Assembly: GCA_012295275.1 (NCBI GenBank)
Contig: CM022672.1
Span: 62,001 to 126,000 of the forward strand
Reading direction: 5' to 3'
Length of the DNA: 64,000 nt
Source of the DNA: Chrysomallon squamiferum
Taxonomy: Eukaryota; Animalia; Mollusca
The translations under genes and the position numbers were made by a program. This document shows positions 1 through 64,000 of the stretch, piece by piece (the first letter of the stretch is position 1; each line of letters starts with the position of its first letter). The notes beneath the pieces were generated by a model. That model was not told the origin of the DNA and ran no database searches. It saw only the letters and a list, made by a program, of their open reading frames with translations.

Positions 1-3000
1 ATTTTCAACTTTTGAAAATCGAATTTTTCAAGTTTCGTTGAAAATGCTAGGGGTACCTTATTCAAAGTGCAATTTTTTTTTCTGTGCGTGGGAAAAAGGG
101 GCGCACATACCCAAAAAAAGTGGGGCAAGGGTTGCCCTACACGGGTGAAAAAAGTGCCGCACGCCGCACCAAAGGGGAACAACTCGTTTCCGACACGTGC
201 AAAAAACGCACAGTTTTTGAAAAAATTTGCTCTTTTTTTTTTCAAACGCATTTTCTAAAGGTGCAGCACCTTTGGAAAATGTTGGAGGCTCATTTTTTTG
301 CCACCTCGCCCCGACGGCGCGCACCTTTTGCACACGTTGAAATATTTTTCCCGACAGGACGGAATAGTGCCACACGGATTTTCAACTTTTTTTTGAAAAT
401 TTTTTTTTTTCAAGTTTCGTTGAAAATGCTAGGGGTACCTTATTCAAAGTGCAATAACTTTTTTCTGTGTGCGTGGGAAAAATCGGGCGCACATACCAAA
501 AAAAAGTGGGGCAAGGGTGCCCCCTACACGGTGAAAAAAGTGCCGCACGCCGCACGCAAAGGGGAACAACTCGTTTCCGACACGTGTGCAAAAAAACGCA
601 CATGTTTTTGAAAATTTGCTTTTTTTTTTTCAAACGCATTTTCTAAAGGTGCAGCACCTTTGGAAAATGTTGGAAACATTTTGCCACCTCGCCCCGACGG
701 CGCGCACCTTTTGCACACACGTTGAAATATTTTTTCCCGACAGGACGGAATAGTGCCCACGGATTTTCAACTTTTGAAAATCATTTTTTTTTCAAGTTTC
801 GTTGAAAATGCTAGGGGTACCTTATTCAAAGTGCAATAACTTTTTTTTCTGTGCGTGGGAAAAATCGGGCGGCGCATAAAAAAAAAGTGGGGCAAGGGTT
901 GCCCTACACGGGTGAAAAGTGCCGCCGCCGCCGCAAAGGGGAACAACTCGTTTCCGACACGTGCACAAAAAACGCACATGTTTTTGAAAATTTGCTCGTT
1001 TTTTTTTCAAACGCATTTTCTAAAGGTGCAGCACCTTTGGAAAATGTTGGAAACCATTTTGCCACACTCGCCCCGACGGCGCGCACCTTTTGCACACGTT
1101 GAAATATTTTTCCCGACAGGACGGAATAGTGCCACACGGATTTTCAACTTTTGAAAATCGAATTTTTTCAAGTTTCGTTGAAAATGCTAGGGGTACCTTA
1201 TTCAAAGTGCAATAACTTTTTCTGTGCGCGTGGGAAAAATAGGGCGCACATACCCAAAAGTGGGGCAAGGGTTGCCCTACACGGGTGAAAAGTGCCGCAC
1301 GCCGCACCGAAGGGGAACAACTCGTTTCCGACACGTGCACAAAAAACGCACATGTTTTTGAAAATTTGCTCGTTTTTTTTTCAAACGCATTTTCTAAAGG
1401 TGCAGCACCTTTGGAAAATGTTGGGCTCATTTTGCCACCTCGCCCCGACGGCGCGCACCTTTTGCACACGTTGAAATATTTTTTTTTCCCGACAGGACGG
1501 AATAGTGCCACACGGATTTTCAACTTTTGAAAATCGAATTTTTTCAAGTTTCGTTGAAAATGCTAGGGGTACCTTATTCAAAGTGCAATAACTTTTTCTG
1601 TGCACGTGGGAAAAATCGGGCGCACATACCCAAAAGTGGGGCAAGGGTTGCCCTACACGGGTGAAAAGTGCCGCACGCCGCACCCAAGGGGAACAACTCG
1701 TTTCCGACACGTGCAAAAAAACGCACATGTTTTTGAAAAAATTTGCTTTTTTTTTTTTCAAACGCATTTTCTAAAGGTGCAGCACCTTTGGAAAATGTTG
1801 AGGCTCATTTTGCCACACTCGCCCCGACGGCGCGCACCTTTTTGCACACGTTGAAATATTTTTTCCCGACAGGACGGAATAGTGCCACACGGATTTTCAA
1901 CTTTTGAAAATCGAATTTTTTCAAGTTTCGTTGAAAATGCTAGGGGTACCTTATTCAAAGTGCAATAACTTTTTCTGTGCGCGTGGGAAAAATCGGGCGC
2001 ACATACCCAAAAGTGGGGCAAGGGTTGCCCTACACGGGTGAAAAGTGCCGCACGCCGCACCCAAGGGGAACAACTCGTTTCCGACACGTGCACAAAAAAC
2101 GCACATGTTTTTGAAAATTTGCTCGTTTTTTTTTCAAACGCATTTTCTAAAGGTGCAGCACCTTTGGAAAATGTTGGAAACCATTTTGCCACACTCGCCC
2201 CGACGGCGCGCACCTTTTGCACACGTTGAAATATTTTTCCCGACAGGACGGAATAGTGCCACACGGATTTTCAACTTTTGAAAATCGAATTTTTTCAAGT
2301 TTCGTTGAAAATGCTAGGGGTACCTTATTCAAAGTGCAATAACTTTTTCTGTGCGCGTGGGAAAAATAGGGCGCATACCAAAAAAAGTGGGGCAAGGGTT
2401 GCCCTACACGGGTGAAAAGTGCCGCACGCCGCACCCAAGGGGAACAACTCGTTTCCGACACGTGCACAAAAAACGCACATGTTTTTGAAAATTTGCTCGT
2501 TTTTTTTTCAAACGCATTTTCTAAAGGTGCAGCACCTTTGGAAAATGTTGGAAACCATTTTGCCACACTCGCCCCGACGGCGCGCACCTTTTGCACACGT
2601 TGAAATATTTTTCCCGACAGGACGGAATAGTGCCACACGGATTTTCAACTTTTGAAAATCGAATTTTTTCAAGTTTCGTTGAAAATGCTAGGGGTACCTT
2701 ATTCAAAGTGCAACTTTTTTTTCTGTGCGAAAAAAAAAGGGGGGGCGCACATACCCAAAAGTGGGGCAAGGGGTTGCCCTACACGGGTGAAAAGTGCCGC
2801 CGCGCCGCCGCAAAGGGGAACAACTCGTTTCCGACACGTGCAAAAAAAAAACGCACATGTTTTTGAAAATTTGCTCGTTTTTTTTTTCAAACGCATTTTC
2901 TAAAGGTGCAGCACCTTTGGAAAATGTTGAAGGAAATTTTTGCCACACTCGCCCCGACGGCGCGCACCTTTTTGCACGTTGAAATATTTTTCCCGACAGG

Positions 3001-6000
3001 ACGGAATAGTGCCACACGGATTTTCAACTTTTTTGAAAATCGAATTTTTTTCAAGTTTCGTTGAAAATAGGGGGTACCTTATTCAAAGTGCAATTTTTTT
3101 TGTGCTGTGCGGGAAAAAAAGGGGCACATACCCAAAAGTGGGGCAAGGGTGCCCCCTACACGGGTGAAAAAAGTGCCGCCGCCGCCGCGCCGGAACAACT
3201 CGTTTCCGACACGTGCACAAAAAACGCACATGTTTTTGAAAATTTGCTCGTTTTTTTCAAACGCATTTTCTAAAAAGGTGCAGCACCTTTGGAAAATGTT
3301 GGAAAAATTTTGCCACCTCGCCCCGACGCGCGCACCTTTTGCACACGTTGAAATATTTTTCCCGACAGGACGGAATAGTGTGCCACGGATTTTCACTTTT
3401 TGAAAATCGGATTTTTTTTTTTTTCGAAAATGCTAGGGGTACCTTTTTTCAATAACTTTTTTTTCGTTGAAAATGCTAAAAAGTGGGGCAAGGGTTGCCT
3501 TATTCAAAGTGTGCAATAACTTTTTTCTGTGCGCATTTTTGGGAAAAATAAAGGGGCAGCACCTAAAAAAGTGGGGCTCGGGAACAACGGACGAAAAGTT
3601 TTTCCGGAACAACTCGTTTCAAACACGTGCAAAAACGCATGCAAACATGTTTTTTGAAAAAAATTTGCTCGACACGTTTTTTTTTGAAAATTTGCTCGCA
3701 TTTTCTAAAGGTGCAGCACCTTTGGAAAATGTTGGAAACTCATTTTGCCACACTCGCCCCGACGGCGCGCACCTTTTGCACGTTGAAATATTTTTTCCCG
3801 ACAGGACGGAATAGTGCCACACGGATTTTCAACTTTTGAAAATCGAATTTTTTTCAAGTTTCGTTGAAAATGCTAGGGGTACCTTATTCAAAGTGCAATT
3901 TTTTTTTTTCTGTGTGCGTGGGGGGGGGCGCACATACCCAAAAGTGGGGCAAGGGTTGCCCTACGGGAAAAAAGCCGCCGCCGCCGCGCAAGGGGAACAA
4001 CTCGTTTCCGACACGTGCAAAAAAACGCACATTTTTTTGAAAATTTGCTCGTTTTTTTTTTTTCAAACGCATTTTCTAAAGGTGCAGCACCTTTGGAAAA
4101 TGTTGAGGCTCATTTTGCCACCTCGCCCCGACGGCGCGCACCTTTTGCACACGTTGAAATATTTTTTCCCGACAGGACGGAATAGTGCCACACGGATTTT
4201 CAACTTTTGAAAATCGAATTTTTCAAGTTTTCGTTGAAAATGCTAGGGGTACCTTATTCAAAGTGCAATTTTCTGTTTTTTCTGTGCGCGTGGAAAAAAA
4301 TGGGGCGCATACCCAAAAAGTGGGGCAAGGGTTGCCCTACACGGAAAAAAGTGCCGCCGCCGCGCAAAGGGGAACAACTCGTTTCCGACACGTGCACAAA
4401 AACGCACATATTTTTTTGAAAATTTGCTCGTTTTTTTTTCAAACGCATTAAAAAAGGTGCAGCACCTTTGGAAAATGTTGGAATTTCTCATTTTGCCACA
4501 CTCGCCCCGACGGCGCGCACCTTTTTGCACGTTGAAATTTTTTTTCCCGACAGGACGGAATAGTGCCACACGGATTTTCAACTTTTGAAAATCATTTTTT
4601 CAAGTTTTCGTTGAAAATGCTAGGGGTACCTTATTCAAAGTGCAATAACTTTTTTCTGTGCGTGGGAAAAATGGGGGCGCATATACCCCCAAAAGTGGGG
4701 CAAAGGGTTGCCCTACACGGGTGAAAGTGCCGCGCCGCGCCGCCGCACGCAAGGGGAACAACTCGTTTCCGACACGTGCACAAAAAACGCACATGTTTTT
4801 GAAAATTTGCTTTTTTTTTTTTCAAACGCATTTTCTAAAGGTGCAGCACCTTTGGAAAATGTTGGAAACTCATTTTGCCACACTCGCCCCGACGCGCGCA
4901 CCTTTTGCACACGTTGAAATATTTTTCCCGACAGGACGGAATAGTGCCACACGGATTTTCAACTTTTGAAAATCGAATTTTTTCAAGTTTCGTTGAAAAT
5001 GCTAGGGGTACCTTATTCAAAGTGCAATAACTTTTTCTGTGCGGAAAAAAAAAGGGGGCGCACATACCCAAAAGTGGGGCAAGGGTTGCCCTACACGGGT
5101 GAAAAGTGCCGCACGCCGCACCCAAGGGGAACAACTCGTTTCCGACACGTGCACAAAAAACGCACATGTTTTTGAAAATTTGCTCTTTTTTTTTTCAAAC
5201 GCATTTTCTAAAGGTGCAGCACCTTTGGAAAATGTTGGAAACCATTTTGCCACACTCGCCCCGACGGCGCGCACCTTTTGCACACGTTGAAATATTTTTC
5301 CCGACAGGACGGAATAGTGCCACACGGATTTTCAACTTTTGAAAATCGAATTTTTCAAGTTTCGTTGAAAATGCTAGGGGTACCTTATTCAAAGTGCAAT
5401 AACTTTTTCTGTGCGTGGGAAAAATCGGGCGCACATACCCAAAAGTGGGGCAAGGGTTGCCCTACACGGGTGAAAAGTGCCGCGCCGCCGCACCCAAGGG
5501 GAACAACTCGTTTCCGACACGTGCACAAAAAACGCACATGTTTTTGAAAATTTGCTCGTTTTTTTTCAAACGCATTTTCTAAAGGTGCAGCACCTTTGGA
5601 AAATGTTGAAAAAAATTTTGCCACCTCGCCCCGACGCGCACCTTTTCGCCGCGCACCTTTTTTTGCACGTTGAAATATTTTTCCCGACAGGACGGAATAG
5701 TGCCACACGGATTTTCAACTTTTGAAAATCGAATTTTTTCAAGTTTCGTTGAAAATGCTAGGGGTACCTTATTCAAAGTGCAATAACTTTTTCTGTGCAC
5801 GTGGGAAAAATAGGGCGCACATACCCAAAAGTGGGGCAAGGGTTGCCCTACACGGGTGAAAAGTGCCGCACGCCGCACCCAAGGGGAACAACTCGTTTCC
5901 GTTTCGTGCAAAAACGTGCACAAAAACGCTCGTTTTTTTTGAAAATTTGCTCTTTTTTTTTCAAACGCATTTTCTAAAAGGTGCAGCACCTTTGGAAAAT

Positions 6001-9000
6001 GTTGAAAACTCGTTTTTTTTTTTTTGCGCCCCACCGACGCGCCCGACGGCGCGCACCTTTTGCACACGTTGAAATATTTTTCCCGACAGGACGGAATAGT
6101 GCCACACGGATTTTCAACTTTTGAAAATCGAATTTTTTCAAGTTTCGTTGAAAATGCTAGGGGTACCTTATTCAAAGTGCAATAATTTCTTTTTCTGTGC
6201 GCGTGGGAACAGGGGCGCAGGGTTGCCAAAAAAGTGGGGCAAGGGTTGCCCTACACGGGTGAAAAAGTGCCGCCGCCGCCGCCAAGGGGAACAACTCGTT
6301 TCCGACACGTGCACAAAAAACGCACATGTTTTTGAAAATTTGCTCGTTTTTTTTTCAAACGCATTTTCTAAAGGTGCAGCACCTTTGGAAAATGTTGGAA
6401 ACCATTTTGCCACACTCGCCCCGACGGCGCGCACCTTTTGCACACGTTGAAATATTTTTCCCGACAGGACGGAATAGTGCCACACGGATTTTCAACTTTT
6501 GAAAATCGAATTTTTCAAGTTTCGTTGAAAATGCTAGGGGTACCTTATTCAAAGTGCAATAACTTTTTTTCTGTGCACGTGGGAAAAATAGGGCGCACAT
6601 ACCCAAAAGTGGGGCAAGGTTGCCCCCTACACGGGAAAAAAGTGCCGCGCCGCCGCACCCAAAGGGGAACAACTCGTTTCCGACACGTGCACAAAAAACG
6701 CACATGTTTTTGAAAATTTGCTCGTTTTTTTTTCAAACGCATTTTCTAAAGGTGCAGCACCTTTGGAAAATGTTGGAAACCATTTTGCCACACTCGCCCC
6801 GACGGCGCGCACCTTTTGCACACGTTGAAATATTTTTCCCGACAGGACGGAATAGTGCCACACGGATTTTCAACTTTTGAAAATCGAATTTTTTCAAGTT
6901 TCGTTGAAAATGCTAGGGGTACCTTATTCAAAGTGCAATAACTTTTTCTGTGTGCGAAAAAAAAAAATCGGGGGCGCAAATAAAAAAAAGTGGGGCAAGG
7001 GTTGCCCTACACGGGTGAAAAGTGCCGCACGCCGCCAAAGGGGAACAACTCGTTTCCGACACGTGCACAAAAAAAACGCACATTTTTTGAAAATTTGCGT
7101 TTTTTTTTCAAACGCATTTTCTAAAGGTGCAGCACCTTTGGAAAATGTTGGAGCTCTCATTTTGCCACCTCGCCCCGACGCGCGCGCACCACGTTGAAAT
7201 ATTTTTTCCCGACAGGACGGAACAGGACGGAATAGTGCCACATTTTCAACTTTTTTGAATTTTTTTTTTTTCAAGTTTCGTTGAAAATGCTAGGGGTACC
7301 TTATTCAAAGTGCAATTTTTTTTTCTGTGTGCGTGGGAAAAATGGGGGGGGCGCACATACCCAAAAAGTGGGGCAAGGGTTGCCCTACACGGGTGAAAAG
7401 TGCCGCACGCCGCACCCAAGGGGAACAACTCGTTTCCGACACGTGCACAAAAAACGCACATATTTTTGAAAATTTGCTCTTTTTTTTTTCAAACGCATTT
7501 TCTAAAGGTGCAGCACCTTTGGAAAATGTTGGAAACCATTTTGCCACACTCGCCCCGACGGCGCGCACCTTTTGCACACGTTGAAATATTTTTCCCGACA
7601 GGACGGAATAGTGCCACACGGATTTTCAACTTTTGAAAATCGAATTTTTCAAGTTTCGTTGAAAATGCTAGGGGTACCTTATTCAAAGTGCAATAACTTT
7701 TTCTGTGCGCGTGGGAAAAATGGGAAAAATCGGGCGCACATAAAAAAAGTGGGGCAAGGGTTGCCCTACACGGGTGAAAAGTGCCGCCGCCGCCGCACCA
7801 AAGGGGAACAACTCGTTTCCGACGTGTGCAAAAAAACGCACATGTTTTTTTGAAAATTTGCTCGTTTTTTTTTTTCAAACATTTTTTAAAGGTGCAGCAC
7901 CTTTGGAAAATGTTGGAAACTCATTTTGCCACACCTCGCCCCGACGGCGCGCACCTTTTTTGCACGTTGAAATATTTTTTTTCCCGACAGGACGGAATAG
8001 TGCCACACGGATTTTCAACTTTTGAAAATCGAATTTTTTCAAGTTTCGTTGAAAATGCTAGGGGTACCTTATTCAAAGTGCAATAACTTTTTCTGTGCGC
8101 GTGGGAAAAATCGGGCGCACATACCAAAAAAAAGTGGGGCAAGGGGTTGCCCTACGGGTGAAAAGTGCCGCACGCCGCGCCAAGGGGAACAACTCGTTTC
8201 CGACACGTGCACAAAAACGCACATGTTTTTGAAAATTTGCTCGTTTTTTTTTTTTTTCAAACGCATTTTTCTAAAGGTGCAGCACCTTTGGAAAATGTTG
8301 GAAACTGCCACGCTCCTCGCCCCGACGGCGCGCACCTTTTGCACACGTTGAAATATTTTTCCCGACAGGACGGAATAGTGCCACACGGATTTTCAACTTT
8401 TGAAAATCGAATTTTTTCAAGTTTCGTTGAAAATGCTAGGGGTACCTTATTCAAAGTGCAATAACTTTTTCTGTGCGCGTGGGAAAAATCGGGCGCACAT
8501 ACCCAAAAGTGGGGCAAGGGTTGCCCTACACGGGTGAAAAGTGCCGCACGCCGCGCAAGGGGAACAACTCGTTTCCGACACGTGCAAAAAAACGCACATA
8601 TTTTTGAAAATTTGCTTCTTTTTTTTTTCAAACGCATTTTCTAAAGGTGCAGCACCTTTGGAAAATGTTGGAAACCATTTTGCCACCAACTCGCCCCGAC
8701 GGCGCGCACCTTTTGCGCACGTTGAAATATTTTTCCCGACAGGACGGAATAGTGCCACACGGATTTTCAACTTTTGAAAATCGAATTTTTTCAAGTTTCG
8801 TTGAAAATGCTAGGGGTACCTTATTCAAAGTGCAATATTTTTTTTTCTGTGCGTGGGAAAATGGGGGGGCGCACATACCAAAAAAAGTGGGGCAAGGGTT
8901 GCCCTACACGGGTGAAAAAAGTGCCGCACGCCGCGCAAAGGGAACAACTCGTTTCCGACACGTGCACAAAAAACGCACATGTTTTTGAAAATTTGCTCGT

Positions 9001-11742
9001 TTTTTTTTTCAAACGCATTTTCTAAAGGTGCAGCACCTTTGGAAAATGTTGGAAACCATTTTGCCACACTCGCCCCGACGGCGCGCACCTTTTGCACACG
9101 TTGAAATATTTTTCCCGACAGGACGGAATAGTGCCACACGGATTTTCAACTTTTGAAAATCGAATTTTTTCAAGTTTCGTTGAAAATGCTAGGGGTACCT
9201 TATTCAAAGTGTCAATAACTTTTTTTTCTGTGCGTGGGAAAATAGGGGGGCGCACATACAAAAAAAAGTGGGGCAAGGGTTGCCCTACACGGGTGAAAAG
9301 TGCCGCCGCCACCGCAAAGGGGAACAACTCGTTTCCGACACGTGCACAAAAAACGCACATTTTTTTTGAAAAATTTGCTCGTTTTTTTCAAAACGCATTT
9401 TTTTCTAAAAGGTGCAGCACCTTTGGAAAATGTTGGAAACTCATTTTGCCACCTCGCCCCGACGGCGCGCACCGCACCACACGTTGAAATATTTTTCCCG
9501 ACAGGACGGAATAGTGCCACACGGATTTTCAACTTTTGAAAATCGAATTTTTTCAAGTTTCGTTGAAAATGCTAGGGGTACCTTATTCAAAGTGCAATAA
9601 CTTTTTTTCTGTGCGTGGGAAAATCGGGGGCGCACATAAAAAAAGTGGGGCAAGGGTTGCCCTACACGGGTGAAAAAAAGTGCCGCACGCCGCACCCAAA
9701 GGGGAACAACTCGTTTCCGACACGTGCACAAAAAACGCACATATTTTTGAAAATTTGCTCGTTTTTTTTTCAAACGCATTTTCTAAAGGTGCAGCACCTT
9801 TGGAAAATGTTGGAAACCATTTTGCCACACTCGCCCCGACGGCGCGCACCTTTTTGCACGTTGAAATATTTTTTTTCCCGACAGGACGGAATAGTGCCAC
9901 ACGGATTTTCAACTTTTGAAAATCGAATTTTTTCAAGTTTCGTTGAAAATGCTAGGGGTACCTTATTCAAAGTGCAATAACTTTTTTTCTGTGCGTGGGA
10001 AAAAGGGGGCGCACATAAAAAAAAGTGGGGCAAGGGTTGCCCTACACGGGTGAAAAGTGCCGCACGCCGCACCCAAGGGGAACAACTCGTTTCCGACACG
10101 TGCACAAAAAACGCACATGTTTTTGAAAATTTGCTCGTTTTTTTCAAACGCATTTTCTAAAGGTGCAGCACCTTTGGAAAATGTTGGAAGGCTCATTTTG
10201 CCACACTCGCCCCGACGGCGCGCACTTTTTTGCACACGTTGAAATATTTTTTTTCCCGACAGGACGGAATAGTGCCACACGGATTTTCAACTTTTGAAAA
10301 TCGAATTTTTTCAAGTTTCGTTGAAAATGCTAGGGGTACCTTATTCAAAGTGCAATAACTTTTTCTGTGTGCGTGGGGGAAAATAGGGGCGGGGCGCACA
10401 TACCCAAAAGTGGGGCAAGGGTTGCCCTACACGGGTGAAAAGTGCCGCCGCCGCCGCCAAAGGGGAACAACTCGTTTCCGACACGTGCAAAAAAACGCAC
10501 ATTTTTTTTGAAAATTTGCTCGTTTTTTTCAAACGCATTTTTTAAAGGTGCAGCACCTTTGGAAAATGTTGGAAACCATTTTGCCACACTCGCCCCGACG
10601 GCGCGCACCTTTTGCACACGTTGAAATATTTTTCCCGACAGGACGGAATAGTGCCACACGGATTTTCAACTTTTGAAAATCAGATTTTTCAAGTTTCGTT
10701 GAAAATGCTGCTAGGGTACCTTATTCAAAGTGCAATACTTTTTTTTCTGTGCGCGTGGGAAAAATAGGGCGCACATACCCAAAAGTGGGGCAAGGGTTGC
10801 CCTACACGGGTGAAAAGTGCCGCACGCCGCACCCAAGGGGAACAACTCGTTTCCGACACGTGCACAAAAAACGCACATGTTTTTGAAAATTTGCTCGTTT
10901 TTTTTTCAAACGCATTTTCTAAAGGTGCAGCACCTTTGGAAAATGTTGGAAACCATTTTGCCACACTCGCCCCGACGGCGCGCACCTTTTGCACACGTTG
11001 AAATATTTTTCCCGACAGGACGGAATAGTGCCACACGGATTTTCAACTTTTGAAAATCAGATTTTTTTCAAGTTTCGTTGAAAATGCTAGGGGTACCTTA
11101 TTCAAAGTGCAACTTTTTTTTCTGTGCGTGGGAAAAATCGGGCGCACATACCCAAAAGTGGGGCAAGGGTTGCCCTACACGGGTGAAAAGTGCCGCACGC
11201 CGCACCCAAGGGGAACAACTCGTTTCCGACACGTGCACAAAAAACGCACATGTTTTTGAAAATTTGCTCGTTTTTTTTTCAAACGCATTTTCTAAAGGTG
11301 CAGCACCTTTGGAAAATGTTGGAAACCATTTTGCCACACTCGCCCCGACGGCGCGCACCTTTTGCACACGTTGAAATATTTTTCCCGACAGGACGGAATA
11401 GTGCCACACGGATTTTCAACTTTTGAAAATCGAATTTTTTCAAGTTTCGTTGAAAATGCTAGGGGTACCTTATTCAAAGTGCAATAACTTTTTCTGTGCA
11501 CGTGGGAAAAATAGGGCGCACATACCCAAAAGTGGGGCAAGGGTTGCCCTACACGGGTGAAAAGTGCCGCACGCCGCACCCAAGGGGAACAACTCGTTTC
11601 CGACACGTGCACAAAAAACGCACATGTTTTTGAAAATTTGCTCGTTTTTTTTTCAAACGCATTTTCTAAAGGTGCAGCACCTTTGGAAAATGTTGGAAAC
11701 CATTTTGCCACACTCGCCCCGGAAACGGCGCGCACCTTTTAA
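1..11742 (+). repeat. Satellite DNA array, ~374-bp monomer, variant A (~31 copies, many homopolymer indels)
   Basis: Head-to-tail repeats with recurring landmarks such as GCTAGGGGTACCTTATTCAAAGTGC, AAAGGTGCAGCACCTTTGG and CCCGACAGGACGGAATAGTGCCAC about every 374 bp. Confidence 0.97.
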
Positions 11743-11942
11743 NNNNNNNNNNNNNNNNNNNNNNNNNNNNNNNNNNNNNNNNNNNNNNNNNNNNNNNNNN
11801 NNNNNNNNNNNNNNNNNNNNNNNNNNNNNNNNNNNNNNNNNNNNNNNNNNNNNNNNNNNNNNNNNNNNNNNNNNNNNNNNNNNNNNNNNNNNNNNNNNNN
11901 NNNNNNNNNNNNNNNNNNNNNNNNNNNNNNNNNNNNNNNNNN
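11743..11942. other. Assembly gap (200 N)
   Basis: Run of exactly 200 N, typical of a scaffolding spacer. Confidence 0.99.
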
Positions 11943-14900
11943 GTGGCAAAAGCGTTTCCAACATTTGCCAATGGTGCTGCACCTTTTGAAAATGCGTTTG
12001 AAAAAAAAACGAGCAAATTTTCAAAAATATGTGCGTTTTTTGTGCACGTGTCGGAAACGAGTTGTTCCCCTTGGGTGGGGCGTGCGGCACTTTTCACCCG
12101 TGTAGGGCAACCCTTGCCCCACTTTTGGGTATGTGCGCCCGATTTTTCCCACGTGCACAGAAAAAGTTATTGCACTTTGAAAAAGGTACCCCTAGCATTT
12201 TCAACGAAACTTGAAAAAATTCGATTTTCAAAAGTTGAAAATCCGTGTGGCACTATTCCGTGCGGTCGGGAAAAATATTTCAACGTGTGCAAAAGGTGCG
12301 CGCCGTCGGGGCGAGTGTGGCAAAAGCGTTTCCAACATTTGCCAATGGTGCTGCACCTTTTGAAAATGCGTTTGAAAAAAAAACGAGCAAATTTTCAAAA
12401 ATATGTGCGTTTTTTGTGCACGTGTCGGAAACGAGTTGTTCCCCTTGGGTGGGGCGTGCGGCACTTTTCACCCGTGTAGGGCAACCCTTGCCCCACTTTT
12501 GGGTATGTGCGCCCGATTTTTCCCACGTGCACAGAAAAAGTTATTGCACTTTGAAAAAAAGGTACCCCTAGCATTTTCAACGAAACTTGAAAAAATTCGA
12601 TTTTCAAAAGTTGAAAATCCGTGTGGCACTATTCCGTGCGGTCGGGAAAAATATTTCAACGTGTGCAAAAGGTGCGCGCCGTCGGGGCGAGTGTGGCAAA
12701 AGCGTTTCCAACATTTGCCAATGGTGCTGCACCTTTTGAAAATGCGTTTGAAAAAAAAAACGAGCAAATTTTCAAAAATATGTGCGTTTTTTGTGCACGT
12801 GTCGGAAACGAGTTGTTCCCCTTGGGTGGGGCGTGCGGCACTTTTCACCCGTGTAGGGCAACCCTTGCCCCACTTTTGGGTATGTGCGCCCGATTTTTCC
12901 CACGTGCACAGAAAAAGTTATTGCACTTTGAAAAAGGTACCCCTAGCATTTTCAACGAAACTTGAAAAAATTCGATTTTCAAAAGTTGAAAATCCGTGTG
13001 GCACTATTCCGTGCGGTCGGGAAAAATATTTCAACGTGTGCAAAAGGTGCGCGCCGTCGGGGCGAGTGTGGCAAAAGCGTTTCCAACATTTGCCAATGGT
13101 GCTGCACCTTTTGAAAATGCGTTTGAAAAAAAACGAGCAAATTTTCAAAAATATGTGCGTTTTTTGTGCACGTGTCGGAAACGAGTTGTTCCCCTTGGGT
13201 GGGGCGTGCGGCACTTTTCACCCGTGTAGGGCAACCCTTGCCCCACTTTTGGGTATGTGCGCCCGATTTTTCCCACGTGCACAGAAAAAGTTATTGCACT
13301 TTGAAAAAGGTACCCCTAGCATTTTCAACGAAACTTGAAAAAATTCGATTTTCAAAAGTTGAAAATCCGTGTGGCACTATTCCGTGCGGTCGGGAAAAAT
13401 ATTTCAACGTGTGCAAAAGGTGCGCGCCGTCGGGGCGAGTGTGGCAAAAGCGTTTCCAACATTTGCCAATGGTGCTGCACCTTTTGAAAATGCGTTTGAA
13501 AAAAAAAACGAGCAAATTTTCAAAAATATGTGCGTTTTTTGTGCACGTGTCGGAAACGAGTTGTTCCCCTTGGGTGGGGCGTGCGGCACTTTTCACCCGT
13601 GTAGGGCAACCCTTGCCCCACTTTTGGGTATGTGCGCCCGATTTTTCCCACGTGCACAGAAAAAGTTATTGCACTTTGAAAAAGGTACCCCTAGCATTTT
13701 CAACGAAACTTGAAAAAATTCGATTTTCAAAAGTTGAAAATCCGTGTGGCACTATTCCGTGCGGTCGGGAAAAATATTTCAACGTGTGCAAAAGGTGCGC
13801 GCCGTCGGGGCGAGTGTGGCAAAAGCGTTTCCAACATTTGCCAATGGTGCTGCACCTTTTGAAAATGCGTTTAAAAAAAAAACGAGCAAATTTTCAAAAA
13901 TATGTGCGTTTTTTGTGCACGTGTCGGAAACGAGTTGTTCCCCTTGGGTGGGGCGTGCGGCACTTTTCACCCGTGTAGGGCAACCCTTGCCCCACTTTTG
14001 GGTATATGCGCCCGATTTTTCCCACGTGCACAGAAAAAGTTATTGCACTTTGAAAAAGGTACCCCTAGCATTTTCAACGAAACTTGAAAAAATTCGATTT
14101 TCAAAAGTTGAAAATCCGTGTGGCACTATTCCGTGCGGTCGGGAAAAATATTTCAACGTGTGCAAAAGGTGCGCGCCGTCGGGGCGAGTGTGGCAAAAGC
14201 GTTTCCAACATTTGCCAATGGTGCTGCACCTTTTGAAAATGCGTTTGAAAAAAAAAACGAGCAAATTTTCAAAAATATGTGCGTTTTTTGTGCACGTGTC
14301 GGAAACGAGTTGTTCCCCTTGGGTGGGGCGTGCGGCACTTTTCACCCGTGTAGGGCAACCCCTTGCCCCCCACTTTTGGGTATGTGCGCCCGATTTTTCC
14401 CACGTGCACAGAAAAAGTTATTGCACTTTGAAAAAGGTACCCCTAGCATTTTCAACGAAACTTGAAAAAATTCGATTTTTCAAAAGTTGAAAATCCGTGT
14501 GGCACTATTCCGTGCGGTCGGGAAAAATATTTCAACGTGTGCAAAAGGTGCGCGCCGTCGGGGCGAGTGTGGCAAAAGCGTTTCCAACATTTGCCAATGG
14601 TGCTGCACCTTTTGAAAATGCGTTTGAAAAAAACGAGCAAATTTTCAAAAATATGTGCGTTTTTTGTGCACGTGTCGGAAACGAGTTGTTCCCCTTGGGT
14701 GGGGCGTGCGGCACTTTTCACCCGTGTAGGGCAACCCTTGCCCCACTTTTGGGTATGTGCGCCCGATTTTTCCCACGTGCACAGAAAAAGTTATTGCACT
14801 TTGAAAAAGGTACCCCTAGCATTTTCAACGAAACTTGAAAAAATTCGATTTTCAAAAGTTGAAAATCCGTGTGGCACTATTCCGTGCGGTCGGGAAAAAT

Positions 14901-17280
14901 ATTTCAACGTGTGCAAAAGGTGCGCGCCGTCGGGGCGAGTGTGGCAAAAGCGTTTCCAACATTTGCCAATGGTGCTGCACCTTTTGAAAATGCGTTTGAA
15001 AAAAAAACGAGCAAATTTTCAAAAATATGTGCGTTTTTTGTGCACGTGTCGGAAACGAGTTGTTCCCCTTGGGTGGGGCGTGCGGCACTTTTCACCCGTG
15101 TAGGGCAACCCTTGCCCCACTTTTGGGTATGTGCGCCCGATTTTTCCCACGTGCACAGAAAAAGTTATTGCACTTTGAAAAAGGTACCCCTAGCATTTTC
15201 AACGAAACTTGAAAAAATTCGATTTTCAAAAGTTGAAAATCCGTGTGGCACTATTCCGTGCGGTCGGGAAAAATATTTCAACGTGTGCAAAAGGTGCGCG
15301 CCGTCGGGGCGAGTGTGGCAAAAGCGTTTCCAACATTTGCCAATGGTGCTGCACCTTTTGAAAATGCGTTTGAAAAAAAAAACGAGCAAATTTTCAAAAA
15401 TATGTGTTTTTTTGTGCACGTGTCGGAAACGAGTTGTTCCCCTTGGGTGGGGCGTGCGGCACTTTTCACCCGTGTAGGGCAACCCTTGCCCCACTTTTGG
15501 GTATGTGCGCCCGATTTTCCCACGTGCACAGAAAAAGTTATTGCACTTTTGAAAAAAGGTACCCCTAGCATTTTCAACGAAACTTGAAAAAATTCGATTT
15601 TCAAAAGTTGAAAATCCGTGTGGCACTATTCCGTGCGGTCGGGAAAAATATTTCAACGTGTGCAAAAGGTGCGCGCCGTCGGGGCGAGTGTGGCAAAAGC
15701 GTTTCCAACATTTGCCAATGGTGCTGCACCTTTTGAAAATGCGTTTGAAAAAAAAACGAGCAAATTTTCAAAAATATGTGCGTTTTTTGTGCACGTGTCG
15801 GAAACGAGTTGTTCCCCTTGGGTGGGGCGTGCGGCACTTTTCACCCGTGTAGGGCAACCCTTGCCCCACTTTTGGGTATGTGCGCCCGATTTTTCCCGTG
15901 CACAGAAAAAGTTATTGCACTTTGAAAAAGGTACCCCTAGCATTTTCAACGAAACTTGAAAAAATTCGATTTTCAAAAGTTGAAAATCCGTGTGGCACTA
16001 TTCCGTGCGGTCGGGAAAAATATTTCAACGTGTGCAAAAGGTGCGCGCCGTCGGGGCGAGTGTGGCAAAAGCGTTTCCAACATTTGCCAATGGTGCTGCA
16101 CCTTTGAAAATGCGTTTGAAAAAAAAAACGAGCAAATTTTCAAAAATATGTGCGTTTTTTGTGCACGTGTCGGAAACGAGTTGTTCCCCTTGGGTGGGGC
16201 GTGCGGCACTTTTCACCCGTGTAGGGCAACCCTTGCCCCACTTTTGGGTATGTGCGCCCGATTTTTCCCACGTGCACAGAAAAAGTTATTGCACTTTGAA
16301 AAAGGAACCCCTAGCATTTTCAACGAAACTTGAAAAATTCGATTTTCAAAAGTTGAAAATCCGTGTGGCACTATTCCGTGCGGTCGGGAAAAATATTTCA
16401 ACGTGTGCAAAAGGTGCGCGCCGTCGGGGCGAGTGTGGCAAAAGCGTTTCCAACATTTGCCAATGGTGCTGCACCTTTTGAAAATGCGTTTGAAAAAAAA
16501 CGAGCAAATTTTCAAAAATATGTGCGTTTTTTGTGCACGTGTCGGAAACGAGTTGTTCCCCTTGGGTGGGGCGTGCGGCACTTTTCACCCGTGTAGGGCA
16601 ACCCTTGCCCCACTTTTGGGTATGTGCGCCCGATTTTTCCCACGTGCACAGAAAAAGTTATTGCACTTTGAAAAAGGTACCCCTAGCATTTTCAACGAAA
16701 CTTGAAAAAATTCGATTTTCAAAAGTTGAAAATCCGTGTGGCACTATTCCGTGCGGTCGGGAAAAATATTTCAACGTGTGCAAAAGGTGCGCGCCGTCGG
16801 GGCGAGTGTGGCAAAAGCGTTTCCAACATTTGCCAATGGTGCTGCACCTTTTGAAAATGCGTTTGAAAAAAAACGAGCAAATTTTCAAAAATATGTGCGT
16901 TTTTTGTGCACGTGTCGGAAACGAGTTGTTCCCCTTGGGTGGGGGTGGGGCGTGCGGCACGCCCGATTTTTCACCCGTGTGAAAAGGGGCAACCCTTGCC
17001 CCACTATTCCGTGCGGTCGGGAAAAATATTTTTTGGTATGTGGCAAAAGCGCCCGATTTTTCCCACGCCCCACTTTTGGGTATGTGCGCCCGATTTTTCC
17101 CACGTGCACAGAAAAAGTTATTGCACTTTGAAAAGGTACCCCTAGCATTTTCAACGAAATTTGAAAAATTCGATTTTCAAAAGTTGAAAATCCGTGTGGC
17201 ACTATTCCGTGCGGTCGGGAAAAATATTTCAACGTGTGCAAAAGGTGCGCGCCGTCGGGGCGAGTGTGGGAAAAACGTTT
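11943..17280 (-). repeat. Same ~374-bp satellite, inverted, homogeneous variant B (~14 copies)
   Basis: Reverse complement of the left monomer with fixed differences, read in monomer orientation: CTTTTTCAAAG vs CTTATTCAAAG, CCATTGGCAAATG vs CCTTTGGAAAATG, CGACCGCACGG vs CGACAGGACGG, GCCCCACC vs GCCGCACC. Confidence 0.97.
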
Positions 17281-18853
17281 TTAAATAATTGAATTTTGTT
17301 TATTTTAGAGTTGTGTATCCATTCATTACCAGAGATTTTTTTTGTGTAAGAGTGTGTATGTGTGTGTCAGTTTGTGTGTGTCTCTGTGTATATATATACT
17401 AAGCAAAGAAAAAATCATATCGATTAGACTTATCTCAGTTTAGTGATATGTGTTCAGACTCATAGATTAGAGTTAGGTCCCTTACTTGAGATATACTCAC
17501 TAAGCAAGGAAAAAAATTACTTTGATTAGACTTATCTCCGTTCAATGATATGTCTTCACAATCATAGATCAGTGTTATATCCCTAACGTGAGATGTAGTC
17601 ACTAAGCTTCCGTACGTTAATTATCCGACAAATGGAACCTGCGAAAACGCCGAGTTTCGATCGTTTTAATGACTCAACGTGATTCTTTATTTGTTTACTT
17701 ATTTAGTTATGCTGTCCTGTCTACTTTGCTTATTGGTGTTATAATTTAAAAAAATCAGTAAATTAAATAATTTATTGTGTCATTTGATAGAATCGTTTCT
17801 TTAATATCAGAATTTATTTTTTATTTTTGTATTTTATTAATATTCTCAAGTTTATTTGTTTTCAAATTCTCTGGCAATTTTTAATTAATTGAATTTTATT
17901 TATTTTAGAATTGTATATGCATTAAGTACTTTAGGTTTTTGTCTGTGTAGGATTCTGTGTGTGTGTGTGTGTGTGTGTGTTTGTGTGTGTATGTGTTACT
18001 GTGTGTATACTAAGCAAAGAAAAAATCAGATCAATTAGACTTATCTCCTTTTAGTGATATGTGCTCACAAACAGATTATAGTTAGGTCCCTTACGTGAGA
18101 TGTACTCACTAAGCAAAGTAAAAATTATATCGATTAGACTATCTCCCTTCAATGATATGTATTCACAAACATAGACTAGAGTTACGTCCCTTACGTGAGA
18201 TGTAGTCACTAAGCAAAGAAAAAATTATACCGGTTAGACTTATCTCCCTTTAGTGAGATGTGTTCACAAACATAGATTAGAGTTATATCCCTTACGTACG
18301 ATGTAGTCACTAAGCTTACGTACGCTAATTATCCTACAAATGGAACCTCCGAAAACGCCGAGTTTCGATCGTTTTAATGATTCAACGGGGTTCTTTATTT
18401 GTTTACTTATTTAGTTATTCTTTCCTGTCTATTTTGCTTATTGTTTTTATAGTAAAAAAATTCAGTAAATAAAATAATTTATTGTGTCGTTTGATAGAAT
18501 CGGTTTTATAATATGAGAATGTATTATTTCTTTTTGTATTTTATTAATATTCTCAAGTTTATTTGTTTTCAAATTCTCTGGCAATTTTTATTTAATTAAA
18601 TTTTTGTTTCTTTTAGAATTGTATATGCATTAAGTACCAGAGGTTTTTCTGTGTGTAAGATTGTGTAAGTGTGTGTCTGTGTGTGTGTGCTAAGCAAAGA
18701 AAAATCAGATCGATTAGACTTATCTCCTTTTAGTGATATGTGCTCACAAACAGATTAGAGTTAGGTCCCTTACGTGAGATGTACTCACTAAGCAAAGTAA
18801 AAACTATATCGATTAGCCTTATGTCCCTTCAGTGATTTATGTCCACAAACATA
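17281..18853 (+). repeat. Composite tandem repeat: ~600-700-bp units containing (TG)n plus 2-3 copies of a ~100-bp subrepeat (~2.4 units)
   Basis: CTCTGGCAATTTTTA recurs at ~17869 and ~18576. ACTAAGC-initiated subrepeats at ~17398/17499/17601 and ~18009/18108/18208/18309. A shared GAAAACGCCGAGTTTCGATCG block follows the subrepeats. Confidence 0.9.
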
Positions 18854-19018
18854 TTTCGTGTTTTTTCATCTTGGACTGAATGTTTTTTGATTTGATAATA
18901 TTATTTTGAAAATATTTTTTTTAAATTCATAAGCATTGCTATAATCTGGTTAATGTGAGATGGTGTCTGTGGATTACCTTTATTCATATAATGTATTATT
19001 TTATATAACTTATATTAG

Positions 19019-19055
<37 letters not shown>

Positions 19056-19954
19056 ATAAATAATGGAAATGAAATTGTGTTTATATGTATGGTTGTATCG
19101 TTTAATACATGCACTTAAAAAACTATTGTTGACAAAAACACTTTCATAGTTCTTTTGTGAAGCTTCAAAATCTGTATTATTTGAATGCACTGGAATGTTT
19201 TCATTATAAGGCAATAGCTACAATTTGAGGTTTGCCCCAAAAATGATAGGCACACTTCTCATTCAAAAATTAAACCAGTGAGAGGTAAGTGATACATCTT
19301 CTTTTCAACAGTGTTTGGTAACAACAAATTGAGAAATAACATTTATAACAGTAATCTACATTTCACTATTGTTACTTATTTTATTATTATTAATTTTTTT
19401 TTTTTTTTTTTGCTGTGCAGTTTTATTTTTTCTATATAAATAAAATGCAATCTTATGCGTTAAATATGAACACAGTAAAACTCCAAGAAATAAGAAGCTT
19501 TTGAGGTGAAAATTAAATGAAATTCAAAGGTGAAATAAAATAACCCAGATGAAAAAAACAAAAACAAAAACAGAAGAAAGGCAATGTGATAATATTATGG
19601 CTGATAATTTAGAGATATATAGAAATATGCATTAATAATAAAAGAGTAAATGGAATGTAACAGTATGAATTTATCAACATGCAATGTAAAAAGAAATGTT
19701 TATATAATAATAAATACATGAGTTTATCACACACGCACACACACACATATACACACACACAGACACACAGAGAAAATGTATTTAGAGTGTGTTGAGAAAA
19801 GCTTTAAGAGACTAGAATATATATGATACTATAAGTGAAATTACAAATTAATAAATAAACAACACACACACATTTATGTAGAGCAGTATAATCAAAAAGC
19901 TAAATGAAATAACAGGAAAATATATCTAACAGATGTTAGTTTGGCAATTTTATT

Positions 19955-20570
19955 ATTTACGGTCTAAGGGGAATAACTCTATTTTAGGCCAAACCGCCTG
20001 ATAGGAATATTGAATGCACGCACAAAACAATTAAAAAATAATAATAAAGCAATCAAACAGATAACTAAATAAATAAATAAATAAATAAATAACCTAGCAT
20101 ATTTAAAAAAAAAAACAATACAAAACAATAAAAGAAGGGTAAAAATTATAGGAAATGAAAACAAGGAAAAGAATGTACCTTTACGGTCTAAAGGGAATAA
20201 CCCAACTGAAAGCATAATTTGGGACTAATTTATAGAATTGTCAGAGGTTGTTATTCAGTTTTTGTTTTGATTTTAAAAACTGAACATAATTGTATTTAAC
20301 CCTTTATTTTGTAATTTATTTATTTTGCATAACTTCTTTTATTTTATTTTTTTATTTTCTTTAAACCTACATAATTTAAAATAATCTTATTTATTTTTGA
20401 TGGCTTAACTTTGTTTGATATTTAGATTTTAAATATTTATAACTATATATAATCTAAATAATTCAGCTGGAACTGTTTAAAACAACATAAACAACAACAA
20501 AAAACATTTGGGTCGTAACTCATGTAATGACACCTTATTTGGAAACACTGTTACAGTTATCTCCCTTATA

Positions 20571-20632
<62 letters not shown>

Positions 20633-20967
20633 GACAACAGCAGTATTTGCTGCATAGTAATAGTTGTCACAAAAGTTGCAATATTGTTGGCAGAAATAGT
20701 AGAAGATGGTGTCTGTAATTGTATTTTTCGTTTCCAGTATTTCCGTAATGTAATATTATTTACTTTTTATAAGAAGAAAAGAAAATACAGAAATCGTTTA
20801 TTTAATCATTATATATAAACAGATAGATATGCATGTAAATAAACAATTAAAAAAGACAAAAGAGAAAGATTGATAACTTTACCCATTTTACTGCAGGCAT
20901 TAGCAAAACGCTTCTTCTACTTATCTCAGTTTCCTTTAAATAGAGTTATCCCCCTTAGACCGTAAAT
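19955..20967. mobile_element. Putative non-autonomous DNA transposon with ~30-bp terminal inverted repeats
   Basis: ATTTACGGTCTAAGGGGAATAACTCTATTT at 19955 and its near-perfect reverse complement AAATAGAGTTATCCCCCTTAGACCGTAAAT ending at 20967. An extra direct copy lies at ~20180. No coding capacity. Confidence 0.5.
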
Positions 20968-21720
20968 TTAACATTTACAGCAGATAAAATTATCACACTT
21001 ACTGTTGTTATTATTATTATTATTATCAGTGGACTTCTTCATTTTTTCACCAGTTCTGTTGTTCATGTATTATTTTCATTTACACATTTTATTTATTCAG
21101 CCAGTTAGATTCCGCAATAAAACAAAATAAAATATAAAGATATTGTTCCATAACAGATTGAAACGTACATTTATTTCGTTACAGAGACTTTGAGGAAACT
21201 AACTGGTAATGAAACATTTCAGGGAGCCTTGTTAAATCAGGTTAAAGTTTGTCACTTCAAACACAGCAGCATATCGAAAAGAACGGAATTAATGTTCGAT
21301 CAGTTTCAAAGAAAAGAGATAAAGCAAATTATTGCTAAAAGTCTTTAGCTTTTACAGCCGCTCTAACTTTATAAAATAACCGTGTGTTAGTAACGACTTC
21401 TTTCTCCAGTTCAGCGTTGACGTGGGACACTGGGGGAGAGCACGAGCATTGTAACTGAAAGCAGACCTGTCACTCCATTCTCCTCATATCGACTTTTCCC
21501 TGTCTAATGTGTTTTAAACTGGCAGTTGCAACAACCAAATAAAATTCAGTGTTTAGTAATTATTTCTGGCGACTTTAGTGCATCTCCCGAAATAGAAAAA
21601 AGTGAAGAAATCGTTTCCACTTTTGCTGTTTTCAGAAACCAAGGGAAAAAAAAGAAGAAGAAGAAGAAAAAAATTACCAAACACACACACATACACACAC
21701 ACATACACACACACAAACAC

Positions 21721-23869
21721 ATGACTGACTGTGAAAGCAGACAAGACGACGTGAACAACAGTTCTCCTAACATTGTCATACAGAACCCTGGTGAAGACGT
21801 GAAACCAGAGGTTCCAGATAAAGAGTTGAAGCGACTGGTAAAACGATTATACGGCCTCAACGTGACCAAGTTTTCGCCTCTCAACAGCTACGACGACGTT
21901 AACTTCTACATCCAGGTTGACGAGAACAACTATTCGAACCCGTATCTGAGAAGTGTTGACAAGAGTTATTTTCTCAAAGTGTTTAACAGCATGGATTCAC
22001 AACGACCAGATTTGACAAGTTGGTGTCGTGATGGGGAAAAACTAACCAGAGAAAACAAGTTGGTTTTTAACGCGAATAACATCACCAATGATTTCATTTG
22101 ATTTGTATAAAAATTTCTGGCATATCAGAGAGTGTTTTCTTTGTGTGTGAATGTGTGTATGTGTGTTCGCACCAAAGTCTATAATTCATACCCTTTACTT
22201 TCGATTGTTTAACATAGAGTTTTCCAGTTAATGATTAATTTTGTTTTAATATTTTTTATTTTTTTTTTCAATTTATAGGTTCAGCATACTTATATGGAAC
22301 ACATGAATAAAAATGGTATACGAGTCCAGTGCCCAACACAGAACGTTCAAGATGAATTTTGGCTAGTTGAAAATATACCCCAGACGATACAGGTTCTTTT
22401 ACATTTAATAACTTTATATACGTAGCTAAAGCATGGATACGCAAAATGTAATCTTTGAAAAATGTTTGTTAAAAACACTTTTATTCAAAACTTTTCTCAC
22501 TGTTATTATGGTAATACCGTGTCAACTGAGAAACGTATTTTGACAAATGGTATATCGTAACTTTTATCAGTAACCTGAGGTTCAGAATTAAAGCATAAGA
22601 GTTTTTAATATCCAGTCAAAACTTCTGTGATGCTTGTTTCAACTTTTAATTTATCTGTTAACTTGCTGACTGACTCAAATTAAACAAAGATTTGAAACAA
22701 AATAATTAAATATACTTAGTGATTATTTATATTTTAATGTTTGTACATAGTTTTCAAATTTTTTATTTTTTTTTTTTTTTTTTTCACATGCATCTGCAAA
22801 CATTGGGAATGAATAAAATGGATAAATTTCTTTCATGACAAAATTTTCAGGTGAATCTTTCAGTAGTCACTGGGTTGAAATTCGTACTTTCGTTCCTGGT
22901 ATTGTCATAGCTAAGGTGCCATACACACCAGATCTGCTGATGAAGACGGGGGCTTTCATAGGTCGCTTGCGATTGGCTAGTCAGGTAAGCGATAACCAAT
23001 CGTAACAGCTATTTTATTTTTAAAACGTACTTGACACATATGATAGAGATGTCGTACCAAAATACAGCCAGCTACCTATGGGCAAGTGAGAATTTCAATA
23101 TCATCCCCAACCGGAAAAAGACAATCCCCCCACCCCCACCCCAAAAAAAACAAACAGCAAAAGCAAACGAATTATATATATATATATAAAATAAAATAAA
23201 AATACGTGCACTCAAATATTAATCTAATATAATTTAAATGGACAACTTAAGCTAAGCGAATACTGATAAGTCTGAATTATGTTAACTTCTTATTAATTAT
23301 CTACATTATTTCGCAGAAACATATATTGCTTTTCGGATACTTGCACTAGTTCTAGTGCTTCAGTATATTAATATCTCAAAGAACATCAATTAAAGTTAAA
23401 ATAAAGGTATTTTAACTAATGGTAATGAGCAGTTATTCTTATTATTTCAAAAGGCTGTGTTCATGGTGATACGAATGAGCAGAACATTTTAGCAGATAAA
23501 TGAAGATACCTCTTAAGTCGACAATCAGTATTCCATCAACGGCATCCTCGACTACACCGATGTCAGCGAGAGTTACCTCATTATCGACCTGGCTATCTGC
23601 ATTGACGCCGATGAAAATCTCCGATTGGACGTTGGAAGTCACTTGCTGCGTGGGTATAAGAACCACGTGACTGTCTCGCGTGCAGAATTGGATGTTCTTC
23701 CGATCATGGTGGCAGCTCGACTGTGCCAGTCTTTGGTGCTTGGACTTCACGCAAATTACGTGAATCCAGAAAACACCTATGTTCTGACCAGGCCTTCTCA
23801 CTACTTCGTACATTTTGGGATGCCAAAGATTCCTTGTTCACAGAATGGGAACGTCTTGTCCTCAGCTAA
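21721..23869 (+). pseudogene. HYKK: Hydroxylysine kinase (HYKK/AGPHD1)-like aminoglycoside-phosphotransferase-fold gene, disrupted
   Basis: Exon-like blocks: 21721-22018 (LYGLNV..PLNSYDDVNFYI..YFLKVFNS), 22279-22392, 22851-22984 (HWVEIRTFVPG..PYTPDLLMKTGAFIGRL) and ~23455-23869 (VHGDTNEQNIL, GILDY, DLAI, AARLCQSLVLG..NPENTYVL). TGA/TAA stops and a frameshift follow NEQNILADK, another frameshift follows YVLT, splice phases are mismatched, and a central exon appears to be missing. Confidence 0.8.
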
Positions 23870-24069
23870 GACTGAATTCTTTCAGCCTTTATGCGTGTAT
23901 GTTCATTTCATTTCGGTTTGTATTTGATAGTTGTACCCTATACTTTCTTATGACAACATACAGCATATATACTCAAACATCACACATCTGTTCACATATT
24001 AATTGCAATAGGCCAAAAGCATAATATTTAACTCACTTACATCAACGTTTATTAAGGTCATTATAAATT

Positions 24070-24161
24070 TTAAACTTTTCTGGCAATTTTTAATTAATTG
24101 TATTTGGTTTCTTTTAGAATTGCATATGCATTCAGTACCAGACTTTTTTCTGTCTGTCTCT

Positions 24162-24214
<53 letters not shown>

Positions 24215-24740
24215 AAAGTAAAAATAATATGGATTAGTCTTATCTCCCTTTAGTGATATGTGCTCACAAACATAGATTAGACTTAGGTCCCTTACGTGAG
24301 ATGTAATCACTAAGCAAAGTAAAAATTATATCGAATAGACTTATCTCCCTTTAGTGACATCTGTTCACAAAAATAGATTAAAGTTAAGTCCCTTACGAGA
24401 GATTACTCACTAAGCTTACGTACACTAATTATCCGAAAACGCCGAGTTTCGATCGTTTTAATGACTCAGCGTGTTTCTTTATATGTCTACTTATTTAGTT
24501 ATTCTTTCCTGTCTGCTCTCCTTATTCTTGTTATAATAAAAAAAATCAGTAAATAAAATAATTTATTGTGTCATTTCATAGAATCGTTTTTTTAATATCA
24601 GAATTTATTATTTCTTTTTGTATTTTATTAATATTCTGAAATTTATTTGTGTTTAAATTTTCTGGCAATTTTTAATTAATTTAATATTGTTTCATTTAGA
24701 ATTGTATATGCATTCAGCACCAGAGATTTTTCTCTGTGTA
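24070..24740 (+). repeat. Second copy of the composite (TG)n/100-bp-subrepeat element
   Basis: Same motifs and orientation as 17281-18853 (TCTGGCAATTTTTAATT, (TG)n, GATTAG.CTTATCTCCC, GAAAACGCCGAGTTTCGATCG). Confidence 0.88.
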
Positions 24741-25454
24741 AGTGCCACGCGGCTTTTCGATTTTTGAAAACCTAATATTTAGAAGACGGGATAAAAATGC
24801 GAGGAGTACCTTTTTCAAAGTGGAATAACTTTTTCTCCGCACGAGGCAAAAATGGGGCGCACCTACCCAAAAGTGGAGGCAAAGGCTGCCCCACACGGGT
24901 GAAAAGTGCCGCACGCCCCACCCAAGGGGAACAACTCGTTTCCGACACCTGCAAATATTTTGAAAATTTTCTCGTGGTTTTTTTCACACGCATTTTCAAA
25001 ATGTGCCGCACTTTTAGTAAATGTTGGAAACGTTTTTGCCACACTCGCCCCGACGGCGCGAACCTTTTGCACACGTTGAAATATTTTTCCCGACCCACGG
25101 GTTTTCAATTTTTGAAAACCATATATTTTCAAGACGCGATTGAAATGCGAGGGTTACCTTATTCAAAGTGGAATAACTTTTTCTCCACACCTGGCAAAAA
25201 CGGGGCGCACCTAGCCAAAAGTGGGGCAATGGTTGCCCGACACGGTTGAAAAGTGCCGCACGCCGCACCCAAGGGAAACAGCTCGTTTCCGCTACGTGCA
25301 AAAAAAACGCTCATATTTTGAAAATTTGCTCGTTTTTTTTTGTTTTTTCACACGCATTTAAATAATGTGCCGCACCTTTTGTGAATGTTGGAAACGCTTT
25401 TTCCACACTCGCCCCTACGGCGCGCTCCTTTTGCACACATTGGAATATTTTTCC
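24741..25454 (+). repeat. Two diverged monomers of the 374-bp satellite
   Basis: AGTGCCAC.., GGGGAACAACTCGTTTCCGACAC and CCACACTCGCCCCGACGGCGCG landmarks with many substitutions. Confidence 0.92.
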
Positions 25455-25458
25455 AGAT

Positions 25459-25811
25459 CCTAACTAACCCTAACCCTAGTCTTAACCATAACCATAAAAA
25501 CCGTGCTAACCCTAAGCGTAACTCTGACCCTAACCCTTTAACCGTATCCCTAACTCTATTACTAATCCCAACCCTAACCCTAACCTGACCCTAATACTAA
25601 CCCTAACCCTAATCCCTAACCCTATCCATTCTAACCCTAACCCAAACCCTATCCATACTAATCCTAACCATACTAACGCTAACCCCTATCCCTAACCCTA
25701 ACCCTAAATACTTTAAATAAACCTAATCCTAATACTAACCCTAATCCAAAATTCTAACCCGTAACCCTAATAAGTTTAAATAAACCTAACCTTAATACTA
25801 ACCCTAACCCT
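25459..25811 (+). repeat. Degenerate interstitial telomeric repeat (CCCTAA)n / (TTAGGG)n
   Basis: ~350 bp of CCCTAA with variants (CCTAAT, ACTAAC, CCCTAT). Confidence 0.9.
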
Positions 25812-27572
25812 CACCATTATCACCTCAATTTTTTGTAAATAAGAGAAGTGTATGTATAAGTGACAAATGTTGAATAAAAAAATAAATAAAAGATAATGTA
25901 AGGAAATAAATTGGTTTTGTAAAGAGTTCAGGGTTTCTCAAGTTTTTCATGGAAAGAAGTCTGCAGCTTAGAAATTATTTTAACGCCTTTGGCTCGAGTT
26001 ATAACCAGTATCGTCTCCTACTTCAGTATGGTACATATCGTAAAAGTACTACGTTTTCTATGATTCCATACTTTAATTCAATGGACATCATGCACTTCTT
26101 CTTCTAAGCACTGTCCTTTGCATTCACATTCTTAGGATCTATGGAAATTTGGCAACCTACTGCACAAAACACGAACATAACACAACAGAGATGCTTCCAC
26201 GCGGGATGCTGGACAGATGTCGTGTTGTAAGCAATACAGGCTTAACTTACAAAAAGCCCTTGAAAGAAAACTACTTGAATGAACAGACACTAATGTTGTC
26301 CCTTAAATTAGAGCATCATTGTGTTTCTTAACTTCATCTCATTTATGTAGGTTCACAGATTTTTAATTTACTGCTAATTTTTAATCATTTTTGAACAAAT
26401 AAAATACGGATTTAAAAACAAACTGCAAAAACATACAAATATTCCAACATGTTTAAAAAGCTGCAGTTTGCTAAACATTTATACAAAACATCAGGATGTT
26501 AGTGCAACAAATACAGACAATTCCAATTAGAAAATATTTGGAACAAAGTTCTTTTTATCTTTTTCCAGGACATGTCAACAGCGGCATGATGTGTGAAACC
26601 TTGAGACACACGATCACTCATTCAGGGAGTGTCAACTGTCTGTGCATACAGAAAGGATAGACTTTACCCGCCAGAGATAAGTAATTTTAACTTTTATTAT
26701 TTTGTGCATATTTTCTTGTTTGTATTTTCTTACTAGTTTTGGTAGTTTTAATCTGTCTGTTCTCTACAGTTTTACAGAAGTATCACCTTATTCATTTAAA
26801 TCATTTCTGGTTGCTTTCAGAACAGAACTGTACATCCCATATATATCTGACAAATTTAGAGTAATGAAATATCCATTCTTTAACACCAAAATTTTGCTTC
26901 TAATTTAATGCATAAACAATGTCTGGTTTCAAATCCATAATTATAGAAACTGTATATGATAAAATAAACACAAAAAGATTTGTTATTTTCATCCATTCTA
27001 TAAATCTTTATTACACATCATCATACTGAGTGAAATGTCTTAGTCTTGTTTAAAAATTAAAGTGTCAGTCCTGTTTTCACTAATCCATGAACTAGTCTGC
27101 AGTATGTCATTAAACAAAATAACAATTTAGTAAACATTTTAATTTATAAAGTAGAAATCTGAGTAAAATTGAACATTTCTGCATGTTACGAATGTCTGCT
27201 TTACATATGTACATTTCATAATTCTGTAATTAGCTGTTTAGAAAATCTAAAACAAAAACTGGATTGACAACTTGTACACAATAACAATTATTTTACAAAT
27301 CACATACAGTCTGGTATTCTGGCACTCAGATTCATATTTTCTGTATTTAAAATTTATAATAGAGGGATATTTCTGTGACTTTTAATACAGAAGATGATGT
27401 GGATATGCAAAAATGTGAGTTTTAAAACAATTGTCACCAATTTATTCCAAGCATTCCAACACTATATTTCTTTTAAATTAATTTTAAAATGTTAGCAACA
27501 TTATAGTTATGTCATTAAGGTTACAAAATTATGTTCAGCTACAACAATCCACACAAAGTCAGATATCTTTAG

Positions 27573-30500
27573 TTACTGGGGCAGCGACAGAAGTGTCTGC
27601 TGACCTTTTGGCAGATACACAATGTTGCGGGAACGTGATAACTGGTAGGCAATGTCCTCTGCAGCTTCAATCTTCCTCAACTCAACAAGTCCCTCCCCTG
27701 TTGCAGCAAACGCCTTTGCCAAGAGAATAGCAGCTGTTGAGTCTCCCTCAGCCATAGTGATTGCAGCTATCTTCTGCTGCTCAGCCTGAAAAACAAACCA
27801 CGTACAAATCTCACAACCATGCTGCATTTTGTGACAGATTAGTTTGTTACAAATATCACAAATCAAAAAAGAACCAAAAGAAATATACAGGGTGTCCCAG
27901 AAGTCACGCACCATGAAGATTTTTATTTAGATACATATGAATAAAAATTTTAATAATAATAATCATAACAAATGCTCAAATTGCTTGCCCTCTGCATTGA
28001 TACATACTTCAATTCTGTTTATAAAACTGTTTTTTACTCTGTTGAGGGTTTCGCTACTAATTTATGTGTATCTAAATAAAAATCTTCATGGTGCGTGACT
28101 TCTGGGACACCTTGTATATACAGTTTACTATGAAAGAATGAAATTAAATTTTATACAAACTATGACTTACTTTTTCAACAACAAATCTTGCTCTTTCTGC
28201 ATCCTGCTGTGCCACCTGTTTCAACTCTACTGCCTCTGTGAATTCACGACCAAATGTCAAGTGGGTCTGAAACAAACAATCAGTTACATGTTTTAATAAG
28301 ACTAACTGAATGTGTGACAGTAACAGAATGAATGTGCAACAAGCATGTTGATTATATGGCATTAAAGAACTCTTACCAGTGAAATGTCATCAAGGATGAG
28401 ACCAAAGTTGATAGCTCGTTCTGTAAGAGCTTCATTGACTTTTTGTGAGACAAGTTCTCTCTGAGTGATTAACTCACTAGCATCAAACTGAGCCTGCAAC
28501 ACATGAAATGTAACACACCACCATGAATTATAACATATGTAACACATCCCCATGAAATGTAACATCTGTAACACATCACCATGAAATGTGACATGTAACA
28601 CATCCCAATGAAATGTAACATCTGTAACATATTACCATGAAATGTAACATCAATAACGTATCTCCATGAAATATAACAGATGCAACATAATGCTGTGAAG
28701 TAAAACATTTGTTACACATTGCTGTCAAAAACTTAACTATAAGAATACTTCCCCATCAGCAAATCTAACCTGGCTATGAGACATTTGGTCAAAGCTGAGG
28801 GGGAAACCATTAGGAATTCAAGCCCTAAAAAATATAGTGTGTCGCATACCTGTATAAATTAAATAATGTGCCTGTCATAAAGCAAATGTACCTGTCACCA
28901 AATATTAAATATTGAATAAAATAATAATAATAATAAAATTAGTACTTTCAAAAACGTTTTGCTATTAATAAGAATAACTCATTACATAACAGATATAAGT
29001 CATTTCATCAGTTTAATGTGCATATTTTAATCAAATATATTTGAAGACCTCTAAAGAGGATAATATAACAAAAAGCACCAAAAGCTTTATGTAACTCTTT
29101 ACAATATGTAACAACAACCAAATAAACCAGTAACTAGACACTGATAACTGTTGAAAATGTAAGAGCAGGAATTTCTAGCCAAAATTATAATACTTACCAC
29201 CACAGCTTTTAGGACCTCGTTAGTGATTGATGGTAATACACGGTCATCATAATCCTGGCCAAGATTTGTGTAAATCTGAGGCAGTTTGTCTGCCATTGGT
29301 CGAAAGAGAATTCTCAAAGTAATGTTCACATTCTGAAGATCTGTAAAGCAAAAACATTAGTATTACAAGATCACAATAAAATAAAAATATAAATACTCTC
29401 AATATTGGGATTTTAGATGTGTGAGAAAAAACAAAATACAAAAATTCAAAGGTCAGTTGTGATCTTTGAGAAAAATACTTGATGTTCAGACACTTTCATG
29501 TTTAACACAAACTAACCTTTACTTCCAGTTACAGATGGGACGTTTCTTGGTCGAGAGCGAATATCAAAGATAATAGGCCGTTGTACCCAAGGTATCAGAA
29601 AATGAGTTCCCTCCCCTGTCACAGTGTCCTGCACACCACGAAATCTGTCAAATATGACAGCTCGGTGCCCTCCATCAACTACAAAGTGAAAAAAATGTTT
29701 ATTTAAACTAATTACTAGCTATAATAATGATCTGCTTTAAATTTTTTAAATCTGAATCTGAATTATATTTTGTCTTCAAATACCAAACAAATAACAATGC
29801 AGAGAAGCATTCAATTGGGTATGGGTAGAAACCCAGATCTGGATTGTCTAGACTATTCTATTCATACTTCTTGTTTTTTACAGTACAGTTAATGGTTACT
29901 TGAGAAATTTTCACTTAGTCCTGATTCTATCACAAGTCACAGAGACATTGTGATTAATCAAGCATAAGTGAACATTTACTAGATATGTGACAAAAGATGA
30001 GAGTGCACTGCTGCAGAAAGTCACCTAATTGTTGTCACATTTTTGCTTACCTTAAAGAGAGTTCCCTCAATCAGATAACTGTTTCATCATTCTTTTTAAA
30101 CATTTTCAAAAACAAATACTATGACATAACATACATATTCAGCTTTATCAATGTTTTAATTTTTTAACGTTTTTTATAAGCAAAGAATCAACAGACAAAT
30201 TTACTGTTTCAGAATGATCACTGCATGTCCAAAGTAAGCTTAATCAAGACTTTAAATCATATACAAATTACAAAATATTATGCATTTATCTTATAGTCTG
30301 CCAAATTTCATAGAAATATTTATGGTACTAGGTATTTAATTTTGTTAATGTGTGGTATTCTCAACAAACAATGCAAATGAAAACAAGATGATTACAGCTG
30401 ATGTCTTATAAGTTTGATGTTTCGTTTACATTAATATATGAAGGACCCGACAAATTATCAGTTTAAAAAAATTAGCTTTTGTATATTGGTTTAATTTCTA

Positions 30501-31247
30501 AGAAGTTTTTGTGAATTAGATAATTAAGACATAAGATATATTTTACTCTTTGAGCAGTATAGTATGATTAATTAATTAAAATTCCTGAGTATTAACAACT
30601 TGCATAAAAATATTGTACAACTTTACTGCTCATACAAACTTTAATTCTGATATATACTACATGTATACTGGATTAAATCTATATGAGACATTTATCTTGC
30701 AAAATTACAGAAATTAATGTTTGTCCGTAGATTATGAAGGAAAAATACCCTCATATTGTAGTCTCTTAAAAATTCTAAATTTGTTTTCATATAAGTGCTA
30801 TGAAGGAGATCTTGGTTCATTTTAACATGATTTTATTATTATTATTATTATTATTATTATAAATACAAAAAAAAAAAAAAATGTTCGTCACATACCTATA
30901 TAACAGTATTAACTAATGAAAACAATAAAATAAAAATATAATAAATAAAATGAACAGCACCCCTATGTGACGATATGTTACCTATGGTAACAGATATCAC
31001 TCATAAATTACAAAATCATAATGAATCAAAAATAATTACAATGCAACAAAATGACCTGCACGTCTACAGGCGTCTATACCGTATATGCTTCAGACTAGTC
31101 TACAGCATACATTAGTAACATTGTATAATAATAACTGTCACAGAAACACAATAACGCACCATTGTAGAGAGCTGTTTGGATAACACCACCTGTAACTGCT
31201 AAGCCTAAGCCAATTTTTCCAAGGGTATTTAGAACGTTTTGTGCCAT
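27573..31247 (-). CDS. PHB1: Prohibitin-1, 6 coding exons, 272 aa
   Basis: Exons 31247-31160 ([29 protein letters not shown]), 29678-29517 ([43 protein letters not shown]), 29340-29198, 28493-28377, 28266-28171 and 27785-27573 (..[26 protein letters not shown]). All introns are GT-AG, phases are consistent, and the total is 819 nt. Confidence 0.97.
27888..28114. mobile_element. Tc1/mariner-superfamily MITE in PHB1 intron 5
   Basis: ~47-bp TIRs (CAGGGTGTCCCAGAAGTCACGCACCATGAAGATTTTTATTTAGATAC) flanked by TA on both sides. An internal minus-strand remnant [19 protein letters not shown] resembles a mariner-type transposase C-terminus. Confidence 0.85.
28501..28710. repeat. Minisatellite (~29-30-bp CATGAAATGTAACATCTGTAACACATCAC) in PHB1 intron 3
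   Basis: About 7 imperfect tandem copies adjoining the exon 4 acceptor. Confidence 0.85.
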
Positions 31248-31566
31248 TTTGTGCTGAAATTAGTCCTTAAAAAAAATGTGATGAAAGAAGCATGTGTAAA
31301 GGAAACCGGAAACGAATGAAGGTCATTAATTTGTTTTACATTACAAATTCTGGAATTATAAATAAAACGGAAATTACATAAATATTAATACATGTACTAA
31401 ATTAAAAAACAATTTAAAAAGACAACAACAAAACAACATAATATAAAAGATAGATAGATAGTGTACAGCTCGGATATTACTTTAAGTCTGTTCACAGTTA
31501 CTGAGTTAGGATATATTTATTAAGTAGTTTTCTTTCAAGGTCTTATTGTAAGATATGACTGTATTG

Positions 31567-31631
<65 letters not shown>

Positions 31632-32477
31632 TATGTGTGTGTGTGTGTGTGAAATCAGCAATTATAATTCTGTCCACATTTACAAAAAATTACGTAGTTC
31701 TAATTCTGTCTGCTTCGGTTTTGTCATTGCATCGTCATTTTCAGTGTAATCTTAACTACTACTACTTCTGTAATAATAATGATAATAATTAGAATCTTAT
31801 GACTAAGTTATGTTGCGTTTCGTTTAGCTGTGTCGTTTACTTTTATATTTAATGCAGGAAATTGCAAGCTACTGCGCAAGCGTACGTTGATGATGTGAAA
31901 ACGTGGTCAAGTTGTGAAATTAACTGCTATCAGTTTTGCACATGCTGCAGCATACCGTGTGTGTAAAATTTACGTTTGCTAATTCGTATTAATTTAATCT
32001 TAGGGTATATGCCGTGTTTGCTTACACTCCTCTTTATTTATACTAATTTTTATATGGTTAAATTGTAACAGCGAAAAGTGTATTTTCTTTTTCTTTTGAA
32101 TTTAAAGACAATACACATATACTGATATAGTGATATACAGTTGAATACTGAATACTCATGATTATACTGAGTACACAACACTGTACTGTGAGCACTGGGT
32201 ATAGATTATTGAATTTATAATTTATAAAGTGTAGGGTCTAGTATCACTGTATCAGTTGTAATTTCCCGATAAATCATGTTTAAGATTAGCATTCCAATTT
32301 TTATGTGCTATGATATCTGGTTATTGTGATATTTAATTTTATATTCCATTTCCATGACAAAATCATTAAAATCTATAAAATTGTAAATCAGATAAATTTC
32401 TAGAAATTGAATCTGAAAGTTCATAAGATACTGTATACTTAGTATATATAATACTATTTATTTTGTTTTACTTGCAG
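31248..32477. promoter_or_regulatory. Probable bidirectional promoter / 5'UTR region between PHB1 and La
   Basis: Divergent start codons 1.26 kb apart. ETS-like CCGGAA at ~31306, CpG-containing TGCGCAAGCGTACG at ~31873, (TA)n at ~31569-31629. An acceptor (cttgcag, 32477) upstream of the La ATG implies a non-coding first exon. Confidence 0.5.
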
Positions 32478-32503
32478 GTAAATTTGTCTTCAGACTTCAG
32501 AAG

Positions 32504-35500
32504 ATGGACAGCATAAATGGAATTGAAAAATGTAAACGGCCAGATTCTGGCACAGACTTGAAAACAGCTGAGAAATCTGCTTCAGGTGAAACTTGCAACA
32601 CCAAAGAGGAGAATAAAGATACACATGAAAAAGTAGAAGACAATGTGAAAACTGAACATGTAAAACTGGAAAATGTTTTCGTACCTCCAGAACTGTGTCG
32701 CAAGATAGTCAGACAATTAGAGGTTTGTATAATAACCAAAAAATAACTTTGAAAAAGATAATTAAGTTTATATATCTTTATCATGAATAAATATGTCTCA
32801 TAAATTTAAAAAAAAAAAAATTGTGCAGAAGTACCATTAAATGTATGTAATTTGAGACTTGTTAAACAGATTGTTATTAATGCCCAGTTCTGACATCCAT
32901 GTAAAAAAATTAAATTGTTTAATTTGAATGTACAAATATGAAAATTTAGAAAAAGATGTACAAATTTATATGTGAATTTGTTATCCAGCATTCACATTTT
33001 AAAATGCAAAATATATTTAAAGACTCTTTCCAGTTTAATTAATATCTTGTTATTACATATTTTTTCATTACTTTTCTAGTACTACTTTGGTGATGTTAAC
33101 CTACCACGAGACAAATTTCTTCAAGATAAAATCAGAGAAGATGAAGGCTGTATCCTTAATTGTATAACATGTTACATTAAACCAGTCAGTCTACAGTCAT
33201 ATTTTAGATTTGTAACAGTATTAAATAAAACAGTTATGATTTGTGGCAACATATCCATTAGCTATTAAAATATAAACAATACACTCAGTATGTTTTTTTA
33301 TAGGAGTATTATGACAGATAATGAAAATAATGTTCAGAGGAAAATTAATATTTTAACCGGTACATAAAAAGTCTTTATTTTTCTTAATGGTACAGGGATA
33401 AAAATCGAAACATTACTAACTTTCAACAGGTTAAAAAAGATGTGTGAACATTTTTCGTGGATTTCATTTGCTGTTAAGAATTCTAAATCAGAAATACTAG
33501 AGGTTTGTGCATTTTATTATATATTTTTTTCAATGTTATTTAAAACTGTAGGTACCAGTTATTATTAAACTTTTGTTACACTGCATGAACATTTTTTCTG
33601 ACAACCTTTTTCTTTTTTAAATAAACTGTAAAATAGATCCAAATAATGAATTATTATTTATTACTTTTTAAATATGAATTGTCATCAAACAAGACTTTAT
33701 TTCGTAGATCAGTGAATGTTTGACAAAGGTGAGACGTTCACCAAGTAAACCGATACCAGAAAACACAAAAGAAAGAAGAACAGATATCGGCAGCCGCACA
33801 GTCTACGTGGTTTGTACTGCATTTTAGTTGTCAGTGTCACAATGTATAGTTATATAAAATAATATTGTTGTTTGTCTGTGTCACTTACAATGTATAGTTA
33901 CATGAAGCAATACTGCTGTTTGTCAGTGTCAGTGTTTAGTTATATAAAGTAATATTGCTCTTTGTGTCAGTCACATTGTATAGTTATATAAAATAATATT
34001 GCTGTTTGTGTCAGTGTCACATTGTATAGTTTTATAAAATAATATTGCTCTTTGTGTCAGTTACACTGTATAATTAAAGTAACATTACTGTTCAGTGTCA
34101 GGAAATATGATTACATAAAATAATATTGGCCTACATTTGAAGAATATATTCTGACACATTTTTTTGTAGAAAGGTTTCCCCCTGGATTGTGAACTGGATG
34201 AAATAGAAGCATTTTTCCAAGCATATGGATCCATAGATTCAGTGTCTATGAGACGCATGCCAAAAGACAAGACATTCAAGGTAATAATTTTTATAAGAAA
34301 TGGTGTAATTAAAAAAACCAAGTACTGTCGACAGTGATTACTACATTATTTTGTTTATTAGTGTTTGGTTGATGCATGTGTATTTGTTTATATTCAGGGT
34401 TCAGTGTTTGTGATATTTTCATCAAAAAATGACACAGAGAAATTTCTCAAGCTTGACGGACTTAAATATAAAGATTCTGATGAATGTGAGCTGAAGAAGA
34501 TGCTAAAGTAAGGTTAACTAAGAGTGATTTTAAGTAGAATGTGTATGAGGATCATGGTCTCTTTTTATTTTTTTTTTTTTATTAGCTATGATAAAAATGC
34601 AAAATGGTATGATATTCTCACTACATTTATAAATGTGTATAAGGGCAACATTATTTGGAAACCTAGCACTGTGTGGTCACTTGTGGGTTAACATGGCTTG
34701 TTTTAGCCAGACTGTATAATTTCCAAGGAGAGCTACTCAATTTTTTGTTTCATTTCGTCTCTTGCATTTAGGAATGTGAGTGCATCAGTGTCATGATTGG
34801 CTTGTTTGTTTACAGGCTGTATTGTCTTCCAATTATTTTCAATTTTTTTTAAGAGAGGATTATTTTGCAATGAAACAGCGAGAAAAAATGGAGTTGAAAA
34901 ACAAGGAAGATTCAAAAACAGACAAGTAAGAATTTGTTTTTCATCAAGTAGTATTGAGACCAGTCATTCAATATATGTAACAGCTTTTATCAGTATAAAA
35001 CCTTGAATATTGACACACAAGTAAAAATATTTGTCATGGGATTGATTCTTTTGATAGCACTATTATTCGTATTGTCATCACATTGAGACACTAGTTTGTA
35101 TATTTAATACTGTATTACAATTTGAAATATTCTCTGCATTGACAATTATATGGAGATTATATATTTTGAAAAGTTTGTATTTTTTAATTTTATACCTTTT
35201 ATAATTGGAAGATGAAATAAATGACTTTTTTTTTAAGTTATGTCAAACTTAAACTTAGCTGACCAATAATTGCTATAATTCTGACTGAATCTGAATGTGT
35301 GACTTAAAGTATTGTACCTCAGAGCCCTATTTAGTAGTTTCCTTGAAATTCAAAGAGGGAGTTGTTTAGGGCATGCAGAATGTTTATGGTTTACCGACCA
35401 TGTTTTAAGTCCATTCATTCTTTAAAAAAAAAATTCTTTTTTTTTTCAGTGACGATAAATTACAAGAAGAGAAACAGGTAACACATTTGTTTGAATACTG

Positions 35501-37397
35501 AGTACATTTGTTGTGAAATACCTGACAGTTGTATAATATGTATACAAAGTTTTGAATTAAGAGGACATGATTTCTGTCAACAGGGGTACAAGTACAACAA
35601 CAAAATGCACAAATGTGTTGTCAGGATCATATGGCATGTCTTGCAACAGTGAGGATCAAAAGTCAGCAGTATTGTCTCCAGTTGAAATGATTGTTATAGC
35701 AGACTGAAGAGATCTGCTTGTTATCACTAAATTAAATTATGCAAGCACTGATTTTGATATTGGGCTAAATGACAAGCTTCATAAACAAGACTACATATAT
35801 CTGAAAAATATATAGCTCTGCAGTGTCTGCTCCAGAATTCTTCATGTAAACAAGCTGTCAGTTGAGCTTGGTCAGTTACTCAATTCATTTTTAGTGTTTA
35901 ACCCTTTGAATGCTGTACTGGTTCCACTATGACCCTAAGCAGTTAAACTAAATTAAGTATACGTACATCAGAAGGCTAATTGAAGTTTCTTGTGTGTCTT
36001 GTGATTGCAACATTAATTATTAGCTATTAAAAGCATTGTTAAGATTTAATAGAGCCATGCTTGTAAATGACTGTTTCAGAAACTGATGAGTCGAATTACA
36101 AAAGGAGCCATTCTTCATCTTGAAGGTCTTCCTAACGACACCACACGTGAAGACATCAAAAATTTCTTTTCTGATTTTTGTCAAGTAGCTTGGGTTGACT
36201 TTGATAAGGGAGACAAGAAGGTAATTAAAATACATATATTTAGCACATCTGTGTTGTTTATTTGCAGATTTCATATTTGTTCTTCAATCATTAACTGATG
36301 CATTAATTGTAGGCTCGGTTACGCTTTGATGAAGAGAATGGTGCCAAATTAGCTGTTGAAAAGGCTCAAGAGGCTAACGATGGTAAAATAGAGATTAACA
36401 ATGCAGAGTTGGTTCCTCGTGTTCTTGAAGGCAAGTACGTTTATAAGTAGCTGTTTGTATATTGATATTTTGCACATACATACACGTATATGGTTACTGT
36501 ACAAACTTTAGTAATTTAGAATGTTTTAGATACATTTGGTTTGTGTAAATACTTTGGAATACTAAAATGTTTGCAGCTCTTTAAAGACATGGTAAACAGT
36601 GAACTGCATTAATTGTTGTAACAGCAGTGATCATTATTCAGGTGAAACCACCAGTCTGGATTTGGAATCCTTTTAAGAACAACACTTGTTTGATATGTAG
36701 CAGATTACTGATATTGTCTATAGATTTTCTATGTTCTAATATTTTGTATGAGTGCAAAGTTTGTAATATTACTAGTAGTTTATTTATAGTTTATGTGAAC
36801 TTTAACAGCGTCTGGATAGTATATATAGTTTATCTATGATTATATTGAACAGAAAAGAGTTTAATTGATGAAGTTTTGTTTCAGGTGATGAAGAGCTTGA
36901 ACACTGGCAAAACATTTTTAGCAAAAAAAATCAAGGTAGAAACAAAAAACGAACACAACCATATAACAAGGGCAAAAGGAAATTTAAACAGGTGAATTTT
37001 AAATTGCAGTATGATTAACGACAATTAAACTTGAATTCCCAGGATTGTCAGACTTAGAATAATATATGTTTAAACTACTTGTGTTAACTGAAATCAGTCA
37101 GTAGTATATATTTTAAATGTTCTAATCTGAAAGCATTTGAGGCATAATACCAGCTGAAAGTAGAAGCAATGAAACAAAAAAAAATAGTAAACATGATGAT
37201 TTTGTAACATATAATCTGTGGTGTAACAACTTTGTTTCTGTTTTTTAGGGAGGTCATGGCAAGAAGTTCCACAGAGGTGAGTAAATGTGCTAATAGGTGT
37301 TTCATACAAGTTTTATTTATCTTAGAAATGATTTTTAATGCTGTTTTATTTTATTTCAGATGGTGAACCCCAAGAGAAACAATCAAAGAAAGACTGA
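32504..37397 (+). CDS. SSB: Lupus La protein homolog (La motif, RRM1, RRM2/xRRM), 13 coding exons, ~416 aa
   Basis: Exons 32504-32722 (..KIVRQLE), 33080-33149 (YYFGDVNLPRDKFL..DEG), 33396-33502 (WIKIETLLTFNRLK), 33708-33809 (KVRRSPSKP..RTVYV), 34170-34280 (KGFP..), 34398-34507 (GSVFVIF), 34854-34925, 35450-35477, 36080-36220 (TTREDIK..VAWVDF), 36313-36430, 36885-36991, 37249-37276 and 37360-37397. Total 1251 nt in frame. AATAAA at 37531. Confidence 0.95.
33150..33395 (+). other. U12-type (minor spliceosome) GT-AG intron in La
   Basis: 5' site GTATCCTT; branch-like TTTTCTTAAT ending ~7 nt before the terminal CAG; no polypyrimidine tract between them. The intron splits the Trp codon of DEG-W. 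Confidence 0.85.
33830..34100. repeat. Minisatellite (~45-55 bp, GTCAGTGTCACATTGTATAGTTATATAAAATAATATTGCTGTTTGT) in La intron 4
   Basis: About 5-6 imperfect tandem copies. Confidence 0.85.
36431..36884 (+). other. GC-AG intron in La
   Basis: Donor AAG|GCAAGT. Only this junction keeps the frame (VLE-G-DEE); the GT 4 nt downstream gives an immediate stop. Confidence 0.8.
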
Positions 37398-38467
37398 CAG
37401 TTTTTTACATTGTTCCATGGATTCATTCACAACTAATCATCATGTTACACTGCATTTTGTAAACATTTTACCACTTCATTTTGTAAATATCTTTATGTAT
37501 GATGTTTTATAAACAAATATTTTACTACTCAATAAATTTAGATTATTTTATCAGAAAATTTCCTTTTTACTGAGTTTTACTAAATAAATTTATTTTATTA
37601 AGAATACAGAGATAAAACAAATTTCAACATGAAAGATATTATTTATGCTGTTTCCTGGGGTTATTATTATTTTAATTCTGTGTACATTAGTTTATTTTGT
37701 TAATTATACACATGCACCTAATTTATGGTGTGTTTTGGAGGGAGTAATAAAATAGATCATTACATTGGTGATGCAGTTATTAGATACACATTGCAGAAAA
37801 CATACTGCAAAGAATCTCCCACTAAATATTTACTTATAATTTAAACCACATTAGAAATATTAAACATTTATTTTTGACATTGTTTTCTAGTGTTTATTAT
37901 TTATGGGTTGAAATTTTGATAAAATATTACAGAAAATTAAAAATAAACATAATCAGTAATTTTTATGAATATGATAGTACGTATATGAAAGCTTTCTATC
38001 AAAAATTTGCAGGTAGGCATTTTGTTTCTAATAGCCGTCCACCTTGGTTTGAACTGAATGTGTTATATACACTGACTGTGTTAGTCATTAATTAAGTGAA
38101 TTATGAAACTGATCACAATCCTTTCAGTAGAACAGTTACAACACAAAACTAATGCACTTCATAGTTTATTTTAAATATTCAAAGGCTTAATAAACATTCA
38201 CTGTTGTAATGATTAACAAACAATTTAATGGCATTAGTTGTCACAAATTTCAGTGTTTTCGTGTTTTCACATATATTAAGGTGTACCACAAGAATCATCT
38301 TTTCACATAACTGGAAACAATGTATCAGAGTTGGGACTCCCAACACAAAAATGCACATTTATTTCTTACAGTATTTCTCAATTCATATCTGTTCAATTAA
38401 GCATCATTTGTGTGAGACAGGCAGAGTCGCTGGTAACCGTTTTCTTGTGTTGAATTTGTCATTTAAA

Positions 38468-38705
38468 TCATTTGTGTGCTGTTGGATTCGTCACTGTGAC
38501 TACCATTTTCTTGTGTATCTTCACGTGCTGGTTGAGTGCGTCACGTCGGGTGCATTTCTTGCCACAGAGCTGACATGTGAAACGTAGAAGACGCTGATGT
38601 ACACATCGAACATGTCTCAGAAGGGTACATCGCTGAGTGAACACTGTTTGGCAAACGCGACATGTGTGACCATTTAGTTGAGATGGTATGTTCATTTCAG
38701 CAGAT
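38468..38705 (-). CDS. Alternative terminal exon ZF-3: C2H2 zinc-finger pair
   Basis: Acceptor TTTATTTTCAG|A (phase 2). Encodes CRVCQTVFTQRCTLLRHVRCVH-QRLLRFT-CQLCGKKCTRRDALNQHVKIH, then a stop. AATAAA (minus) at ~38363. Confidence 0.82.
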
Positions 38706-40044
38706 CTGAAAATAAAATAATATTTAACAGTTATAACCAATTTTTTTTATTTTGCACTAAAGTTGTCAACCAGCAGCCACTTGTATTTCAGAAACAGTAA
38801 TTCAAATGCAATCTGAAGATCATTAATTTTGATTTATGGATTTATTTCTAAAGATATATAAACCCCACAATTCAAAAATGACATATTCATCACTAGTTAC
38901 CTATACAGTATTTGGTTAAATTAGAAATGAAATCGGAATGTTTCTCCTAAATTATTTCCAGTTAAGACTAATTATTTTCACGTATTTCCCACCAAAAAAT
39001 TGCAGTGTGTTCTCAAGTTGTGCTAATTGTAAAATGTAACATGTCTGTCATGTATGTATTTTCTAATCTGAAAGTATTTGCACAACTGGAGGTGTATAAA
39101 AAAAAATGCTGAGCAATGAAATTGTTTGGAAATGTCTAACAAACTTTGATCCAGAAAGCCTTCTCCCCTCCCTCACCCAAGGACAGGGAGAATGGAAAAA
39201 CTGCAGGTTAAATTAGTTGCTTTAATTAAAAACCTTTATCACTGATTTGACTAATTTAGAAATATGACATTAGAATAAAAAGATCTGAAAAAAAGAATCT
39301 GTTTTTGGAGTAGTTATTACCAGAAAAACAAACCATTAATAAAAAGTAAACTGACACTTAGGAGGAGTGGTGGGGTTTTTTAACATACAGTGTTAGTGCT
39401 TAATTATTTGTTTGTTTACCAAATGGATATTTTTTTTTTTTTTTGTAAGACCAATTCATTCTACTTTTTTATTTTTAATACTGAATTAAACTACATACAT
39501 TAGTTTACCAAGAAAAGCTGTAAAAAGAAACAACAAACTAAATAAATAATAATCTAAAAAAAATAACTGATTCTATTTCTTTAAATCATAACAACTTCTA
39601 TACATCTCCAACTGCTTATTATTTATTCAGTGATTTTGTTCTGGAGAAAACAGCTATTTCAAAATTCAGTAAATTGGATTTAGTTAATGTATTAATCTGC
39701 CTGAAGGAGGGTATTAGTGGTTGCTTAATAATATTGTCAGATTAAATACAGAGTTGACAGTCTTAAAAATTTTACTGTTTGTTACTGCTGAAGTTAAAAA
39801 TTACTAACAATCAAATTTTAAATATTTTTATGTTCTTTTAAATTGTTAAGTTTAAGTTGACACTTTTGAAATTAAGAGCATACAATCACAGTTTTACTAC
39901 TAATAATACATAAATATATGGAATAATAATAAAAATGTGTAAACATTTGACTACATGTTGTTTATATGTCTGCATGGTTAGATGGATATAGGTATGTGTT
40001 TGCATGTTGTGTACTTGCTTTAGGTAATCTGTATACGTATGATA

Positions 40045-40283
40045 CAGGTTGACAATCCCTTTCCAGAATTCCAAAATCCAAAACTTTCTGATCATCAGAA
40101 ATAGTATTATGTTACGGTTTTGAGACTGTTTTGGATACACAATTTTATTCAACAAATTATTTAAAAATTATATAAAAAAAATAACCCACTAATGTATAAA
40201 TTGTACTATAAATGAAACCTGTATTCCAAAATCAAAAATACTTCAAGTCCCAAGTGGTTCAGATAAAGGATACTCGGCCAGTG
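40045..40283. mobile_element. Pogo/Tigger-like MITE
   Basis: TA-CAGGTTGACAATCCCTTTCC..AAAATCCAAAA at the left end and CTTCAAGTCCCAAGTGGTTCAGATAAAGGATACTCGGCCAG(TG)-TA at the right. These are degenerate inverted ends resembling, from memory, Tigger4/MER46-type TIRs. Confidence 0.6.
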
Positions 40284-40680
40284 TATGCAACTACATATGT
40301 TCTATATTATTAAGTATGTGGATCTGTGACAAAAGCTCACTCTGAAACACTTCTAATTGCTCTTCAAAAAGGATGTTCTTTAACTTAGTATCTTGTTACT
40401 ATGATCTTATGAATCTATTAATGACAAAGGTATTACTAGTAGAAGACACCACAACTGATGGGCACATAAAAGCAGAACACTTAGTGGGGAAAAAACTTAA
40501 ATATTTATTTGCCCATCAAGTGAATGGTTTTTAACATCATATGCCATGACACCAGTAACAGTAGTCACAAACTACTGCCATGTATCATAATACCAGAAAC
40601 TCTGGTGACAAACTATTGTTGTATGCTGACATTTTTACAGTTACAAGTTTGTTGTTGAGAAGCTTACCAATGTATTGAGA

Positions 40681-40900
40681 TTATTGTCTTTTCACATGAC
40701 GCTTTAGATGTTGACGGAAATAGTCTTTTCTACTAAATGTTCCATTGCAAACAGTGCATCTCAATCGAACAGAACCAAAATGGAAGTTCTGATTGTGTCG
40801 TGTCAAAGCTGATTTATACGTGAATCGTTTGTTACATTGTTGACACCACAGCTTGTCTGATCTGGGCTGTTTGATACCACCTCCACAATGCTGTGGCTTT
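40681..40900 (-). CDS. Alternative terminal exon ZF-2: C2H2 zinc-finger pair
   Basis: Acceptor TTTTTGATTTCAG|A (phase 2). Encodes CQQCNKRFTYKSALTRHNQNFH-FGSVRLR-CTVCNGTFSRKDYFRQHLKRH, then a stop. AATAAA (minus) at ~40509. Confidence 0.82.
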
Positions 40901-41594
40901 CTGAAATCAAAAACCAAAAATAAAGAGAAAACCATGTCTTATCTATGTATCAGAACTGAAATATATTATCCACTAAATTTTACCCATCTAGGTTGTTTTA
41001 TCTAAAGCAAAATAAAACCAAAATTGAATTGCCAGAAAAATGTGTATTATCTTATAAAATATCACCTTGTAACATAAATATAAACTTGTGACATAATCAT
41101 GTTCAACTTGTTTTATCTAGTAAAATATCACCAGTCAATTTATTATTATCTAGTTAAATGTTACCTCTCAAATTTGAATTGCCAAGTAAAATAATCCAAT
41201 CAAAATAGTATGCAAAATATTAACACTTGACTATGTTATCTTTCAGTGGTTAAATATCACTGGCATATTTAATATTATTTATGTGGCACAGTGTCATGTA
41301 TTATTGTGCAGTGTTCAGAGATTTGTAAACCTTTAATATTTTGCTTTTAGTAATTTGGTTGCAAAAAACAAAACAAAATAAAATGTTTAATTTACCCAGC
41401 ACAACAATCAGTATCTGGTGAAGGACATTAATTGAAAAAGCAGCCCTTCCACTACAAACTGTTTCAAAAACTGTGTACTACAGCCTTTATTACACGTGTA
41501 CCAGTAAGGAAATAGTTGTTAAAATAGTTGTTACATCATCTGTTTCTTTAATAGAATATACAAGTTTGGAATTTCATTACTGAAAAATCTGTTG

Positions 41595-41805
41595 TTACTT
41601 AATTCTGTGAGATTTAGAATGTCGATTTAGGTTGTCTTTCCGGTTGAATTTTGCACCACAAATGTTACAAAAAAAAGAAGAGCCTCCATGGTGGACACAC
41701 TGAATATGACGAATGAGAACATGGCGGTAATGAAATCCTTTGTTGCACATGTCACATGTGTAGACTGGAGAGTTGTCAACTTGGCTACACAATCTTTGCA
41801 CACTT
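41595..41805 (-). CDS. Alternative terminal exon ZF-1: C2H2 zinc-finger pair
   Basis: Acceptor TTTCTCTTTGCTTACAG|A (phase 2). Encodes CDMCNKGFHYRHVLIRHIQCVH-HGGSSFF-CNICGAKFNRKDNLNRHSKSH, then a stop. AATAAA (minus) at ~41491. Confidence 0.82.
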
Positions 41806-44800
41806 CTGTAAGCAAAGAGAAACCACTTTTAGCAGCTAGACTGTGTTTGATACATATAATAGACACAATTCTTTTTATTATCTTAGAATTTTATAAACGT
41901 GTCAAGGATTATTTATGTACTGTTATTTTTGTAAATTAAAAACCTTAAGCTAATGTATGCAAAAATTAACGATAAATTCAAACAATTTGTTCAGTAATAT
42001 TTTAGCATTTTGAAAGATTCAATGTATTATATTTAAAATTTCAGTAATTACAAGCGAACTTTGTGGAATTTTGATATCACTTAGAAGTAATGTATGTAAC
42101 CGTTTCATTTTAGAAAAGATTAATCAGTGACTGGCAAAATGTCACAGAAAAATTACTTGTTAAAATGTGTTTTAATGCATATTCTCCACCTTTCTCTGTT
42201 ATTAAACAAATCTTTAGTATGGAAGCTATTCATACCAGTAATCTGCTACCAGGGCTTTTATATTCCAAACATATAACTGCACAACAAAGTTTTAGTGCAA
42301 ATATATCATAAGAGCAAATGTGCTCTACTTGTGTGTAAAACATTACAACTATGTTCTCATAACCACATGTATATATAGGAAAGTAATTTAAATAAATAGT
42401 TATTGTGCAATAAACAGAGTAATGCCAGGTGCATCAACATTCTTGACTGACTGAGGGATTTTACACTACTGTCAAAGGAGGCAGGGGAAAGAATACAGCA
42501 GTGGAGATGACACACTAGTGTAACTCATAAGAACTAGAATTTGACATGTTTATCAAATACAAGTCAGTGTGATGCTGGCATCATTTTAACTGGATGCTTT
42601 ACATACATGGACTGCTCTAGATGAACAACTATTACCAATGTGGTTTCAAATCTGTTATATTTTTCAAGATATTACTGAATCTCAAATGACCTCCCTAGAG
42701 ATGAATTTGTCAAGACGAGCATGTTAACAATGCTGATCAGCAAACAGTCTTGGGCTATATATTGCATCAGTGGTAATTCACAAGTCACATACACATAACA
42801 ACAGTGGTAAAGATGATGTCACCTGTACAACCAGTACCTCAAAGGCTATGGAAAAGATTAGCAAGATGGTCTTTGTACTGTGCAAGCTGCAGGCCCCGGC
42901 ATGTTGAAAATGTTTGCAGAGCTTGTCTTCAGCTTAAGGAATATAAGGCTGTGACGTTTTCATAAACTGAGTTGGATTCTGTAAATTGCAAAAACTTCAT
43001 GGTACAAACTGATTTCAGTGTATGTGTAAATATATAACCTGACTTAATGTACGGATGTAAATATACAAAATCTTGATTGTGTTATTTGTCAATATACAAT
43101 CAGACTTTAGCACATGAGTGATACTTGTTTGTTTTTACAGACGAATGTATGGTTATTATATCAAACTGTTTTCACTGACAAATGTATGGTTACTCTAACT
43201 TTTCACAGACAAATGTATGGTTACAATTAATTTTACAATTAAGATCACAGACTGTATAAACTATTGTTTAGTTCTCATGCAACATGCAGAACCGTTCTTG
43301 TGTAACCCATTTTCCATTGAGCAAATGTTATTGTGTTAAATGTTATTTTGCTCATCTTTGGAAATAAAATGCAATCACTATGTCAGCAACATCCTTTCCT
43401 GCTCAGTTTGCTGCACTGATACTTGCACAATACTTGTCAGTGGTGCATAGCTTATCCCAGTAAAACCAACAATGAATCCTGACCTTGTCAACTTAGAAGC
43501 TGTAATTTCGGGAGTAGCTTTCTTACAGTTTTCTTGTTTTGTGCAATAAATGAGACTAAAATGTTTTAGTAAAAGTTAGTCGTAATTACACTGTACTATC
43601 ATATATACAGATGATTCCATTATTACAGATAATGAAAAAGCTCCATTTAGGTTAACCAATTTATGCAACTGTACTGCATAATCACTTAATCAGTTAATGA
43701 CTAAAAAAACAACCAAACTACTACAATGTTGATCATTTAACAGTGTTGTCTTGGATTTCATATTACTATTATTAAAAACATCAAAACATTTTTAAAAAAT
43801 AAATAAAATGTTTGCCATCAAGTAGATATTTCTTCCTCTATTTCTTTACTCTTGATGATATTATAGACAATGGAATTTTAGTACAAAAACTACATTTTCA
43901 TATAGTGGGCTCTTTCATAAATATGCCGAGTAATCTTTTAAATGAGGTACATCAAAGAAAAGATGGCAACATTGAGGAAAAGCATCTGTAAGTCTTAGAA
44001 CAACATTAAAACTGTGGAAACTATGAATGATGATTGTGTATAATGTATAATTATGACATCTGATAATTCAATTAGTACATGAAATTTCTACTTTGAACTA
44101 CTACAACTGTTAAGTATGATCAACAAACAAGTATATTTTGTTGTTGTTCAGTATCAAAATGATCTTTGAAAAATAAAAGTGTTATGTCCTTCAACAAGTT
44201 ATGTTAGGATTAATGGTATTTTTCTGTACCAAGACCATGCGAGGGCATAAAAATAAACATTACTGTTTAGAATTAATACCATCCTAGACTGCAAGTGTTT
44301 TAGTACTGGTAGTTGCAGAGAGCCAAATTACTATGTTTGTGTTGATAATGCAGTTTTTAAAGTTTTTTTAGATACATGCATTTCCTATTGCAAATTGTTT
44401 TAAATGCAAGATGTTATTATCATTTATGGACTTATGAAAAATAATTGTTGACTTTGTGTTAATTTTTTGAGTGGATTTCTTTTTTCAATAATGAATAAAT
44501 ACTTCATTATTAATAAGATAGAACATCTAAACCTTCTTGTGAATCATTTTCAGCAAAGGAAGCCTCCATTCAGGCTTCATCATGAGATCATGATGATCAA
44601 ATGACCAGTTTAAGTAAATCAGAGCCTTCGAATTCAATGGAAATGCATTGTAAGTACTTATTCTGAAGTTATTCTCGATTTTTCTGCTCTGAAATACCAC
44701 AGAATAAAGGCCATAATTATAGAGGCATGTACTTTGCTAGGTATCACACCTGCAGGTATTACGAAACAAAGTGGCAAAAATCACGGGATGGTTGGTAAAA

Positions 44801-45730
44801 ACAACTTTTAATGTACAAAAATGGCATTTTGATGTTAAATGCACTACATGTTAAAAGTAGATGTATCAAAGAGTTATTAACTGCCAATAATATTTGATTA
44901 CTCCAAAGCAACCAAAAATTGGTACTTTTAGGACCACATTTTAGGCAAAAGCTACACACTGAAAACTGGTTACTGTCAGTTAATGCTTTTCACATGTTCT
45001 TCATGTTAACTGAAAACATGTAGAAATAATGCAATTCAAAACAAAATAAAAACCTATACATTCAAAACACAAAGAAATATATTCAAAATATAAACAAATA
45101 TATTCAAAACAAAAAACAAAAAAATACAAATACATATTGAAAATAAAATAAAACATATATATATATATGTTCAGAATACAAATAAATGTATTGTAAATAA
45201 GTGTATCTGAAAAAATAATAAATTTACTCATGGTCAAGTGTCATGGATTCACTTTATGTAACTAACTTAATTTTCTGTGACAAACGCAATTTCTCAACTC
45301 CATGGAGTTGTTTTACAAGAGCTGGTAATTGGTAATTCGGAAGAAAAGGAAAAAGCCAAAACAAGAACCAAAAGTGGTATCATTCAGTCAGGCAAGGAAC
45401 CAATGTTTTTGAAAAGTATAGTAAGCCACTTTCTGTTTGATAGGATGTAATGTGTAATTAACCTGTGTCAGTAACATTTCATATACATACAATTTAAATT
45501 CTTTAATCTGCCCTGCATGCAGATTCTTATTTTATTTTGGTTCCCCATATGACCTTACTCGTAACTCTCATTATCACTAGACAAAGTTATTTGAATATAT
45601 GTAATATATGTTTTACTGACTGTATTATTATCACATCTGTATAATAAATAATTAACTTGTATCTTCACTTGTGTTGTTTATTTCTTTAATGGATAAATAG
45701 AATTATTGATTTATATAGATTGCTGTCAAT

Positions 45731-45947
45731 TTATTTTTTTAAGTTCCTTGTTAGGTGGCCATTTAAGCACCCTTTTAACCTAGACTGAGTCTTAATGAAA
45801 CATCCAACATATTTTATGGTGTGGTACCCATGACATCTTGTAACTATGCATTCCGTGACTTGAATGTATTGTATTTGTTGTTGTTGTAATTTGAATTTCA
45901 GTGTACAAGAGATAATCAGCCTCTGTGGAGAAACTGTCATTTGTAAT
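45731..45947 (-). CDS. Candidate diverged terminal exon (phase-2 acceptor, 72 open codons, finger motifs eroded)
   Basis: TTTGTTCCTACAG|A TTA CAA ATG.. stays open to TAA at 45731. Size matches the ZF exons. The C-terminal RCHGYH..GC..SRLKGCLNGHL only loosely resembles a finger pair. Confidence 0.3.
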
Positions 45948-46304
45948 CTGTAGGAACAAATGGTTACATGCTAGTGTATATTTACTTACAAACAAAAGAT
46001 AACACTGAGTACCTAATGGCAGAATAAAAGAAGTAAAGATGTGATTATAAGAAATATTACCTAAAAATGACTAAAACAGATTTAGTTAAATAATTACTTA
46101 CTCACTACTCCACTGATCAGGTATCTGTTTCATTTCTAACAAAGACTTCTGCAAAGAAAGCAAATGAGCACAATATTTAATATTCTGCATTACATATATA
46201 CAAATTCACAAATGAAAATGTAATTATTTTCCTTAAGTATATAACAATTCAACCTATACATGTTTACATCTACCTAAAAAATGATATGGACATTGTAGGA
46301 AATT

Positions 46305-46840
46305 CAGTGTAACTGTTGTTTGACATTTTGTAAATTGTAGAACACATTATAAATGGTGTTTCTTATTATGTAGATTGTAGAACACACAATGTAACTGCTG
46401 TTTCATTCTATGTTGATCGTAGAATACACATTGTAACTGGTATTTTATATTATGTAGATTGTAGAACACAAAATGTAACTGGTGTTTCATAGTATGTAGA
46501 TTGTAGAACATACAACATAACTGGTGTTTTATATTACATAGGTTGATGAACACAATATAACTGGTGTTTCATACGTAGATTGCAGAATGCTAAATGTAAC
46601 TGGTATTTTATATTATGTAGATTGTGGAACACAAAATGTAACTCATATTTTATATTATACAGATTGTAGAACACAAAATGTAACTATTGTTTCATATCAT
46701 ATAGATTGTAGAACACAAAATGTAACTGGTGTTTTATATTATACAGATTGTAGGATGTTAAATGTAACTGGTGTTTCATTTTAGGTGGATTTTACAATGT
46801 AACTGATGTTTCTTATTATACAGATTACACAATGTAACTG
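46305..46840. repeat. Minisatellite (~40-42 bp, TGTAACTGGTGTTTTATATTATGTAGATTGTAGAACACAAAA)
   Basis: About 13 imperfect tandem copies. Confidence 0.9.
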
Positions 46841-47254
46841 AGAGTGGGGCTCAAAACAATTTACAATAACAGTATATTAAAAACACATAGACAAAAACAA
46901 TGGATAATGAATTAAACTAATAATACTTAAAGAGTTCACATATAGTATATGGGTGGTGAATGCAAATGGAAAAGTTGAATTATACTTTGATTGATTTAAG
47001 AACTGACTTTTAAAAAGATGTTTTTGAAACCCTGTTTGAATGTGGACTTTATGAAGCAAATGTCAAATGAAAATTGTTATTTATCATGGATGCAGTATGT
47101 TTTGAATGAAGTTTCAAACAAAACAAGCTAAATTTTTCCTACATTTATGCCATCATCTGTTCCAATAATTATTTCAAAGGCATTGCCACATACTATTAAA
47201 TAAACAAATATAAAAGAGGCTATTTTTACCTAAAATACAACAGTTGAGAAACTA

Positions 47255-47382
47255 AAGTCATGTGACCATAGATTTTTCACTTTTTCATGCATCAGAAGTA
47301 AACTGCTGAAAATGTTCACATATTTTGTGCCGAAGGACTCGTCTGTACAGTTTATAACTAACATTTTGCCCAGAAGTGATGT
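47255..47382 (-). pseudogene. Probable decayed zinc-finger-pair exon
   Basis: Acceptor TTATTTACAG|A, then F-W-A-K-C*, a frameshift to YRRVLRHKICEHFQQFTSDA*K, and a further frameshift to KNLWSH. This parallels LIRHIQCVH..FFCNIC..DNLNRH with Cys codons mutated (TGG, TCT, TGA). Confidence 0.45.
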
Positions 47383-48229
47383 CTGTAAATAAGCTTCATG
47401 ATTTATTAACCAGAAATTTATTTACAGAAATATTTCATCAAAGTTTGTTACTGCTTTTGGGAAGAAAAGACATTTGTATTTAATACACAAATGAGGCTAT
47501 GATTCAGAGGTTTTGTCTAGTCAATATTTTTAAGTTTAGCCATGAGTTTAAATAGTAGTGCTGAAGAAGGTTTTTCCTATAAAAAGGTGGTGGGTTCCAA
47601 GGCACTTTTATTAAGATTAAATGCTTTTTTCACTATATGATGTAACATTCCTGGTATAAACACATATGTAATACCTCAAGATAAGATTTTCCATTCATGC
47701 AGTTTTTATTCAGATAGGACCTGAAACAAGAGAATAAATCAAGTGTTCTTAAAGTCAGTAAAAATATGTCAAGAGAGTATGACTGATGACTAATCAGGAA
47801 CTTTGGAGTACCTATTAATTATGTACTTCTTTGTTTTTCAGCTATGAAGTCTGCAGGCTCAACTTTGGCTGAAATTGGAGATTATTTCCTTACTGGAACT
47901 TTGACAGCCTCTGATACAGAACCAAATCCAGCACCTACCCCTAGACCTTGGATTATCCCTGCTCCTCAGCCTATGTTTGATGTCATTATGTGTTTATCAC
48001 TGGCATTTACTTTGTGAATGAGTTTTGAATGAGTCTTACTCTTATCTTGAAGTGGTATAATGTCTAATTACCTGCATCATTCACAATTGTTAATATAACT
48101 ATAGATTCATTACAAATTCTAATTTGGAATCAAATAGTCTTTATAAGTTTAACCTTTACTATTTTAGAAGCTCAATGTAGATTCCTAAGCATCCCGTGTG
48201 TTCAATATTAGACTGAGCCATGGCAAAAC

Positions 48230-49245
48230 ATTCCAAATGTTTGATGGTTTGAGTCACATGACAAAAGCAATTACAACAAGACTAATGGCAAACAATTAGA
48301 CATTACTAAGTCCATAGTAGACGTCTAACATCAAAAGTTTTGGAATACTTCAATGTATCAACTTCTGGTCTACCTAGAAATGATTTGTTGCAGTTTTGTA
48401 TAGATGGCCCTTCAGTGAATTGCACTTTTTATGACAAAATTGGACAAAGAAAACAAGAATGAGAATGGTATGGCCTATTGAATACTGGGGCTGTGGCCTC
48501 CAGGTCTTTCATGTGGGCTTCCAGACAAAGAAAACAAGATAGATTGTGGTCCTAATGACCTTCTCTCCATACAATCTGTTTAAAGATACTCAGCCAGACA
48601 GTTGTTTCTGTTCAGAGAAATCAGTAGGCAATTTTGGTGAAATGTGTTGGACATAATCTTGGAAAAGTCTTGTCTGAATTCCAGGTCAATGGCGAGTAAT
48701 CAAGAACACAAAGTAAAAATTCTAACACCTGTTGATGTAACAGGTTCGTGAACTGAAGACTAGTTTCTAGGACTTCAAGGTTGAAGGTAATACAGTTGCT
48801 CTGTTATTCTATGTATATATATGGGTAAAAAAATGCAATTTGAAAAGTTGTATTAAGTAGTTGTTATGTTGTTGTTAGTTTCCCAAGGTCAGAAATCTGT
48901 TGAGATGGGGGGTTCTCTCCCAGATGAGGACAACATGCTTATGGCACGGAGACAGATTACTGAATATTCTGAATTGGTAGGACTCTAGGAGGAATACAAA
49001 AACTATCCTTAGTTCCCAAAGCCTGACAGTCCATCAATATCTTAAAGAAGAGAAATGAAACAAATGGCAAGAACTCATCCAAATAAAATTTAAAAAATAA
49101 GAAAAATGTTCTAGAATCGGACTCAAAAAATCTGATCACATTTTTAGGAAAATATGCAGATGAGGCTCAGGCAAAAATTGGCAAAACTAACTATACTAAA
49201 TTGATAAAATCGAATGCTCTCAAGAACTCTGCAAAACAAAAATAA
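48230..49245 (+). mobile_element. Decayed hAT-like DNA transposase relic (intronic, antisense to host gene)
   Basis: Frameshifted peptide LPRNDLLQFCIDGPSVNCTFY..LLNTG/CGLQVFHVGFQT (DG plus CxxH-like region) at ~48365-48530, and KYADEAQAK..LIKSNALKNSAKQK* at ~49150-49245. Many stops. Family assignment is from motif recollection. Confidence 0.5.
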
Positions 49246-50629
49246 AAGGGGGGATGGGGGAACAGATCTGTAGATTTTTTATTTGGATACTTGTCTAACT
49301 GGATATGAATAAGCTAAGAGCTGGGCTAGCTCCAACCATGTTAAATCTTCTGTTAATTTTCAACTACTTTACTGACGTACTTCTGGGAACTTTGTTCAAA
49401 GTTGTTTGTCACTGACTGCCAACACTCCTGATAAATTCTGTGTTATACATTATTAAAATAAATTTTTACATGCAAACTAGTTTGTATTTGTTATTTCCTA
49501 TCTTGTTTAAAGGGACATTTTCCATTAAACACCAAAGCAAATCTCACAGCTTCCCATAGGGAATCCCTATGAATTGATTTTGTTGTCCATAGTTTGTTAT
49601 GAACTGTGTAAGGCTGTGGGTTTGGACACAAAGTTAATGTCTTCTCATTTTACATGGCTATACAAATGTCAAAAATGAAAATATTGAATAAACAAAATTT
49701 GGTATAGGACTGAACCTTGATTACAAATATAACACAATGTGGAAATGCTGTCATAGTTATATGGGTATCTTGCTTTGTTAAAATTCACTGCCTTTTGAAT
49801 AAGTCCAGTTTGTTCCAAAATATTAATTTTGTGGTGTATGTCACTTGTGCTCCCTAGTCTGTGTAGCATCCGGTTTTGCCAGATATATTCACTTAGTTTA
49901 CTCATTTAATCTCTAAGTATTGTCCTTAAAAAGTGGTTATGTAAGACATTAAAAGTCCTAAAAAAGACAGTTAAAAAATAGTATGTATCCTGTTTTAAAC
50001 AGATTTATATGAACAGCACATGCCAAAATGTTTAAAACTTCTTAAACAATTAAACACATCTCCATGAATATCTTGTGTCAAAATGTTTAAAGATTCTAGC
50101 TACTGAACAAATCTACTACATTATCAGATCTGTAAGAACATAAATGCTTTATGATAATGTATTAATATATTTTTATCAAATTTCATTATAAATAAGCTTC
50201 ACCATTAAATTTGACTTGGACTGTGGTGCAAACACATGTTTATTTAAGATACCAGAGAAGATCTCATTTATGTAAAATTCATAAAAGAATATGTTGCCTA
50301 ATTAAAACAAAAAGAAAAGAGGATTTTTTTATGGCAAAATATAAGACAGGTAATATGATTTATGTAAAATAAATGTTTCCTTTTGTAAAACAGAACAAGA
50401 TATGTACTTTTATAAAATTAAAGAAAAATAATCATATTTATTGCAAGATAGAGGTAGACCACATCACACAAAAAATATCCAAAACAAAAATTATATCTGT
50501 GTAGTACAAAAGAAAGAGGAAGATATTTATGTAAGTACAATTTAATAAAAAAAACAAACAAAAAAAAAAAAAAGGTATGTACAATATAAATAAGAGATTA
50601 TGTGAAATAAGTGTCTTTCAGGGAAACTG

Positions 50630-50971
50630 TTAAGATCCAAATTCTACGGACTGTTTCATTTCTCTGCTATTTATCACTTTTTTCATCTCAGGCCACCTCT
50701 CCAGGAATTTATAATACCACTGTCTGCTCACTCCCTGGTTATGACCTCGCTTACCAAAACTCACTGCAAATTTTGATGCCATTTGGAGAACAAGAGCTCT
50801 GCTGAGGCTGACACCTTTAGCAGCTGATGATAGCAACAAAGAGCAAAACTGTTTTTCTTCTTGCTGTGTGAGAATCATGCGTCTATCATTTAACCTACTG
50901 GCCCAGACATCTTCTCCTACTGCTACTGAAGAGTCAGTGTGAAGATTAGTGTCTTGCATAACAAGACCAAC
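50630..50971 (-). CDS. Exon 3 of the multi-isoform factor; read-through encodes a CENP-B/pogo-type helix-turn-helix and stop; candidate internal phase-2 donor after 50895
   Basis: Acceptor TTTAACTTCCAACAG|GTT, phase 0, matching the exon-2 donor. LTQQEEKQF..GVSLSRALVLQMASKFA..K..GVSRQWYYKFLERWPEM fits the HTH CENP-B pattern. AG|GTTAAA lies within W-A-S-R. Confidence 0.75.
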   Translation of the reverse strand, partial: VGLVMQDTNLHTDSSVAVGEDVWASRLNDRRMILTQQEEKQFCSLLLSSAAKGVSLSRALVLQMASKFAVSFGKRGHNQGVSRQWYYKFLERWPEMKKVINSREMKQSVEFGS

Positions 50972-51923
50972 CTGTTGGAAGTTAAAAATCACACATCAGC
51001 AGCTCCTCTCTAACAGCCACTTTCTGCATTAACTAGTATATTCTTCTGGATCCCTGGCAACATTTTTCCACCAAACAACAAATAATCAAATTACAAATTT
51101 GTATTTCTCAACAATTCAAAGCATACAAAACCATTACAACAGTGAAAACTAAATATTGTCTGACATACGTCTTAAGATAAGCTTTGAAATATTTCAACAA
51201 AATGTGTGGATGCAAATGCTAACTTTACTTACTTAATGAATAGACATTTGTAACAAACAGATTAAATGAATTGGTATTGCTGAAAACAGCATCATCTGCC
51301 TTTAATTAAAATATTTTCGTAACTTTGGAAATGTAAATCCTTAGAAATTCCTGACAGCATAAAGAAGTCAAAGAATTTAATGTTGTTCAATAAAAGTGTT
51401 TCCACAACAATACATATTCAAGTCATCACAATAAACTGTAATACATGTATCATACTCACTGAAACAATAAGCCTCAACACAAACCTATTGTTAACAGTGA
51501 CAAATGCTGACAAATATATGTACTTGAAAAATATACATTACTATTTTGGATATTTATACTTTAAACAATGAAAACACTTCAAAGTATACAAAATTCATAA
51601 CAAATGCACTTTTCTTTTCATTATATTCATAATCTTAATTATAATTTTCATGTATTTAAATAAAAAGATAATAAGTAATCCATCTGTTGTGTTAAATTAA
51701 ATGAACTCCTTCAAGTATAAATCATCCTTTTACAAGGAACAGTGAAACATCTTACATTAATATTTTACATTTTCTGGGAAGGATTAATTAGTAATATGTA
51801 TCTTACAAGTATGCTTGTCACACAGTAAACTGTAAAGATAAGGAGCTGTATATTTAGTATAGTATTATTGTTTATGAAAAATAAAACCAGTTGTAAAAGT
51901 TCATTGGTTATATGGTGACATAC

Positions 51924-52189
51924 CTGAGATGTTGCATCTGAAACATCACTGTGAAACACTTCTGAAGAATCAAAATCATCAGCATTAGAATAAAAGACAG
52001 TGTCTGAAGCTAATGTCACACTGTCATGCCCATCTGTAAGTGGATTATCTATCACCAGGTATGGAGTGTCTTCTTCCTTCTTAATTTCCATTTCATTTGT
52101 TTCACATTTTGAATCCAATGCTTCTGAGGTCTCATCTGCAGCATCAGTATTTATAACACAGAAGTCATCTAACACAGAAGTCAATTTAT
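51924..52189 (-). CDS. Common exon 2 of the multi-isoform factor (acidic linker with IKKEED motif)
   Basis: Acceptor ATATTTCAG|AT (phase 1, matching the exon-1 donor); donor CAG|GTATGT (phase 0). Encodes DKLTSVLDD..EMEIKKEEDTPYLVID..DATSQ. Confidence 0.75.
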
Positions 52190-52969
52190 CTGAAATATTT
52201 CATATAGACCAATATCAACATTTACCAAGCTAAAAATATTGTTTACATTTCTAGATATAATGCCATTTTGGAGACTTATTTAAAACAATGTAGTCAGTAA
52301 CGCTTATTTCAATGTTAAGTTTTTGTTCCATGTCAAAATCACAGACTGGAGGTATAAAAGGATTATTTCATGTTGGGTACTAAAACTTTAAGAAAGAAAT
52401 ACTGAAAAAAAAAGAAAAATAAATAAATGAAAAATGAATTACATTCATGTTAGCAAAACTAAAAACAACAAAAGCAGTGGAAGCACTACAATTGTTAAGT
52501 AAAATGAACACTAAAGAGTTAAATTATCTATTTCTCAAGTCATCAAAATGCCAGATTATTCACTGATTAAGTTTGACAAACTAAACATGATGAAAGATTT
52601 TTAAGATCAGTGCAGCATATCAGATTGCAAGATCCTGTAAATATTTTCATGATTTTTATCAAAGGCTGAACATGTATTAGTTGATAATTTTCACAAATGC
52701 AAATAAATTTTTGCTATATATTGCTCATGGTAAAAGTTTATTTAAGTTTAAAAAAATGATTTTAATATTTTAGTGCTCATGATAAAAATATATTTAAGTA
52801 TAAATAATTTTAATTTTTTTTTTTTTTTTTTTTTTTAGGGTGGCAACTTATTTTTCAAATTTATTATGGTGCTACTAATTTTAATTGAGGGCTTCCAGAA
52901 TTTATACCCAGTTGGAAAAATTAAGGTTAAAGCCTGCAACCTCTATATGCACTAACTACCCATGTCATC

Positions 52970-53300
52970 TAGAGCATAGATCAATTTATCTAAAATATTT
53001 TATATCTAGACCATTAAGAGAATTTATATAATCTTCTAGCACAGACGTCAGTTTATCTGATATATTTTATATAGACCAATAACAGAACATAGCTAGTCAT
53101 AAAACATAGATGTCAGTATATCTGAAATATTTTATATAGACCAATAACAGTATTTACATAATCATCAAGCACAGACATCTGTTTATCTGAATTATTTTAT
53201 ACAGATCAATAATAGTATTTACTTAGTCATCAACACAAATATCAGTTTATGACATATTTTAAACAGATCAATAACAGTATTTACCTAATCATCAACAGAC
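52970..53300. repeat. Minisatellite (~63-65 bp) homologous to the exon-2 acceptor junction
   Basis: About 5 copies of CACAGA.GTCAGTTTATCTGAAATATTTTATATAGACCAATAACAGTATTTAC, matching 52173-52226. Confidence 0.8.
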
Positions 53301-53902
53301 AGGACCTTCTTTTTTCTTCATTCCTTCACTTATTTAAGGTTATGCAATTCAATACACACTTTTTAAAAAACCCAGCATATTCTCATATTAATACAGAGTA
53401 CAGAAATCAATCAATTGTAAACTATATTTTCTTGTGTCAGCTACACATTCATTTCCAGCCAATATTTTATATGCAATCAAGGTATTCGGTTGTAAACGGC
53501 AGCTGATGTTCAATGATTTATGGATCAGTTGTTCGCAGGTTAGTGGCAAAATACTAAGTATAAAAACTAACAAATATACATACTCACTACTCAGGAAAAC
53601 TTCAAATAAATATATAACTATATAATTAATAAATACTGTGCACATTATTAAGCTCTTCTTTACAAACAATAGGTGCTAGTTTGGCATGTGATCTACACAA
53701 TCTAGTGATCTACACTGACCAAATTCTATTCTGGTGTGTCAGCTAGATGCTTATTTGAATAATTATTTTTCACAGCATAAATGATCCAAATTTTCCTTTT
53801 ATTATGAAGTCATAATTTATAGGAACAAGGGCTAAAAGGTATATACATTTGAATAATTTTATCAATGAATTGAGCTAACATCTGCTAGAAACACAAGAAA
53901 AA

Positions 53903-54047
53903 GATCTTCCCTTTTCTTTGAGCTTCCTTCATTTCACCACCACCACAACAATGACATTGTTCAACATTTTCTCCATCATCTACAAGGCCATTTCTTCATA
54001 AAAATGTAACTGCCTTCATCTTGTTGATAAAAATCTTTAGCCGACAT
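53903..54047 (-). mobile_element. Possible Merlin/IS1595-like transposase N-terminal fragment
   Basis: Minus-strand peptide KAVTFL*RNGLVDDGENVEQCHCCGGGEMKEAQRK resembles the A..FL...GL...CxxC...M zinc-ribbon start of such transposases. Short, with a stop. Confidence 0.3.
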
Positions 54048-55112
54048 CTTAAGGGTTCTTTAGAAATTTTAAAGTAAATGAACAAGTAAAATCACAGAGT
54101 GCAATGTAGATTAACTACCACATCTATTCAGAAATAAAGTCTGCCTGGATGTGATGTTTTTATAGATGCATCAAGCATTAATCCTAACGGATTTTAATAT
54201 CTTCCTATCTAATCCATTTCTGATACTATTTAATCTATTTCTGAAACAAACTAGGTCAAATCTGTTGCATTACTTGACCTGTCTGCTATAAACAGACATT
54301 TTCTGTTAAAGAAATACAATTATCCTTTGTCATCATGCTCTTATCTTAAAGAAATGTTCTAGATTTGTTTTGATTTATTTATTTTTGGCTAGAGTGTGCC
54401 CTTTAAGTAGTCACACACCAAAATAGTTTCATGATGTACAGATCACACACCAAAGTAGCACCAAACAATAAATGTGTCACTAGTCAGACACATTGCATTC
54501 AGAGTAAATTAAGGGGACAGACAAGGAGGTAGTTATATCAGCACTGTAAAGTATTGGATTATGAAGAACACTAGAGGGATGTGGTTTCCTTTCTAAAGGA
54601 TGTTGATCATATATTTTTTGTTTTAAATTAATACAATTTAAAGAAAGGACAAATATCCTTAGGTATAAACAAAATTAAGTTAATAGGAACAATTCAGTAT
54701 ATATTTATTTTGTAAAGAAGAGCTGCTAACTACAGACATCATTTATTTCATATATCACATACAAAGATAAAAGGAATGATACTGATATGAAACTGAATAA
54801 TCACAAGAATTGGGAAGGAGGTGCTCTCTTCAGTATGAATACTATTTGGTGATCAACAGTTTATTCTGTAAGAGCAGAAATTAAAAAAATATATAAAATA
54901 CTTCTTCACTTTTCTGTATTCCTCAGAAATATAATACAAGGAAATCTTAAGGATAAACATGAAATAAGACTGAAGAGGGATGGAGTTGTCAAGCTCCAGA
55001 GATGGGAACCTTCCTTCCCACCAAAGATGAATAAATTTATAAAACACAAAGCTATTATGAAAATACAAATTCATTATTTATATATAATTTAATATTTCTA
55101 ATGAATTCAAAC

Positions 55113-55719
55113 CTTTATTGCTGATGTTATTATCTGTCCAGCTGCTGTCCATCAACCTGCATTTCCGTCTGTAAGTCTGACTGCTGTCTGAAAGCCTGCG
55201 TTTCAGTCTGTCAGTTTGATCTACTGTCCGAGCTCCAATTTGAACAAAAGTATTTTGATGTCCAGTTGATTCATTTGAATTAACTACTGATGATTTTCTC
55301 AATTTTTGCTTATCATGTAAAATGTTTTTTCTTCTATTTGTTTTTGAAGAATGATTATCGAGGAATGTTAATGATAGTTCATTTTCACAATTGTTAGTTA
55401 CCTCTGCAGTAGTGACAGGAAACAGAATACTGGAGTTTCTGCTACAGTTTTTACTGTAATTTCCAGAATCTCTTTTTGAAACAGGAGGCTCTTTTTGGAG
55501 TGTCTTGAAAGCTTTTGTACAGTAACTCTCACTAATAACATTTCCTGAACTCTGCAACATTTCACTTAATACATATCTTTCTTTTTTATGATTATCTATC
55601 TCAACTGCCAGATAACCACTCAGCTCAACACACTGATCAAATTCTATATATTCTCGACAAAATTTCTGCATTGCTTCAACAAATGAAGTAAAGAATTTCA
55701 CGGAATACTGTTTATCCAT
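55113..55719 (-). CDS. Common first coding exon of the multi-isoform factor: conserved uncharacterised N-terminal domain plus low-complexity region
   Basis: Long ORF MDKQYSVKFFTSFVEAMQKFCREYIEFDQCVELSGYLAVEIDNHKKERYVLSE..ISESY.., an upstream acceptor (exon starts 55849) and donor AAAG|GTTTGA (phase 1). The paralog at 63942 shows only synonymous changes. Confidence 0.82.
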
Positions 55720-56027
55720 GATGTCACAGAGTGTCAGTCTCTCTTTGCAACAATTGAGTCAAACAGCAATGTGCATTTACAAAAAAACTGTTCAACAAGA
55801 AAAAACAAATAACATCATCCAAAATACCTTTACTTGGACTTAACAAGATCTGAAAACAGATAAATGAAATCTGATTAGTTAAATATAAAAACTGTATTAT
55901 TATGTCTCACTTCCTTACAAGAGTAAATTGTTTTTTGGGGGGAGAGGGGATGGAAGGAGCATACATTAACTTCAAACCAAGATGAACACTAGTCAACATT
56001 TTTTGTTAACAGTCTGCTAAAATAAAA

Positions 56028-56029
<2 letters not shown>

Positions 56030-56094
<65 letters not shown>
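56030..56094. repeat. (GA)n microsatellite
   Basis: Pure dinucleotide run. Confidence 0.95.
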
Positions 56095-56096
<2 letters not shown>

Positions 56097-57155
56097 AATT
56101 TCTCAGGTTTATAATATATATTTATTATATATTTTGAGTTAGTTTTTGTCTAAGTTGATGTGCAGTTTGATGTTTAAATGTGAACAGTGCATTAATTCTA
56201 CAAACATCTGATATGAAATAAATTCAATCAGTTTTGAATTATGAATATGATACATAAATGATTATTGCAACTGTCTGCGGATATATACTGTTTTTTCATA
56301 CATAAAAGTATGGCAGCAAAGGAATGATTAACACATTATAGAATTTATTGTTAATTTGAAAGAAAAATAAAATGTAAAATTCTTACTTATTCAATTTACC
56401 ACTGATATGTATCATTTGTACTGCTTTAAAAAAGTATAACTTAAACATTATTCATCATGGAATAATTAAAATGAAAATACAATTGACTAAAACAAGTCTA
56501 TGTTATGATTAAATATTTGGTAACAAGAAATTAATCAAATTCCTATGAAATTGAATGAAAAAGTACTTATCTTTTATTTCCTTCTAAACTTAATAGTTCT
56601 GTGTATATGTGTGTATGTGTGATCTTTAATAAAACTAGGGAGCAACAGTTTTAATTCAGTAACTAATTGAACCATATGATAAGGCCGAAGGCAGCCATTT
56701 TGTTCATTAAGACAACTACTTACATCGTGAAAAGCAATGTATTCCTGATGAGGTGTTTCAGGATTTTTCTGTGTTGTTATAGTCTTTAAATGATTCTGAA
56801 CATAATACTTAGACAAATATACACTTACGATAATCTAAGAAGCATGTCAACCATTTATGTTACTTAACAGCAAAAACTATAAATAACACGATTTTTTTTT
56901 TTTCGCTTAGTTCCTAACCGCCAAGAATTACCTCCCTTGCATTTGACAATGGGTTTTGACTGAAAATTTAAATTTTTAACAACACTGAATTCTGTGTCAT
57001 AAAACGTAAGTTTGTAAATTTGGAACTATAAATTTTTGACACAAGACTTTGTTAAGTACTAATATGTGATAGAGATTATTTATGTTTAACAGAGTTTTAT
57101 ACCCTTATACAGCATAAAGCAAATGCAAATTACTAACGACAAAAAAATATATAAA

Positions 57156-57202
<47 letters not shown>

Positions 57203-57277
57203 AATAAATAACACAAACATTTCAATCTATATAATTTTACTTTCTTGTCTCATCAACTGTCCAAAACCAGATCAGTC

Positions 57278-57279
<2 letters not shown>

Positions 57280-57342
<63 letters not shown>
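57280..57342. repeat. (TC)n microsatellite
   Basis: Pure dinucleotide run. Confidence 0.95.
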
Positions 57343-57345
<3 letters not shown>

Positions 57346-58591
57346 GCATCTATCTGATATAGGTGATTTTGATACATTATCTCTTAAGAAAACAGTAAGG
57401 TAAGAACTTTATAAAAAGGTTTTCAAATGGAACCTAAAACAGTAAGCCCTACAAAATAACCTTCCCTGCTAACAAGCAAAATAATACCGTACATGCAATT
57501 ATTTCTTGTGAAAAGTGAATAGTGGCTTACCATTTCCAAAATTGAATTTAATGCTAAAATATATTCATCTACAAGATTAATTTAAAAAACACAATAAATA
57601 AATAAATAAAAAGTCAGTGCAGTAATCTGAAGTATCAGTTAAAAAAGAACATCGAAAAACATTCAGGGTTTGACATTTCTTTTCTCGTATAGGAAAACAT
57701 CTAATTCCATTTTTTTTTTTTTTTTTTTTTTTTCAAATCTCAATTCATCTTAGCTTAGGAATGAACAGATTTAAAAAAAAAAAGCTAAAAAAAAAAAAGT
57801 AATTAAGTTGCAATGAAGAAGGAAAAAAAACACCTTGTAATTTAAAAATAGATGTTTGTCCCTAAATGTTGTGAAATGTATCATAACTAATATATAACCC
57901 AAAGCTGGAGATATTGCTAAATCGAATAAGCAATAAATAATATAGCTTTACAAACAGCAATATTCAGTCTACCAGATTTCCTTCATCTTGCTGAATTTAC
58001 TGTTTATCTTCTGAAAATTTAAACAAGTCAAACGGTAATTCCCTGTAACTTAGTGACAAAATAGTGGCACTATACATGTCAGTTTAACGGTATGTCACAG
58101 TTATATGTGTATGCAGCTAAAATCAGCATAACAACTTATCGATAATTTTCTACAGATGGTTGTTTTTCTTTTTCATATCAGATTAGCTTAATTCATTCGT
58201 TAATAAAATGCCAAGATAATACTAATTTACTGAGACCTTAATGTCTTGACTCCATATATATAAAATACTGAAGCAGTATTTAAGTTCCTTGGCTGCTCAA
58301 TTTATGCTTTCACTAACAAATATATAAAATCATAAATTTCTGAAAAATAATCCTTTTTATATTTTTCATGGCTTGTGTAATAGTTGACTTTGGAGATACT
58401 GATTTATTATTATTTTTATTATTATTATTATTATTATTATTTAGCTGAATAATATTTGTTCTTCTAGATCTATGAATTCTTAAGGAAAGTTGATTTTAAA
58501 CATTGCATGAATGTGTATTTGCCTAATATAAAATTAACACTTCACAAAAAATTTATGTTATCTTTTATTATCGTATTTATTTATTATAATA

Positions 58592-58639
<48 letters not shown>

Positions 58640-61302
58640 GTGACAAGGGGAAACAAGCAGATCTGTTAGCTACCTATAGGCTGGTATATCACTAAGGAAT
58701 AAACAAACAAGACAGGGTTTCCAATTAAAGAGCTTTAACACTTGGGAATCCCTAATATAGTAATATTAATATATACAACAAGGTAACTCTGGCGTCTTCA
58801 AGGACAAACTGACCAGGTTCATAAAACCATAGTTAATTAATACAAATCATCATAAAATTTCTGCAGTGGCAAAACTAAAAAATTAAACCAATACAAAAAC
58901 GTTGATGTTTAGATAAAAAGTAAAATAATTATAAAATTACATATTCAACAAACACATAATTAAATAAATAATATAAAGTTCGATACAATCAAATCTGGGG
59001 AGAAGTCAATAGTAAAGTTCATTCACTCCTGATATAAGTTTGACCCCATTCCATGTGTTAAATATAATCTTTAAAAAAAGCAATTAACTTCAGCAGGGGT
59101 TCAGCTGAAAACGTATTGAAATGAGAATGAATATGATATTCTTTATTCATACCATTATTTCAATGTGTATAATTTATACATCGGCAGTAATGTTTTTCTT
59201 TGTATTTATTTAATCAAATGTAGATGGGAGTTTGTACACATAGTCGTACTGTTACAGACTTTCTTTTTCCTTTACTTCTTTTATTATTGTGTTAATTAAT
59301 TAATTTAATTGTCTGTTTGTTATTATTTGATAGAACGCGTTTTCTTATTCGTCATCTCGTAAAAGATCACAGAACTATTAACAGATGAATTTTGTTATTT
59401 ATCAACAACAAAATGATTATACTACTATAAGTTTGTAATAGATGCTGGGGAAAAAAGCATGATGGACATAACAATTTTTCATGCATCCAAGTATCTTTTT
59501 AATGACAAATATCTGATAAACTAACATTAAAATTAACAAAGATTGAGCTTATTAAGTTATTAGCTATCGCAATTTGTTTTTCTTCAGTATACGGTTTTAG
59601 TTCTAATACCATCTTTTAACATATATATCGTCCTTGATAAGGCATGAAATTAATAGATAATAAATATCTTTTTCCTTTTTATGAAACAGCCTTAACTGCA
59701 AAGATCTTTTCGTAAAAATGAAAAATTTATTACATTTTATTCGATATTTAAGATGCCGTTTATTTTTATTTTCTCGTTAAATTATTTTACCATATTCGAA
59801 GTGCGTCCGGAAAAGGAGGAAGACACATCAAAGAAATCGTGCAAAGAGTGACCCACGCTAAGCGACAAATGGTGAAATTTGCAAATAATTGAATGTTTTT
59901 AGTTGCTAGAAGTAAGTATTAATTGGATATTATATACAATGAATCTTGCTGATATATGGTGTATATTAAATATTTATAATAAAACAATATTCAAATCAGT
60001 TACAGATGATTTTGGTGCAATGGTTTGCCGTAATAAATTACCACTCTTTGTTGAAGTCGCTAGACTTGATTGAGGTTATTTAGAAAATGTATATCCACTA
60101 AACACGTTTCCCGAAAATTAATGTTTTGGATGCATTAAGAGTCGATCCTTATTAAATTAAAAAAATAATCTATTTCGTGTCCAGCAGGAAAAAAAAAAAT
60201 TGCTTGCCCTCTAAAGGAATAACCTTTTAATTAATCTAGAATTTAATTTATTTATTTTAATTGTTTTAATATATAATAATATATGTATTAAAAAAACAAC
60301 TAAACACGAACATATATATATTATGTTCGTGTTAATTAAATGATTCAGTATTAATAGAACAGTTTGTTCTTAGTCGTGTATTCCTATTCTGAGTTATTAT
60401 CAGGTTTGCTACCCTAAAAAGCAAAATGTACTGGTGTTAAGAATTGGTCCAGAATGTTAATTCTCTCAGTTACAAAAACTATTAGCCTTCACTAGAAATC
60501 CATAGCCAGTACATTATCTAATTTATTATCTATATATAAATAAAATTAGTTCATAGGTAAAATTTAAACAATGAAGATGCGGAATGCTGGACGGATGTTG
60601 TTTTATTTGTTGTACCAACTAGTGGCAGTATAATTGAAGCTCACTCATAACTTGGATTTTGGCTTGCAGCTCAAAGCAAAAACTCGACAGGGCTACTGCT
60701 TGTAGTTGGGGCACCACTCTATTTGTTTCTTCATGTATTTATGTCTGAGTGTTTATTCTACCAGACACAATATCAGCTGCATACATTTATTCCACTAGAT
60801 ATCCATATGCAATAGTTTCTTCCATCAGACTTTAATGTTATTGTATATTTCTTTGATGTTCCAGCTTCCTTCCTTGTTTTTTCTTAAAGAAAGTGGACAA
60901 AATTGGACAAAATATTTTTTTCACATTCTGGCTGTTGGCAGCTTGCTCTCTAATGTCTTTGGTTAATCAGATTTTACAAGCATAATTTATGTTAACTTAA
61001 TATTATAACAAATATCATGTCACATGAAAAGAATAATATTACAGCAGTGTCTGTCTTAACCTGTTTTTGACCAGTGATATAACCATTTCATCAGACAGAA
61101 AAGTATTAATTAATCTGACTAAAAATTAACTGGAAATAGAATATGAATAATACACTTATGTCTTTAATTTGTTTTTAGAAAACTGAATAAATGCTTCTCT
61201 CATGGTCTGTTCAGCAGTTGGAAGGGATTTGTTTGTTTGTCCCAATGGCAGAGCCAAGCATGTTCTGCCTTAGTGATCTGAAACTGATTGTGATAGTTAT
61301 AT

Positions 61303-62692
61303 AATCTCTCAAAAAAAGAAATGCAGAATGGTTGATTTCTTAGATAACTATTGTAAAGTGACACATATTGATGTACAAACTATAAATATAATGACGTTTG
61401 GTGATTCAAATGTATAGCTTTTGTTACAGTCGCCAAAAAGCAGGTAACACAAAATAAAGGCTATGATCATGTTTAATAGCCAAAACGTTCCCGCATGCAA
61501 ACCACATTACCAGTGCATGTGCACCTTCAGCACATGAAACTTGAATATGAGGGTTATAAAAATGCAAGGTTTTCAAATACTTCTGTTCGTTATTTTTGTT
61601 CTGACCTAACATCTGAGTGAACTGCAACGAAACAACACCATCGGCCGTTTACAAGCTGGTGAATCCTTCTCGGACATAGCACTGGTGTTCCATGTATCCC
61701 CAAGCACCATCTTGAGATTGTGGTATCGGTTCCAGCAACACCAAACAACAAGTGATCGTCCCAGATCAGGTAGACCACGTGTAACCACCAGGGCCCAGGA
61801 CTGCTACATACAGGTACTTCATCTATGGGAAAGAACCACCATGGCAACCTCTACTGCTTCAGCAATACCAGGTCTGCATAGAATATTGGCTCAGACAGTG
61901 CACATAATTTACGCAAGGCAGGTAGGTATTCAAGCCAGACGGCCTGTAAGAAGAGTGGTTTTGACTCAGCAACATCATTGACTACGACGTCATTGGTGTC
62001 AAGTGCACAGAGTCACGCCTCAGTTACGATGGAGAACTGTCTGGTTAAGTGACAAGGCTCAATTTTTGCTTCGTTGAGCTGATGGAAGATGTCAAGTTTA
62101 CAGATGTTGTGATAAACATTTTGCTGCAAATTGCATACAGGAAGCAGACAGATTTGGCGGTGGTAGTGTGATGGTGTGGGCAGCAATCTCATACACTGGC
62201 AGGACCGACCTGGTTCACATCCAAGGCAACTTAATGGTACAGAGATACTGAGATGAAATTTTGCAGCCACATGTCACTCCAATTATGAATAATGGTAACA
62301 CTGTATTCCAGCACGACAGTGCAAGACTACATACACCCAGACTCGCAACAGCGTACCTACACAACAATAACATTTAGGTCCTGCCCTGGCCCTCTAAATC
62401 TCCGGATCTGAACCCTGCAGAGCATTTATGGGACGAGTTAGATAGACAACTGAGGCAGCATCAACCACAGCCATAGAATTGTGCTCAGTTGGCATTATTA
62501 CTACAGACAGAGTGGGCCACCATTCCACAAGGTGTAATTCGTAATGTCATTACTGCCATAGGAAGGAGATCTCAGGCAGTTCTGAACTCCCATCGTGGGC
62601 ACACAGTATAATACCATCAGTATTAATGAATTGCAAAAGTGTGTGTAAAATGTGAACATTCTGCTGCTTTCTGTTTATTTTTTATTAGAGTA
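61303..62692 (+). mobile_element. Tc1-family transposon, near full length, inactivated
   Basis: Transposase remnants DRPRSGRPRVTT, ARRPVRRVVLT, GSVMVWAAIS..GRTDLV, VFQHD, VLPWPSKSPDLNPAEHLWDELDR and GHTVY* with stops and frameshifts. Degenerate TIRs (..CTCTCAAAAAAAGAAATGCAGAATG / CATTCTGC..TTTCT..TTTTTT..AGAG) with TA flanks. Confidence 0.9.
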
Positions 62693-63941
62693 TATTTTGT
62701 TGATTTCAATAAATTAAAATTTGTTGTTGAAGGGTCCAAAGGCCCAAGTTGTGAAGCATGGTTATTTGATAAAGATGATTCATAAAAGATGACAGATCTT
62801 TGCAACTATAATTTACACATTCACAGTCTTGTTTACAAGTTTATGCATTATTATATTTGTGCTTCTTAAACAATATATTCAGCTCACATTTTGTCAAAGT
62901 ATACAATTGCCATTTTTAAAGATGTGTCAGTCACATGATTAAATTTGAAAAACTGGATACGCATTTCCACTTAACAATCTGTAACTGAACATTCGATTGA
63001 ATGGTAGGCTTAGAAAATGAGTTATTATCTAAAGCTTATCTAGTTGTTATGACAAAACAAATCTGAAAAATGTAGGGGAAGCAATGTAGATCATTTTCAT
63101 TTGTGATACTTGATTGTTAATTATATATAAAATGTCTGCCAAAATTGGTCTAAAATGTCTCTTTCTTTTTCAGGCACTTTTCAGAACAATTTAATGCAAA
63201 TATGAAGGGTAGCATTAGTAAATGTTTCTTTTTACTGCTCAAAAATGATCTTTTAAATGAAACATGAAAGAAGATATGATCAGGGATGTAAATCTGCAGA
63301 AAACAAAAAATTGGCACATTGACTAAATTGCATATTTTCTGCTGCCACACGTTGTCTTAAAACCTGTCCTGCCTTAAGCTCTAAAAACTGCCTTTTCATA
63401 ACTTGAATTACTGGCAAGATCACTAGCAGTCACCTAGATCAAGTTATGTTATGAATTCTCATAATTACAATGATGGGTGGTTGTCACTTCCAGAAAAAAG
63501 CCAGCTATAGCAATTGATATATCAGAATGAAGAGATACGTTGTAAACAATAAATCCTAAAATATACATTATCGTAATTTATAGATCTGAATGAAATTCAT
63601 TTTTCTTTTCTCTGATATACATACTCTATTATGCATTAAAAAAAAGTAATAATAATAATTTAGTTGACTTGCTATCAAATTTTTCATTACTAACATTATT
63701 TTGTTTTGTTTCATTTTTTTCTTGCAAAAGAAAATGTTATTTAGAACTAAACAGGTGATCACATTTATTGAATTTATAAATAAAATATTTTGTTAGGCCC
63801 TTGACAGTATTTGTGTGTGTGTGTGTGTGTGATTGGTTTTTTTTAATTATTATTTCTTTTTTATTATTTTATACAAGATATTTTATTTAAATTTTAATTT
63901 AAAAAAAATATTTCTCTTCCAGATTTTTGTTGAAATATACA

Positions 63942-64000
63942 ATGGATAAACAATATTCAGTGAAATTCTTTACATCGTTTGTTGAAGCAATGCAGAAATT
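63942..64000 (+). CDS. 5' end of an inverted paralog of the 55719 gene (runs off window)
   Basis: Acceptor TTTCTCTTCCAG at 63922, then ATG GAT AAA CAA TAT TCA GTG.. = MDKQYSVKFFTSFVEAMQK, identical in protein to the minus-strand gene. Confidence 0.85.
   Translation, partial: MDKQYSVKFFTSFVEAMQK

Follow-up and report, generated by a model that had tools for sequence, protein, structure and literature searches.

Background

Genes in which a constant head is joined to swappable DNA-binding ends have so far been known mainly from arthropod BTB genes. Drosophila lola is described as having 20 isoforms, 17 of them with unique fingers (10.1101/132027; PMC11426971), and mod(mdg4) as having at least 30 (PMC11426971). 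The latter has a Tramtrack-type BTB domain, mostly FLYWCH ends and obligate trans-splicing (PMC11426971; PMC4387717), and no Tramtrack-type motif is reported in Mollusca (PMC11426971). Alternative ends have also been described for KIAA1958, whose two isoforms differ in their DUF3504 exons (PMC3212892). Here we describe a locus of the mollusc Chrysomallon squamiferum that lies in a stretch of 64,000 nucleotides (the window; contig CM022672.1, positions 62,001 to 126,000). Our main reading, to which we give a probability of roughly 0.8, is that this is one gastropod-type gene whose shared front exons are spliced to one of several endings, three with two C2H2 fingers and one with a helix-turn-helix, so that it would produce regulators with the same head and likely different DNA targets.

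Exon organization and splicing

All exons of the gene lie in order on the minus strand within less than 18 kb, as seen in the window sequence and in RNA contigs. The RNA evidence consists of assembled contigs from four runs of a single study; among those listed no contig runs from head to tail. Exon 1, the first coding exon (55113..55849), has its ATG at 55719 and codes for an unnamed head domain (55719-55489) followed by a polar linker; its donor at 55113 is set by the RNA joint to 52189 in 4/4 runs, and its acceptor at 55849 is predicted from sequence alone. Constant exon 2 (51924..52189) codes for an acidic linker and both of its joints were found in 4/4 runs. Thus, the two common exons of the original prediction are indeed joined. 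The coding part of exon 1 (55719-55113) is 607 nt and ends in phase 1, and the 266 nt of exon 2 bring the cumulative phase to 0. Exon 2 is followed either by the exon at 50971 (50630..50971), entered in phase 0 by the joint 51924>50971 in 2/4 runs to give a 404-aa product, or by a hub exon of 47 nt (46102..46148), reached in 4/4 runs by the joint 51924>46148 that skips the exon at 50971. In the zinc-finger isoforms the hub exon, which converts phase 0 to phase 2, is the final constant exon. Its donor at 46102 (GA/GTAAGT) is spliced to four acceptors, namely, 41805 (3/4 runs), 40900 (2/4 runs), 38705 (1/4 runs) and a minor one at 42978 (42960..42978; 1/4 runs). The RNA joints have GT..AG ends, fall exactly at the predicted acceptors and are in frame with the hub, and the shorter side of the hub joints is mostly just 28-30 letters. 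RNA joints from the last constant exon to all three zinc-finger exons are therefore present, and the hub products are 376, 379 and 385 aa for acceptors 41805, 40900 and 38705, respectively.

Two joints are unproductive. The frame entered at 42978 stops after five further codons, so that the 312-aa product lacks a DNA-binding domain. The other joint uses a donor at 50755, inside the exon at 50971, to return to the hub in the wrong frame (50755>46148, 1/4 runs), which gives 373 aa and cuts the helix-turn-helix. The zinc-finger endings had been predicted to be impossible to chain because each ends in a stop. This is true for the protein but not for the RNA, in which the joints 41396>40900 (2/4 runs) and 40668>38705 (3/4 runs) are made downstream of the stops; the donor at 41396 is within the 3' UTR of the first zinc-finger ending and that at 40668 is 13 nt past the stop of the second. 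The most distal contig ends are at 38036 (run X1) and 38001 (run X2), and AATAAA occurs at 38363 and 38170 in the distal 3' UTR of the third ending. Introns are covered as well, at a depth of 1-9. The joints 54440>54272, 54072/53971, 45737/45551, 41371/39444 and 53604/37947 were set aside, with short sides of 20-29 letters and mostly repeats or non-canonical ends. Loose A-rich contig ends at 41383 were rejected as poly(A) sites because the genome has a T-rich tract there.

DNA-binding domains of the endings

The exons at 41805, 40900 and 38705 agree with the original prediction in acceptor, phase 2, two C2H2 fingers, stop and downstream AATAAA, by sequence and by Pfam. Each has a YAG acceptor and a phase-2 open frame, of 69 aa in ending 1 (41396..41805; stop 41597-41595), 72 aa in ending 2 (40668..40900; stop 40683-40681) and 78 aa in ending 3 (38001..38705; stop 38470-38468), in which Pfam finds zf-C2H2 with E 1e-8, 2e-7 and 3e-8, respectively; AATAAA follows at 41491, 40509 and 38363. 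Between 37500 and 51900 there are three two-finger open reading frames, and 0/300 base shuffles yielded even one. The fingers differ at positions -1/+2/+3/+6 (YHVR+RDNR, YSAR+RDYQ and QCTR+RDAQ), and since these are base-contact positions the endings would read different sites. In the PDB, phmmer matched ending 41805 to generic C2H2 proteins, with Tramtrack absent from the best 60 of 121 matches.

The exon at 50971, which runs to a stop at 50632-50630, matches HTH_Tnp_Tc5 (PF03221, E 5.2e-6, above the Pfam cut-off). It is a fourth ending with a CENP-B/Tc5-type helix-turn-helix and not the third common exon that it had been taken for. The helix-turn-helix plus DDE domain in one frame of pogo/Tc5 transposons was not found in this exon, which stops after 113 codons and has PF03221 as its sole Pfam match, with no DDE catalytic domain. 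A C-terminal DUF3504 as in ZMYM/QRICH1-like genes was likewise not seen in the window's gene: Pfam found no PF12012 in the six exons scanned, and with 174 tails of relatives as tblastn queries no DUF3504 exon was recognisable, the best E being 0.088 at 44703-44533. The same queries gave no further cassette below E 0.03. We also searched for extra endings at the 85 acceptor-like sites in 51900-37500 with at least 9 pyrimidines in 14; a frame of at least 60 aa opens in phase 2 at five of them and in phase 0 at two. Acceptors 45947, 45922 and 40087, with frames that hold no known domain, show no C2H2 pattern and no joint among those listed.

Relatives in other gastropods

The head of the window's gene is 96% identical over 77 aa to proteins of Gigantopelta aegis. 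In this relative at least 15 groups of genes carry the head. Of the 192 relatives retrieved, 142 annotated G. aegis proteins, whose isoforms are RefSeq models, belong to these 15 groups; within a group the front part, 284-394 aa long, is identical, and the tails number about 140 in all. The groups are all located on a single 91.7-Mb contig. The tails carry C2H2, HTH_psq (PF05225), BEN and DUF3504 domains, which are mixed within single genes. DUF3504 follows this head in some G. aegis genes and also in Haliotis and Batillaria. Conservation of the head is 60-96% among G. aegis and Haliotis and 43% in Batillaria; the linker is not conserved. By these comparisons the system is a multigene family, larger than was originally seen. 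A search of the literature by title and start of abstract found no description of the family, which could still be listed among the gene families tabulated in papers on mollusc genomes.

The window itself holds the start of a paralogue with the same head domain, placed head-to-head on the plus strand (63923..64000; ATG 63942), whose 5' UTR exon ends at 59911. Its open reading frame start is identical to that of the studied gene at 53/57 nt, 19/19 residues are identical to the relative protein P0006 (tblastn), and a loose contig end of run X3 aligns at 63923 and at 59901-59911. For the studied gene itself the likely orthologue in G. aegis, judged by the same head and an exon most like ending 40900, is XP_041368373 (P0004), whose tail is 55% identical to that ending over 56 aa; a tree of 14 finger pairs resolved only this pairing (support 86/87). 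Because P0004 is a cluster of one protein and its second finger has no closing histidines, the zinc-finger cassette may be poorly conserved.

Alternative explanations

An alternative is that only one or two endings give a functional protein and that the rest are leaky splicing or decaying duplicates, some of them cleared by nonsense-mediated decay. The unproductive joints at 42978 and 50755 and the single protein listed for the likely orthologue speak in its favour, and so does the stop of ending 41805, which when this ending is chained lies 199 nt ahead of the junction; a stop farther than 50-55 nt from a downstream junction is a decay signal. On the other hand, all three finger pairs keep their frames and their Cys and His at a mutual identity of only 35-43%, which implies long retention. 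Moreover, the joint to 41805 is the commonest and sister genes retain 13-19 different tails. We therefore consider this explanation improbable.

Trans-splicing onto 3' exons that have transcripts of their own is more improbable still. It is known from lola and mod(mdg4) of the fly (PMC4387717), and cis and trans look alike in contig joints. In run X3 the contig depth is 35.6 for the chained 3' exons and 17.1 for the constant exons, contig depth being a poor measure. Against this, a single strand carries all the exons in sequence over no more than 18 kb, and the gene's strand holds no lola-like U1-binding motif with at most one mismatch; the one match lies elsewhere and is at chance level.

Slightly less probable again is a head that belongs to the BTB or ZAD domains but has diverged strongly, which would make the gene a true homologue of the lola family. 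Position and layout are alike and the models of the head are of low confidence (AlphaFold2, two runs, pLDDT 57 and 53), so that the fold searches made with them (best Z 4.7 and 3.0, no Z of 5 or above) establish neither that the fold is new nor that it differs from BTB. The Z 4.7 match is to pilins (rmsd 4.0 over 68 residues) and the best Foldseek match has E 0.76. In the ESM Atlas, searched by features, the window's head gave only bacterial matches, under 0.9, and the Batillaria head gave none. However, among 21 head sequences none has a BTB, ZAD, SCAN or KRAB match at E<=1, exon 1 has no Pfam match at E<=1, and no PDB sequence matches the head better than E 0.56; thus, the N-terminal domain of ZAD, KRAB or SCAN zinc-finger genes was not detected. 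The head is only about 75 aa, with one predicted helix and then strands, and 29 aligned heads share two invariant Cys (C21 and C67), not the four of a ZAD. The absence of the Tramtrack-type motif from Mollusca, reported in PMC11426971, is a further argument against it.

Least tenable of all is the original proposal that exon 50971-50895 is the last common exon with its donor joined to 41805, 40900 and 38705, whose frames fit on paper and whose products of 386, 389 and 395 aa reproduce as arithmetic, but whose junctions are not among the 15 of 16 RNA joints listed, whose exon is skipped in 4/4 runs, whose phase is explained by the hub exon that the proposal missed, and whose donor is weak and adjoins a position, 50896, that has another letter in three runs.

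Proposed mechanism

We return to the reading of one gene with alternative endings. As the RNA joints show, exon 1 is spliced to exon 2 and then to the phase-0 helix-turn-helix exon or to the hub, whose donor selects 41805, 40900 or 38705 and rarely 42978. The first ending entered supplies the stop and downstream endings can be added as 3' UTR, and the choice of ending therefore resembles graded exon skipping into a chain, which possibly runs towards a common distal poly(A) site. Several DNA-binding regulators are thus likely made from one gene, since its shared front can receive either a helix-turn-helix or any of three zinc-finger endings. The head might mediate protein interactions, most likely oligomerisation with itself or with the heads of paralogues, a suggestion that we make tentatively and at somewhat less than even odds; it would then do the job of the arthropod Tramtrack-type BTB. 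The acidic linker in exon 2 carries the motif IKKEEDTPYLVID, which we take to be a SUMO-site-like sequence followed by a hydrophobic stretch, and its pattern occurs in 12/15 multi-isoform relatives and in 3/32 single proteins. The situation in G. aegis suggests that the family may have grown as whole genes were duplicated in tandem and as 3' exons were added, including transposon-derived folds. With four endings in 18 kb, this small locus is a tractable model for the choice of ending.

Comparison with known systems

The locus resembles Drosophila lola in having constant N-terminal exons and alternative 3' exons with different C2H2 fingers, and mod(mdg4) in having common exons and many alternative DNA-binding ends. 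It shares with the Tramtrack group the alternative DNA-binding 3' exons, here joined by the hub (41805, 40900 and 38705) and by exon 2 (50971), but no N-terminal BTB was recognised in its sequence. Unlike lola, its endings include a helix-turn-helix, its 3' exons are chained via UTRs with no sign of trans-splicing, and its layout is repeated in at least 15 paralogous groups of the relative G. aegis. The mod(mdg4) features, that is, a Tramtrack-type BTB, FLYWCH ends and trans-splicing, were not found in the window's gene. Exon 50971 links the locus to the CENP-B, pogo/Tc5 and Pipsqueak proteins through PF03221, and the relatives carry PF05225 ends; in the window the single helix-turn-helix is one swappable exon of 113 codons with its stop. 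The Crypton-derived DUF3504 genes (ZMYM2-4/WOC, QRICH1, KCTD1 and KIAA1958) are matched by the relatives that join the same head to DUF3504, whereas the head is not mentioned for them in the available part of PMC3212892. The hub joints, the lack of a BTB match and the relatives among gastropods, in which this head precedes many annotated tails, support the originally predicted constant non-BTB N-terminus with alternative DNA-binding ends in a lophotrochozoan. A broader proposal, which falls a little short of an even chance, is that the Tramtrack-BTB system of arthropods has a separate, undescribed counterpart in molluscs, in which an unnamed oligomerisation head of about 75 aa would sit on a clustered family, each gene choosing among as many as 25 DNA-binding exons (C2H2, Psq and CENP-B helix-turn-helix, BEN and Crypton-derived DUF3504), so that one snail could have well over 140 regulators mixed combinatorially via the head. 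If this is true, a mollusc family that follows the same logic with another head would clearly exemplify convergence in gene design and would add hidden transcription-factor diversity.

Zinc-finger exons

The locus spans the minus strand from 55849 to about 38000. Leaving aside the satellite, a six-frame scan of the window found exactly three C2H2 finger pairs (41756-41607, 40845-40696 and 38662-38513), and Pfam confirmed two fingers in each of the exons beginning at acceptors 41805, 40900 and 38705. As had been predicted, each of these exons follows a YAG acceptor, stays open in phase 2 up to a stop and is followed by an AATAAA. Since these features are accompanied by the Pfam fingers and a two-finger ORF appeared in 0 of 300 base shuffles of 37500-51900, the three zinc-finger exons are real. 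Their mutual identity is 35-43%, and at the base-contact positions -1, +2, +3 and +6 of the standard numbering they carry YHVR/RDNR, YSAR/RDYQ and QCTR/RDAQ, respectively. We infer that the three endings would have different DNA targets.

Splicing to the alternative endings

Assembled contigs from four RNA runs, all from a single study, were compared with 37900-55950, which gave 16 joints, 15 of them listed; the minus-strand joints that follow all have GT..AG ends. Exon 1 (55719-55113) was joined to exon 2 (52189-51924) in 4/4 runs (55113>52189), and exon 2 was joined to a 47-nt exon at 46148-46102 also in 4/4 (51924>46148). From donor 46102 of this hub exon, splicing was seen to 41805 in 3/4 runs, to 40900 in 2/4 and to 38705 in 1/4. 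Thus the zinc-finger exons are linked to the common exons as the original prediction held, but not through donor 50895, which none of the 15 listed joints uses. Because the hub joints are seen and 50895 is absent among the joints listed, the hub is the last constant exon. It shifts the reading frame from phase 0 to phase 2 and so accounts for the phase 2 common to the zinc-finger exons; the isoforms are 376, 379 and 385 aa long. The shorter side is only 28-30 letters in most hub joints, no contig among those listed from the four runs spans head to tail, and introns also show low contig depth. The splice architecture is well supported. A minor acceptor, 42978 (46102>42978, 1/4 runs), gives a 312-aa product without an intact DNA-binding domain.

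Just upstream of the hub acceptor, 46308-46791 is a 42-bp tandem repeat of 11.7 copies. Another, of 65 bp and 4.9 copies (52980-53297), resembles the exon 2 acceptor and first codons (52150-52230; 89% over 47 nt), and from this likeness the start of exon 2 may derive from a repeat unit. A GT..AG joint of 167 nt within intron 1 (54440>54272, 4/4 runs, short side 23 letters) comes perhaps from a repeat transcribed elsewhere.

The endings had been thought impossible to chain because each has its own stop. The RNA joins them nonetheless: ending 41805 is spliced from donor 41396 to 40900 (2/4 runs) and ending 40900 from donor 40668 to 38705 (3/4 runs), the latter being well bridged: even its shorter side covers 233 letters in runs X3 and X4. 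Since the stops precede these donors, the first ending entered fixes the C-terminus, and downstream endings can then serve as 3' UTR. Under the 50-55-nt rule, transcripts whose stop lies farther than this before a junction are subject to decay. The stop lies 199 nt from donor 41396 and 13 nt from donor 40668, so that, if molluscs follow this rule, the 41805-chained form would be subject to decay and the 40900-chained form would escape it. An AATAAA at 41491 precedes donor 41396, so the endings may have separate poly(A) sites.

The exon at 50971 had been taken for a third common exon; it is instead a fourth ending. Its reading frame up to the stop contains a helix-turn-helix of the Tc5/CENP-B type (PF03221, E 5.2e-6, above the Pfam cut-off) and gives a 404-aa isoform. 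Joint 51924>50971 was present in 2/4 runs. In run X1 contig depth is 13.3 at this joint, at 50896 and at 50681, and a contig ends 58 letters away from 50681; a single contig thus seems to run from the joint to beyond the stop. An internal donor (50755>46148, 1/4 runs) gives a 373-aa product in which the DNA-binding domain is not intact. On the minus strand, 44533-44703 shows a weak likeness by tblastn (E 0.088, 24%) to a Haliotis relative's tail that carries DUF3504; this may be a chance match or the remains of an ending.

Head domain and exon 2 motif

The head, residues 1-77, is strongly conserved and hydrophobic-rich (0.44 vs 0.26 in the polar linker that follows), and C21 and C67 do not vary among 29 head sequences. 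Pfam returned no family for the head in the window and, with 21 aligned heads, none of relevance (best DUF6272, E 0.005, 2 members); PDB sequence searches gave nothing better than E 0.56. Low-confidence AlphaFold2 models (pLDDT 57, pTM 0.37; second model pLDDT 53, pTM 0.40) predict for the head a helix around residues 7-24 together with three to four short strands, and fold searches with them gave no clear match. Exon 2 contains IKKEEDTPYLVID, which we take to resemble a SUMO site with a SUMO-binding stretch after it. A similar pattern occurs in the constant part of 12/15 multi-isoform groups of relatives vs 3/32 single proteins, counts that are no independent test as the pattern was written after examples had been viewed.

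A gene family in gastropods

Three homologue searches gave 128, 177 and 17 matches. Among those listed (the best 120 of 128 and the best 120 of 177 for the larger searches), the named species are Gigantopelta aegis, three Haliotis species and Batillaria attramentaria, the rest being ENA records. The head is 96% identical to that of G. aegis proteins, and from this the animal is probably a gastropod near Gigantopelta. When 192 fetched proteins were grouped by identical first 150 residues, 15 of 65 groups had two or more members, all from G. aegis and all on one contig of 91,665,651 bases. These 15 groups comprise 142 proteins, whose constant parts measure 284-394 aa and whose different tails number about 140 by our own rule for difference; both counts are lower bounds, as two clusters had 15/25 and 15/16 members listed. 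Pfam searches of 24 chosen proteins found C2H2, HTH_psq, BEN and DUF3504 tails, mixed inside single genes, and no family in 6 of the 24. The choice can be nested: proteins of G. aegis LOC121383032 share a first BEN part and have at least 7 different last parts. The Haliotis and Batillaria proteins listed mostly end in DUF3504, which descends from Crypton recombinases (PMC3212892). When the Batillaria head was used to search Atlas structures, four clusters made up only of molluscs came up as a lead, each with 51-101 members and a TM of 0.78-0.79, below the tool's bar; two are C2H2-rich and bear the isoform names X25 and X9.

The likely orthologue is G. aegis XP_041368373, the best match for the exon 1 linker, exon 2 and ending 40900, with tree support of 86/87. 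Against this, its cluster has one protein and the second finger is incomplete in its model. The isoforms of the family stand unremarked in RefSeq.

Neighbourhood

An expressed paralogue with the same head starts head-to-head at 63942 (evidence at 63923-64000, plus strand, and 59901-59911); 53 of 57 nt at its ORF start are identical, and a promoter region near 58000-59900 may serve both genes. The first intron of the paralogue holds what is left of a transposase, interrupted by several stops and one frameshift (61430-62610, plus strand), presumably Tc1/mariner-like by its motifs. Downstream, the array is limited by a convergent multi-exon gene with an RRM exon (32450-36400, plus strand), which we assume from resemblance to be La-like. 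Beyond it lie a prohibitin-like Band 7 gene (27570-29700, minus strand) and a satellite with a 374-378 bp unit (1-16951), whose orientation switches across an N gap near 11742-11941 and whose second block is more uniform (98% vs 89-91%).

Comparison with known systems

The locus has the same working layout as Drosophila lola and mod(mdg4). In lola, a constant BTB domain is combined with 17 different finger ends among 20 isoforms (10.1101/132027), and mod(mdg4) has at least 30 isoforms (PMC11426971). By sequence it does not belong to their family: the head was not recognised as BTB, and PMC11426971 reports no Tramtrack motif in Mollusca. Both fly genes typically undergo trans-splicing (PMC4387717); the strand of our gene has no lola-like U1 motif. 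Neither the domain nor such a layout in molluscs was found described in the literature searched, largely outside subscription journals, and the gene family is large and apparently undescribed.

What the first reader, a model, noticed from the sequence alone, without database searches (positions are those of the whole stretch)
55480..55719. Unrecognised conserved ~75-aa N-terminal domain as a possible BTB analogue
Seen: MDKQYSVKFFTSFVEAMQKFCREYIEFDQCVELSGYLAVEIDNHKKERYVLSEMLQSSGNVISESYCTKAF has an amphipathic helix-like segment followed by alternating hydrophobic strand-like segments, then a low-complexity Ser/Asn/Lys tail. It does not look like BTB, KRAB, SCAN or ZAD to me. From memory (unverified), similar 'F.TS....Q..C..Y.EF...VE..G.....D......Y.L.E' starts occur in uncharacterised mollusc zinc-finger proteins. 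Inference: an oligomerisation or cofactor-binding module shared by all isoforms.
Basis: partly seen in the sequence, partly recalled or inferred. Interest (0 to 1): 0.75.

Follow-up and report, generated by a model that had tools for sequence, protein, structure and literature searches.

The report
Snail gene family swaps DNA-reading ends
This snail gene starts with a small, unnamed, conserved protein domain and splices it to several different DNA-binding ends; the domain heads a large family of such genes across snails and slugs and likely lets the proteins assemble with each other, as the unrelated BTB domain does in fly genes such as lola.

Summary
Window 55719-55498 (minus strand) encodes a 74-residue domain that matches no curated Pfam family. 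It is 96% identical to its Gigantopelta aegis orthologue, while the linker behind it is only about 32% identical. RNA contigs (4 runs, 1 study) join this exon through a constant exon to one helix-turn-helix exon, three C2H2-pair exons or a short stop exon; a head-to-head paralogue starts at 63942. A profile search finds 259 clusters; every organism name seen is a gastropod. The domain is single-copy and nearly always N-terminal. In G. aegis, 14 of 18 retrieved constant regions carry 2-19 alternative ends (C2H2, psq/CENP-B HTH, BEN, DUF3504); Aplysia, Physella and Biomphalaria genes do the same. AlphaFold2 (pLDDT 83) gives one long helix on a three-stranded meander, not the five-helix BTB core. 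No description turned up in eight paper searches. New variant of a known kind.

The parts
55498..55719 (-). Unnamed 74-residue N-terminal domain (predicted helix 4-24, strands 30-41, 45-56, 61-68)
56724..56858 (-). 5' untranslated exon (true 5' end not defined), spliced to 55849
   Evidence: joint 55849/56724 in 3 of 4 RNA runs
55113..55849 (-). Constant coding exon 1: ATG at 55719, domain plus low-complexity linker
   Evidence: GT donor after 55113
51924..52189 (-). Constant coding exon 2 (acidic linker); its donor chooses the HTH exon or exon 3
   Evidence: joint 52189/55113 in 4 of 4 runs, 255 letters on the shorter side; frame
50630..50971 (-). Variable exon: Tc5/CENP-B-type helix-turn-helix, giving a 404-aa isoform; an internal donor at 50755 is also used
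   Evidence: joint in 2 of 4 runs, internal donor in 1 of 4; PF03221 26.8 bits, above cut-off
46102..46148 (-). 47-nt hub exon shared by the downstream isoforms; its donor is joined to four different acceptors
   Evidence: joint 46148/51924 in 4 of 4 runs
42960..42978 (-). Short variable end (stop after 6 codons; 312-aa isoform without a DNA-binding domain)
   Evidence: joint in 1 of 4 runs, 28-letter side
41396..41805 (-). Variable exon A: two C2H2 fingers, stop ends at 41595 (376-aa isoform); 3' UTR donor at 41396
   Evidence: joint from 46102 in 3 of 4 runs; onward joint to 40900 in 2 of 4; PF00096
40668..40900 (-). Variable exon B: two C2H2 fingers, stop ends at 40681 (379-aa isoform); orthologous to the end of G. 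aegis P0007; 3' UTR donor at 40668
   Evidence: joint from 46102 in 2 of 4 runs; onward joint to 38705 in 3 of 4
38036..38705 (-). Variable exon C: two C2H2 fingers, stop ends at 38468 (385-aa isoform); last exon seen (3' end approximate)
   Evidence: direct joint from 46102 in 1 of 4 runs
59882..59911 (+). 3' end of the paralogue's 5' untranslated exon (donor after 59911; exon start not defined)
   Evidence: joint 59911/63923, GT..AG, in 3 of 4 runs
63923..64000 (+). Start of the head-to-head paralogue's coding exon (ATG 63942), cut by the window end; probably the orthologue of G. aegis P0004/P0005

Best explanation
The 74-residue domain is the constant N-terminal module of a gastropod family of cassette transcription-factor genes, in which splicing joins one front end to one of several DNA-binding ends, and it likely works as a homo- and hetero-oligomerisation module. 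Shown: the gene structure, the alternative joints, the family and its architecture. Predicted: one long amphipathic helix lying across a three-stranded sheet. Inferred: two or more copies complete the hydrophobic core by pairing sheets and helices, so that isoforms with only two fingers or one HTH pool their ends to read longer or composite DNA sites, and near-identical domains in paralogues let isoforms of different genes mix.
For: Architecture in the window: one front end, five ends, all GT-AG and in frame. Family: single copy in all 387 of 389 fetched proteins that carry it (isoforms counted separately), starting within the first 35 residues in 373. 14 of 18 G. aegis constant regions have 2-19 different ends; one Aplysia gene has 18 ends after a 316-residue common part, Physella 16, Biomphalaria 11. 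The ends are unrelated DNA-binding folds: C2H2, psq, Tc5/CENP-B, BEN, BED, DUF3504, zf-Tnp_2. This is the layout of TTK-BTB genes, whose BTB forms homo- and heteromultimers, and no TTK motif was found in molluscs (PMC11426971, passages). Model pLDDT 82.7, pTM 0.68. Hydrophobic surface looks larger than a monomer buries: 8 helix positions over a 140-degree arc, 8 strand positions at 99-100% on one alternation, and 4 positions at 59-83% on the other. The domain is not basic (9 K/R against 11 D/E, read from the sequence), unlike a DNA-binding module. Paralogues keep identical or near-identical domains in front of unrelated linkers.
Against: Nothing here measures binding; the function rests on analogy and surface pattern. 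A hydrophobic surface could equally bind a co-repressor. The invariant polar residues D42 and E53 and the conserved C21 are unexplained and could mark a ligand or partner site. The domain also occurs in 1,600-1,770-residue vertnin-like proteins at position 93-115, where no cassette was seen. 4 of 18 G. aegis constant regions came with one end only. Most alternative joints rest on 28-32 letters on the short side, from contigs of one study, and no contig spans a whole isoform. DNA binding by the ends is inferred from Pfam labels.
Confidence: 0.6

Rival explanations
1. The domain is a monomeric cofactor-recruiting module, like KRAB: it binds one conserved chromatin co-repressor or co-activator, and the swappable ends carry that activity to different sites such as transposons.
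For: Strong conservation against fast-changing linkers. Many ends are transposase-type domains (DUF3504 derives from Crypton recombinase, PMC3212892, passages). Lineage-specific expansion on one G. aegis sequence.
Against: The family splits into subfamilies only 21-33% identical to the window domain, which keep the core pattern but few surface residues. Most isoforms have only 2-3 fingers, too few for specific targeting as monomers (established knowledge). This reading is compatible with oligomerisation; BTB does both.
Confidence: 0.25
2. The domain is a diverged member of a known helix-plus-hairpin dimer fold (MADS-box-like; resemblance recalled) and itself contacts DNA as a dimer.
For: The helix-strand-strand order of the model is the order of the MADS box (recalled).
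Against: No Pfam family above chance level in 77 members, no PDB sequence match with a 77-sequence profile at E<=10, net charge -2 and no basic N-terminal arm (sequence).
Confidence: 0.08
3. The domain is a metal-binding module like ZAD, using C21, D42 and E53 or cysteines from two chains.
For: C21 is kept in 177 of 180, D42 and E53 in 179 of 180 domains.
Against: Only one cysteine is conserved across the family; ZAD needs four in two pairs (established knowledge). C21 lies in the hydrophobic arc of the helix.
Confidence: 0.05

Closest known systems
Drosophila lola and mod(mdg4) (Tramtrack-group BTB genes)
   Same: Constant N-terminal interaction domain, long linker, many alternative 3' exons with short DNA-binding domains. 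lola: 17 of 20 isoforms with different C2H2 ends; mod(mdg4): at least 30 isoforms (PMC11426971, passages).
   Different: The N-terminal domain is 74 residues with one helix and three strands, against 100-120 residues with five helices and three strands, and has no BTB Pfam match. The window's exons are collinear on one strand, while mod(mdg4) mRNAs are made by trans-splicing (PMC13490949, abstract); trans-splicing was not testable here. Here many paralogues each carry their own cassette.
KRAB-, SCAN- and ZAD-zinc-finger families (features recalled)
   Same: A lineage-restricted N-terminal effector or dimerisation domain on an expanded, clustered family of DNA-binding proteins.
   Different: No sequence match. 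Diversity comes from alternative short ends within each gene rather than long finger arrays; the ends include non-zinc-finger folds.
DUF3504 genes (KIAA1958, KCTD1, QRICH1, ZMYM/WOC)
   Same: Crypton-derived DUF3504 used as a C-terminal module; KIAA1958 has two isoforms with different DUF3504 exons (PMC3212892, passages). Many Haliotis members end in DUF3504.
   Different: In gastropods DUF3504 is one of many ends behind the new domain; the window gene has none among the exons found.

Membership tests
BTB/POZ (incl. TTK type) | Sequence match to BTB profiles | tested here: not met
   0 Pfam families for the window domain at E<=10; no BTB family among hits of 77 members at E<=1
BTB/POZ (incl. 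TTK type) | Core of 100-120 residues with five helices and three strands | tested here: not met
   Conserved unit is 74 residues; model has one helix and a three-stranded meander; BTB definition from PMC11426971
BTB/POZ (incl. TTK type) | Structural superposition on solved BTB domains | tested here: inconclusive
   Fold searches run; an unlisted family is not excluded by them
BTB/POZ (TTK type) | N-terminal FxLRWN motif | tested here: not met
   Absent from the domain and from alignment A2; motif defined
lola/mod(mdg4)-like cassette locus (architecture) | Common 5' exons joined to one of many alternative DNA-binding 3' exons | tested here: met
   RNA joints and frames; isoform groups in relatives
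lola/mod(mdg4)-like cassette locus (architecture) | N-terminal domain forms homo- and hetero-oligomers | not tested
lola/mod(mdg4)-like cassette locus (architecture) | Trans-splicing of variable exons | not testable with these tools
   Needs allele-resolved long reads; all exons found are collinear on one strand
ZAD (zf-AD) | Four conserved cysteines in two pairs (recalled) | tested here: not met
   One family-wide cysteine; no zf-AD Pfam hit
KRAB / SCAN | Profile match; all-helical domains (recalled) | tested here: not met
   No Pfam hit; the model is mostly beta-strand after one helix
MADS box | Profile match to SRF-TF and a basic DNA-binding N-terminal arm (recalled) | tested here: not met
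   No Pfam hit; net charge -2 (sequence)
MADS box | Structural superposition as a dimer | tested here: inconclusive
   Only a monomer model was searched

The most novel reading that the evidence does not exclude
The domain is an undescribed oligomerisation fold that defines a major, overlooked class of spiralian transcription factors: molluscs (and perhaps annelids) independently evolved the lola/mod(mdg4) combinatorial system, using this domain as a hub that captures transposase-derived and zinc-finger exons, with tens of genes times tens of ends mixing through near-identical domains kept alike by gene conversion.
Probability: 0.35. Interest if true: 0.85.

Novelty: new variant of a known kind. 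Interest (0 to 1): 0.68.

Why it matters
Lineage-specific N-terminal domains (KRAB and SCAN in tetrapods, ZAD and TTK-BTB in arthropods) explain how each group expanded its transcription factors; none has been named for gastropods in the papers searched, and TTK-BTB was not found in molluscs. This family is hidden in databases under labels borrowed from its swappable ends (the isoforms are named 'BTB domain-containing', 'SCAN', 'Krueppel-like', 'EGR1-like' and so on). A profile of the domain collects them and makes the family testable in Aplysia, Lymnaea, Biomphalaria and abalone. If it oligomerises, it is a convergent solution to the same regulatory design as fly lola and mod(mdg4), on a different fold.

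Tried and rejected
Fold searches with the good model: Foldseek against PDB and BFVD gave 0 matches at E<=0.001; VIA-align against 48,161 chains gave 0 at Z>=5, best Z 4.8, rmsd 3.6, 66 aligned, a pseudopilin, tied with unrelated rows. This neither names a fold nor shows that it is new. The second-look library pdb_via never ran. ESM Atlas: three bacterial hypothetical clusters under 0.85 for the window domain and no usable hit for the Aplysia domain. PDB sequence search: 0 hits for the single sequence and for the profile. Mutual-information analysis of 180 domains (effective number 72) was dominated by conserved columns and gave no contacts. Metagenome DNA scan with A1: 125 pattern matches, none confirmed; A2 was too diverse to scan with. 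No genome is held for this window, so paralogues beyond it could not be counted. The 'opposite strands' joint 55660/64000 is read as the paralogue's transcript leaving the window and matching the near-identical minus-strand copy, not as trans-splicing. P0158 is a low-complexity false hit (4.3 bits for its best stretch) and P0159 looked broken; both were left out of alignments. Eight paper searches (listings only) showed no paper on this domain or family; most subscription journals are not in that library, and no supplements were read.

Full report
Observation. Its tail is rich in Ser, Asn and Lys (36% of residues 81-202). A second copy starts at 63942 on the plus strand and is cut by the window end; its 19 residues are identical and its 59 bases differ at four synonymous sites. 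The two genes point away from each other. Pfam gives no family for the 80- or the 213-residue translation at E<=10.

The gene. Four RNA runs of one study, held as contigs, were laid on 37000-56000 and 55000-64000. They give a 5' untranslated exon (56858-56724; 3 of 4 runs), coding exon 1 (55849-55113) and exon 2 (52189-51924; joint in 4 of 4 runs). From exon 2 the donor goes to an exon at 50971 (2 of 4) or to a 47-base exon at 46148-46102 (4 of 4). That exon's donor goes to 41805 (3 of 4), 40900 (2 of 4), 38705 (1 of 4) or 42978 (1 of 4). All joints are GT-AG, and the frames give proteins of 404, 376, 379, 385 and 312 residues. The 50971 exon is a Tc5/CENP-B-type helix-turn-helix (PF03221, above cut-off); the three distal exons are C2H2 pairs. 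Limits: most alternative joints have only 28-32 letters on the short side, no contig spans a whole isoform, and contigs cannot give levels. The paralogue is spliced too (59911->63923; 3 of 4 runs).

Orthology. The best linker match among 133 fetched proteins is Gigantopelta aegis P0007 (LOC121382815), whose zinc-finger end matches exon B best. The domain is 71 of 74 identical, the linker 65 of 205. A contig of the paralogue matches the domain over 244 bases with 12 differences and then continues with residues like those of G. aegis P0004/P0005. The window is therefore from a snail related to G. aegis, and the pair is older than the split between them (inference).

The family. One sequence finds 130 proteins. 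A 20-sequence profile scored against 1.84 billion representatives finds 259 clusters at E<=1e-3, 55 at 1e-10 (150 listed). A profile of the distant members finds 298 proteins (120 listed). Every organism name shown is a gastropod: Gigantopelta, Haliotis, Lottia, Patella, Pomacea, Batillaria, Nucella, Aplysia, Elysia, Plakobranchus, Lymnaea, Physella, Biomphalaria, Bulinus, Bradybaena, Candidula, Arion. Of 30 clusters looked up, 14 carried an organism name; 109 of the 259 clusters were not listed and the search was not iterated, so absence from bivalves, cephalopods or annelids is not shown. I recall similar starts in other lophotrochozoan proteins; that is untested. The domain is single-copy in all 387 of 389 fetched proteins that carry it and begins within 35 residues of the start in 373 (isoforms counted separately). 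A tree of 61 domains (74 columns, many forks unresolved) shows a vertnin-like clade (98/84), a clade with the Aplysia-type cassette genes (100/97) and a weaker group holding the window (86/84). Haliotis has members in all three and limpets in two, so the subfamilies probably date to early gastropods.

The architecture is general. Grouping G. aegis proteins by shared start gives 18 constant regions, all recorded on one 91.7-Mb sequence; 14 have 2 to 19 different ends among those retrieved. One Aplysia gene shows 18 ends behind a 316-residue common part, a Physella gene 16, a Biomphalaria gene 11. Ends include C2H2 arrays of mostly 2-3 fingers, psq and Tc5/CENP-B HTH, BEN, BED, DUF3504 and zf-Tnp_2; 18 of 40 hand-picked, mostly non-C2H2 proteins had a Pfam hit at E<=0.01 and 22 had none. 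Several of these folds are transposase-type; DUF3504 derives from Crypton recombinase (PMC3212892, passages).

Structure. With 77 aligned sequences AlphaFold2 gives mean pLDDT 82.7 and pTM 0.68: helix 4-24, strands 30-41 and 45-56, and a weaker strand region 61-68. G35, D42 and E53 are invariant in that alignment, F9, C21 and F27 nearly so. None of the 77 members reaches a Pfam cut-off-level match (best E 0.011) and the profile has no PDB sequence match. Over 180 distinct domains, eight helix positions spanning 140 degrees are hydrophobic, eight strand positions of one alternation are 99-100% hydrophobic, and four of the other alternation are 59-83% hydrophobic. I had no coordinates, so which faces are buried is inferred. 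Fold searches are told under Tried and rejected.

How it most likely works. Shown: splicing gives a set of proteins with the same front end and different DNA-binding-type ends. Inferred: a narrow sheet with one broad hydrophobic helix and a second partly hydrophobic face is best completed by another copy; two-finger or single-HTH ends gain specificity and affinity when pooled; paralogues with identical domains before unrelated linkers (P0017/P0019 and P0047/P0051, 0 differences in 76; P0004/P0007, 1) would mix freely. I put this at 0.6. The main rival is a KRAB-like cofactor-recruiting role (0.25), which does not exclude it. Direct DNA binding (0.08) and metal binding (0.05) fit poorly: net charge -2, one conserved cysteine.

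Comparison. It works like Drosophila lola and mod(mdg4): TTK-type BTB factors have many isoforms differing in their DNA-binding domain and can heteromultimerise, and no TTK motif was found in Mollusca or Annelida (PMC11426971, passages). It is not a BTB: no profile match, wrong size, wrong secondary structure. It is not ZAD, KRAB or SCAN by profile. A 2025 survey of cephalopod C2H2 expansions has no passage with 'BTB', 'N-terminal' or 'splic' (PMC12513265, term look-up). mod(mdg4) uses trans-splicing (PMC13490949, abstract); the window's exons are collinear and need none. Eight searches of the held library showed no description of this domain. Earlier unchecked notes of this scan describe the same layout on an unnamed domain in a probable annelid and in a sea urchin; their sequences were not visible, and two look-ups by sequence found nothing, so homology is open.

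Two side results. First, RNA contigs also join exon A's 3' UTR to exon B (2 of 4 runs) and exon B's to exon C (3 of 4, up to 233 letters on the short side). Downstream cassettes can thus ride in the 3' UTR, and the isoform would be set by which acceptor the hub exon reaches first. The stops lie 199 and 13 bases before those donors. Second, paralogues within a species share substitutions (K8 in both window copies but Q8 in the orthologues P0006 and P0007; D23 in both P0003 and P0006), a hint of gene conversion from two sites only.

Verdict. Real, expressed, conserved and apparently unnamed; a new variant of a known kind of system. Interest 0.68.

Noticed in passing
window 41396->40900 and 40668->38705 (minus): Variable exons have splice donors in their 3' UTRs and are chained to the next cassette in RNA contigs, so later zinc-finger exons can sit untranslated in the 3' UTR; stops lie 199 and 13 bases before the donors, which may matter for nonsense-mediated decay.
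   Followed up: partly
window 55476-55719 (-) and 63942-64000 (+): The head-to-head paralogues are about 95% identical in DNA over the domain only and unrelated behind it; the same holds for several G. aegis pairs. Possible gene conversion.
   Followed up: partly
window 50755->46148 (minus): An internal donor in the HTH exon joins the hub exon out of frame and would cut the HTH short (1 of 4 runs).
   Followed up: partly
window 1-16951: About 44 copies of a 374-378-base satellite at about 44% GC, changing orientation across the N-gap near 11740-11943; left part 89-91% and right part 98% alike.
   Followed up: no
window 61600-62550 (+): Decayed transposase-like remnant (HTH_38 hit below cut-off; Tc1/mariner-like by recall) in the paralogue's first intron, covered by many divergent RNA contigs.
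   Followed up: no
window 27576-27926 (-): Last coding exon of a prohibitin 1 gene (E 5e-26 to human prohibitin 1).
   Followed up: partly
window 21508-23924 and 32417-37400 (+): Exons of two similar plus-strand genes, one with a weak match to a homoserine-kinase-type protein (E 0.024; hydroxylysine-kinase-like by recall). A plus-strand-spliced transcript reaching 38059 abuts or overlaps the 3' end of the cassette gene.
   Followed up: no
proteins P0177 (Lottia), P0233 (Haliotis), P0191, P0192: Vertnin-like proteins of 1,600-1,770 residues carry the domain at position 93-115, behind another unnamed conserved basic segment.
   Followed up: no
proteins P0081, P0086, P0174, P0227, P0247 (Arg-rich ends); P0019, P0044, P0056, P0250 and kin: Several variable ends match no Pfam family at cut-off level: an arginine-rich helix like a bZIP basic region, and other conserved unnamed modules, candidates for new DNA-binding domains.
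   Followed up: no
window 46308-46791, 52980-53297, 33828-34076, 28504-28687, 17398-18315, 24215-24415: Minisatellites of 42, 65, 44-46, 29 and 101-102 bases in introns and between genes.
   Followed up: no
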